Shown: one piece after another, positions 1 through 33,584 of the stretch | How positions within the stretch are numbered: the stretch's first letter is position 1 | How the letters are laid out: each line of letters begins with the position of its first letter | DNA from: an uncultured Acetobacter sp. | GTDB taxonomy: Bacteria; Pseudomonadota; Alphaproteobacteria; RF32; CAG-239 | DNA: 33,584 bases | Reading direction: 5' to 3' | Assembly (NCBI GenBank): GCA_964599945.1 | Contig: CAZRHI010000003.1 | Span: 1 to 33,584, forward strand | Notes under the pieces: model-generated | Told to the model about the DNA's origin: nothing | The model's input: the letters and a program-made list of their open reading frames with translations, nothing else | The model's database searches: none | Made by a program: the position numbers and the translations under genes

Positions 1-98
1 AAATTCAAAAAAAATGCATTTAGCTATTTATTTGTTAACTATTATGTGGTAATAAAAATCTAAATAACGATATAACAATATTTTATGTGAGGTTAAAA

Positions 99-416
99 AT
101 GTCCACAGGTCAAGAATTAGAGCAAGAAAGCAGATATGACATTTTGCAAAATGAAGCAGGCGAAATCCTAATTATTATAAATTCGCGTGCTGGTGGTCCA
201 GAAAATCCGCGTTTTGTATATGATGGCGGTGAAACAGCATTACTTTATCGAACAAAAGAAAGCACAGTAGTATTTAGTGGAATTGCAACATCTGCTCGTA
301 TGCCATTAAAATCTGTTAGCTCAATGCTAATTGTTGAAGTGGAAGATGAAGACGTTGCTCGTGAATATACAGTTCCAGTTCGAATTGTAAAAGATGTAAA
401 AGTCTTGATTAAGTAA
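99..416 (+). CDS. small soluble hypothetical protein (105 aa from ATG 99; the track ORF opens at GTG 87)
   Basis: The ORF is intact in AT-rich DNA. GTGAGG at 87-92 can serve as an SD 6-7 nt before ATG 99. There is no hydrophobic segment, and the C-terminal half is acidic (VEVEDEDVAREY). I recognise no family. It is not NuoK or NuoJ, which are membrane proteins. Confidence 0.5.
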   Translation: MSTGQELEQESRYDILQNEAGEILIIINSRAGGPENPRFVYDGGETALLYRTKESTVVFSGIATSARMPLKSVSSMLIVEVEDEDVAREYTVPVRIVKDVKVLIK

Positions 417-475
417 TATCTTTTTCGTATATTCGGTTAAAACGGATTCTGTAAAACAACCGAAACGGAGAGATT

Positions 476-2152
476 GTGGTGGAAAATACAATTATATGTT
501 TGATTGTAATTGCGCTAATTAGCCTAATGCGCTTGCGTATGAGGTATGATAAAGTTTTATCTTGGCTGGTTTTCTTCGCGGTAGTGTATCTCTTTGAAAG
601 CTATTGCACTAGTTCTATAAGCACAAATGCCAATAATTTAAGCTTTTTGTGGAGTGAAACCCGAATCGGTAAAATCACCGTAACATTTACCCCAACAGTA
701 TCACTTAATCGTTTGGTTATCCCATTGTTTTTTATGACAATGATGACAATATTAAATAATAATATTTTTAGATACGAAGAAAGGCGTAGTGCGTTTAATG
801 CGTTTTTGTTATTAAACTTCGTAACGTTGAGTCTTTTGATGAGTGCTGAAAACTATGTTCAGCTGATAACTGCGGTGTTTGTTTCTGATATTTTAGGATA
901 TTTGGTGTTAAAAGATGTCGATTCGTCACATCGTTACGTTATTTATAATCTATTTGCAGATATGTGTTTGTTTATGGTTCTGGCTTTGGCTTGTGGTAAA
1001 ATCCAAAGTTTGGAATTGAGCAGTTTATCTAATTATAAAAAAATAGGAGGACATCGAGATTTTGTTGGTCTTATAACTGCCTTTGCTATATTTATCAAAA
1101 TTGGGTGTTTTCTGTTTCAAAGCTATTTGCTAGATATAAGTACAGCTCGCTTCCAAAGAATGAGTGTTATAAATCTGATGTTTTCACCTCTTGTGGGTAT
1201 ACTATTATTAGTAAAACTACATGATTTACTCTTAGTTTCTAATTTGTTTATTCCAACCTTAAAAATAATGTCTGGCACAACATTTATGGCAGGATTGTTC
1301 TATTTTGTGGTTAAAGATAATATACAAAAGAAAAATGTATGTTTAAATATGGCTTTTTATGGGTTACTAATGTATTTGTTGGAGTTGTGTCATTTTGAAT
1401 GGGTAACTCTTTTGGGCTACTACCTTATCATGATGTACCTCTTTAATCAGTTTATCTTTAAGATATATTTATATCAAAACAGAGAACAACGCGTCAGCCG
1501 TATGTTAAACGCTCGGGAAATTAACGCAGTTGCTCTGCAAACAATTTTTATGCAAGTTGTTTTTTTAGCAGGGCTGTTTTTTATGTTAATTTTGAAAACA
1601 TCAACAGCTCTTGCGGATAATAAAATAATTTTAGCAGGCGTTGCAATACTGTTGGCACTAAGCATAGTTTTGCATCACATATATAAATCACCACATTCAT
1701 ATCGTCTAGATTATCTAAACCCTAATAAATGGCGTGTTTTGTCATTTTTATTTAATAGCACATTGCTAGTTGTTGGGGGATATGTATTTGAGATATATCA
1801 ATGGCAGAGTGCAATTTTTGTAATTGTTTTTATGGCGATAACCGCTTTACCACAATGGGCAAAGCTGCGTAAACTTTATGAAAAAGAGGGACTGCAAAAA
1901 GAAGATGTAAGCAAAAGCTTGTTTTACTACATTTTGGTAGAGCCTTTGAAATATTTGAGTAGAACCCTGTGGTTAGTGGTAGATTTTATTTTTTCAGAAA
2001 AAATGATAACCTCAGCATTTGGAACAATAAATAAATTTAGCATTTCATGCTTTTTTAAACTAAATCAAAAGAGCATTGTGGCGGGTATTATATATATTAT
2101 TTTAGGAGTCTTGATTTTTGTTGCATCGTTTTATTGGAGATATTTCCTATGA
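476..2152 (+). CDS. NuoL/MnhA-like antiporter-type membrane protein (Proton_antipo_M-like), highly divergent
   Basis: 558 aa and polytopic. By-eye alignment to NuoL: SAENYVQL...VSDILGYLVLKD matches LADN....WEGVGL.SYLLIG. NLFADMCLFMVLALACGKIQSLEL matches TRVGD..L......Y...G.L.F. FIKIGCFLFQSYLLD matches GKSAQ.PL..WLPDA. GGAGA at 467-471 precedes GTG 476/479. It is the first of three consecutive paralogs upstream of birA. Confidence 0.6.
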   Translation: MVENTIICLIVIALISLMRLRMRYDKVLSWLVFFAVVYLFESYCTSSISTNANNLSFLWSETRIGKITVTFTPTVSLNRLVIPLFFMTMMTILNNNIFRYEERRSAFNAFLLLNFVTLSLLMSAENYVQLITAVFVSDILGYLVLKDVDSSHRYVIYNLFADMCLFMVLALACGKIQSLELSSLSNYKKIGGHRDFVGLITAFAIFIKIGCFLFQSYLLDISTARFQRMSVINLMFSPLVGILLLVKLHDLLLVSNLFIPTLKIMSGTTFMAGLFYFVVKDNIQKKNVCLNMAFYGLLMYLLELCHFEWVTLLGYYLIMMYLFNQFIFKIYLYQNREQRVSRMLNAREINAVALQTIFMQVVFLAGLFFMLILKTSTALADNKIILAGVAILLALSIVLHHIYKSPHSYRLDYLNPNKWRVLSFLFNSTLLVVGGYVFEIYQWQSAIFVIVFMAITALPQWAKLRKLYEKEGLQKEDVSKSLFYYILVEPLKYLSRTLWLVVDFIFSEKMITSAFGTINKFSISCFFKLNQKSIVAGIIYIILGVLIFVASFYWRYFL

Positions 2153-3576
2153 ATGAATATCTCTTGCTAATGTTAATCATTATACCTCTTTTAGGTTCGG
2201 TGTTTGCTTTATGCTCCAAAGAAGACCGAAATTATGCTATCAATAACATTTATTATGTGTCTATCTGGACAATGATAGTAAATACAATATTGGTGTTATA
2301 TACATTTTCCAAAATGGATGTAAATAAGAGCGGTATACAAATTATTGAGAAATATACATGGTTTAGTTTCCCCTCAACAGATATATTACTTGGGGCAGAT
2401 ATTTTTTCGATGTTGCTGTTGCTTAGTATCAATTTGTCTTTTTTAACAGCGGATATTTGTTTAGATCATACCACCGAACGTCCCAAAACGCTAATTGCTT
2501 CAGAACTCCTGTTTGTGGGTTTATTAGATGGCTATTTATTATCAGGTGATATAATTTCTTTTTATGCGTTTTTTACCGCCCTAATAGCCCCCGTTATTAT
2601 CTTGATTAGTACTTATGGCAATTTACGCAAGATAAACACGTTAATACGTTTTAGTTTGTATAATATCATTGGCGTTTTATTACTTTTTATATCAATTATG
2701 TTAATATGTCATTTCAAAATGGCAAATATTCCGCTTAATACTATTGGACACTTAAATCTAACAGGGGGAATAGAATATTTTGTCTGGTTAAGCATTTTGT
2801 TTGCATTTATCTCGCGTTTACCAGTTTGGCCATTTCATTATTGGATTTCATCAGTTAACGCCAGTTTGAAAAATCCATTAGTTTTTATTGTCGGAAACCT
2901 TATACCTTTGGTAGGTCTATATGGGTTTATTCGCTTTTGGCCAAATACTGTGCCTCAAACGATTGCGGAATATGCTCCCTTTTTTGAAGGGATTTGTATT
3001 TTGAGTATGCTGTTTATGTCGCTGGTAAGCCTAAGTCATAAAGATTTACGTTATAAACTTTTTTCATATACTGCCGTCTATTCACTCTTATTTTTAACTG
3101 GGATATTTTTGCCAACAGGCGTACTAAAATCTAGTATCGGATATTCTCTTTTTTCCTATATTATGATTGTTACAATCTTGTCTTTTTTAATAAGTCATGT
3201 CGAAACCCAAAAGAAAAAATTAAATCTATACCTAGGAAGTGGAATATTGTGCTATCTACCACGAACCTCCAAATGTCTTTCGTTGTTTGTTTTAGCAGCA
3301 ATAGGTCTGCCAGTAACCCCATTGTTTTGGAATAATTTTATTATCATCTCTGAGATATTTAATTTCAATCTTATTTTTGGTGTGTTGGTCATGCTATCAT
3401 TATTTATTGTCGCACTATCGTTATTAGAAGAATTATACCGAATGAAAGACAAGAGTTATGCGGAAAGCATATGTGTATTAGGAGAAGATCTCCCTAAACT
3501 ACATTTTGGAATATACATTGGGTGTTTGATGATTTTGTTCTTTTCATTTTTTAAACCTTTGTGGTTCGTTTTCTAA
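2149..3576 (+). CDS. NuoM-like antiporter-type membrane protein, divergent
   Basis: SRLPVWPFHYWISSVNASLKNPLVFIVGNLIPLVGLYGFIRF aligns with the NuoM core K.PL.PFH.WLPDAH.EAPT.GS..LAG.LLK.GGYGF.RF. ATG 2149 overlaps the upstream stop as ATGA (2149-2152). I therefore prefer it to the track start at 2134. Confidence 0.72.
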   Translation: MNEYLLLMLIIIPLLGSVFALCSKEDRNYAINNIYYVSIWTMIVNTILVLYTFSKMDVNKSGIQIIEKYTWFSFPSTDILLGADIFSMLLLLSINLSFLTADICLDHTTERPKTLIASELLFVGLLDGYLLSGDIISFYAFFTALIAPVIILISTYGNLRKINTLIRFSLYNIIGVLLLFISIMLICHFKMANIPLNTIGHLNLTGGIEYFVWLSILFAFISRLPVWPFHYWISSVNASLKNPLVFIVGNLIPLVGLYGFIRFWPNTVPQTIAEYAPFFEGICILSMLFMSLVSLSHKDLRYKLFSYTAVYSLLFLTGIFLPTGVLKSSIGYSLFSYIMIVTILSFLISHVETQKKKLNLYLGSGILCYLPRTSKCLSLFVLAAIGLPVTPLFWNNFIIISEIFNFNLIFGVLVMLSLFIVALSLLEELYRMKDKSYAESICVLGEDLPKLHFGIYIGCLMILFFSFFKPLWFVF

Positions 3577-3591
3577 AGGGAGTAAGTCAAA

Positions 3592-5013
3592 GTGTTACAG
3601 CAAATATTTTATGTGTTTCCAGAATTAGCTCTCTTTGGTGGTATAATTCATCTATATTTTAGCTATATATTAGGAGAAGAGTCCCCCAAGCTTTTTGCAA
3701 GAACTGCGCGTATATGGTTGTTAATTTCCTTGTTTTGTAGTGTAATGTATTATGACCATAGCTTTAATGAAAAATATTTTTCAAATAATTCATATACCTT
3801 GCTGTTTAAAATAATAATCAATATCTTTGCTTATATGATATTAGGACTAGCACCACAATATTTCTCTGCCACAAAAAAGAGTGGTTGTAAATTTTATATT
3901 TTATTTTTATCAGCACTTATCTCAATAAATGTAATGCTTGCAACAGTTAATGTAACAATATTAGTGTTAAGTTATCTTTTATTGTTGTTTATCAACCACC
4001 GACTGTTGGAAGTAAACTGCGACAAAATGTCTTTAGTGGCGCGTTTACGTTATATGAGTGCAGGAGCGGTGATACTTTGTTTGCTCGTATTTGGTTTTGT
4101 TGGCATATATACATTAACCAATGGCTCACCAGATTACTATTTGCTCGCCAACATAATAGAAGAAAAAAAACAATCTTTTATGGTCTATCTATATGTCATC
4201 TGCTTGATAATACCATTTTTATATTCTTTAGGGCTAGCTCCATTTCATAGTTTTTCAGAAGATAAATTAGGAAAGTCCTCTCTGCCCGTAAGTCATTATT
4301 TAGCCGTGGTTGTTCCCTTCGCTTATTGGGGAACATTTATTAAGCTAAATAAAGAAATCGCAACGCCATTTGCCGAACAAATATCACCAGTGTATATGTT
4401 TTTGGGACTGTTATCAGTTGTATACGGCGCAATGGGGGCAAATGCGAGAATTAACCTACATCGCATCTATTCATTTTGCTTAATGTACTATTTTGGTATG
4501 CTGTTAGTGTTATTGTCATTGTTTAATCCTCAGACAGATTTTATAATTTTCATTAGCTTGTTTGCCAGTATAATCGGAATAAACGGAGTTTACCTTGTGT
4601 TTTATAGCTTAAAAAGCAGAAATGAGTATCTATCAGCAATAACCTCGCTCTCTGGTTTAGCGGAAACTCGTCCATATACCACAGCAACTTTACTGATTAG
4701 CTTGTTTTCGCTAATGGGGATGCCACCATTAGCAGGCTTTTTAGGACAAGTTAGCCTAGCATCAGAACTGATTGCCTCTAAGAGTTTTATAAGTCTAAGT
4801 ATTATCTTTTTCTTTTTATTGTTATTAGCAAAAACTTATCTAGAAATCATGAAAACAGCATATTTCGAACATAAAATCATCGCGTTAGATACTGAACCAA
4901 AATTTTTATGGCTCTATATGCTCGGTAACATCATCTGTATCGGTGTAATCGCATTTAATCCTAACCACCTGTTAAAGATAATAAAGGATATGTTTTATGT
5001 CATTTTCATTTAA
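3592..5013 (+). CDS. NuoN-like antiporter-type membrane protein, divergent
   Basis: 473 aa and polytopic. LGLAPFHSFSEDKLGKSSLP matches K....PFH.W.PDVY.GAPT. ARLRYMSAGAV matches S.EA..KYF..G. The C-terminal LFSLMGMPPLAGFLGQ matches the NuoN motif L.SL.G.PP..GF..K. The GTG start has AGGGAG 8 nt upstream. It sits directly before birA, as nuoN does in Alphaproteobacteria. Confidence 0.65.
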   Translation: MLQQIFYVFPELALFGGIIHLYFSYILGEESPKLFARTARIWLLISLFCSVMYYDHSFNEKYFSNNSYTLLFKIIINIFAYMILGLAPQYFSATKKSGCKFYILFLSALISINVMLATVNVTILVLSYLLLLFINHRLLEVNCDKMSLVARLRYMSAGAVILCLLVFGFVGIYTLTNGSPDYYLLANIIEEKKQSFMVYLYVICLIIPFLYSLGLAPFHSFSEDKLGKSSLPVSHYLAVVVPFAYWGTFIKLNKEIATPFAEQISPVYMFLGLLSVVYGAMGANARINLHRIYSFCLMYYFGMLLVLLSLFNPQTDFIIFISLFASIIGINGVYLVFYSLKSRNEYLSAITSLSGLAETRPYTTATLLISLFSLMGMPPLAGFLGQVSLASELIASKSFISLSIIFFFLLLLAKTYLEIMKTAYFEHKIIALDTEPKFLWLYMLGNIICIGVIAFNPNHLLKIIKDMFYVIFI

Positions 5014-5728
5014 TCACAAAATAGCCCAGTGGGATTGGATAGATGTTACAAAAACCACATCAACCAATGATGAGATCAAGAAACTCATCAATACAACAGA
5101 GAATGAGAATATAGTTGTTAGTGCAAAAAAGCAAACAGCGGGGCGTGGGCGTCGAGGTAGAAAATGGCAAGCAATAGACGGTAATTTGTATTTTACATAT
5201 AGCCTAAAAATCTCCCCCGAAGAGTTAAGTCGAGTTGTTTGTCTTATTGGATTAAGTTTAGCAAAAACCGTGCAAAGCCTGCTTCCGACAAAGACAGTCC
5301 AAATCAAATGGCCAAATGATGTGTTTCTTGAGGGAAAAAAAATCTCGGGCATCTTGTTGGAAAGTCTAGGAAATAATTTATGGGCAATAGGAATAGGGGT
5401 AAATATTACCTCTGCGCCGCTTCTTGAAAATTCAGCCTATGAAGCAATATCTTTAAATGAATGTGGCTTAAGGGTTGACCGAATAGATTTTTTGCATTAT
5501 TATTTACAAAACTTTGCGCAAGATTTAGCGATATATAATAAAGAGGGCTTTGCTCTTCTTAAAGAACAATGGTTAAAACTCGCACTTAACTATCAAAAAC
5601 AAATAACAGTAAAAACGGAAACATCAGAGAAAACAGGAAAATTTTTAACACTTGACGATAATGGTTTTTTGATATTAGAAACTCCCCATGGCGAAGAACG
5701 AATTATGGTTGGTGATTTGTTTATATGA
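4997..5728 (+). CDS. birA: biotin--[acetyl-CoA-carboxylase] ligase, group I (no N-terminal HTH)
   Basis: It carries the signature QTAGRGRRGRKW (GRGRxGRxW) followed by GNLYFT, and KWPNDV...KISGILLE. AAGGA at 4984-4988 lies 8 nt before the ATG. The start overlaps the end of the NuoN-like gene by 17 nt. Confidence 0.9.
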   Translation: MSFSFNHKIAQWDWIDVTKTTSTNDEIKKLINTTENENIVVSAKKQTAGRGRRGRKWQAIDGNLYFTYSLKISPEELSRVVCLIGLSLAKTVQSLLPTKTVQIKWPNDVFLEGKKISGILLESLGNNLWAIGIGVNITSAPLLENSAYEAISLNECGLRVDRIDFLHYYLQNFAQDLAIYNKEGFALLKEQWLKLALNYQKQITVKTETSEKTGKFLTLDDNGFLILETPHGEERIMVGDLFI

Positions 5729-5743
5729 AAAGGAATAATAAGA

Positions 5744-7420
5744 ATGAACGAATTTAACAAAGACGGGATTTATTTTATACCACTAGGCGGAGCCGATGAA
5801 ATCGGTATGAATATGTTTGTGTATGCTTCAAATGGTAAGGTAATAGTGGTTGATGCGGGATATGGCTTTTTGAATGATGATTTCCCAGGAATGGATATGT
5901 GTTATGCTTCTCCAGAGTTTTTAGAAAACTATAAAGAAAATATTTTAGGGCTATTCATCACTCACGGACACGAAGATCATCTAGGAGCGATTGCACAAAT
6001 CTGGCCTTCAATACAATGCCCAGTATACGGAACAGACTTTTCACTAGGGCTAGTAAAAGAACGCTTAAGCGAATATAAAATGCAAGATATTGTTCCTCTT
6101 ATCTCTGTAAATCATGAAAAAATAGTCAAATTAGATGGGTTTGAAGTGGAGTTTATTCCTATTGCTCATTCGATTCCTGAAACTTCCGCTTTGTTTATCA
6201 AAACCCCACATGGCAATATCATGCACGCGACAGATTGGCGTTTTGATGATAATAAGCTTTCTATGGTAAAAACAGATTTTGCCTCGTTAAAACGTGTGGC
6301 AAAAGAGGGTGTGGATATTTTTGTTTGTGATTCGACCAATGTAATGGTAGACGAACCCCAAGCCAGCGAAGAAGATGTTCGTGATTGTTTAATCAAAATG
6401 ATACCAGAAATGCAAGGGGGAATTGTTGCCACCTGTTTTGCTTCCAATGTGATGCGTTTAGAAAGTTTGATATTAGCCGCGCGTGCAGCCAATCGCACCC
6501 CCGTATTAGTTGGTAGAAGCTTGGTAACCAATGTCAAAATTGCAAAAAATTGTGGTTATTTACAAGATTATACCGATATTCACACCATAGAAGAAGTTGA
6601 TGGGCTAACCTCAGATAAAGCCCTGTATATATGTACTGGCTCTCAAGCAAATTACCGTAGTGCAATGACCATGATTGCCAATGATGAAAATAAATATATA
6701 AAATTATCATCAGAAGATAATGTTATATTCTGCTCCAAAATGATTCCAGGAAATGAAGATAAAATCGAACGCCTGCAAGAAAAAATATTAGCCAAAGGAG
6801 CAAATCTCATAACCGAGGAAGATTATTTGGTTCACACCTCTGGTCATGCGTGTAAAAAAGATTTAAAAGCCATGTATGAATTGCTAAACCCTAAAATAGT
6901 GCTTCCAGTTCATGGTGATAAAAAGTTTATCCGTGAGCATAAAAGATTTGCCCTAAATTGTGGGGTTAAAGATGTTTTTTCTGCTCAAAATGGAGATATT
7001 TGCCATTATAATGGTCAAATAATTAGTTTATTAGAGCAGATACCGTCAGATATTATTGCCATAGATAGGGGGCGGAGCGTTTCCTTAGGTTCCGAATTAG
7101 TTAAAAATCGTCGCCGTATAATGTTTAATTGTACATTGTTCATCAGTGCGGTAATAAGTCGAGATTATCAATTAAAATCTCTACAGTTTGATTCCATAGA
7201 TATATTAGAGGAAAATGAATGGTATATACTAAAGGAAGAAATAACAAAACAAGTCAAACCACTTATTGAGGAAAAATTAAAAGACAACCCAAAACGCAAT
7301 TCTGTGGAAGATTTTATTAGAGGGCAAATTCGTCGGAGAGTTTTAAGTGCAACAGATATAAAACCAGTAACAATGCTTCAAGTGCATTGGGAAGAAGATG
7401 AAGATTTAGAAATACAATAA
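5744..7420 (+). CDS. rnj: ribonuclease J (metallo-beta-lactamase / beta-CASP family)
   Basis: It has the HGHEDHLGA motif (HxHxDH) and later the motifs ATDWRFD, FVCDSTN and HTSGHA...LPVHG. At 558 aa it matches the length of alphaproteobacterial RNase J. AAGGA precedes the start. Confidence 0.9.
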   Translation: MNEFNKDGIYFIPLGGADEIGMNMFVYASNGKVIVVDAGYGFLNDDFPGMDMCYASPEFLENYKENILGLFITHGHEDHLGAIAQIWPSIQCPVYGTDFSLGLVKERLSEYKMQDIVPLISVNHEKIVKLDGFEVEFIPIAHSIPETSALFIKTPHGNIMHATDWRFDDNKLSMVKTDFASLKRVAKEGVDIFVCDSTNVMVDEPQASEEDVRDCLIKMIPEMQGGIVATCFASNVMRLESLILAARAANRTPVLVGRSLVTNVKIAKNCGYLQDYTDIHTIEEVDGLTSDKALYICTGSQANYRSAMTMIANDENKYIKLSSEDNVIFCSKMIPGNEDKIERLQEKILAKGANLITEEDYLVHTSGHACKKDLKAMYELLNPKIVLPVHGDKKFIREHKRFALNCGVKDVFSAQNGDICHYNGQIISLLEQIPSDIIAIDRGRSVSLGSELVKNRRRIMFNCTLFISAVISRDYQLKSLQFDSIDILEENEWYILKEEITKQVKPLIEEKLKDNPKRNSVEDFIRGQIRRRVLSATDIKPVTMLQVHWEEDEDLEIQ

Positions 7421-7431
7421 AGGAGCAAATA

Positions 7432-8412
7432 ATGCAAAAGATTATACCACAAAAGCTTCAAAAGGGCGATAAAGTAATGGTGATAGCACCAGCCAGAGGC
7501 ACAAAAATTATCAGCAAAGAAACACGGCAAATAGCAAAAGAAAGGCTAGAAAGCCTTGGGTTAGAAGTGGTTTTTGCCCCCAATGCCACAGATGAAAATT
7601 GGGATTATATGGGGTCAAGTTCAATCGAAAAACGCGTGGCGGATATTCATACCGCGTTTAGTGATAAAAGTATTCGAGCAATATTGACAATTATTGGCGG
7701 AGCAAATTCAAACCAATTATTGAAATATCTGGATTATGATTTGATAAGAAATAATCCGAAAATCTTTTGTGGATTTTCAGACATTACAGCCCTCGAAAAT
7801 GCAATTTATGCCAAAACAGGTCTAGAGGTATATTACGGTCCACACTTTAGCTCTTTAGGTATGAAATATGGCTGTGATTATACTTTTGAACATTTTGTAA
7901 AAATGTTGGTAACAAACGGAAAAGATGAAATTATCCCATCAGAAATTTGGAGTGATGATTTGTGGTTTTTAGATCAGGAAAAACGCGAGTTTGAAGCAAA
8001 CGAGGGATATTGGAATATTCACGATGGCGAAGCTCGCGGAACGATTATCGGTGGCAATCTCTGTACATTTAATCTACTACTAGGAACATCGTATCGTCCA
8101 AAATTTGAACAAGACACGATTCTCTTTATTGAAGATACCGAGGCTAGTCCTTTAGCAGACTTTGAGCGTAACCTTCAAGCCCTTATTTATCAGCCAGATT
8201 TTGAAAATGTCAAAGCATTAGTTATCGGACGTTTCCAAAAAGGCTCTAAGGTAACAAGAGAGGGACTTGAATATGTCTTAAATACGAAAAGAGAATTAAA
8301 AAGTATGCCGATTTTAGCAAATGTGGATTTCGGGCATTCCGCTCCATTGTTAACAATTCCCTTAGGCGGAACAGCCACATTGAAAAATGGCAAGCTATCG
8401 TATGAAGATTAA
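7432..8412 (+). CDS. LD-carboxypeptidase, peptidase S66 family (LdcA/MccF-like)
   Basis: It shows the Ser-Glu-His pattern of S66: GFSDITAL (nucleophile Ser), FIEDTE and DFGHSAP. A strong AAGGAG lies before the ATG. It is the last gene before the terminator. Confidence 0.8.
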   Translation: MQKIIPQKLQKGDKVMVIAPARGTKIISKETRQIAKERLESLGLEVVFAPNATDENWDYMGSSSIEKRVADIHTAFSDKSIRAILTIIGGANSNQLLKYLDYDLIRNNPKIFCGFSDITALENAIYAKTGLEVYYGPHFSSLGMKYGCDYTFEHFVKMLVTNGKDEIIPSEIWSDDLWFLDQEKREFEANEGYWNIHDGEARGTIIGGNLCTFNLLLGTSYRPKFEQDTILFIEDTEASPLADFERNLQALIYQPDFENVKALVIGRFQKGSKVTREGLEYVLNTKRELKSMPILANVDFGHSAPLLTIPLGGTATLKNGKLSYED

Positions 8413-8424
8413 AAGCTAACACAC

Positions 8425-8452
8425 AAAAAGGCACTCAATAAGTGCCTTTTTT
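8425..8452. terminator. bidirectional rho-independent terminator between convergent operons
   Basis: aaaaAGGCACT(caata)AGTGCCTtttttt forms a perfect 7-bp GC-containing stem. An A-run lies 5' and a T-run lies 3', so it can terminate on either strand. It sits between the stop at 8412 (+) and the stop at 8473 (-). Confidence 0.75.
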
Positions 8453-8472
8453 GCATCTTAAAATTTATCTGG

Positions 8473-9408
8473 TTATAACCTTTTCCGTTTCATAACGTCA
8501 AATAGTTCAATAATTTTCTTAGCTTGTCCACGGCTACTCCACCCACCAGCTAATTGTTGGAGAGTCTTTTTCCGTTCCATTACTTGAGCAACATCAGCAA
8601 GCAATGCGTCATACATAGGCCTAAATTCCTCAGGACTATGATACATCGGAACAACATCGCCAAATAGTTTTTCTATGGCAGAGTTATAGCGCACAAAAGG
8701 CAAGCCACCATGCTCAATAATTTTGATAATTTGCGCAGGCATGATTTCTTCAGCAATATCTTTTTCATCTTGGTCAACCAATATAAGAGAATAATTAGTA
8801 TAATCCGAATAAAGTGGTTCAGCTCCTATAATTTCATCAGCAGGCCACATGGTTTCAAAACCTCTACCAAAAACATCAAGGCTCAACTGTTCATTACCCG
8901 CAAGAAATAAAGAAAGAGAAGGGACAGCACTCGAGCCAAAAAACATCGCTTTCCCGTTAGGAACACGAATATCCATATCCTCAAGGTTGATTGCCTCAGG
9001 AATGTAAGCCGTGCGAACGTTAATTGCCTTAAGATAAAGAAAAGGAGGCATATTTTTTGTAATAATAACGTCAAAAGGTCTTAAAAGTTCTGGATTAGTA
9101 TCGTTTTCCAATCTATCAACCCATAAAAAGTTAATGGCATCACTATCAATAACTTGAGGTAATTTTTGATTGTTTAGTGCGGTATAAACATTATATTGCC
9201 CACTCTGAGGGGAATGACTTTTTGATAACACAACATGTTTACCCTCTTGTTCTAAAAAGGTCTTTAATTTCTGTAAGAGAGAAAAAGACGAATTATTATA
9301 GGCGTTAAGGTAAATTGTATCATCTTTGCCTAGAGAGGTCTTTTTTAAATAAACACCTCCACCAATAACGAGCAACAAAACAACAATCGTCAAAAGAATT
9401 TTTTTCAT
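8473..9408 (-). CDS. membrane-anchored or exported protein carrying a diverged CgeB-like (Glyco_trans_1_2-like) module
   Basis: It has an N-terminal hydrophobic anchor (MKKILLTIVVLLLVIGGGVYL). The remainder is collinear with each half of the upstream 666-aa protein. FDVIITKN..YLKAINVRTAYIPEA matches FDLIAVSS..YLKEIEKLGIKTIFAPQF. VFGRGF matches LFGNGW. LILVDQ...MPAQIIKIIEHGGLPFV....IEKLFGDVVPMYHSPEEF matches IVLND...ISNRVFDVTASGGFLISDY..VEQFYGDSIPMFKTKEEL. Its ATG overlaps the upstream stop as ATGA (9405-9408). Confidence 0.5.
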   Translation of the reverse strand: MKKILLTIVVLLLVIGGGVYLKKTSLGKDDTIYLNAYNNSSFSLLQKLKTFLEQEGKHVVLSKSHSPQSGQYNVYTALNNQKLPQVIDSDAINFLWVDRLENDTNPELLRPFDVIITKNMPPFLYLKAINVRTAYIPEAINLEDMDIRVPNGKAMFFGSSAVPSLSLFLAGNEQLSLDVFGRGFETMWPADEIIGAEPLYSDYTNYSLILVDQDEKDIAEEIMPAQIIKIIEHGGLPFVRYNSAIEKLFGDVVPMYHSPEEFRPMYDALLADVAQVMERKKTLQQLAGGWSSRGQAKKIIELFDVMKRKRL

Positions 9409-11405
9409 TTTTTTTCCTCATGTACTAAGTCGAAGAGATTTTTAAATTTACGCCCCAAAATAGTGTTTGTATATCCATTAAGCGTAATTTTTTGAGCTTG
9501 TTGAGCCTTTTTTGCCCTTTCTTCAGGATGTGCTAAATAATAATCAACAAGCCTCTTAAACTCTTCTTTGTTTTTAAACATCGGAATACTATCTCCGAAA
9601 ATCTCTTCAATATATGGGCTATAAGCCGAAATCACAAAAGCACTAGTTGCCGTAGTATCATACAAACGGTTAATAACAAGTCCTAGCTCAGATAAATCTT
9701 TTGCTTGGTCGTTTAAGACAATCTTTGCAGAGGAGTAATATCTGTTAAGTTCTGTATTATCAATAAAGTTACCTTTCCAATATTTTTCAGGAATTTTATT
9801 TTGCCAGTTAAATCCAAAAACAGAAATATCATAGCCATATTCAACCGCATAGCGAACACTTACGCGTTCATACCAATAAGAGCCAACAAAAAGTAAATCT
9901 GTCTTAAAACGCTCTTCTGGGTTATAGCTAAATTTTTCAGGGTTAGTAAATTGTGGCGCAAAAGCGGTTTTATATCCTCTTTTCTTTAGTTCTTGAAACA
10001 TAACTTTCGCAGGTGTCGCAATCAGGTCAAAAAATTCAAGTTGATTGTTCAAATAAGCATCAGTGTTGTAAATAAGATAATCTTTAGTGTTTCTAAATTT
10101 ACCACGCTCTGGAATAAACGTCGGAAAATATAAATACATCAATCTAGATTTGTCATCATCTTCAAAATCTATATGATTATATTTAAACTGCATATAAAGC
10201 AAATTGCGAGCGTTATCATAAAAGGCATCTTTATCAAATTTTTTCTTATAGTAATATTCTTTAACATCAAATCCATTGTTTTTAAGCCCAGCCACTAAAT
10301 CTTTACCTAACCAATAATCTCCAATATCAATAGAATACTGTTCCCAAGGTAATTTGACCGCAACTTTTGAGCTATCAAGTTTTGCAGATGTATCTTTTTT
10401 ATGAATACTATCAACTGCTTCTAAAATTTGTTTGGCGACAACACGATTGGTAAAATATTTTAATGTAATTTGTTGAGCTTTTAATGTCTTTGCTTTGCGC
10501 TCTTCTGGATGATTAAGATAATAAGTTAATAATTGAGCCAATTCTTCTTTTGTTTTAAACATCGGAATACTATCGCCATAAAATTGTTCAACTTCTGGCA
10601 TATAATCAGAAATCAAAAATCCCCCACTTGCAGTAACATCAAAAACACGATTGCTGATAAAACCATCTTTTTTCATATCTTCCCGAGTGTCGTTTAACAC
10701 AATTTTTGCCGAGGAATAATATTTATGCAATTCATTATTATCAATATATTCGCCTTTAAAAAATTGTTCAGGGGCTTTGTCTTGCCAACCATTTCCAAAA
10801 AGAGCAACTTCAAACCCACTTTCAATCGCCCATTTTGCACTAATTCGCTCATACCCAGGTCTTCCCACAAATAAAATATCGTAGGCTACATTCCCGTCAT
10901 ATTCATAAAAGAACTTTCTAGGGTTAGTAAACTGTGGTGCAAAAATTGTTTTAATACCTAGTTTCTCAATTTCTTTAAGATATGTTGGGGAAGATACAGC
11001 AATCAAATCAAAATCCCAAAGCTCTGTTTGAAGTGAATACCAATCAGGCTCAAAAAATCCTTTTAGGTTTTTGTATTTATGTGATTGCGCCGTTTCTAGA
11101 GGATAATACAAATACAAAACTTTCTTTTTAGAATCATCTTTCGGTGGGTTAAACGGCACAAACCCATGCATATAAACATCAATTTTGCTCTGATGACTAT
11201 TCTGAGGATAATAATTTCCAATATATGCTGGCTGAACTGTTAAGTCAAAACTTTCAAATCCTTCTTTTAAGTCTTGCCCTAAAATATAGTCGCCCCACGC
11301 ATACCAATTTTTTTCGGATGAAATTTTTAATCCAATATCAGAAGCCCAAACAGAATGTGAAAGGGCAAAAAGTACAAGAGCAATAAATTTTAGATGCTTA
11401 ACCAT
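9405..11405 (-). CDS. secreted tandem-duplicated CgeB-family glycosyltransferase-like protein (two Glyco_trans_1_2-like modules)
   Basis: It has a Sec-type signal peptide, MVKHLKFIALVLFALSHSVWA/SD. Two collinear modules of about 325 aa are offset by exactly 327 aa: FAPQFTNP at aa 155 and 482, and GDSIPMFK at aa 277 and 604. Each ends with the PF13524-like pattern AKIVLND....NR.(F/Y)D.TA...F.IS.Y......FGDSIPMFK.KEE....YYL.HPEER. Confidence 0.7.
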   Translation of the reverse strand: MVKHLKFIALVLFALSHSVWASDIGLKISSEKNWYAWGDYILGQDLKEGFESFDLTVQPAYIGNYYPQNSHQSKIDVYMHGFVPFNPPKDDSKKKVLYLYYPLETAQSHKYKNLKGFFEPDWYSLQTELWDFDLIAVSSPTYLKEIEKLGIKTIFAPQFTNPRKFFYEYDGNVAYDILFVGRPGYERISAKWAIESGFEVALFGNGWQDKAPEQFFKGEYIDNNELHKYYSSAKIVLNDTREDMKKDGFISNRVFDVTASGGFLISDYMPEVEQFYGDSIPMFKTKEELAQLLTYYLNHPEERKAKTLKAQQITLKYFTNRVVAKQILEAVDSIHKKDTSAKLDSSKVAVKLPWEQYSIDIGDYWLGKDLVAGLKNNGFDVKEYYYKKKFDKDAFYDNARNLLYMQFKYNHIDFEDDDKSRLMYLYFPTFIPERGKFRNTKDYLIYNTDAYLNNQLEFFDLIATPAKVMFQELKKRGYKTAFAPQFTNPEKFSYNPEERFKTDLLFVGSYWYERVSVRYAVEYGYDISVFGFNWQNKIPEKYWKGNFIDNTELNRYYSSAKIVLNDQAKDLSELGLVINRLYDTTATSAFVISAYSPYIEEIFGDSIPMFKNKEEFKRLVDYYLAHPEERAKKAQQAQKITLNGYTNTILGRKFKNLFDLVHEEKK
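9408..11342 (-). repeat. intragenic tandem duplication (module 1 at 10371-11342, module 2 at 9408-10370)
   Basis: The DNA keeps islands of identity offset by 981 nt. For example, tttaaacatcggaatactatc occurs at 9573-9593 and at 10554-10574. The protein modules are collinear throughout. Confidence 0.8.
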
Positions 11406-11407
11406 GC

Positions 11408-12787
11408 TTATTTCTTTTCATCACTAACGTTCATAAGCCATAACCCGTTTTTAACATTGTACTTATAAATTTTATAAATAAAATAAACACCAACAGGAAT
11501 AAACACTAACGCATATATCCAGAAAATATCAATAACGTGTATCCTGCTAAATCCACCTTCATTTTTAAGCAAAAACTTAGGCGACATCAACATCAAAGAG
11601 GTGAGCAATCTTCCAATCATCATATTCACCGAAGAGGAAAGAGAACGGATTTTGGGGTTAATGAGTCTATGAAGCCGACTTATATGTGATATGGTAAACA
11701 TTAACTGAATGCCAATGCACACACATAAAAAGATAATAAATAGAAAACATTGCAGCGGGGTAATCTGTCCAGCTTTCATGAAAGCAAAAGAGAGCGCGCA
11801 CCCGATAATCTCCATCGCAAAAGAAATATTGCCAAGGCTAAAAAGCGAAATATGCTTAGCAACAGAAGCAGCAAAATAACTAAACGATGAGCGAAGGAGG
11901 TTATTGATAAAAATAACCACACCCATAACCTTGATATAATCAAGCCAGTCAAGACTTAAAATGTAATTCCAAACCGTTTCGCCAAACACGCGTGCGTCCC
12001 AACCGATAGAATCCGCAAAGTCGGTAAGAGATACCGAAGGGTTGATACCAGTGCTTTTCATCAATGGCTGAAAGCTCCAAAAGAAAAAGTGTGAAACCCC
12101 AACCATAAACCCTGAAAACAATACCAAATAGCAATATTTACGGGACTTCAAAATATAGCGTACCGCTACCCAAAACTTTTTCAAACGTTCCTTAACCCCA
12201 ATAACCGTGTTTTTAACAGGAGTATGCGCATTCGGTAAGAAAGAAAGCAAAACAATCGCTGTTGAATAAATAACAAATTCCGCAATCAGCAAAACATGAG
12301 AGCCAAATTTAGTATAAAGCCCAGCACCTAATAACGCAGCGATTCCCGTTCCGATATACATTGCTGCATTAAAGTTTGAATATGCTTTAACCATCTTCTT
12401 TTCTTCGCCGTTTTTCTTTAAGATGTCATAAATAAAAGATGAAGAAACCGAATCAAAACAAGCCTTTGAACAAGCGTAAAAAAATTCACCAATTAAAATA
12501 ATCTCGAAACCACGAAAGAAAATCCACAAAAATAAGCGTCCTAAAAATAAACTGTACGCGGTAATAAGGATATACTTACGAGGGAAAATATCTCCCAAAT
12601 ATCCAGCAGGAATTTCAAATAAAAATGCAAAAAAAACAATTAACCCCTGAATGAGGTAAAAGTCTCCAACAGACAATCCATTTTCTTGATAAAAAAACAA
12701 TAAAACAGGCAACAAAAACAACTGCGACCGCAAAAACGCCGCTATATTATACATGCTCAATGGCACAAAAGATACAAATTTATTCAT
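11408..12787 (-). CDS. MFS-type transporter
   Basis: 459 aa with about 12 hydrophobic spans. An MFS motif-A-like GYLGDIFPRKY follows the second span. Its stop lies 2 nt from the ATG of the downstream CgeB-like gene, so it is the first gene of the minus-strand operon. Confidence 0.75.
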   Translation of the reverse strand: MNKFVSFVPLSMYNIAAFLRSQLFLLPVLLFFYQENGLSVGDFYLIQGLIVFFAFLFEIPAGYLGDIFPRKYILITAYSLFLGRLFLWIFFRGFEIILIGEFFYACSKACFDSVSSSFIYDILKKNGEEKKMVKAYSNFNAAMYIGTGIAALLGAGLYTKFGSHVLLIAEFVIYSTAIVLLSFLPNAHTPVKNTVIGVKERLKKFWVAVRYILKSRKYCYLVLFSGFMVGVSHFFFWSFQPLMKSTGINPSVSLTDFADSIGWDARVFGETVWNYILSLDWLDYIKVMGVVIFINNLLRSSFSYFAASVAKHISLFSLGNISFAMEIIGCALSFAFMKAGQITPLQCFLFIIFLCVCIGIQLMFTISHISRLHRLINPKIRSLSSSVNMMIGRLLTSLMLMSPKFLLKNEGGFSRIHVIDIFWIYALVFIPVGVYFIYKIYKYNVKNGLWLMNVSDEKK

Positions 12788-12909
12788 AATCCAAACTTTT
12801 CCATAATGAAACTTATTTTATCATAGAATAACTTATCTTATTTGTCTTGTGTTATTCTCAAGTTGTTATAGTATAATTTAAAATATTAAAAACTTTTTAA
12901 GAGGAACTA

Positions 12910-13356
12910 ATGGAAAAAGGACGTTATAATAACGAGGATAAAGCGTTTATGTGTTTAACAAACCAATCTCGCAATGCTTCACGAATAAAGGAATTGATAA
13001 ATTTTATAAAGCTTAATGGCTATCAAAAAATAGGCATAGCTAACTGCTTTTCTGTTAATCCTATTGCTGAAAAACTAAAAGAAATGCTAGAAGCCGAGGG
13101 CCTAACCGCCGTGTCTGTACATTGTAAAGAATCAGGGTTAGAAGCCTCCGAGCTTTCCGAAACCATGACAGGTGCCTCGTGTGATCCGATGTCGCAAGCC
13201 CAATACTTAAATGCTTCAATGACAGATTTAAACATAAACTTCGGCTTGTGCTTGGGGCATGGTCTACTATTTCAAAAATACTCTAACGCTCCCGTAACCA
13301 CCTTGCTCGTCAAAGACGCCTGCCACAAACACAATATAATGGAAAATTTTGCTTAA
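12910..13356 (+). CDS. Cys-rich putative metal-binding protein, DUF1847-like
   Basis: AGAGGA SD precedes the start. As I recall the family, DUF1847 has the pattern CDP..QA..LN....DLNI..GLC.GHD.LF.KYS.APVTTL..KD. Here I read SCDPMSQAQYLNASMTDLNINFGLCLGHGLLFQKYSNAPVTTLLVKD. The call rests on motif memory only. Confidence 0.45.
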   Translation: MEKGRYNNEDKAFMCLTNQSRNASRIKELINFIKLNGYQKIGIANCFSVNPIAEKLKEMLEAEGLTAVSVHCKESGLEASELSETMTGASCDPMSQAQYLNASMTDLNINFGLCLGHGLLFQKYSNAPVTTLLVKDACHKHNIMENFA

Positions 13357-14386
13357 AAACATGAAAAAGATATTTCAAGCCATAGTTTTAATTCTCATAA
13401 TAGTTATTGCTACGATAGTTCTTTGTATCCAGCAAAAAACATATTACCTTAGCATCGGAGCAATTATGAAAAACGAAAAGCCGTATTTAAAAGAATGGTT
13501 GGAATATCATCTTATGCAAGGTGTGGAGCATTTTTACCTTTGTGATAATGACAGTACCGATGGAACGAAAGAATATCTTGAGCCATATATCAAAAATGGC
13601 ACCATAACATACATCAAACAATCAGGTATAAACCAACAACTAAAGTGCTATGAAAAAATTGTTACCAAATATAAAAATGAAACAAAGTGGTTGGCTCTAA
13701 TAGACTTAGATGAATACCTCGTCCCATTGCAAAAATCAACTATGCGTGCTTTTCTAAAAGAATTTGAAGATGTTTCAGAGGTTAGCCTAAACTGGATGAA
13801 TTACGGAGATTCGGAAGCCATTTCCCGCCCGTCTGGCTTAATTACAGAATTTTTCACTTCTCATAGTCGAGCCTTAAACCATACTGTAAAATCAATCGTC
13901 CGTCCCGAAAAGGTCATAGATTTTTCGCTATTTGGTGCAAATCATTATACACGAGTTGACGGCTTAAGTGTAAACGAATACCATAAACCAGTTTCGTTTA
14001 TGCTAAACTTTAATATCTCAGCAGATAAAGCACGCGTTAATCACTATATCTTAAAAAGTTTCGCCGAGTTTTTATATAAAAAGGGCAGGGGACACCCAGA
14101 GGGAACAGCGATAGATTATGAGTATTATTTCTTCCATAATGACAACGAGGTAAAAAACGATACGACAATGTTGCGTTTTTTGCCAAAGTTGAAAAAAAGA
14201 ATGAGAAAAAGTCCACTGACAGATGTTCCCGTTCCAACAGTTGCAAATCTTCCAGCCTCGCGTGATGATATAATCTTTACTGCTAAAGAAGCTTCTAACG
14301 TTTTAGGAAGAGAAGTTAATACTTCGATGACTTATAAAGAACTAGAAAAAGTCTATAAAAACCGCCACCCACAATATAAAAAATAA
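13349..14386 (+). CDS. membrane-anchored glycosyltransferase (Glyco_tranf_2_4 / GT92-like fold)
   Basis: It has an N-terminal TM segment (IFQAIVLILIIVIATIVLCI). This is followed by the typical KNEKPYLKEWLEYHLMQGVEHFYLCDNDSTDGT..YL.PY and then LIDLDEY (DxD-like). The start is ambiguous: ATG 13349 overlaps the upstream gene by 8 nt, and ATG 13361 lies 4 nt after that gene's stop. Confidence 0.7.
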   Translation: MLKNMKKIFQAIVLILIIVIATIVLCIQQKTYYLSIGAIMKNEKPYLKEWLEYHLMQGVEHFYLCDNDSTDGTKEYLEPYIKNGTITYIKQSGINQQLKCYEKIVTKYKNETKWLALIDLDEYLVPLQKSTMRAFLKEFEDVSEVSLNWMNYGDSEAISRPSGLITEFFTSHSRALNHTVKSIVRPEKVIDFSLFGANHYTRVDGLSVNEYHKPVSFMLNFNISADKARVNHYILKSFAEFLYKKGRGHPEGTAIDYEYYFFHNDNEVKNDTTMLRFLPKLKKRMRKSPLTDVPVPTVANLPASRDDIIFTAKEASNVLGREVNTSMTYKELEKVYKNRHPQYKK

Positions 14387-14395
14387 GGCAAACAA

Positions 14396-16219
14396 ATGAT
14401 AAAGCTCGAAAATATAACCGTTCAAATCGCCTCGAAAATTTTATTAGAAAATGCTTCCGCACAGATTGCCGATGGTGCGAAAATCGGTATCTTAGGGGCA
14501 AACGGTTGTGGCAAAACCACACTATTTAAAGTCTTAAAGGGCGAGCATGATATAAACACTGGCGAGTTGATAATTCCTAAAAAACAGCTCAAAGCGTTTG
14601 CAGAGCAAGAGATTAAAGAAGAAGACCTGCAAAAGCCGATTCTCGAATATGTGCTAAGCAAAGATAAACGCTTAACAGAGCTTAAACAAAAAGAAGAAAA
14701 AGCTACTCCCGAAGAACTACCTGAGATTATGGAGCAACTTCTACAAATAGATGCCTATTCGGCAGAGGCGCGAACGGCAGAAATCTTATCAGGATTAGGG
14801 TTTAATACAGAAGATTTATCTCGCCCAGTCAAAGATTTTTCAGGTGGGTGGCAAATGCGTCTAAACTTGGCAGGTGCGTTGTTCCAAGCCTCGGATATTC
14901 TCTTTTTAGATGAGCCAACCAACCACCTTGATTTGGAAACAATCGTCTGGCTTGAAAGTTTCCTACAAAAATACAAAGGCACACTTTTGCTCATCAGCCA
15001 TGACCGCGATTTCTTAAACAATGTCTGCGGTGATATTCTACACTTTGAGGGTAAAAAACTTGTGCAGTATAGCGGGAATTATGATAATTTCGCACGCCAA
15101 TATGCTGAGAAAATCGAACTTGTCGGTAAGCAAATCAAAAAGCAAGCCGAACGAAAAGCGCACCTTCAATCGTATGTAGACCGTTTTCGTTATAAAGCAT
15201 CGAAAGCTCGTCAAGCGCAAAGCCGCATAAAAATGTTGGAAAAAATGGAAGATATCGCTGAGGTTGCACAAGATAAAGAAAGCCACTTTGCATTTCCTGA
15301 GGTTAAACCATTACCTTCACCGTTAATAAAGCTAGAAAACGCATCTGTTGGTTATGGTGATAAACCAGTGTTAAAAAAGCTAAATTTATACTTAAATCAA
15401 GATGACCGCATTGCTTTGTTAGGTAAAAATGGTAATGGTAAATCGACCTTTGTGAAAATGTTGTCAGACCATTTGCCGTTAATGGACGGCACAATGACCA
15501 AGTCCGCCAAGCTCAAAATCGGCTATTTCAACCAAAACCAAACAGAGGAACTGCCGTTAGAGAAAACCCCGACAGAATATATGTTATCACTCTTGCCTGA
15601 TAAGCCAGAAAAAATAATTCGCGCACATTTAGGCGCGTTTGGGCTAGAGCAGGAAAAAGCCGTTACTAAAATTTCGGAGTTATCTGGTGGCGAAAAAACA
15701 AGATTGCTCTTTGCTCGTATATCTATAGATACGCCCGAACTTCTGATTTTTGACGAACCAACAAACCACTTGGATATGGCAGGGCGTAATGCGCTAGCAG
15801 ATGCCATAAATGCCTACCAAGGTGCGGTTATTCTCATCTCGCACGATTTTCATTTGCTGGAAATGGTTGCAGATGATTTGTGGCTTGTCGATAATCATAC
15901 CTGCAAACCTTTTGACGGCAGTCTTGAAGATTACCGACGTTTCTTGCTAACTCCGATAGTAGAAGAACCCCAAAAGCCCACTCTCAAACAGAACAGAGAG
16001 GCAAAACCCAATAAACCAAACCGTAAAGAACGTGTGGCACTAAGGGAAATCGAGCAACAGCTTAATAAATTAGAACAGCAAAAAGAAACCATACTTGCCC
16101 AATTTGCTACGCAAACAGATGGACAAAAAATCGCCAGCCTTCAAAAAGAACTTCATGCAATAGAATTGCAAATTTCAGAAACCGAAGAAAAATGGCTAGA
16201 ACTAAGTGAAGAAATGTAA
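14396..16219 (+). CDS. ABC-F family ATPase (ribosome-associated type, Uup/YheS-like)
   Basis: It has two NBDs. The Walker A motifs are GANGCGKTT and GKNGNGKST. The signatures are FSGGWQMR and LSGGEKTR. The Walker B motifs are LFLDEPTNHLD and LIFDEPTNHLD. The ABC-F interdomain linker reads RFRYKASKARQAQSRIKMLEKM. There are no TM segments, and the C-terminus is a Lys/Glu-rich coiled coil. Confidence 0.9.
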   Translation: MIKLENITVQIASKILLENASAQIADGAKIGILGANGCGKTTLFKVLKGEHDINTGELIIPKKQLKAFAEQEIKEEDLQKPILEYVLSKDKRLTELKQKEEKATPEELPEIMEQLLQIDAYSAEARTAEILSGLGFNTEDLSRPVKDFSGGWQMRLNLAGALFQASDILFLDEPTNHLDLETIVWLESFLQKYKGTLLLISHDRDFLNNVCGDILHFEGKKLVQYSGNYDNFARQYAEKIELVGKQIKKQAERKAHLQSYVDRFRYKASKARQAQSRIKMLEKMEDIAEVAQDKESHFAFPEVKPLPSPLIKLENASVGYGDKPVLKKLNLYLNQDDRIALLGKNGNGKSTFVKMLSDHLPLMDGTMTKSAKLKIGYFNQNQTEELPLEKTPTEYMLSLLPDKPEKIIRAHLGAFGLEQEKAVTKISELSGGEKTRLLFARISIDTPELLIFDEPTNHLDMAGRNALADAINAYQGAVILISHDFHLLEMVADDLWLVDNHTCKPFDGSLEDYRRFLLTPIVEEPQKPTLKQNREAKPNKPNRKERVALREIEQQLNKLEQQKETILAQFATQTDGQKIASLQKELHAIELQISETEEKWLELSEEM

Positions 16220-16265
16220 GTGAAAAACATTTTTATATAAGCAGTATTCCAGTTTATTTTAAAAC

Positions 16266-16293
16266 TTGACAAAAAAGAAAAATAGGCTATATT
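16266..16293 (+). promoter_or_regulatory. sigma70-like promoter for the orphan gene
   Basis: TTGACA at 16266-16271, a 16-nt spacer, then TATATT at 16288-16293. It lies 45 nt upstream of ATG 16338. Confidence 0.5.
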
Positions 16294-16337
16294 GACGCCA
16301 AATTAAATCTTATTGTTTCATCTAAATTTTTATCTAT

Positions 16338-17387
16338 ATGTATTGTTGGAAAATCTTTAAATTTAGCAGACTTCTCACTCCGTCTGCATGGAAAAATCAG
16401 GATTGGAGAGATATCTTCACATATTTTTTCTGTGGTCTTTGTGGGGTAAGTATCGTAGTTTTCTCAAATGATGTCAACTATCCAGCTAATGAACCGAACT
16501 TTATGTTCATCGGTAACCTCATCTGGATTTGTGCGCTTTTTTCTATTATTGCAGAAACATTCTGGAGCGTATGCGGACCTACAAAGAGGTATAAGCTCAA
16601 TAATGGCAATACACGGCTCTTTGTTTACAAAAGCCAAACCCTCCATAAGCATGATTTGTTTGAACTGGTTGTTCATACAAAAGATGCCTCTTTCACTAAA
16701 TATGCCGAGGAATACAATGTGCCATATGTGGATAAAAGTGCCAACTGTTTTACATTCCGAGCCGCTGAAGACAATAATAGCGATTGGATAAGTTGTAATG
16801 TCCAAACTGGTCAAATCGAAGTTTTGGGCAATCGCTTAAATAAAATCCTATTTATCTCCTCAGAAAAGGATGGACGTCTTAACATTCTCATGATTGATGG
16901 TAGTGTGAAAAACTTAGAGTACGATTATATCGTTTATAATTCTTGTTATATCCCAAACGGAGCTAAGTTGCAAATACCACAAGATGTCAATAGTAGTTTC
17001 AAAAGCTTTCCTGATGAGTTTTTGTTTATCAAACATGGAAATGCTTACAAAACCTACAGTTTCTTCTTGAAAGATAACTACATCGGTTATAGCGAGGTTT
17101 TCATCAGTTCTGTCATCTTCCGCGAAGGAAAAGACCGCGTTTTGTTGGAGTTTGACGGCGAAAAGTATACGGAGTGCTTCCGAGCAGGCGAGCTAAGTCG
17201 TCGTCTGAATGATTATTTTCTTGAGCTGATAGATGACTACCGTGTGGGAGGAAAGGTCTATCATTATGACGCAAAGAAGAAAAGCCTTGATATCATCTAT
17301 GAAGGAAACTTCCGTAGTATAGAGTTTGATAACGGAGAGATTCTTGGTGATGATGGAAAAATCTATGGCAAAGATTACTCTTCATGA
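16338..17387 (+). CDS. orphan hypothetical membrane protein (two N-terminal TM helices plus a beta-rich soluble domain of about 260 aa)
   Basis: 349-aa ORF. The hydrophobic spans are IFTYFFCGLCGVSIVVF and FMFIGNLIWICALFSIIAETFW. I recognise no family motif. It is bracketed by its own promoter and terminator. There is no clear SD at 16338, so the start is uncertain. Confidence 0.55.
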   Translation: MYCWKIFKFSRLLTPSAWKNQDWRDIFTYFFCGLCGVSIVVFSNDVNYPANEPNFMFIGNLIWICALFSIIAETFWSVCGPTKRYKLNNGNTRLFVYKSQTLHKHDLFELVVHTKDASFTKYAEEYNVPYVDKSANCFTFRAAEDNNSDWISCNVQTGQIEVLGNRLNKILFISSEKDGRLNILMIDGSVKNLEYDYIVYNSCYIPNGAKLQIPQDVNSSFKSFPDEFLFIKHGNAYKTYSFFLKDNYIGYSEVFISSVIFREGKDRVLLEFDGEKYTECFRAGELSRRLNDYFLELIDDYRVGGKVYHYDAKKKSLDIIYEGNFRSIEFDNGEILGDDGKIYGKDYSS

Positions 17388-17390
17388 ATA

Positions 17391-17426
17391 AAAAACGCCC
17401 TTCATCTGAGAGGGGCGTTTTTTTAT
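17391..17426. terminator. bidirectional rho-independent terminator
   Basis: aaaAACGCCCtt(catctg)agGGGCGTTtttttt has an A-run 5' and a T-run 3'. It lies between the convergent stops at 17387 (+) and 17445 (-). Confidence 0.75.
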
Positions 17427-17444
17427 GCTCATTGATTAAAGCAA

Positions 17445-18395
17445 TTATTTGTAGCTATTGATTTTATTTTGAATAGCTTCAAGGCTTCTGCTGTTAAACG
17501 GTTCACCGTTAATAATAAGCATCGGTACACCGTTAATTCCCAAAACTTGAGATAAAGCATCAATGTCTTGAGAGCCACGACGAATACTCTTTTCTTCAAT
17601 CATCTCTTTAATTTCATCAACATTAAGACCTTCGTCAACCAAAATCTGGTTAATAGTTTCTTCGTTCATTTCAGGCAAAGTCATAACACCATCAAAAACT
17701 TCAACGAATTTACCTTTTTGAGCCGCCGCCAATGAAACTTTTGCTGCATAGTTGGAATGATCGCTAATGAAATATAAAGGTTGGAAAACAAACTTAACAT
17801 CAGGATTGTTTCTCATCAATTCGCTCATAACAGGAGCTAAAGATTTACAATGACTACAAGCAAAGTCAAAAAACTCTACAACAGCCACTTGCGCATCTTC
17901 AGGTCCAACAAAAGGAGCAACTTTGCTGTTTCTCATCTCATCCCAATGATCATGGAATTTTTGAGTTTCATCTGCTTCATCTTGAGATTGCTCATCATTG
18001 TTTTCTGCTTCACCAGAATCAGTAGAAACATGTGATGCCACAGCATTTTTAAAAGCTTCAGTTTCTATAACAGAATTTGCGACAAAGTCAGCATTATTAC
18101 GAATAAAATCTTCAATAATTGCAGGATTGTTTTCTATATAGTCCTTAATTTTGTTTCCAATTTCTTCATCACTAATCGTTGAGAAGTTTTTAACAATATC
18201 TCCAAAATTTTCACTTTTAGCAATATTTTCTAAAATAGCCTGTGAATTATTATTAACATACTGTTCCACAGTCATATCAATTTGTTTTTGTTGGTCTGCC
18301 TTTTTTTCTGGGCAAGTTCTATCTAAATAAATCATACCTCCAGCACCAGCAGCAGCCAATATGAAAATAGCCAACCCGTTCAATAATTTGTTCAT
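17445..18395 (-). CDS. DsbA-family thiol:disulfide oxidoreductase, membrane-anchored, with a long acidic linker
   Basis: It has an N-terminal TM (GLAIFILAAAGAGGMIY) and an acidic low-complexity stretch, DSGEAENNDEQSQDEADETQ. The thioredoxin fold shows VEFFDFACSHCK (CxxC) and a cis-Pro region, GINGVPMLIINGE. GGGGA SD precedes the start. Confidence 0.8.
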   Translation of the reverse strand: MNKLLNGLAIFILAAAGAGGMIYLDRTCPEKKADQQKQIDMTVEQYVNNNSQAILENIAKSENFGDIVKNFSTISDEEIGNKIKDYIENNPAIIEDFIRNNADFVANSVIETEAFKNAVASHVSTDSGEAENNDEQSQDEADETQKFHDHWDEMRNSKVAPFVGPEDAQVAVVEFFDFACSHCKSLAPVMSELMRNNPDVKFVFQPLYFISDHSNYAAKVSLAAAQKGKFVEVFDGVMTLPEMNEETINQILVDEGLNVDEIKEMIEEKSIRRGSQDIDALSQVLGINGVPMLIINGEPFNSRSLEAIQNKINSYK

Positions 18396-18524
18396 CTTAA
18401 AATCCCCATAAAAAATAATACCAAATATAATTTATCAGCCAAAATATTAAATGCAATAGCTTTTTAACAAACATCACAAACAAAAATAGAAGCATCAAAC
18501 ATCTCAATAGTCATTTTTTTAAAC

Positions 18525-18553
18525 AAAAAAGGCTCTCGCAATAAGCAAGAGCC
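18525..18553 (-). terminator. rho-independent terminator after the upstream DsbA-like gene
   Basis: On the minus strand, GGCTCTTGC(ttatt)GCGAGAGCC forms 9 bp with one G-U pair. It is followed by TTTTTT. It lies 24 nt downstream of the stop at 18577. Confidence 0.55.
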
Positions 18554-18576
18554 TAATATATCTTAAAGAAGTAAGA

Positions 18577-19335
18577 CTATTTCAAATTGTCAATAGCGTT
18601 TTGAATTTGGTTTACTTCAATAGCTTGTAAAGGTTCGCCGTTAATAATCAACGTTGGAACACCACGAATCTCTACTGTTTGAGAAAGCTCAGTAATAGCT
18701 TCTAAGCTTTTCTTAACTTTGTCGCTGTTCATAATCTCTTTGGTTTTAGCAACATCAAGACCAGCCTTAGAGATAATTTCTTCAATAGCAGCCTCGTCAA
18801 CAGGACCATTGTGAGTTAAGAAAGCTTTATAAACTTCTAAGAACTTTCCTTGTTCATTTGCTGCCATTGCAGCTTTAGCTGTTTGCAAAGAACCAAGGAA
18901 TGTAACAGGCTTAAATACAAACTTCACATCAGGGTTTGCTTTAATAACTTTTTCCATAGTTGGAGCTAAACGTTTGCAATAACCACAGTTAAAGTCAAAA
19001 AATTCAACGATAGTGATTTTTGCATCTTTTGGTCCAACAAATGGAGAATTATCTGCATTGTTTAATTCTTCAATATTTGCTTTATAAGATTCTGCAACAC
19101 GTTTTTGAGCTTCAATTTGCTCTTGTCTTGCTGCCAAGTCCAAAGCTTCACGAATTTTCATCGGATTGTTTTGTAAATAAGCTTCAATAGCTTGGTCAAT
19201 GTTCGTAGCTTCTGCAACATCAGCTGGAGCAACGTTAACAGAATTTTTACCAGCAACATGCGCAGCCAAACTTACTGAAACAAGCACACTGGCAATAACT
19301 GAAATTAAAATAGTAATGATATTATCTTTATTCAT
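18577..19335 (-). CDS. DsbA-family thiol:disulfide oxidoreductase, membrane-anchored
   Basis: It has an N-terminal TM and VEFFDFNCGYCKR (CxxC). IRGVPTLIINGE is the cis-Pro loop. The body is collinear with the neighbouring paralog, for example NPDVKFVF.P and QKGKF.EV. Confidence 0.8.
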   Translation of the reverse strand: MNKDNIITILISVIASVLVSVSLAAHVAGKNSVNVAPADVAEATNIDQAIEAYLQNNPMKIREALDLAARQEQIEAQKRVAESYKANIEELNNADNSPFVGPKDAKITIVEFFDFNCGYCKRLAPTMEKVIKANPDVKFVFKPVTFLGSLQTAKAAMAANEQGKFLEVYKAFLTHNGPVDEAAIEEIISKAGLDVAKTKEIMNSDKVKKSLEAITELSQTVEIRGVPTLIINGEPLQAIEVNQIQNAIDNLK

Positions 19336-19418
19336 AATTTCCCATCCTAAAAAAATGTTATATAACCCCTAAAACGTACTTTAATAAAAAATAAATGCAA
19401 GCTTAAAATAAAAATATG

Positions 19419-19424
19419 TTGACA
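19419..19424 (+). promoter_or_regulatory. possible -35 element (TTGACA) upstream of the DUF47-PiT genes
   Basis: A perfect TTGACA sits in the divergent intergenic region. I cannot place a convincing -10 hexamer at 16-18 nt spacing, because the region downstream is simply A/T-rich. Confidence 0.25.
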
Positions 19425-19499
19425 AAGTGAGTAAATTTTAAAATCATAAGACAAAGATTATTAAAAGAAGTATTGTTTTAAAAATTCAAATCAAGAGGT

Positions 19500-20168
19500 A
19501 TGAGTTTAATGTTTAATGTAAAGATGTCCTTATTTGCTCGCACACGCGAACTAGAACATATTATAGATCAACTGCATGATAAAATTATTGAAATATCAAT
19601 GGTATTTAAAGACGCGATAGAAGTATATCTCGCCGAGCGTCGAAGTGATAATTACCGCCAAATCAGTAAAAAGATAAAAACAATAGAACACGATTCTGAT
19701 TCACTACGTCGTGAAATCGAGAGCAGATTATATGAACAAAACCTCATACCAGATATGCGTGGTAATATTTTGCAATTAGTGGAAAATCTAGACAGAGTGG
19801 TGAATCTTTTTGATGAAGTGGCTCACAAATTTTATATTGAACAACCAGATATCCCCGAATGCTATCATGAACAATTAAAAACACTAGTACGCCAAGTTTC
19901 CGAATGTGCTGAGAATATGGCGATTTCTTCTCGTGCATTTTTTAGAGATTTAGTAACACTTCGAGATTATTCAAAAAAAGTATATCTTTTAGAACATCAA
20001 AGCGATAAAACTTCAGGAAAACTACGCAAAGCTGTGTTTGATTCAGAGTTGGAATTAGCGCAAAAAATACAAATCAATACATTTGTCGAAGAAGTGGCAG
20101 ATATTGCGGATTTGGCAGAAGATTGCATCGATTCGCTCTTGATTTTTGCAATTAAGAGGGAAATTTAA
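19500..20168 (+). CDS. DUF47 / PhoU-like phosphate-transport regulator (TIGR00153-type, PiT-associated)
   Basis: It is an all-helical protein of about 220 aa whose stop lies 3 nt before a PiT transporter, which is the conserved pairing. HDSDSLRREIE and EHQSDKTSGKL resemble the repeated E/D..D motifs of the family. GAGG at 19494-19497 fits ATG 19509 better than ATG 19500. Confidence 0.7.
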   Translation: MSLMFNVKMSLFARTRELEHIIDQLHDKIIEISMVFKDAIEVYLAERRSDNYRQISKKIKTIEHDSDSLRREIESRLYEQNLIPDMRGNILQLVENLDRVVNLFDEVAHKFYIEQPDIPECYHEQLKTLVRQVSECAENMAISSRAFFRDLVTLRDYSKKVYLLEHQSDKTSGKLRKAVFDSELELAQKIQINTFVEEVADIADLAEDCIDSLLIFAIKREI

Positions 20169-20171
20169 TCA

Positions 20172-21224
20172 ATGTTGACATATCTGTTTTTCCTCTCAAG
20201 TGGTTTATTTCTCGGGTGGTCATTAGGGGCAAATGATGCTTCTAATATCTTTGGAACCGCAGTCGGAACTAAAATGCTCCGTTTCACAACAGCAGCCCTA
20301 ATTGCCAGTATATTTATTGTGTTAGGCTCTGTTGTTAGCGGGCAAAACACCGCAGATACCTTAAACGCCCTAGGTGGTGTAAACACATTAGCCGCAGCGT
20401 TTTCAGTATCTCTTTCTTCGGCAATGGCTGTGGTTTTAATGCTAAGGGTAGGGATTAGCGTTTCAATTTCTCAAGCCATAGTTGGTGGAATTGTGGGGTG
20501 GAATGTATATACAAATAATCCAACAGATATGGATACGTTAGCAAATATTTGTGGGTCGTGGATTTTCTGCCCTATCATCTCAGGTGTGATTGCCGTAACC
20601 ATTTATTTGTGCATCAAAAAAATCTTACGTCATAGCAAAATACACATCTTACGACAAGATTTAGCCGTAAGAGTAGGGATGATTTTAACGACAGCCTTAG
20701 GTGGCTTTGCTTTGGGTGCAAATAATATGGCAAACGTGGTTGGTGTCTTTGTCGATTCGTGTATTTTCACCCCAATAAAACTCGGAGAAATTTATACATT
20801 AAGTGGTATACAAGTCCTATTTTTGCTAGGTGCGTTAGCTGCCTGCGTTGGTGTTTTCACATATTCCAAAAAGGCCATAAAAACCGTAGGGAAAAATGTC
20901 TTAGCTTTTTCACCAGTGGTTGCATGGATTGTGATTTTATCTCAATCTCTGGTGTTAATCTTGTTTTCATCACGAGGTCTTGAAAATTTCTTAATTTCAA
21001 TAGGCTTACCACCCTTACCAGCTGTTCCAGTTTCTAGCACGCAAGCGGTTATTGGTGCGATTGTGGGTATTGGCTTAGCCAAAGGTGGTAAAGGAATAAA
21101 ATGGAGTGTTGTGTTAAGGTTAGTATCTGGCTGGGTGGCTTCCCCTCTAATTGCATTTGTACTAAGCTATATCACGCTATCATTTATGGAAAATGTTTTC
21201 CGTCAACAAGTTTACTTACCATAA
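20172..21224 (+). CDS. pit: inorganic phosphate transporter, PiT (PHO4) family
   Basis: It has the duplicated signature GANDASNIFGTAVGT (N-terminal half) and GANNMANVVG (C-terminal half). It is 350 aa and polytopic. Confidence 0.9.
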   Translation: MLTYLFFLSSGLFLGWSLGANDASNIFGTAVGTKMLRFTTAALIASIFIVLGSVVSGQNTADTLNALGGVNTLAAAFSVSLSSAMAVVLMLRVGISVSISQAIVGGIVGWNVYTNNPTDMDTLANICGSWIFCPIISGVIAVTIYLCIKKILRHSKIHILRQDLAVRVGMILTTALGGFALGANNMANVVGVFVDSCIFTPIKLGEIYTLSGIQVLFLLGALAACVGVFTYSKKAIKTVGKNVLAFSPVVAWIVILSQSLVLILFSSRGLENFLISIGLPPLPAVPVSSTQAVIGAIVGIGLAKGGKGIKWSVVLRLVSGWVASPLIAFVLSYITLSFMENVFRQQVYLP

Positions 21225-21235
21225 AGGAGAACAAC

Positions 21236-22738
21236 ATGACATTGCAAAGCTTTTATCGTAAAATGCCACCATTTTTATTGCTATTGCATTTATTTATAGG
21301 GCTTTGCTTTTGTTTGTATGTCGTCTGCCTAACAGATAGCTTAGGAGGGGATACATTAGAGCATATTCACTCTTCATGGTTGGTTTATGCAAATTTTATT
21401 CCGTATAAAGATTTTTTTCAACATCATAACCCATTATTGTGGTATATGTTTGCTCCGTTTGTAGGTCTTCATGCTAAAGGGCTTGATGATAACATCATCA
21501 CAGCAACAGTTGTTTCGGCCGCAATAATTGTTTCGTTTATAAACTATCTATATTTATACCTCATAACATCGCGTTTTTTAAGTTCAAAGTTCGCTGGAAT
21601 AATTGCCTCAGCGATTGCCTTTACGCCATATGTTGTGCTTTCCGTAATTCACTTCCGTCCAGATAATTTTATGATGACAGCGTTTTTTGCGGGTCTTTAT
21701 TACTATTTTTGCCATATTAAGGAGCAAAAGCTCTGGACATTAGTGTTGGCGTTTTTTCTCTTTTGGTGTTCGTTTATGTTTTTGCAAAAGATAGTATTCA
21801 CGCTCATCTTAATCGGCTGCATAACATTACTCTTGCTATATCAAAAAAAATTAGACTGGAACAATGTCATATACGCCGCCTCCTTGCCAATAGCCTTAAG
21901 TCTACTATTTGTCGCATATCTCTATAAACATGACATCTTAGCGGTGTGGTATCATTCAAATTTCACATTTAATTTACATATTCCAGAGCTTTTTGATGAA
22001 CGACGTATTGGGCATATCTGGCCAGAGTTAAAATTACTATTGGCAGGGGCGTTTGCTGCAATCGTGTTGTGTTTAAAGAAATCAAATGTATATTTTAAGA
22101 TTATCGCACTCATCTTTGTTGTGGAATTATGTCAGCGGTTGTTTTATTTTTCAGCGTTTGCGTATTATTTTTATCTGGTCATCTACACTGCATCTATCTT
22201 ATCTGCCGTGTTTTTATGCGAAAAAGTATTCAATCGCTGGTATGGCTTGTCATATATTTTGGTAATTGCCATAGGGTGGTGTATGTATGAACCAGCCATA
22301 TATGAAGGTAATATTGGTGCGCCAAAGAAACGTTTTTATGAACCACTAAACAAACAAGTCGTCCGCTTATCAACTCCATGTGATTATATCTTAAATGGCG
22401 ATGGAATTATTTATAATTTATATAATCGTGATCCACATTATTATTGGAATTTATTAGGGCAAACAGATGTTATTGGGGCAAAAGTGGGAATACACCCGTT
22501 AATGGATATTAACAATGTTATAAAAACATATAAACCCAAAATTATTAACGCTGCTCCATTTTTTGATAAGTTTGCCAAAGAACGAGGATATGATGTCATC
22601 GTGCATCTTCCAGATATGAATTTAGTGGAAACATATTATAAACCCATGGGTAATGACTTGTATATCTTAAAGCCAGAATATGCCCCTGTGAAATGTGAAT
22701 ATGATTATAAAAAACGTTATTACCACGCATACGACTAA
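21236..22738 (+). CDS. polytopic membrane protein, probable GT-C fold glycosyltransferase (ArnT/PMT_2-like)
   Basis: AAGGAG at 21224-21229 precedes ATG 21236. The track start at 21101 would overlap pit in another frame. The first loop reads GGDTLEHIHSSWLVYANFIPYKDFFQHHNPLLWYMFAP. This resembles the D/E...PY.D....PPL.Y loop of GT39/GT83 enzymes. About 11 TM spans precede a soluble C-terminal domain of about 140 aa. Confidence 0.5.
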   Translation: MTLQSFYRKMPPFLLLLHLFIGLCFCLYVVCLTDSLGGDTLEHIHSSWLVYANFIPYKDFFQHHNPLLWYMFAPFVGLHAKGLDDNIITATVVSAAIIVSFINYLYLYLITSRFLSSKFAGIIASAIAFTPYVVLSVIHFRPDNFMMTAFFAGLYYYFCHIKEQKLWTLVLAFFLFWCSFMFLQKIVFTLILIGCITLLLLYQKKLDWNNVIYAASLPIALSLLFVAYLYKHDILAVWYHSNFTFNLHIPELFDERRIGHIWPELKLLLAGAFAAIVLCLKKSNVYFKIIALIFVVELCQRLFYFSAFAYYFYLVIYTASILSAVFLCEKVFNRWYGLSYILVIAIGWCMYEPAIYEGNIGAPKKRFYEPLNKQVVRLSTPCDYILNGDGIIYNLYNRDPHYYWNLLGQTDVIGAKVGIHPLMDINNVIKTYKPKIINAAPFFDKFAKERGYDVIVHLPDMNLVETYYKPMGNDLYILKPEYAPVKCEYDYKKRYYHAYD

Positions 22739-22876
22739 CTTATAAATGAAAATCTAATTCTGCTCCGATCCCAATTTTGGGCGGAAAGCTAAATAGTATC
22801 TCAATAAATATACCTCATCATACTCAGCAAAGCAGAGCAATAAACATAACAAGTCAAGAACTTTATGGATAGTTAG

Positions 22877-24865
22877 TTAAATATCCAAATCTTCTGCAAA
22901 CTTAGCGCGTTCAATAATAAATTTAAAACGTTGCTCAGGGTCTTTACCCATTAAACGCTCAACCTGACGTCTAGTTTCAAAAGCTTCATCACGAGATTCT
23001 TCGGTGTTTGCCGTAGGAATAGTAACCCTTAAAAGAACACGATTGTTTTTATCCATGGTTGTTTCTTTTAGCTGTAAAGCACTCATCTCTCCCAATCCTT
23101 TGAAACGACTAATGTCAGGCTTTTGATTGGCTTTAGCTTTGCTAAGAATTTTGTCTTTTTCTTCATCATCAAGCGCATAATAGTTTTTGCCACCAAAAAC
23201 GATTTTATATAATGGCGGAGTCGCAATATATAAATGCCCATTTTCAATAAGCTTTGGCATATACTGGTAGAAAAATGTCATCAACAACGAGGTAATATGC
23301 GCACCGTCCACGTCCGCATCGGTCATAATGATAATTTTTTCATATCGCAGATTCTCTTCTTTATAATTATCTTTCGTGCCACAGCCAAGTGCTTCAATCA
23401 TATCTTTAATTTCTTGGTTCTGTGTGATTTTATCAATACTCGCACTAGCCACATTCAAGATTTTACCTCTTAATGGTAAAATCGCCTGTGTCATACGGTC
23501 GCGACCTTGTTTAGCAGAGCCACCAGCAGAATCTCCCTCAACAATAAAAATTTCTGTATCTTCTGCTGCAGATTTAGAGCAATCAGCCAATTTCCCTGGT
23601 AAACGTAATTTTTTAGTAGGGGATTTGCGGTTTTGAACCTTTTCTTCTTTGCGTTTTTTTCTAAGTTCAGCCCTAGAAACAACATAGTCAATCAGAGCCG
23701 AAGCGTTTTCTTTGTCTGAAGAAAGCCAATGGTCAAACGAGTCTTTAACAGCTTTTTCAACTAAATTTATCGCTTTTGTAGAGGTGAGCTTGTCCTTTGT
23801 TTGCCCTTGAAACTGTGGATCGCGAATAAAGACAGAAAGCATAATCGCCGCATCGCTTAAAAAATCCTCAACAGTAACCCCTGAGGCTTTTTTGATATTT
23901 GCCATGTCCGCATATTCTTTTAATCCTTTAAGAAGTGCAGAACGAAAACCTTGTTCATGAGTTCCACCTTGAGGGGTAATAACCGTGTTGCAATAAGAGT
24001 TGCAAAACCCTCTTTCATCATCAGGCCAAGTAATCGCCCATTCCACTTTTCCTTCATCACCAGCAAGTTCTGCCTCTCCAGAAAATGGGGTGCGGTTAAT
24101 CGTGAGCCTTGTGCCAATTTGATAATTTAAAAAGTCCAACAAACCATTAGGAAAATTAAAGTCTGTCTCTGAAGGAATGTTATCTCCCTCATGGATAAGC
24201 TCTGGCGCGCATTTCCAACAAATTTTAATCCCCTTAAATAAAAAAGCCTTAGAACGAGCCATACGATAAATTTTAGCAGGAACAAATTTATTATCAGAGC
24301 CAAAAATCTCTTCATCAGGCAAAAACGTAATGCTTGTTCCACGACGGTTTGGAGCGTTACCAACCAACTCTAATGGGGTTACAGGTTTGCCACAAGAATA
24401 TTCTTGACGATAAAGTTTTTTATCACGAGCAACTTCCACCACGAGTTTCTTAGAAAGCGCATTCACCACCGAAGAGCCAACACCATGCAAGCCACCAGAA
24501 ACCTTATATGCGCCACCACCAAACTTTCCACCAGAGTGTAAAGTCGTTAAAATCACCTCAAGAGCGGATTTGTTAGGATATTTCGGGTGATTGTCAACAG
24601 GAATACCACGTCCATTGTCTGTAATAGTAACAGATAAATCAGCGTTAACCGCAATTTCAATCCGATTAGCATAACCAGCTACAGCCTCGTCCATGGAGTT
24701 GTCTAAAATTTCCGCAACCAAATGGTGTAGAGCTTGTTCATCTGTTCCACCAATATACATACCAGGGCGATGCCGTACAGGATCAAGCCCTTCTAAAACT
24801 TCAATATCTCGTGCGGAGTATTCTTCTTTTGCAACAGTGGTGGAATTTTCAAACAAATCGCTCAT
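22877..24865 (-). CDS. parE: DNA topoisomerase IV subunit B
   Basis: It has the GHKL ATPase and Toprim motifs: IEVLEGLDPVRHRPGMYIGGTD, HHLVAEILDNSMDEA, GGLHGVGSSVVNALS, EIFIVEGDSAGGSAKQGRDR and IIMTDADVDGAHI. At about 662 aa it lacks the GyrB insertion, so I call ParE rather than GyrB. GAGG lies 5 nt before ATG 24865, which I prefer to 24889. Confidence 0.8.
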   Translation of the reverse strand: MSDLFENSTTVAKEEYSARDIEVLEGLDPVRHRPGMYIGGTDEQALHHLVAEILDNSMDEAVAGYANRIEIAVNADLSVTITDNGRGIPVDNHPKYPNKSALEVILTTLHSGGKFGGGAYKVSGGLHGVGSSVVNALSKKLVVEVARDKKLYRQEYSCGKPVTPLELVGNAPNRRGTSITFLPDEEIFGSDNKFVPAKIYRMARSKAFLFKGIKICWKCAPELIHEGDNIPSETDFNFPNGLLDFLNYQIGTRLTINRTPFSGEAELAGDEGKVEWAITWPDDERGFCNSYCNTVITPQGGTHEQGFRSALLKGLKEYADMANIKKASGVTVEDFLSDAAIMLSVFIRDPQFQGQTKDKLTSTKAINLVEKAVKDSFDHWLSSDKENASALIDYVVSRAELRKKRKEEKVQNRKSPTKKLRLPGKLADCSKSAAEDTEIFIVEGDSAGGSAKQGRDRMTQAILPLRGKILNVASASIDKITQNQEIKDMIEALGCGTKDNYKEENLRYEKIIIMTDADVDGAHITSLLMTFFYQYMPKLIENGHLYIATPPLYKIVFGGKNYYALDDEEKDKILSKAKANQKPDISRFKGLGEMSALQLKETTMDKNNRVLLRVTIPTANTEESRDEAFETRRQVERLMGKDPEQRFKFIIERAKFAEDLDI

Positions 24866-25108
24866 TTTTTCCTCTAATTCTTCTAACAATTCTCAAAAAA
24901 TATAGCAAAACAAAACCTGTTTAACAAGCAAAATTTCGGAGTTTTAACAAGAAAAACATAATTTCACATCAGAGTAACCCCCAAAAAAAACAGTGTCAAA
25001 AATAAAACAACAGTATTGAAGTTTGGGGAAAAAATAAAATAGTATTTGAAGCGAGGAGAATATTTGTTATATTCACGTCAATATCTAAAAGTTTATTAAA
25101 GGTGCGAA

Positions 25109-25603
25109 ATGTTTATTGGTTTAGCCGTAGCTCTAGTGGCAACTGCCCTTGATCAGGTCTCAAAGATGTTGGTGTTTGGTTATTTAATGAAAACAGCCCC
25201 AGTGGTGAAAATAACCTCGTTTTTTAATCTGGTTTCCGCGTGGAATACAGGTGTAAGTTTTTCAATGTTTAACGATTTAGGGGATATGGGTGTATATATC
25301 TTATCCGCCTTTTCGTTGCTTGTTGTGAGTTTTCTTATTTGGTGGCTCTCCAAAGAAAAAGATTTTATAGCGCAGATAGCTTTAGGATTGGTTATTGGTG
25401 GGGCTATTGGTAACGTTATCGATCGTTTGCGTACAGGTGCAGTGTTTGATTTTCTGGACTTTCATTTTTCTGGCTATCATTGGCCAGCGTTTAATTTGGC
25501 GGATAGTTTTATCTGCATAGGTGCAATACTCATTATTTTTAATGGTATAGTTTTTAATTGTGAAAAAAGCACCTCGGCTTCTGTGAAAGGATTAAAAAAA
25601 TGA
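25109..25603 (+). CDS. lspA: lipoprotein signal peptidase (signal peptidase II)
   Basis: It has NTGVSFSMF, GGAIGNVIDR and FNLADSFICIG, which carry the catalytic Asp motifs. It is 164 aa with 4 TM spans. AAGGTG SD precedes the start. Confidence 0.9.
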   Translation: MFIGLAVALVATALDQVSKMLVFGYLMKTAPVVKITSFFNLVSAWNTGVSFSMFNDLGDMGVYILSAFSLLVVSFLIWWLSKEKDFIAQIALGLVIGGAIGNVIDRLRTGAVFDFLDFHFSGYHWPAFNLADSFICIGAILIIFNGIVFNCEKSTSASVKGLKK

Positions 25604-25767
25604 AAAAAATGTTTATAATATTAATGCTAATAATGTTTGTTTCTGCTTGTAACATGACTAAAGAAGATTTAGGTATGGCACGTTCCAAACCAGATGAAAG
25701 CAAAGTAAGTAGTCGAGCAAAGTTAGTTGTTCCACCAGAATATAATGTTCTACCACAAGAAAATTAG
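25600..25767 (+). CDS. 55-aa lipoprotein, possibly DUF3035/BamF-like (not in the ORF track because it is under 60 aa)
   Basis: I translated it by hand as MKKMFIILMLIMFVSACNMTKEDLGMARSKPDESKVSSRAKLVVPPEYNVLPQEN. It has a type II signal peptide with the lipobox VSA-C. Its ATG overlaps the lspA stop as ATGA (25600-25603). The proline motif LVVPPEY.LP resembles what I recall of alphaproteobacterial DUF3035. Confidence 0.6.
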   Translation: MKKMFIILMLIMFVSACNMTKEDLGMARSKPDESKVSSRAKLVVPPEYNVLPQEN

Positions 25768-25821
25768 AATTTTTGCACGCACAGACTTAATCAATAAAAA
25801 TAAATTTAAGGTAACAGATAA

Positions 25822-27132
25822 ATGAAACAGTTTGGTTTAAGTTTAATACTTTGCCTCTTGGGGGGTATATGTGAGGCAAAGGTGGCGGATGTAGCCACCT
25901 TTAAGCTTGATAATGGGCTTGAGGTCGCTGTGATTGAAAATCACAAAGCTCCAGTTGTTTTGCAAATGTTATATTACAAAACTGGTTCGGTTAATGATCC
26001 TAAAGGTAAGGGAGGCATAGCGCACCTGCTCGAACATTTAATGTTTCGTGGAACAAAAAAAGTGCCAGATAAAGAATTTAATCGCCTAACAGATGAGCAT
26101 GGTGCGGAAAATAATGCTTATACAACTTATACAGAAACAGGATATTATGAATTTTCAGATATTTCCAAGTTGGAGTTGATGATGGCTCTAGAGGCAGATA
26201 GGATGAATAATCTCTCCATAAGCGATGAATCTTTTCGTACAGAAAGAGATATTGTTCTTCAGGAACGTCTCCAACGATTTGAGAGTAATCCCATTCCGTT
26301 GTTCTATGAAATAATACACAAACTTATATGGCAAGAACATCCCTTGGCAAATTCTGTAAGTGGAAGTGTAACAGAAATTAAGTCATTGCAAAAAGAAGAT
26401 GCGATACAATTTTATAAAAAGTGGTATGGACCAAATAATGCGTTGTTAGTTTTAGCAGGAGATATAACTCCTAGAGAAGCCAAAATCTTAGCCAAAAAAT
26501 ATTATGGTAAGATTGCTCCCAATCCTATGGTTGAATCACAGGAATATTCACCCTCTAAAGCAATGTCGGCAAACTTGTCTATGAAACGTAAAGGTGTAGA
26601 AGAGCCAAGGTTTATCTCTGCCATACGTTTAGATGCTCACACACTATCGAAAACAGAAAATATTGCGCTCAATCTGCTAGCGGAATATTTGGCAGGTGAT
26701 GACATATCATATTTGTCTGAAAGACTAATTTATACAGATAAAACCCTACTTTCTATTGATATAAGTACATCTTATGAAGATAATTTTGGAGGCGTGGTTT
26801 CAGTCTATGCAACTCCAGCAAAGCCTATAGAAGATTTTGTAACATTTGGAGAGATGCTTGAGAATGCAATAAAAGAGGGTGTAAAAGAGCTAACTACAGA
26901 AAAATTGGAAAAAATTAAAAATCGAATGCTAAGTGAGGCAATTTACTTGCAAGAAAATCCAGAAAGCTCTGCAAGATTTGTCGGAAATATGCTTTTAGCT
27001 GGTTTTACAAAAGAAGAAATTGAAAAGTATGATACAATGACGAAAGCAATAACTCTGGACGATGTGCAGAAAGTGTGGAACAAAATCATATCCGCCAAAG
27101 TAAATGTAAATGGTTACCTTAAAGGAGAGTAA
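25822..27132 (+). CDS. M16 (pitrilysin) family zinc peptidase, catalytic subunit
   Basis: It has a signal peptide. The inverted zinc motif is HLLEH in GGIAHLLEHLMFRGT, and the distal Glu lies in GAENNAYT. AAGGT SD precedes the start. Confidence 0.85.
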   Translation: MKQFGLSLILCLLGGICEAKVADVATFKLDNGLEVAVIENHKAPVVLQMLYYKTGSVNDPKGKGGIAHLLEHLMFRGTKKVPDKEFNRLTDEHGAENNAYTTYTETGYYEFSDISKLELMMALEADRMNNLSISDESFRTERDIVLQERLQRFESNPIPLFYEIIHKLIWQEHPLANSVSGSVTEIKSLQKEDAIQFYKKWYGPNNALLVLAGDITPREAKILAKKYYGKIAPNPMVESQEYSPSKAMSANLSMKRKGVEEPRFISAIRLDAHTLSKTENIALNLLAEYLAGDDISYLSERLIYTDKTLLSIDISTSYEDNFGGVVSVYATPAKPIEDFVTFGEMLENAIKEGVKELTTEKLEKIKNRMLSEAIYLQENPESSARFVGNMLLAGFTKEEIEKYDTMTKAITLDDVQKVWNKIISAKVNVNGYLKGE

Positions 27133-27133
27133 G

Positions 27134-28516
27134 ATGAAAAAAATATGGGGGGCTATGTTTTTGTTGGTGTTTTCGGCAGTGGGGCTTGCCAGTTGGCATG
27201 GACAGAAATTTAATGCGGAAAGAATTTTGACACAGTCCAAACTCAGTGGGAGAACATTTAAGGGTGAGGTTCAAGTCGTTTCTGCACTAGATGGTGCGGT
27301 TAGCGCATATTTAATGGAAGAACATAGTGTCCCACTAACGGCAATTTCTTTTGGTTTTGATAAAGCTGGCAGAGCGTATGAGGCAAAAGAGGGTGTGGCT
27401 ATACTAGCAGAAAGTGTGTTGCTAGACGGTGCAGGTCCATATTCTCGTCAAGAATTACGAGAGTTGATGTACGAAAAAGGGATAAAACTGGCGGTATCCG
27501 CTGAAAACGATAGATTATCTTTCTCATTAACATTTGTAAAAGAGTTTGAAAAAGAAGCACTAGACGTATTAAAGGCAGTGTTATATGCGCCACATCTTAA
27601 TAAAACAGACTTAGACCTAGCGCGACAACAATTATCTGTTGTGAAAAAACGCCAACAAGAAAACCCACAATATCAATTAGGGCAATTTGTTAAAGAAAAG
27701 TTTTATGGAAACCACCCTTACGGAAAAGATAGTATCCCAGATGATGATAAACTCCAATCAATAAACGAAAAAGATATTAGAGAGTACTTAAAAAACTTCA
27801 TGGCAAAAGATACACTTAAAGTTGGTGTGGCAGGCGATATGGATAAAGCGGAAACAGAAGCATTTCTAGCCCAAGCTTTTGCAGGTCTTGTTTCTAAAAG
27901 TGGTGCGAAAGAGCTACCAGAATTAAATTTATCGTATGATGAAGATATAGAAACAATGTTGGTACCAAACTCTGCGCAAAGCTTTGTGATGATGACGACC
28001 TTAGGTGTGAAGCGATTAGATGAAGATTTTTATCCGCTATATGTGGCAGACTATATTTTAGGCGGTTCAGGGCTTTCTTCCAGATTAAATCAAGGTATAC
28101 GAGAAAAAGAAGGTTTGACCTATGGAATATATAGTTATTTTTCAAACTCAGACCGAGCGGATTTATGGCAAATTTATTTTTCCGCTACACCAGAAAATGC
28201 AGAAAAAGCTTTAGCAAGCGCGCAAAAGCTATATGCTGAGTTTTATGAAAACGGTATAACTTTTCAAGAGCTTGAGCAAGCAAAAAAAGGATTGTTAAAC
28301 TCGTTTAATTTGCGATTCTCTAGTTTAATGAATATCGCAGAGATGTTAGAACAAATGCAAGTGCAAAACTTGGGAGCGGATTTTCTTAAACAAAGACAAG
28401 CCACAGTTCAATCAATTACTCTCGAATCGGTAAACGATGCAATACGTCGTCGAATGCCAACATCTTTAACATCTAAAGGAAAAACGAGAGTGTTTATTGC
28501 TCAAGGGGCAAAATAG
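27134..28516 (+). CDS. M16 family peptidase-like protein, non-catalytic partner
   Basis: It has the same fold and length as the catalytic neighbour, but the zinc site reads GVAILAESVLLDG, so both His residues of HxxEH are lost. It has a signal peptide (MKKIWGAMFLLVFSAVGLA). AGGAGA precedes ATG 27134, which lies 1 nt after the upstream stop. The track start at 27110 overlaps the upstream gene. Confidence 0.75.
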   Translation: MKKIWGAMFLLVFSAVGLASWHGQKFNAERILTQSKLSGRTFKGEVQVVSALDGAVSAYLMEEHSVPLTAISFGFDKAGRAYEAKEGVAILAESVLLDGAGPYSRQELRELMYEKGIKLAVSAENDRLSFSLTFVKEFEKEALDVLKAVLYAPHLNKTDLDLARQQLSVVKKRQQENPQYQLGQFVKEKFYGNHPYGKDSIPDDDKLQSINEKDIREYLKNFMAKDTLKVGVAGDMDKAETEAFLAQAFAGLVSKSGAKELPELNLSYDEDIETMLVPNSAQSFVMMTTLGVKRLDEDFYPLYVADYILGGSGLSSRLNQGIREKEGLTYGIYSYFSNSDRADLWQIYFSATPENAEKALASAQKLYAEFYENGITFQELEQAKKGLLNSFNLRFSSLMNIAEMLEQMQVQNLGADFLKQRQATVQSITLESVNDAIRRRMPTSLTSKGKTRVFIAQGAK

Positions 28517-28605
28517 GAAAAAATTTATCCTTATACGAAAAATTAACGATATATGGTGTCTAATATTCTTGATATATTAAATGACAACGGAAGGTGCAAT
28601 AAATA

Positions 28606-28932
28606 ATGAATACCTTAAACGATATAATGGATAAATTAAAAAAGTCTGGTTTGTTGATAGTTTTTGGCATTCTTTCTTTTTATTTTACGATTAACGCAAT
28701 TAAAGGAAATCGTGGCTTTTTTAAATATTTATATCTAAAAGGAAAAGTAGAAATAGCTTTGCAAGAACGCGCAAAATATGCACAAATAAAAAAGGATTTA
28801 GAACATAAAGTTGCGATGTTATCAGAAAGTACATTGGATTTGGATTATCTTGAGGAACGTGCGCGAATTGTGTTAAATATGGTAGGGGAGAATGAATATA
28901 TCGTTCTTGATAAAGATATTGATAAAAATTAA
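28606..28932 (+). CDS. ftsB: septum formation initiator (FtsB/DivIC family)
   Basis: 108 aa. It has one N-terminal TM (GLLIVFGILSFYFTINAI) followed by GNRGFFKYLYLK and a coiled coil. It ends with DYLEERARIVLNMVGENEYIV, which is typical of the family. Confidence 0.7.
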   Translation: MNTLNDIMDKLKKSGLLIVFGILSFYFTINAIKGNRGFFKYLYLKGKVEIALQERAKYAQIKKDLEHKVAMLSESTLDLDYLEERARIVLNMVGENEYIVLDKDIDKN

Positions 28933-29029
28933 AAACAGTTTGTCATTTAAAAATATCTGGTGTAAATATCACTGAGTTATATAAAGGGAAACTTGAAGTA
29001 ACTTGATACTAATAGAACGGAATTTTTAA

Positions 29030-30256
29030 TTGAGGTATAATAGATATTCAAAAAGGCTAAAGCCAGTCAAATACCAAGCTTCAGAAGATAGACAGCTGTT
29101 TTCTGAAAAAGAATTTATTATCCGCTCTAATGGTAAAATGAAAATTTTTAAGATTTCGCCCCAACTTCAATGGGGTGTGTTTGTAGTTATGCTTGCGGTG
29201 GCAATCTGGGGGGCGTATTCTTATCGGATGTATAGTGTTTCAGATCGTATAATTTCTTATCAAGAACGGAAGTTAGATGAAACAAGAAGCGCATATGTAG
29301 ATTTGATGAGTGATTTTGTGAGTGTTCATAAAAATATTAGTTCAATGGTTGAGGTTTTGGGTCATCCGTCAGAGCAACATTCAGAAAGTTTAGATGAATA
29401 TTTAAAAAAAGCGGAAGTAATCGAACAGCGGATTCGCCAAATCACAGCTAATGAAGATTGGATAAATGAGAAGGATTTAAATCGTAAGAATGCGGTAAAA
29501 GAAGCGATCATCAGCCGAGATGTTGCGATTGAAGAGAAAAATCTCCTAGAAGAAAAAGTAAAACATCTAGAAGAGGTAGTTCGCTCTCTACAAGCTTTTG
29601 AATTGGATTTGTTGCAAAAGGTGGAAACTGTTTCGAATAAAGAAATAGAAAAAATCAAAGGGTCAATTTCCGTGGTTAATGGAGAGTTAAAAAAACGCGG
29701 AAAATATTTTAATCCTTTGGCAAATTCTAAAAAGAACAATCGTGGGGGCGTGTTTGTGCCAGATAGTGTGGCAATAGGGCTGAATCAAGAAGTTTTAGAA
29801 CAAGCACAAAAAGCCTATTTGGCAGTAGATGATATTAGATACTACCAAGACGCGATGAAAAAGATACCATTAGGCAAACCAGTTTGGACATACTGGTTGT
29901 CTTCTGCTTTTGGTAAACGTTCAGACCCATTTAACGCTAAAAGTGCAACCCATAAAGGGGTGGATTTGGCATCTAATAAAGGTAATAAAATAAAAAGTAT
30001 GGCCGAAGGGAAAGTAACACGCGCAGGAACAAATGGTGGTTATGGGAAAATGGTTGAAATTGATCATGGAAATGGTTTCAAAACAAAGTATGCGCACATG
30101 AATACTATTTATGTAAAAACAGGGCAACTTATCTCGCAGGGTGAAACAATAGGGGAAGTTGGCTCAACAGGTCGTTCGACAGGACCTCATCTGCATTATG
30201 AAATATTATATGAGGGGGTTAATCTAAACCCAATGGTATTTATCAAAGCAAAATAG
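29030..30256 (+). CDS. M23 (LytM-type) metallopeptidase with a cytoplasmic tail, a TM segment and a coiled coil
   Basis: The C-terminal domain has an intact HxxxD (HKGVD) and HxH (HLHYE), plus GYGKMVEIDHGNGFKTKYAH. There is one TM (WGVFVVMLAVAIWGAY) and a long coiled coil. The start is uncertain: TTG 29030 or ATG 29138. A TATAAT at 29036-29041 would favour the later start. Confidence 0.85.
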   Translation: MRYNRYSKRLKPVKYQASEDRQLFSEKEFIIRSNGKMKIFKISPQLQWGVFVVMLAVAIWGAYSYRMYSVSDRIISYQERKLDETRSAYVDLMSDFVSVHKNISSMVEVLGHPSEQHSESLDEYLKKAEVIEQRIRQITANEDWINEKDLNRKNAVKEAIISRDVAIEEKNLLEEKVKHLEEVVRSLQAFELDLLQKVETVSNKEIEKIKGSISVVNGELKKRGKYFNPLANSKKNNRGGVFVPDSVAIGLNQEVLEQAQKAYLAVDDIRYYQDAMKKIPLGKPVWTYWLSSAFGKRSDPFNAKSATHKGVDLASNKGNKIKSMAEGKVTRAGTNGGYGKMVEIDHGNGFKTKYAHMNTIYVKTGQLISQGETIGEVGSTGRSTGPHLHYEILYEGVNLNPMVFIKAK

Positions 30257-30275
30257 TTTTATTAGGAGAGAGTTG

Positions 30276-30659
30276 ATGAGAAAGCTGAGACGAGTAATGT
30301 TTCTAAAGGTGGCAAGGTTTATAAAGGGTGAGAAAAACATTGTTCCGTGCATTATCAGCACAGGCACGAAAATTGTTGGAAATATCACGGAAGGCGATGT
30401 GATTCATATTGACGGCCATATTGAAGGCGATATTTCATGTAAAGAACTCGTAATTGGTACTCAAGGAAGCATCGTAGGCAATGTTTCAGCCAAGAGTGTG
30501 GAATTATATGGCGAATTAAATGGAACATTAAAAGTCGAAAATTTATTTATCGCGGGAACTGCAAAATTTGTTGGTGATTCAACATATAAAACAATAGCGA
30601 TTGAACCAGGAGCCGTATTAGAGGGGAAATGCTCGGTTCGTAACATTGAAGGGCAATAG
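30276..30659 (+). CDS. bactofilin (polymer-forming cytoskeletal protein, DUF583)
   Basis: It shows the typical beta-helical repeat: GTKIVGNITEGDVIHIDGHIEGDISCKELVIGTQGSIVGNVSAKSVELYGELNGTLKVENLFIAGTAKFVGD. AGGAGAG at 30264-30270 precedes ATG 30276. Confidence 0.85.
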   Translation: MRKLRRVMFLKVARFIKGEKNIVPCIISTGTKIVGNITEGDVIHIDGHIEGDISCKELVIGTQGSIVGNVSAKSVELYGELNGTLKVENLFIAGTAKFVGDSTYKTIAIEPGAVLEGKCSVRNIEGQ

Positions 30660-30703
30660 CTCCTTTTAAACAGTCAAATAGTGTTATCAAAAAGAGGGAT
30701 AAT

Positions 30704-33352
30704 ATGAAAAAAGCGATTATATTAGGTGGTGTATTAACAGTGGCAGCACTTGGTGGTGGGTATTACTTCGTACAAAATAGTCAGCCCAATGAGCTAGCTA
30801 TATATTGGGATGGTAAAGCAGAATTAAACCAAAAAGGAACAGACGGAAATTTACCACTAATCAAAGCTGTTCAGGCAGATGACATAATTGCTGTGCAAAC
30901 ATTGTTAGCCAAAGGGGCAGATGTGGATATTGCTAATGCATCTGGGCAAAATGCGGTTGATGTTGCACTTGAAAAAGGAAATGGAGCAATATTTAAATTA
31001 GTTGCTGAAAAAAGCAAGGCGGATTTTAAAGACATCAAGTTTTTAACAAAAGCATTAGAAGGGGAAAGCCCAGACATTGTGGAGGCATTATTAAAAAAAG
31101 GAGCAGATGTTAATGCTATATTGCAATTTAATGGGAGAAAACGCGCTGAAGATGTCCTAAACTATAAAGATCCCAGAGTAATCACACCGCTTAAAAAAGC
31201 CGTTGAAGAAAATAAACCAGAAATGGTAAGCGTTTTAGCCAAAAATGGGGCTGAGGGCGTGGTTGATTTTTTAATTGAGCAAGTGCGCACCGCGTCATTA
31301 GAAATGGTAAAAGCTCTAGGCGAAAACGCAGGAGATTTGCGTAAAATAACGGCAAAAGGGACAGATTTATTATCATATTCTGCTATAGAAGCCAAACCCG
31401 AAGTCTTAGCTTATTTGCTTTCTAAAAATGCAGGAGATGCAAATAAATCATTAAATCGTATTATAGCTCAACGCAAGTCTGATAATGCGTATGAAGAAGC
31501 TGTCGAGATGTTTATAAAAGCTGGTGCAATGCCTTCTTCGACAGTAATAGAATTGATGGTTAAGAAGCAAAAAACAGAAATGTTCAAAAAGCTTGCGAGT
31601 TGTTATAAAGATCCTAATGTGAAATTAGATAATAATGATGAAGATTTATTTATGTATGCTACGCGCAAAGGAAAGCTAGATACTGCGGAATGGTTATTAG
31701 ATAAAGGGGCGGATATGTGGAAAGAATATTCCAATGGGATAACCCCTCTAAAAACATCTGTAAACTTTGCTAATGAAAATCCTGAGATGTTGGAGCTATT
31801 TGAACAAAGGTTAAAAGATGTTAATGAAACAGGTTATAATGGAGAAACTTTGTTAATGCTCTTTGCACAAAATGGAGATTTTGAAAATTTTGAGCGTATA
31901 ATGAACAAAGGTGGAAATATCTGGCAGAAAGATAATAATGGAAAAACTGTTTTGATGTATGCAGCCGAAGGTGGAAACAAGCGGATTATGAATTATCTAA
32001 TTTTTAAGGGAGATAATATCAATGCAAAAGATAATTATGGTAGAACAGCATTGATGTATGCATCTAAAAAAGGACAGACAGAGATAATAAAGTTAATGGA
32101 AACAAAGGGAGCTAATGTAACCGATAGCGATGATGATGGCAAAACAGCCATAATGTATGCCGCAGAGCATGGACAAGCTGAAGCTGTGGCAATGTTAATA
32201 AACATGGGAGAGAGCGCATCAAACGCAGATAATAAGGGACGCACAGTTTTAATGTATGCTGCATTGGGCGGAAGTAAACCAGCTGTGGAAACACTTCTTC
32301 TTAAAGGCGTGGATGTTCAGGCTATTGATAACGATTCTAAATCTGTGTTAATGTATGCCGTAGAGGGGAAAAATGAAGAAATTGCCAATAGACTTATCCG
32401 TAAGGGGGCAAACATCTTTTCAATAGATAAAAATGGATATACAGCAGAAATGTACGCATTGCTACAAGGTGATGAAAAGATGTATAACCGTGTAAAACCA
32501 ACAATAACAAATGCTAGGATACAAGCTCAAGGCGATGGCAAATCATTAGGTATTTTGGCTTTTGAAGGGGGAAATATTGATTTAGTCAAACAAACCTTAA
32601 AGCAATATAAGCAAACGTTAAACTTGCCAGATGAAGAGGGTAAAACGTTTATGATGATGATAGCAGGAGAGGGGCGTCCTGAAACAGTACGAGAAGCCAT
32701 TATGAAGCAAGGCGACATACGAAAAGCGGATAATCATGGTAAAACAGTGTTAATGTATGCAGCCGAAAAAAGTGTTGGAGTAAATTTAATTAGTATCTTA
32801 AAAGCTATTACTCAAAAAAAAGGTGAAGACCTTAATCTAGCAGATGAAAACGGCATAACCGCATTGATGTATGCAGTTGGCTATAAAAATAACCAATCAG
32901 TTAAAGGGCATATGTTAATGACCAATGGCGCAGATGCGTCAGCCAAAGATAAAAATGGCAAAACGGTATTGATGTATGCGGTGGGAAATCCATATAATAA
33001 AGTAGATATCCAAAGCGTTGGTGAAATTATAGAGCGCGCAGGGGAAGTTGATTTATCAGATAATGACGGCAAAACCGCGTTGATGTATGCTTCTGCAAAT
33101 AAAAATGCTGATGTAAATATAATAATAGATTTAATAAATGCAGGTGCTTCAGTAAATGCTAAGGATAAAAGAGGCAAAACGGTATTGATGTATGCAATGG
33201 AAAGTGCAGACATTAGTAAAGTTCGCGTTTTATTAGCAGCAGGGGCAAACCCTGAAGGTACAACCGAAGATAATAAAACCGCTAAAGATTTTATCAATCC
33301 AGATCTGTTGTGCTTTAAGGACGTAGCAGAAAGTGTTTTACAAAAAAAATAA
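30704..33352 (+). CDS. 882-aa ankyrin-repeat protein with an N-terminal signal peptide or anchor
   Basis: The N-terminus reads MKKAIILGGVLTVAALGGGYYFV. At least 20 ANK-like units of about 33 aa follow. Fifteen units carry the variant core G(K/R)T.LMYA....G.......L...GA.....D. That core falls at aa 317, 385, 417, 450, 483, 516, 549, 582, 617, 649, 683, 721, 756, 793 and 829. AGAGGGA SD precedes the start. Confidence 0.9.
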   Translation: MKKAIILGGVLTVAALGGGYYFVQNSQPNELAIYWDGKAELNQKGTDGNLPLIKAVQADDIIAVQTLLAKGADVDIANASGQNAVDVALEKGNGAIFKLVAEKSKADFKDIKFLTKALEGESPDIVEALLKKGADVNAILQFNGRKRAEDVLNYKDPRVITPLKKAVEENKPEMVSVLAKNGAEGVVDFLIEQVRTASLEMVKALGENAGDLRKITAKGTDLLSYSAIEAKPEVLAYLLSKNAGDANKSLNRIIAQRKSDNAYEEAVEMFIKAGAMPSSTVIELMVKKQKTEMFKKLASCYKDPNVKLDNNDEDLFMYATRKGKLDTAEWLLDKGADMWKEYSNGITPLKTSVNFANENPEMLELFEQRLKDVNETGYNGETLLMLFAQNGDFENFERIMNKGGNIWQKDNNGKTVLMYAAEGGNKRIMNYLIFKGDNINAKDNYGRTALMYASKKGQTEIIKLMETKGANVTDSDDDGKTAIMYAAEHGQAEAVAMLINMGESASNADNKGRTVLMYAALGGSKPAVETLLLKGVDVQAIDNDSKSVLMYAVEGKNEEIANRLIRKGANIFSIDKNGYTAEMYALLQGDEKMYNRVKPTITNARIQAQGDGKSLGILAFEGGNIDLVKQTLKQYKQTLNLPDEEGKTFMMMIAGEGRPETVREAIMKQGDIRKADNHGKTVLMYAAEKSVGVNLISILKAITQKKGEDLNLADENGITALMYAVGYKNNQSVKGHMLMTNGADASAKDKNGKTVLMYAVGNPYNKVDIQSVGEIIERAGEVDLSDNDGKTALMYASANKNADVNIIIDLINAGASVNAKDKRGKTVLMYAMESADISKVRVLLAAGANPEGTTEDNKTAKDFINPDLLCFKDVAESVLQKK
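31835..33223 (+). repeat. densest run of in-frame 99-nt ankyrin repeat units
   Basis: The string (t/a)t(g/a)atgtatgc recurs at intervals of about 99 nt, for example near 31952, 32051, 32150, 32249 and 32348. On the opposite strand this periodicity creates a spurious 175-aa ORF with recurring AYIN(A/T)VLP. Confidence 0.85.
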
Positions 33353-33402
33353 TTCTTAAAAAAGCAGATATGAGAAAAACTAAAAATAAATAAAAAAAAC
33401 TC

Positions 33403-33430
33403 TTGCAAATTAAATATTTTACGCTATAAA
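33403..33430 (+). promoter_or_regulatory. sigma70-like promoter for the downstream leader and gene
   Basis: TTGCAA at 33403-33408, a 16-nt spacer, then TATAAA at 33425-33430. The sequence immediately downstream switches from very AT-rich to roughly 50% GC. Confidence 0.45.
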
Positions 33431-33436
33431 GACTCG

Positions 33437-33581
33437 CGAATGGGCAATCCCGCCGATTCATAATTCACACGCAAGTCAGGCGTCGGTCTTAGAGTTTAAG
33501 GCTTCACGCTCCGGTGCTTAAAAGAGATTTTAAGTTTTTAAGGCTTGCGGAGGTTTAACTGGAAAATAAGGAAAAATAAAT
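33437..33581 (+). promoter_or_regulatory. candidate structured 5' leader (riboswitch or attenuator-like; class unknown) ahead of a CDS starting at ATG 33582
   Basis: A GC-rich island at about 33437-33520 sits in an otherwise AT-rich intergenic region. A terminator-like hairpin, CTTAAAA(GAGA)TTTTAAG at 33517-33534, is followed by T5 at 33535-33539. A competing pairing joins TTTAAG (33495-33500) to CTTAAA (33517-33522). AAGGA at 33568-33572 lies 9 nt before ATG 33582. Confidence 0.35.
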
Positions 33582-33584
33582 ATG

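Follow-up and report, generated by a model that had tools for sequence, protein, structure and literature searches.

A putative stand-alone remnant of the membrane arm of complex I next to birA and rnj in uncultured gut Alphaproteobacteria

Antiporter-like subunits inside and outside complex I

The antiporter-like subunits of complex I are NuoL, NuoM and NuoN (Nqo12-14; ND5/ND4/ND2), and both the contribution of each module and the need for the lateral charge chain running through them are matters of debate. In Alphaproteobacteria the genes nuoA-K (the Q and N modules, NuoH/A/J/K) normally share one operon. The nearest precedent for such subunits operating without a quinone module is provided by the Mrp antiporters (MrpA/MrpD), a redox-independent PF00361 assembly that needs MrpB/C/E/F/G and keeps the Lys/Glu chain. 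The DAB CO2-uptake complexes also place a PF00361 protein (DabB) outside complex I, in this case as one membrane subunit with a soluble partner, the large carbonic-anhydrase-like protein DabA. Parts of the enzyme can also outlast the whole, as in hydrogenosomes (e.g. those of Trichomonas), which retain NuoE/NuoF after losing complex I (PMC4967309), and a 2025 HMM survey counts 2,171 species in which some but not all of the Nuo subunits are present (PMC12361115).

The lineage considered here can be tied to published CAG genomes solely via the names of MAG records. Gut MAGs named 'Azospirillum/Acetobacter sp. CAG' have been described as strict anaerobes with no terminal oxidases, carrying PFO and [FeFe]-hydrogenases (PMC4967309, PMC6431628), and rumen MAGs of the RF32 order have reduced genomes of ~1.6 Mb (PMC8199421). 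A literature search yielded such context papers only, and no description of the gene cassette treated below or of RF32 respiration was found.

A gene cassette at the 3′ end of the ancestral nuo operon

The window, i.e. the whole stretch of 33,584 nucleotides that was analysed, carries on its + strand three consecutive genes for a NuoL-derived subunit (L-like; 476..2152, 558 aa), a NuoM-derived subunit (M-like; 2149..3576, 475 aa from the ATG at 2149) and a NuoN-derived subunit (N-like; 3592..5013, 473 aa). They are preceded on the same strand by the gene of S105 (99..416), a soluble protein of 105 aa that is mostly beta and has an unknown fold, and followed, again on the + strand, by birA (4997..5728; TIGR00121 at 158 bits, cutoff 83) and rnj (5744..7420; RNase J family TIGR00649, 362 bits). 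A sequence-only reading of the window had assigned the trio to the position of nuoL-nuoM-nuoN, and both the open reading frames and 27 canonical metagenomic contigs, in which nuoN, nuoM-N or nuoH-N stands immediately 5′ of birA-rnj, agree with it. The canonical order is nuoH-I-J-K-L-M-N-birA-rnj, that of the cassette S105-L-M-N-birA-rnj, and birA and rnj serve as synteny anchors that place the locus at the former 3′ terminus of the nuo operon. The L-like, M-like and N-like genes are translationally coupled; the open frame of the M-like gene spans 2134/2149-3576, its ATG at 2149 overlaps the L-like stop as ATGA, this 4-nt overlap is conserved across loci, and birA overlaps the N-like gene by 17 nt. 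Rfam and tRNA scans gave no hits in the window, and promoter and terminator scans gave results at chance level only.

Since an exact-match look-up of the window returned only one further 5-kb Logan contig, the window alone is uninformative upstream of S105. The related loci, more than 45 in number and all from uncultured Alphaproteobacteria of gut and rumen, lack nuoH-K, and no nuoA-K genes were found up to 10 kb upstream, the DNA there consisting of unrelated, variable genes; a canonical nuoA-K set just upstream, which would have contradicted the sequence-only reading, is thus missing. Nor was a Nuo A-K homologue found within up to 10 kb upstream in the loci of 36 GTDB species, or near the trio in the distant members L044-L047 and L054-L059, and in all lineages the operon breaks off precisely between K and L. 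The inspection took in no more than 10 kb to either side of the cassette and not whole genomes, so that nuoA-K or another redox module could lie elsewhere in the genome.

Identity, key residues and selection

On sequence evidence, the M-like and N-like proteins derive from NuoM and NuoN with alphaproteobacterial/mitochondrial affinity. PF00361 matches them at 70.7 bits (cutoff 21.5) and 65 bits, respectively; the subunit-specific models NDH_I_M (TIGR01972) and NDH_I_N (TIGR01770) reach 148.1 and 123.7 bits, under their cutoffs of 263.8 and 332.6, and the model test is met by neither. The best PDB sequence match of the M-like protein is Paracoccus NuoM (8qby_M, 1.3e-24), followed by plant Nad4, and the best matches of the N-like protein are plant Nad2, E. 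coli NuoN and Paracoccus NuoN. An origin by transfer from Mrp, Hyf or DAB was rejected, because M and N match alphaproteobacterial/mitochondrial NuoM/N best and L matches NuoL.

At the sites of the M-like protein equivalent to E144/K234/H241/K265/E407 the window reads T-R-H-L-N and the family (E/A/V/T/S)-R-H-L-N, against the canonical E-K-H-K-E. Specifically, in 36-39 sequences the TM5 Glu is present only in deep branches, the TM8 site is L/F and the TM12 site is N, and the NuoM residue test is not met; R228, L259 and N401 are found in 34-36 of 36 sequences. The sequence-only reading needs one correction here, in that the M-like TM7 Lys is exchanged conservatively, for Arg; the protein also carries derived buried Glu at E285 and E407 (both in window ORF numbering). 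In the N-like protein the sites E133/K217/H224/K247/K395 read L-S-H-P-Q in the window, and across the family E133 is hydrophobic, K217 is S/A/L/T, K247 is P and K395 is Q/E, failing the NuoN residue test. The TM12 Lys (K395) survives in L054, L055 and L057 alone; all four charges are lost in the core clade and three or four across the cassette lineages, leaving almost no conserved buried charge. The canonical outgroups keep every key residue, and their NuoM sites read E-K-K-E.

The L-like protein is harder to recognize. No Pfam or NCBIfam model, PF00361, PF00662 and the NuoL model included, matches the window protein, and PF00361 appears at 30-38 bits in three of the seven L-like relatives tested. 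The PF00361 check on which the earlier assignment depended is therefore significant for the M-like and N-like proteins and unmatched for the L-like one, which nevertheless has the NuoL fold. Its AlphaFold (AF2) model (pLDDT 85, pTM 0.82) is predicted to contain a 14-TM core, a lateral amphipathic helix (478-529) and a C-terminal anchor TM (534-557), and on this model the NuoL fold test (14-TM core, helix HL, anchor TM) is met. The top 39 Foldseek matches are without exception chains of NuoL, ND5 or NdhF (E down to 2e-15, TM 0.63-0.68), with NuoL ranked above MrpA; the best-scoring partner of the family HMM is E. coli NuoL, and hhalign aligned the L-like protein to NuoL end to end. At the sequence level, the best PDB match of the family profile is DabB2 (9rd0_B, E = 6e-5).

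Seven of the ten key residues of NuoL (E144, H254, H334, H338, K342, K399 and D400 in E. coli numbering) are lost from the L-like protein in all cassette lineages, and three are retained, namely D162 (= D178, TM6), K208 (= K229, TM7) and D503 (= D563, lateral helix). Only K229 (K208) is kept among the relay residues, and the buried-relay test is not met; the E144 column in TM5 reads F/C/G and is followed by an Asp three positions on, and hydrophobic or uncharged residues occupy the remaining lost relay sites. Three charges (D138, R228 and K286) are gained and invariant in 39 of 39 sequences, with D138 sitting in a hydrophobic context one helical turn past the lost TM5 Glu position. An alignment of D138 onto E144 was rejected, as hhalign and MAFFT with flanking anchors both put D138 at +3. 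The second half of the protein (TM9-14) is poorly conserved, whereas its cytoplasmic loops include conserved stretches (FRYEE.RS, LKDVDSS.RY). The earlier account of motif loss in L needs correcting for the retained TM7 Lys (K208) and TM6 Asp (D162) and for the invariant D138, and 'eroded' understates a protein that looks re-wired rather than merely eroded. All motif replacements quoted in that reading are present, and profile alignments bear them out across 34-39 species and exclude the by-eye misalignment that it had conceded as possible, the Glu/Lys chain being gone from M, N and half of L.

The trio genes are maintained under purifying selection, with dN/dS values (L, 0.02-0.21; M, 0.015-0.08; N, 0.03-0.23) similar to those of BirA. 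Full-length trio ORFs are intact in more than 45 lineages, across RNase J divergence down to ~50%, and the argument that frames of this length cannot be due to chance is backed by an arithmetic estimate of ~1e-19 for 558 open codons (~0.076 stops per random codon at 32% GC). Dozens of residues are invariant in the trio, derived ones included, and in these alignments the derived states are fixed, not drifting. At equal RNase J divergence, trio identity is 26-43% vs 65-78% for canonical NuoLMN, a divergence that, to judge from this scaling, is several times faster. A repurposed remnant and an extremely fast-evolving one had been offered as alternatives, and both halves of that reading apply, the trio being maintained and also diverging much faster than its canonical counterparts. 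BirA, ParE and LspA score above their NCBIfam cutoffs, so that the erosion is specific to the trio and genome-wide decay can be set aside, as had been supposed.

The upstream protein S105 has no Pfam or NCBIfam match, and its homologues form 307 clusters, all of ~105 aa and all unnamed. Its AF2 model has a pLDDT of 81, and Foldseek searches of PDB and BFVD returned no match under E = 0.05, TM values staying < 0.5. A relic of a Nuo subunit was rejected at hhalign probabilities of ≤0.4% against E. coli CD and E-N (no NuoB), in line with the view that this soluble protein is neither nuoK nor nuoJ; a profile match to phenylacetate-CoA ligase (E = 0.059) was not significant, and a PH-domain-like fold reached a TM of only ~0.25. 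S105 is lineage-specific and, by identity (74-91% across 36 species, and still 57-63% where L-like aligns only locally), ranks as the most conserved gene of the cassette, above any of L, M and N. Wherever a locus extends far enough, S105 lies directly 5′ of the L-like gene, the L057-L059 lineage excepted. Since it changes far more slowly than L, M and N and is missing 5′ of the trio in L057-L059, it might have an independent function. Both S105 and the L-like protein are labelled 'hypothetical' in every source record inspected, which points to a systematic annotation gap.

Competing readings and comparison with known systems

The best explanation, for which the balance is about even, is that the trio is a stand-alone, remodelled remnant of the alphaproteobacterial complex I membrane arm from which the canonical proton relay is gone. 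An anaerobic gut and rumen lineage would have kept the distal membrane arm in place after deletion of at least nuoH-K; L, M and N are inferred to sit next to one another in an assembly that the lateral helix and the C-terminal anchor of L hold together. With the lateral buried Glu/Lys/His proton chain dismantled, N would be electrically silent and M left with only the TM7 Arg, from which it is inferred that both are structural modules and do not pump. Whatever ion or proton chemistry is left would, again by inference, be confined to the first helix bundle of L (TM4-8), where Asp138, Asp162, Lys208 and Arg228 may form a re-wired invariant cluster adjoining the L/M interface. S105, presumed cytoplasmic, would be the probable soluble partner in most lineages, an inference for which there are no binding data and against which its far slower change than that of its supposed membrane partners counts. 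More tentatively, and at somewhat less than an even chance, S105-L-M-N would be a self-standing, redox-independent membrane machine in which M and N are silent scaffolds and L, re-wired on a new cluster of buried Asp, Lys and Arg, has taken on a different role; it might sense ions, provide an ion path with a single site or anchor S105 in the membrane. Independence from any redox module is itself inferred.

An unlikely though not negligible alternative is that a complete but strongly derived complex I, or another redox-driven complex (e.g. a hydrogenase- or ferredoxin-linked one), still uses the trio as its pump arm and has its other subunits encoded elsewhere. Split nuo operons are known in other reduced Alphaproteobacteria, e.g. 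Rickettsiales, the inspection reached only up to 10 kb per side, and the lateral helix of L, which ties the arm together in complex I, is retained. However, the buried Glu/Lys axis from the quinone site to L is hydrophobic or uncharged through N and M in every lineage, which makes canonical coupling impossible; the N-like protein lacks the TM5 Glu that in complex I points towards NuoK, the break in the operon falls precisely at the K/L boundary everywhere, and terminal oxidases are reported missing from related MAGs. The excess divergence at equal RNase J divergence further indicates that partner-imposed constraints have been lost.

It is more doubtful still that the trio works as a cation/proton antiporter or channel of the Mrp type, active independently of redox chemistry and using non-canonical polar residues across the three subunits. 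NuoL/M/N are homologous to MrpA/D (PMC12361115), selection is strong, L keeps Asp/Lys and has gained a buried Asp and Arg, and M has gained conserved Glu at E285 and in TM12; with these residues a non-canonical transport path could persist. Yet no MrpB/C/E/F/G-like genes occur in the gene tables or any flank of the cassette loci, N is nearly without conserved buried charge, the key TM8/TM12 sites of M are Leu/Asn, TM9-14 of L are poorly conserved and NuoL outranks MrpA in structural matches. The least credible account takes the trio for decaying relics, open only through a transcript shared with the essential birA and rnj. The lost functional residues, the fast divergence and the invisibility of L to Pfam and NCBIfam would fit it, but intact frames in so many lineages, of a length unexpected by chance at 32% GC, together with dN/dS of 0.02-0.2, the invariant residues and the confident NuoL fold of L do not, and a pseudogene reading is effectively refuted by dN/dS and conservation.

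If the trio is such a remnant, evolution has stripped the charge chain from two modules and half of a third while three proteins and a clamp helix remain under selection throughout a deep lineage, which bears on the uses of antiporter-like folds other than pumping, on the dismantling of a respiratory complex in anaerobes (also relevant to mitochondrion-related organelles) and on whether S105, a very conserved unannotated 105-aa family, is a new partner. The trio is orthologous to the complex I subunits by best match and fold, with the same gene order and locus 5′ of birA-rnj, the 14-TM cores, beta-hairpin and broken TM7, the NuoL lateral helix and anchor TM, and the conserved structural motifs DG.S, P.H.W and YG..RF. 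It differs from them in lacking adjacent nuoH-K, in the removal of the Glu/Lys/His relay from N, most of M and the second half of L, in NCBIfam scores of 37-56% of the cutoffs for M and N with L undetected, in its several-fold faster divergence, and in the new invariant charges of L and the new 105-aa neighbour. Mrp matches rank below complex I in both sequence and structure, and the locus has neither the accessory Mrp genes nor the Lys/Glu chain. DAB resembles the trio and S105 in pairing a PF00361 protein with a soluble partner, but a DabA (DUF2309-type) neighbour was not met, the adjoining gene encoding a 105-aa beta protein without Pfam match, and the single membrane subunit of DAB contrasts with three, of which L has a lateral helix and NuoL as its best structural match. 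The 'incomplete complex I' class of the survey, in the portion of that source at hand, resolves no L-M-N-only remnant and describes no residue loss or S105 partner. Hydrogenosomes share with this lineage the retention and re-use of parts of a lost complex I by anaerobes, but their remnant is the soluble NADH module, whereas the trio comes from the opposite end, the distal membrane arm; if the trio and S105 are indeed a self-standing machine, this would be the first case of the complex I pump arm outliving its enzyme, and the mirror image of hydrogenosomes with NuoE/F only.

Gene order and descent of the trio

The genes derived from nuoL, nuoM and nuoN (L-like, 476-2152, 558 aa; M-like, 2149-3576, 475 aa; N-like, 3592-5013, 473 aa; all + strand) are preceded by a gene for a soluble 105-aa protein, here S105 (99-416, +), with which they form a cassette, and are followed by birA (4997-5728, +, 243 aa), rnj (5744-7420) and a gene for an S66 peptidase (7432-8412). 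The L-like stop and the M-like ATG share ATGA, the N-like gene overlaps birA by 17 nt, and the stretch from S105 to the S66 gene is packed like one operon. With only 98 bp of the window 5′ of S105, the genes preceding the cassette are not visible in the window itself.

Further along, an 882-aa protein (30704-33352, +) consists nearly entirely of ankyrin repeats (Ank_2, 314 bits, 10 stretches), a make-up unusual for a free-living bacterium and characteristic of proteins that interact with hosts. Two adjacent DsbA-like thioredoxin-fold proteins (17445-18395 and 18577-19335, both − strand), each with an N-terminal extension, would be noteworthy in a strict anaerobe, if the organism is one. An ORF with a weak PMT_2 glycosyltransferase match (21101-22738, +) lies 3′ of the PiT phosphate transporter gene (20172-21224) and overlaps it as listed by 124 nt; its real start is probably further downstream.

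The three membrane proteins are orthologues of NuoL, NuoM and NuoN, with an alphaproteobacterial/mitochondrial affinity. Specifically, M-like and N-like match PF00361 significantly (70.7 and 65 bits), an absence of such matches having been named by the sequence-only reading as a possible refutation; in NCBIfam they score best against NDH_I_M and NDH_I_N, reaching only 56% and 37%, respectively, of the curated cutoff. Among PDB sequences, M-like comes nearest to NuoM of Paracoccus (1.3e-24) and Nad4 of plant mitochondria, and N-like to plant Nad2, then E. coli and Paracoccus NuoN, whereas Mrp subunits rank far below. L-like has zero matches in Pfam or NCBIfam, but its AlphaFold model, built from a 53-sequence alignment (pLDDT 85, pTM 0.82), has a NuoL fold, with a predicted periplasmic beta-hairpin, broken TM7, lateral helix of 52 residues (478-529) and C-terminal anchor TM. 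Foldseek places only NuoL/ND5/NdhF chains at ranks 1-39 (E as low as 2e-15, TM 0.63-0.68), MrpA first appearing at rank 40. The family HMMs of L, M and N each score highest on their E. coli counterparts.

An RNase J alignment scan of metagenome contigs, followed by BLAST of all ORFs, yielded 27 contigs with canonical nuoN, nuoM-N or nuoH-I-J-K-L-M-N directly 5′ of birA-rnj (35-45% identity to the E. coli proteins), so the trio does occupy the place of nuoL-M-N in the ancestral operon, as had been proposed. Cassette-type loci were surveyed in 36 GTDB species representatives, Logan/ENA/NCBI contigs, very distant members and metagenome contigs (L048-L061), all of them uncultured Alphaproteobacteria from the guts of humans, mice, chickens and ruminants. 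The operon break in these lineages falls exactly at the K/L boundary. Within a view of at most 10 kb on either side, no NuoA-K homologues were found in the DNA 5′ of these loci, where the genes differ from locus to locus (Cas9/Cas2, AAA ATPases, aldo-keto reductase, LPS genes).

The closest relatives (L005, 2313-6269, and L006, 1274-5230; L-like about 66% identical) carry a type II CRISPR-Cas module (1189-aa Cas9 plus Cas2) just 5′ of a DUF697 gene and the cassette; the window ends before that position. The most reduced cassette (L047, a GCA_964370255.1 contig, GC 0.32; 328-5541) encodes an S105 homologue of 110 aa, L of 511, M of 455, N of 448 and BirA of 212 aa; rnj no longer follows it, and its S105 keeps 62% identity to the window copy. 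Uncultured Alphaproteobacteria with reduced genomes (1.59 Mb), known from ruminant MAGs, have been placed in order RF32 (PMC8199421). ‘Acetobacter/Azospirillum sp. CAG’ genomes are reported to be strictly anaerobic and to lack terminal oxidases (PMC4967309, PMC6431628); that the CAG genomes are linked to the cassette lineages is inferred from the titles of records only.

Loss and gain of charged residues

Key positions were confirmed on the proteins of E. coli itself, mapped with hmmalign, hhalign and MAFFT, and compared with canonical outgroups (L063, L065, L066, L076). In M (E144, K234, H241, K265, E407, E. coli numbering) the outgroups read E-K-H-K-E and the cassette lineages x-R-H-L-N, x being Glu in deep branches alone (L044, L047, L054, L055, L057) and A, V, T or S in the clade to which the window belongs. 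In N (E133, K217, H224, K247, K395; outgroups E-K-H-K-K) the TM5 Glu, TM7 Lys and TM8 Lys are gone from all cassette lineages, and the TM12 Lys is retained only in L054/L055/L057, being Q/E in the others. In L (E144, D178, K229, H254, H334, H338, K342, K399, D400; outgroups E-D-K-H-H-H-K-K-D) D178 (= D162), K229 (= K208) and the lateral-helix Asp (D503 = D563) remain and the other seven sites are lost. The order of losses across branches indicates, on sequence evidence, stepwise change that was later fixed.

The motif replacements noticed by eye thus agree with profile mapping and outgroup comparison. The account of erosion stands with three amendments: M TM7 carries a conservative Lys-to-Arg change, L retains its TM7 Lys, and an invariant Asp (D138) of L sits one turn beyond the site of its lost TM5 Glu. 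When conserved charges missing from canonical proteins were screened for, the result was D138 (canonical Gly, in hydrophobic surroundings), R228 (canonical Val) and K286 of L-like in 39/39 sequences each, and therefore L looks re-wired, not merely eroded; the same screen found E285 and a TM12 Glu (E407, window ORF numbering) gained in M-like.

Selection, rate and the upstream gene

Nei-Gojobori dN/dS over ten species pairs is 0.02-0.21 for L-like, 0.015-0.08 for M-like, 0.03-0.23 for N-like, 0.02-0.11 for S105, 0.06-0.24 for BirA and 0.004-0.06 for RNase J, and the ORFs are intact in all lineages down to ~50% RNase J identity, which bears out the proposal that the genes are maintained; simple decay is effectively excluded. 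Housekeeping neighbours pass their NCBIfam cutoffs, so it is the trio in particular that has diverged and not the genome as a whole, again as proposed. With RNase J identity as a clock, canonical NuoL/M/N are 73/78/68% identical at 60-70% RNase J identity and 72/78/65% at 50-60%, versus 29/43/31% and 26/39/31% for the cassette proteins. The suspected very fast evolution is thus real: relative to RNase J, the trio evolved more slowly before remodelling and much faster after it, a pattern consistent with a reduced function that persists after most constraints from partners and catalysis have gone.

One contig (L061, VOFD01000869.1, 521-7409) carries broken reading frames: L-like is fragmented, M-like lies in three pieces and RNase J in two; because the essential rnj is broken too, the breaks look like assembly indel errors and not pseudogenisation. 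In several pairs of closely related species (L017/L032, L014/L015, L021/L025, L020/L031) L/M/N dS is 1.1-2.6 against 0.1-0.4 in the birA, rnj and S66 flanks (4-20x), with equal dS throughout in other species pairs; this looks like recombination swapping cassette or flanks between lineages.

S105 has homologues in 307 clusters, all ~105 aa and unnamed, and no relative in Pfam, NCBIfam or PDB sequences. Its AF2 model is confident (pLDDT 81; seven strands, one main helix) and finds no structural match in PDB or BFVD. The gene is not nuoK or nuoJ, as had been noted, and a Nuo relic was rejected for lack of similarity to E. coli Nuo subunits. Identity is 74-91% among the 36 species, and 57-63% even where L-like aligns only locally. 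S105 lies directly 5′ of L-like wherever sequence extends so far, except in one lineage, and the DNA beyond it varies, which ties it to the cassette. The exception comprises human-gut metagenome contigs (L057-L059, GC ~0.49) with an eroded L-M-N-birA-rnj, where a divergently transcribed YbaK-like gene abuts L-like and no S105 occurs within 4.5 kb 5′ of the trio; S105 was either gained after the lineage split or is encoded elsewhere in the genome. This absence, and a rate far slower than that of the membrane proteins, weaken the idea of an obligate partner.

A putative stand-alone complex

Our preferred reading, on which belief and doubt are evenly poised, is that L-M-N would form a stand-alone complex in the membrane, with the lateral helix of L as its clamp and without the canonical lateral proton relay. 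M and N would be scaffolds, any residual ion or proton chemistry would be confined to the re-wired L TM4-8 bundle near the L/M interface, and S105 would probably be a partner on the cytoplasmic side. The main rival holds that a redox module is still encoded at another place in the genome, and draws on the fact that the view reached at most 10 kb around each gene and did not cover the rest of the genomes; we think it less likely, since the N/M axis that would couple L to the quinone site is hydrophobic in every lineage and the operon is cut precisely between K and L. Mrp-like transport through non-canonical residues appears quite improbable and is not excluded.

No description of an L-M-N-only remnant with a dismantled relay, re-wired L and conserved new neighbour turned up in literature searches, and L and S105 are ‘hypothetical’ in source databases. 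Partial Nuo gene sets are on record in bulk surveys (PMC12361115), and in hydrogenosomes it is NuoE/F that were retained after complex I loss (PMC4967309).

Follow-up and report, generated by a model that had tools for sequence, protein, structure and literature searches.

The window analysed in this study is the whole 33,584 nt stretch of contig CAZRHI010000003.1 from an uncultured Acetobacter sp., and all positions refer to it. On its reverse strand we found the three-gene MFS operon of the initial annotation, with open reading frames exactly where they had been placed, and divergent from it two genes on the forward strand. The features are as follows.

11408-12787, reverse strand: MFS transporter gene, 459 aa with 12 transmembrane (TM) segments, first gene of the operon
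11939-12073, reverse strand: insertion of about 45 aa in the periplasmic loop between TM7 and TM8 of the MFS protein, seen when the window MFS and P0188 are aligned with the MFS proteins of fusions and gene pairs
9405-11405, reverse strand: tandem CgeB-like gene, 666 aa, two PF13524 GT-B modules behind a signal peptide
11343-11405, reverse strand: signal peptide, aa 1-21, MVKHLKFIALVLFALSHSVWA, predicted cleavage before S22
10386-11342, reverse strand: module 1 (aa 22-340), canonical CgeB-like GT-B
9408-10385, reverse strand: module 2 (aa 341-666), canonical CgeB-like GT-B, 40% identical to module 1
9405-9408, reverse strand: ATGA stop/start overlap of the 666-aa and 311-aa genes, translational coupling
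8473-9408, reverse strand: third-module gene, 311 aa, membrane-anchored, degenerate GT-B module
9346-9408, reverse strand: anchor of the 311-aa protein, MKK and 18 hydrophobic aa (aa 1-21)
12788-12909: divergent intergenic region of 122 nt between the MFS operon (reverse strand) and the DUF1847 and GT92-like genes (forward strand)
12910-13356, forward strand: DUF1847 gene (Pfam), divergent from the MFS operon
13349-14386, forward strand: GT92/GT2_4-like GT-A gene (Pfam), N-terminally anchored, divergent from the MFS operon

The ATG of the 666-aa gene lies 2 nt past the MFS stop codon, and the previously reported ATGA joint between the 666-aa and 311-aa genes is seen as listed, with a GAGGA 8 nt upstream; overlap or abutment of these two genes recurs in the orthologous loci. 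The 122 nt intergenic region is only presumed to hold the promoter of the operon, since the promoter and terminator scan gave a single sigma-70-like match (12848-12820, reverse strand) and matches were no commoner than in shuffled sequence. The DUF1847 and GT92-like genes adjoin the triad in most orthologous loci (L007 is without the GT92-like gene and L018 without both) and are possibly accessory to it. The anchor of the GT92-like protein is ambiguous in orientation, with flanking charges of +2.7 and +2.1.

The flanking genes, which are syntenic housekeeping genes, give no clue to the product. A functional tie to LD-carboxypeptidase, RNase J, BirA, ABC-F and DsbA, all encoded there, was considered and rejected, as the whole region is syntenic housekeeping sequence whose genes lie on other strands. 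Two DsbA genes lie near the operon, and the window also encodes an 882-aa ankyrin-repeat protein. The unassigned open reading frames at 16338-17387 (349 aa) and 476-2152 (558 aa) have no similarity to the modules. The initial annotation had allowed that the operon might belong to a known polysaccharide or capsule pathway; among the Pfam and NCBIfam matches of the locus, its flanks and the orthologous loci there was no Wzx/Wzy/Wzz, no ABC capsule export, no polyprenyl-phosphate initiating transferase and no OpgGH gene, and the locus cannot be recognised as such a pathway.

The MFS protein matches PF07690 in Pfam (7e-13, 48.7 bits against a cutoff of 33.4). It has 12 hydrophobic segments with 22 Lys and Arg residues in the cytoplasmic loops versus 7 in the periplasmic loops, a predicted N-in/C-in topology and a motif-A-like GYLGDIFPRKY in the loop between TM2 and TM3. 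By sequence it resembles no characterised transporter: the best NCBIfam match was NF040872 (HP1165-type MFS efflux) with 44.5 bits against a cutoff of 700, PF05977 (MFS_3, secretion effector) scored 18.8 bits under a cutoff of 27, and a sequence search of the PDB gave no match. The family is small, with 51 representatives at E<=1e-30. Across about 30 species the MFS is the most conserved gene of the operon, with 81-90% identity against 61-71% for the 666-aa protein. The insertion between TM7 and TM8 is confined to MFS proteins which accompany the tandem protein, the loop being 44 aa in the window and 4-14 aa in the fusions described below, and might serve in docking.

The 666-aa protein matches PF13524 over two stretches (1.1e-44, 152.4 bits against a cutoff of 25). 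We found about 77 full-length orthologues, and PF13524 is present in 120 of 120 homologues among the matches listed. DUF3880 (PF12996), which the initial annotation had also put forward for HMM confirmation, stayed under threshold (20.3 bits for a cutoff of 25.2, and this in module 2 alone). The proposed tandem duplication with a 327-aa offset is clearly visible: residues 21-337 align with residues 345-664 at 40% identity (E 7e-84), and DNA islands of 113 nt at 74% and 67 nt at 75% recur at a distance of exactly 981 nt. In the AF2 model (pLDDT 89) a module consists of an N-domain, a C-domain and a C-terminal helical tail. When the models of the 666-aa and 311-aa proteins were compared with the PDB by Foldseek, both matched GT4-type GT-B enzymes (GlgM, SenB, PimA, BshA and Gtf3; probability 1.0, E 1e-10 to 1e-6), and the GtfA/B complex 5e9t was among the matches of each. 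Profiles built from the full 666-aa protein and from 62 modules retrieved nothing from the PDB sequences apart from a C-terminal match to TreT that was marginal.

Module 1 keeps the residues G38, D39, Q158, T160, G181, R182, R187, W207, N238, D239, N252, R253, D256 and R303, and module 2 keeps the same signature save that R182 is replaced by S509. This set, R182 left out, is the same in the exported modules and in the anchor-less archaeal and actinobacterial homologues, and all anchored paralogues retain every signature residue of the cytoplasmic homologues. We infer that the Trp and Asp of the signature contact the base and ribose.

The third module is different. It was annotated as a further and more diverged copy; the copy relationship stands, while PF13524 membership holds for the two modules of the 666-aa protein only. 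The 311-aa protein has no Pfam or NCBIfam match, and PF13524 is found in only 2 of 59 of its orthologues. BLASTP joins it to both of them, with 21% identity to module 1 (E 4e-11) and 25% to module 2 (E 6e-14), and its AF2 model (pLDDT 93) shows a GT-B fold with a TM helix at residues 2-24. All three modules thus share the fold, and the family signature is retained in modules 1 and 2 but lost in the third, where eight of its residues are substituted (R187 to S, W207 to F, N238 to V, G248 to E, N252 to A, R253 to Q, D256 to K and R303 to V). As these family signature residues are lost, the 311-aa protein is best read as a pseudo-glycosyltransferase, a putative non-catalytic partner. It is fast-evolving (33-52% identity), and the module is conserved though its signature is gone, hence non-catalytic GT-B modules would exist in the system. 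The contrast with this partner argues that modules 1 and 2 are under catalytic constraint.

The initial annotation had read the N-terminus of the 666-aa protein as a cleavable Sec signal and that of the 311-aa protein as a hydrophobic anchor, and comparison of orthologues agrees with both. The 666-aa N-terminus (MVKHLKFIALVLFALSHSVWA/SD) is shaped like a signal peptide. Position -1 is A in 65 of 75 orthologues and S, G, C or T in the remaining 10, position -3 is A, V, S or G in 69 of the 75, and position -2 is variable. The presequences are 20-30 aa long and divergent and have a net charge of +1.3 before the hydrophobic core; after them the mature protein begins with the conserved x-D-[IV]-G-L-K. 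In the AF2 model helix 2-16 is detached, with a low-confidence linker at residues 17-19. The conserved pattern points to a cleavable Sec-type (signal peptidase I) signal peptide. A lipoprotein signal was rejected, as most orthologues are without a lipobox cysteine. In the 311-aa family M1, K2 and K3 are at least 90% conserved and precede, not follow, the anchor; the N-flank has a net charge of +2.14 versus +0.21 for the C-flank, and it is the more positive in 51 of 57 orthologues. This suggests a type II (N-in/C-out) signal anchor, and the N-in orientation is corroborated by the 13-TM fusions. The charge bias is weak in the anchors of some paralogues. The N-termini appear to behave as a cleavable signal and an N-in anchor, and not as the N-out/C-in anchors that had been named as the counter-case.

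Cysteine makes up 0.08% of the mature 666-type and 0.06% of the 311-type proteins, whereas the window's cytoplasmic proteins have 0.5-2.2% and the anchor-less archaeal and actinobacterial homologues 0.5-1.4%. We infer from these patterns that the modules probably lie outside the cytoplasm.

Further we surveyed the gene neighbourhood in other genomes, as the initial annotation had proposed. The triad was found in all of about 30 species-representative MAGs of uncultured gut and rumen Alphaproteobacteria where the contig allows, and these gut-associated bacteria encode several exported paralogues per genome. In two loci (L001 and L002) the triad is followed by an Acyl_transf_3 gene, of a family that acylates extracytoplasmic glycans. 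Outside the triad, too, this MFS family is genetically linked with anchored modules, both in gene pairs and in four diverged natural fusions. The fusions (P0181-P0184) are 739-752 aa long, 45-99% identical to the L035 fusion used as query, match both PF07690 and PF13524, and have the order MFS with 12 TM, 13th TM, module. With 19-25 Lys and Arg residues in the cytoplasmic loops versus 4-6 in the periplasmic loops, their 13th TM is predicted to carry the module to the side opposite the MFS C-terminus. Pairs of an MFS gene and an anchored-module gene are present in at least two loci that are unrelated and have about 32% GC; in L086 and L089 the MFS gene overlaps with one that encodes a PF13524 protein with an MKK or K/R anchor, and in L090 an N-anchored GT2 gene lies directly upstream of an MFS of the same family. 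In a comparison meant to place them taxonomically, the L035, L085 and L086 loci showed no housekeeping genes in common with the alphaproteobacterial loci.

The core reading, an MFS operon with three exported CgeB-like modules at an unexpected location, is supported by the signal-peptide and anchor patterns, the cysteine avoidance and the fusions, as far as protein sequences can tell. We put the probability that the modules are both exported and coupled to the MFS at roughly three in four. That the outcome is periplasmic glycosyl transfer functionally coupled to the MFS, whatever species is transported, we regard as evenly balanced.

The mechanism we propose would run as follows. A translationally coupled operon would produce, in this order, the MFS, a secreted tandem GT-B and a membrane-anchored pseudo-GT-B, and the enzyme modules would act at the periplasmic face of the inner membrane. 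The MFS would pass a cytoplasmic substrate directly to the periplasmic modules, most likely an activated sugar donor such as a nucleotide sugar, since the nucleotide-diphosphate-type signature is unchanged from the cytoplasmic relatives. The canonical modules 1 and 2 might then each transfer a sugar onto an acceptor in the envelope or the periplasm. The anchored pseudo-glycosyltransferase may tether or activate the otherwise soluble tandem enzyme, perhaps together with the clade-specific periplasmic loop of the MFS, in a role akin to that of the non-catalytic GtfB partnering GtfA. That the MFS supplies the donor remains a tentative suggestion. The more specific idea of a Golgi-type bacterial glycosylation, where the MFS exports a nucleotide sugar to a Leloir GT-B (possibly also GT-A) docked or fused on the periplasmic side, with no polyprenyl-linked donors or GT-C enzymes, is possible but on the whole doubtful. 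To our knowledge no exporter of nucleotide sugars has been described in bacteria, nor any Leloir-type GT-B with a periplasmic site of action. Small donors, once set free in the periplasm, might also escape through porins.

Three explanations had been offered in the initial annotation, and of these we favour periplasmic chemistry supplied through the MFS, because of the MFS-TM13-module fusions and the MFS/module gene pairs found elsewhere. Another periplasmic role would be salvage, with the exported GT-B modules as phosphorylases or reverse transferases on host, dietary or envelope glycans and the MFS importing a sugar phosphate or other small product. GT-B includes phosphorylases that need no nucleotide sugar, such as GT35 glycogen phosphorylase and GT4 trehalose phosphorylase, MFS proteins mostly work as importers or exchangers, the gut-associated organisms have several exported paralogues each, and the problem of donor supply in the periplasm disappears. 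We nevertheless find salvage unlikely: the signature, including Trp and Asp, is that of the cytoplasmic relatives, which would be unexpected were the nucleotide dispensable, the 1:1 fusion of transporter and enzyme on the trans side fits an export hand-off at least as well as import, and no glycan-binding or glycoside hydrolase genes were found near the operon. Also unlikely, and slightly more so, is an ordinary pathway at the cytoplasmic face, in which the N-termini are N-out/C-in anchors or membrane-associated helices and the MFS exports or flips a finished product, as LtaA does with the glycolipid that YpfP makes. This is the textbook arrangement for GT-B enzymes, and it would agree with the weak charge bias that the GT92-like anchor and some paralogue anchors show, but the 666-aa protein is without an anchor, its short hydrophobic region leading into a conserved AxA site, the 13th TM of the four diverged fusions puts the module opposite the cytoplasmic MFS C-terminus, the cysteine avoidance is extreme relative to anchor-less homologues, and the conserved MKK stands before the anchor.

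The remaining two explanations of the initial annotation fare less well. A non-catalytic use of the fold would make the modules a periplasmic receptor or scaffold that serves the MFS by binding a carbohydrate, a nucleotide or some phosphorylated ligand. It draws on the conserved but signature-less 311-aa module and on B. subtilis CgeB, the best-studied PF13524 member we found, for which only weak in vitro activity is reported (PMC13577073). For modules 1 and 2 a purely non-catalytic role is highly improbable, as they and the anchored paralogues retain the signature residues of cytoplasmic homologues and the contrast with their degenerate partner points to catalytic constraint. Free secretion of the tandem protein as a host-directed glycosyltransferase, modifying host or neighbour-cell targets with extracellular or host nucleotide sugars, would suit a protein that is anchor-free after signal-peptide cleavage, and the ankyrin-repeat protein in the window hints at interaction with eukaryotes. 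We give it very little credence, since its relatives are either tethered to an inner-membrane transporter or fused with one; moreover the gene is translationally coupled to a membrane-anchored partner, and the locus is without a dedicated secretion system.

The working rule for bacteria is that Leloir GT-A and GT-B enzymes, whose donors are nucleotide sugars, are cytoplasmic, and that lipid-linked donors and GT-C enzymes serve beyond the inner membrane. Here GT-B modules with an intact signature are consistently export-signalled and wired, up to the point of fusion, to a dedicated and conserved transporter. If the predicted topology is true, either an activated donor (nucleotide sugar or other) reaches the periplasm by an undescribed route or the GT-B scaffold has been adapted to a new donor, and in either case envelope glycans would be assembled by a new route. 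An uncharacterised MFS family would then gain a function, as would a multi-gene family of abundant uncultured gut Alphaproteobacteria, and the fusion proteins offer a compact construct for topology, binding and transport assays. A literature search on PF13524, DUF3880, periplasmic glycosyltransferases, RF32 and MFS nucleotide-sugar export found no such system, in line with the earlier remark that exported modules with an MFS were not known from any described system.

Several known systems resemble parts of the locus. The spore-crust glycosyltransferase CgeB of B. subtilis shares PF13524, size (317 aa against about 320 aa per module) and the arrangement of N-domain, C-domain and C-terminal helical tail. 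In CgeB two Arg and a Trp (R155, R238 and W196) bind the UDP-sugar, as modelled on UDP-glucose (PMC13577073), and the conserved R187, R253 and W207 of the modules may correspond to them, as judged from spacing. Unlike the present proteins, CgeB is a single module without signal peptide and acts on the crust protein CgeA in the mother-cell cytoplasm, whereas here two fused canonical modules and one degenerate module all carry export signals in an MFS operon, and DUF3880 is under threshold. The O-GlcNAc transferase GtfA-GtfB of streptococcal serine-rich repeat adhesins (PDB 5e9t) likewise combines a catalytic GT-B with a non-catalytic partner of GT-B fold, but it is cytoplasmic, has no transporter partner and shows only 10-14% identity.

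For the coupling to a transporter, LtaA of S. aureus, an MFS glycolipid flippase, and YpfP are encoded together and work in the same pathway across the membrane. YpfP acts in the cytoplasm before flipping, whereas the transferase here is predicted on the far side, and the NCBIfam and PDB searches detected no sequence relationship of the window MFS to LtaA. The Golgi and ER offer a likeness in analogy only, no homology being shown: an N-in anchor or cleaved signal places a Leloir domain in a non-cytosolic compartment, where a transporter is expected to supply it. Golgi nucleotide-sugar transporters are antiporters of the DMT superfamily, not MFS proteins. Similar in logic to our proposal are the three-component systems of extracytoplasmic glycosylation, GtrA/GtrB/GtrC, ArnC/ArnEF/ArnT and CsbB/GtcA/YfhO, where a substrate activated in the cytoplasm is passed across the inner membrane by a small transporter to an outer-face transferase, and the anchored GT-A gene adjoining the operon in the window adds to the resemblance. 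There a polytopic GT-C works at the outer face with a polyprenyl-phosphate sugar as donor, whereas at the present locus the outer-face enzyme would be a soluble or anchored GT-B with a nucleotide-type signature, served by an MFS transporter.

The comparative data show an operon for a transporter, a secreted two-module enzyme and an anchored pseudo-enzyme, with export signals and an intact signature. Its three genes are:

11408-12787, minus strand, MFS transporter of 459 aa (ORF; Pfam PF07690)
9405-11405, minus strand, tandem CgeB-like protein of 666 aa (ORF; PF13524 at 1.1e-44, two stretches)
8473-9408, minus strand, diverged third module of 311 aa (ORF; BLASTP-type alignment to both halves of the 666-aa protein)

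The MFS stop codon is separated by 2 nt from the ATG of the 666-aa gene, which shares an ATGA overlap with the 311-aa gene (GAGGA 8 nt upstream), and the three-gene MFS operon proposed in the initial annotation is thereby borne out. So is an internal tandem duplication of the 666-aa protein with a 327-aa offset, as its halves share 40% identity across ~320 residues (E 7e-84) and DNA islands of 113 nt and 67 nt repeat at exactly 981 nt. Alignment of the 311-aa protein with the two halves gives 21-25% identity (E 4e-11 and 6e-14), which together with its GT-B model agrees with the description of this protein as a more diverged third copy. The proposed domains stood in part: the HMM search confirmed PF13524 in the 666-aa protein, the Pfam match of this protein to DUF3880 was sub-threshold, and the 311-aa protein had no match in the Pfam/NCBIfam search.

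AlphaFold2 models from family alignments reached pLDDT 89 and pTM 0.57 for the 666-aa protein, indicating that both modules are well folded but loosely oriented to each other, and pLDDT 93 and pTM 0.84 for the 311-aa protein. With both models, Foldseek searches of the PDB returned GT4-type GT-B enzymes at probability 1.0 and ~10-14% identity, including GlgM, SenB, PimA, BshA, Gtf3/GtfC and sucrose-phosphate synthase, and also the GtfA/GtfB complex; sequence-only PDB searches with these proteins gave nothing useful. The 666-aa protein thus falls in the CgeB-like PF13524 family by HMM and fold, and the 311-aa protein by its alignment to the modules and by fold. The N-terminal hydrophobic helix is detached from the fold in both models and followed by a lower-confidence linker (residues 17-19 of the 666-aa protein, ~25-30 of the 311-aa protein).

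Export was judged by comparative tests of signal-peptide pattern, anchor charge, cysteine content and natural fusions. The presequences of 75 orthologues of the 666-aa protein are 20-30 aa long and vary in sequence, while their pattern is constant: K/R first, a short hydrophobic run, a small residue at -3 (A, V, S or G in 69/75), a variable -2 and A at -1 (65/75; S, G, C or T in the others), after which comes a conserved mature start, x-D-[IV]-G-L-K. Judged from these sequences, it is the classical signal peptidase I pattern, and no internal Met that could give a shorter cytoplasmic form lies ahead of the conserved fold. The 311-aa family has an invariant MKK start followed by a ~19-residue hydrophobic core, with a net charge of +2.14 ahead of the core versus +0.21 behind it (N>C in 51 of 57 sequences), which under the positive-inside rule predicts an N-in/C-out anchor. 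Cysteine makes up 0.08% of the mature 666-type proteins (none in 40/73, one in 31/73) and 0.06% of the 311-type proteins, the corresponding values being 0.5-2.2% in cytoplasmic proteins of the window and 0.5-1.4% in anchor-less archaeal and actinobacterial homologues. Exported proteins avoid cysteine in a DsbA-containing periplasm, and the low content fits such a location. The window holds two DsbA genes, with an N-terminal extension of ~100-160 aa before the DsbA domain in both proteins:

17445-19335, minus strand, two adjacent DsbA-like thioredoxin-fold genes (316 and 252 aa), ~5 kb from the triad

The most telling export test is provided by natural fusions. At locus L035 a 740-aa protein is 36% identical to the window MFS over residues 5-397 and 45% identical to module 1 over residues 451-736. 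Four diverged fusion clusters exist (45-99% identity to the L035 query, each PF07690 plus PF13524), which excludes an assembly artefact. All four carry an extra, fully hydrophobic helix between MFS TM12 and the module; peak-picking counted 12 TM helices in the window MFS and 13 in three fusions, and in the fourth the picker merged two adjacent helices. K+R counts of 19-25 in predicted cytoplasmic loops versus 4-7 in predicted periplasmic loops, and a motif-A-like GxxxDxxxRK in the TM2-TM3 loop, were found, and with canonical N-in/C-in MFS topology the 13th helix would place the fused module in the periplasm. In other genomes the unit is split: at L086 and L089 a gene encoding a PF13524 protein of 332-335 aa overlaps that of the MFS, the N-termini being MKKNLLLISLIISISLNFVLL... 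and MNYMARKIVLISFLVITLIIV...; these split pairs suggest that the fusion is the MFS C-terminus joined to the module's own N-in anchor, whose orientation the fusion architecture would then fix. The linkage of transporter and module is thus recurrent, up to fusion across the membrane. The export signals that had been assigned to the 666-aa and 311-aa proteins hold up in the cleavage-site pattern, the MKK charge bias, the low cysteine and the fusions, and we infer that the modules are exported to the periplasm. At L088 another MFS gene is convergent to a module paralogue. On an unrelated contig of 44% GC (L090:105-2317), a gene for a 316-aa GT2 (GT-A) protein with a very K/R-rich N-terminal flank and then a TM helix lies 12 nt upstream of an MFS gene of the same family, hence this family may partner anchored glycosyltransferases of both folds.

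Several further module paralogues occur in the same alphaproteobacterial genomes, as single modules of ~338-373 aa, as proteins of ~603-634 aa in which an anchor and a very degenerate N-terminal part precede a canonical module, and as canonical-then-degenerate gene pairs (L065, L071, L087). Nearly all full-length paralogues begin with K/R and a hydrophobic segment; in those of L062, L075 and L084 the segment is visible, just under the hydrophobicity cut-off. At L087:8895-10359 a CTP_transf_3 cytidylyltransferase, of the CMP-sugar synthetase type, and a His_Phos_1 phosphatase come after a 601-aa anchored paralogue, and at L087:13047-15123 a 391-aa PF13524 gene overlaps a 303-aa gene without Pfam match, again a canonical module paired with a degenerate one. 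In an organism of 55% GC (L004:6664-9311) a single anchored PF13524 module lies ~12 nt after a BepA-like Peptidase_M48 plus TPR gene, and relatives of this module (P0083-P0109) have long Pro/Arg-rich leaders before the hydrophobic segment. Homologues in Methanobacteriaceae and Actinomycetota (27% identity, 611-1286 aa, most with two tandem modules) have no N-terminal hydrophobic segment, which suggests that the export signal was acquired in this bacterial branch. Tandem modules occur in cytoplasmic relatives too.

In an alignment of 62 canonical modules, Q158, F159, T160, R187, G204, W207, Y230, D239, N252, R253, D256, Y268 and R303 (protein numbering) are invariant or nearly so. When exported and anchor-less archaeal and actinobacterial modules were aligned to one profile, the signature G38 D39 Q158 T160 G181 R187 G204 W207 Y230 N238 D239 G248 F249 S251 N252 R253 D256 A259 R303 was identical in both. 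Bacillus subtilis CgeB (317 aa) consists of an N-domain, a C-domain and a helical tail; modelled with UDP-glucose, its R155 and R238 hold the diphosphate and W196 the uracil, and a weak UDP-glucose-dependent modification of CgeA has been reported (PMC13577073). Besides this study, our literature search found no biochemical studies of family members. By spacing, R187, W207 and R253 are likely the equivalents of these UDP contacts. A marginal alignment of the C-terminal region to TreT, a GT4 enzyme, would agree with D256 standing where the GT4 EX7E motif has its second Glu. Modules 1 and 2 have the look of competent enzymes whose donor-type pocket is unchanged. In the 311-aa protein, positions 187, 207, 238, 248, 252, 253, 256 and 303 are occupied by S, F, V, E, A, Q, K and V, and this protein is a predicted pseudo-glycosyltransferase.

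We found ~77 full-length orthologues of the 666-aa protein (58-73% identity), few with a source name, these being labelled as 'Acetobacter sp.' or 'Alphaproteobacteria bacterium' MAGs. When one genome was scanned for each GTDB species, the tandem protein was detected in ~30 representatives, all uncultured Alphaproteobacteria (in some cases under the label Rhodospirillales, Rickettsiales or Acetobacter), the named sources being gut, rumen or colon samples. The order MFS, 666, 311 is retained at every such locus where the contig permits. Identity among orthologues falls from the MFS (81-90%, equal to the neighbouring RNase J and LdcA) through the tandem protein (61-71%) to the 311-aa protein (33-50%). 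The MFS family is small (51 representatives at E<=1e-30), and the fusions rank among the closest relatives of the window MFS. A divergent DUF1847 plus GT92-like pair beside the triad is usual and absent from some loci. Directly 3' of the 313-aa gene, an Acyl_transf_3 (PF01757) membrane acyltransferase is found in L001 (10964-12091) and L002 (4426-5553), followed in both by an ORF of 79-88 aa that looks like part of the 311-aa protein; L006 has such a fragment ORF too. The remaining neighbours (BirA, RNase J, LD-carboxypeptidase, ABC-F, the two DsbA genes, PhoU/PHO4) are syntenic housekeeping genes on other strands and were given zero weight. Further features of the window are:

476-5013, plus strand, 558-aa very hydrophobic protein (no family match), then two Proton_antipo_M (Nuo/Mrp-type) subunits
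12910-14386, plus strand, DUF1847 and GT-A pair, divergent from the MFS operon
16338-17387, plus strand, 349-aa ORF, no Pfam match, possible N-terminal membrane segment
21101-22738, plus strand, 545-aa polytopic protein, weak PMT_2 (GT-C family; 20 bits versus a cutoff of 26)
25109-25603, signal peptidase II gene, further upstream of the cell-division run
25822-28516, two M16 peptidase genes ahead of that run
28606-30659, plus strand, cell-division/cell-shape run (DivIC/FtsB-like, M23 peptidase, bactofilin)
30704-33352, plus strand, 882-aa protein, almost all ankyrin repeats (Ank_2 2.4e-95, 10 stretches)

The DUF1847 protein is Cys-rich (6 Cys in 148 aa) and its end is overlapped by the GT-A gene; the GT92/Glyco_tranf_2_4-like product has an N-terminal MKK plus TM anchor of ambiguous orientation (flank charges +2.7 versus +2.1) and 3 Cys. 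The 349-aa ORF is unrelated to the GT modules and seems to evolve very fast, its counterparts in orthologous loci being just 20-35% identical. The last ~120 nt of the PHO4 phosphate transporter gene lie within the 545-aa ORF, so the true start of this ORF is probably further downstream; its orthologue in L003 carries PF13231. The 558-aa protein and the two Proton_antipo_M subunits are syntenic in L003, whose flank extends that far. The eukaryote-like ankyrin-repeat protein hints at interaction with a eukaryotic host or protist, and a 179-aa Ank protein lies near a module paralogue in L087.

In the mechanism we consider most likely, modules held at the periplasmic face of the MFS would receive a cytoplasmic substrate from it directly. 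The anchored pseudo-glycosyltransferase might tether or activate the soluble tandem enzyme, as non-catalytic GtfB does for GtfA, and a 45-aa periplasmic loop insertion, found only in MFS proteins accompanying the tandem protein, may help to hold or activate it; the two canonical modules could then transfer two sugars onto an acceptor in the envelope or periplasm. As transported species we tentatively favour an activated nucleotide sugar (probability roughly 0.35), because the pocket signature matches that of the cytoplasmic relatives and an anchored GT-A partners the same MFS family. We know of no exporter of nucleotide sugars into the periplasm. Escherichia coli has a periplasmic UDP-sugar hydrolase, UshA, which makes nucleotide sugars in this compartment conceivable. 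The MFS might instead flip a glycolipid acceptor, or take up the product of reverse or phosphorolytic action by the modules.

The overall interpretation of the initial annotation is supported and sharpened, including its remark that it knew of no described system of this architecture: a full-text search, in which literature coverage was incomplete, gave no such system and found neither an exported PF13524 protein nor an MFS-coupled periplasmic GT-B described. Genes that mark capsule, O-antigen or OPG pathways are absent from the locus. We rate the triad as a known enzyme family whose topological and genetic setting is without precedent, and a demonstration of Leloir-type glycosylation in the periplasm could make it categorically new. 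Its proteins differ from all described PF13524 members in their predicted location, their tandem architecture and their coupling to a transporter. The logic is similar to that of the three-component Gtr, Arn and YfhO systems and the LtaA/YpfP pair, but these have GT-C enzymes and lipid-linked donors outside, or GT-B enzymes inside, whereas the triad is predicted to be arranged otherwise. The nearest topological analogy, implying no homology, is the eukaryotic Golgi.
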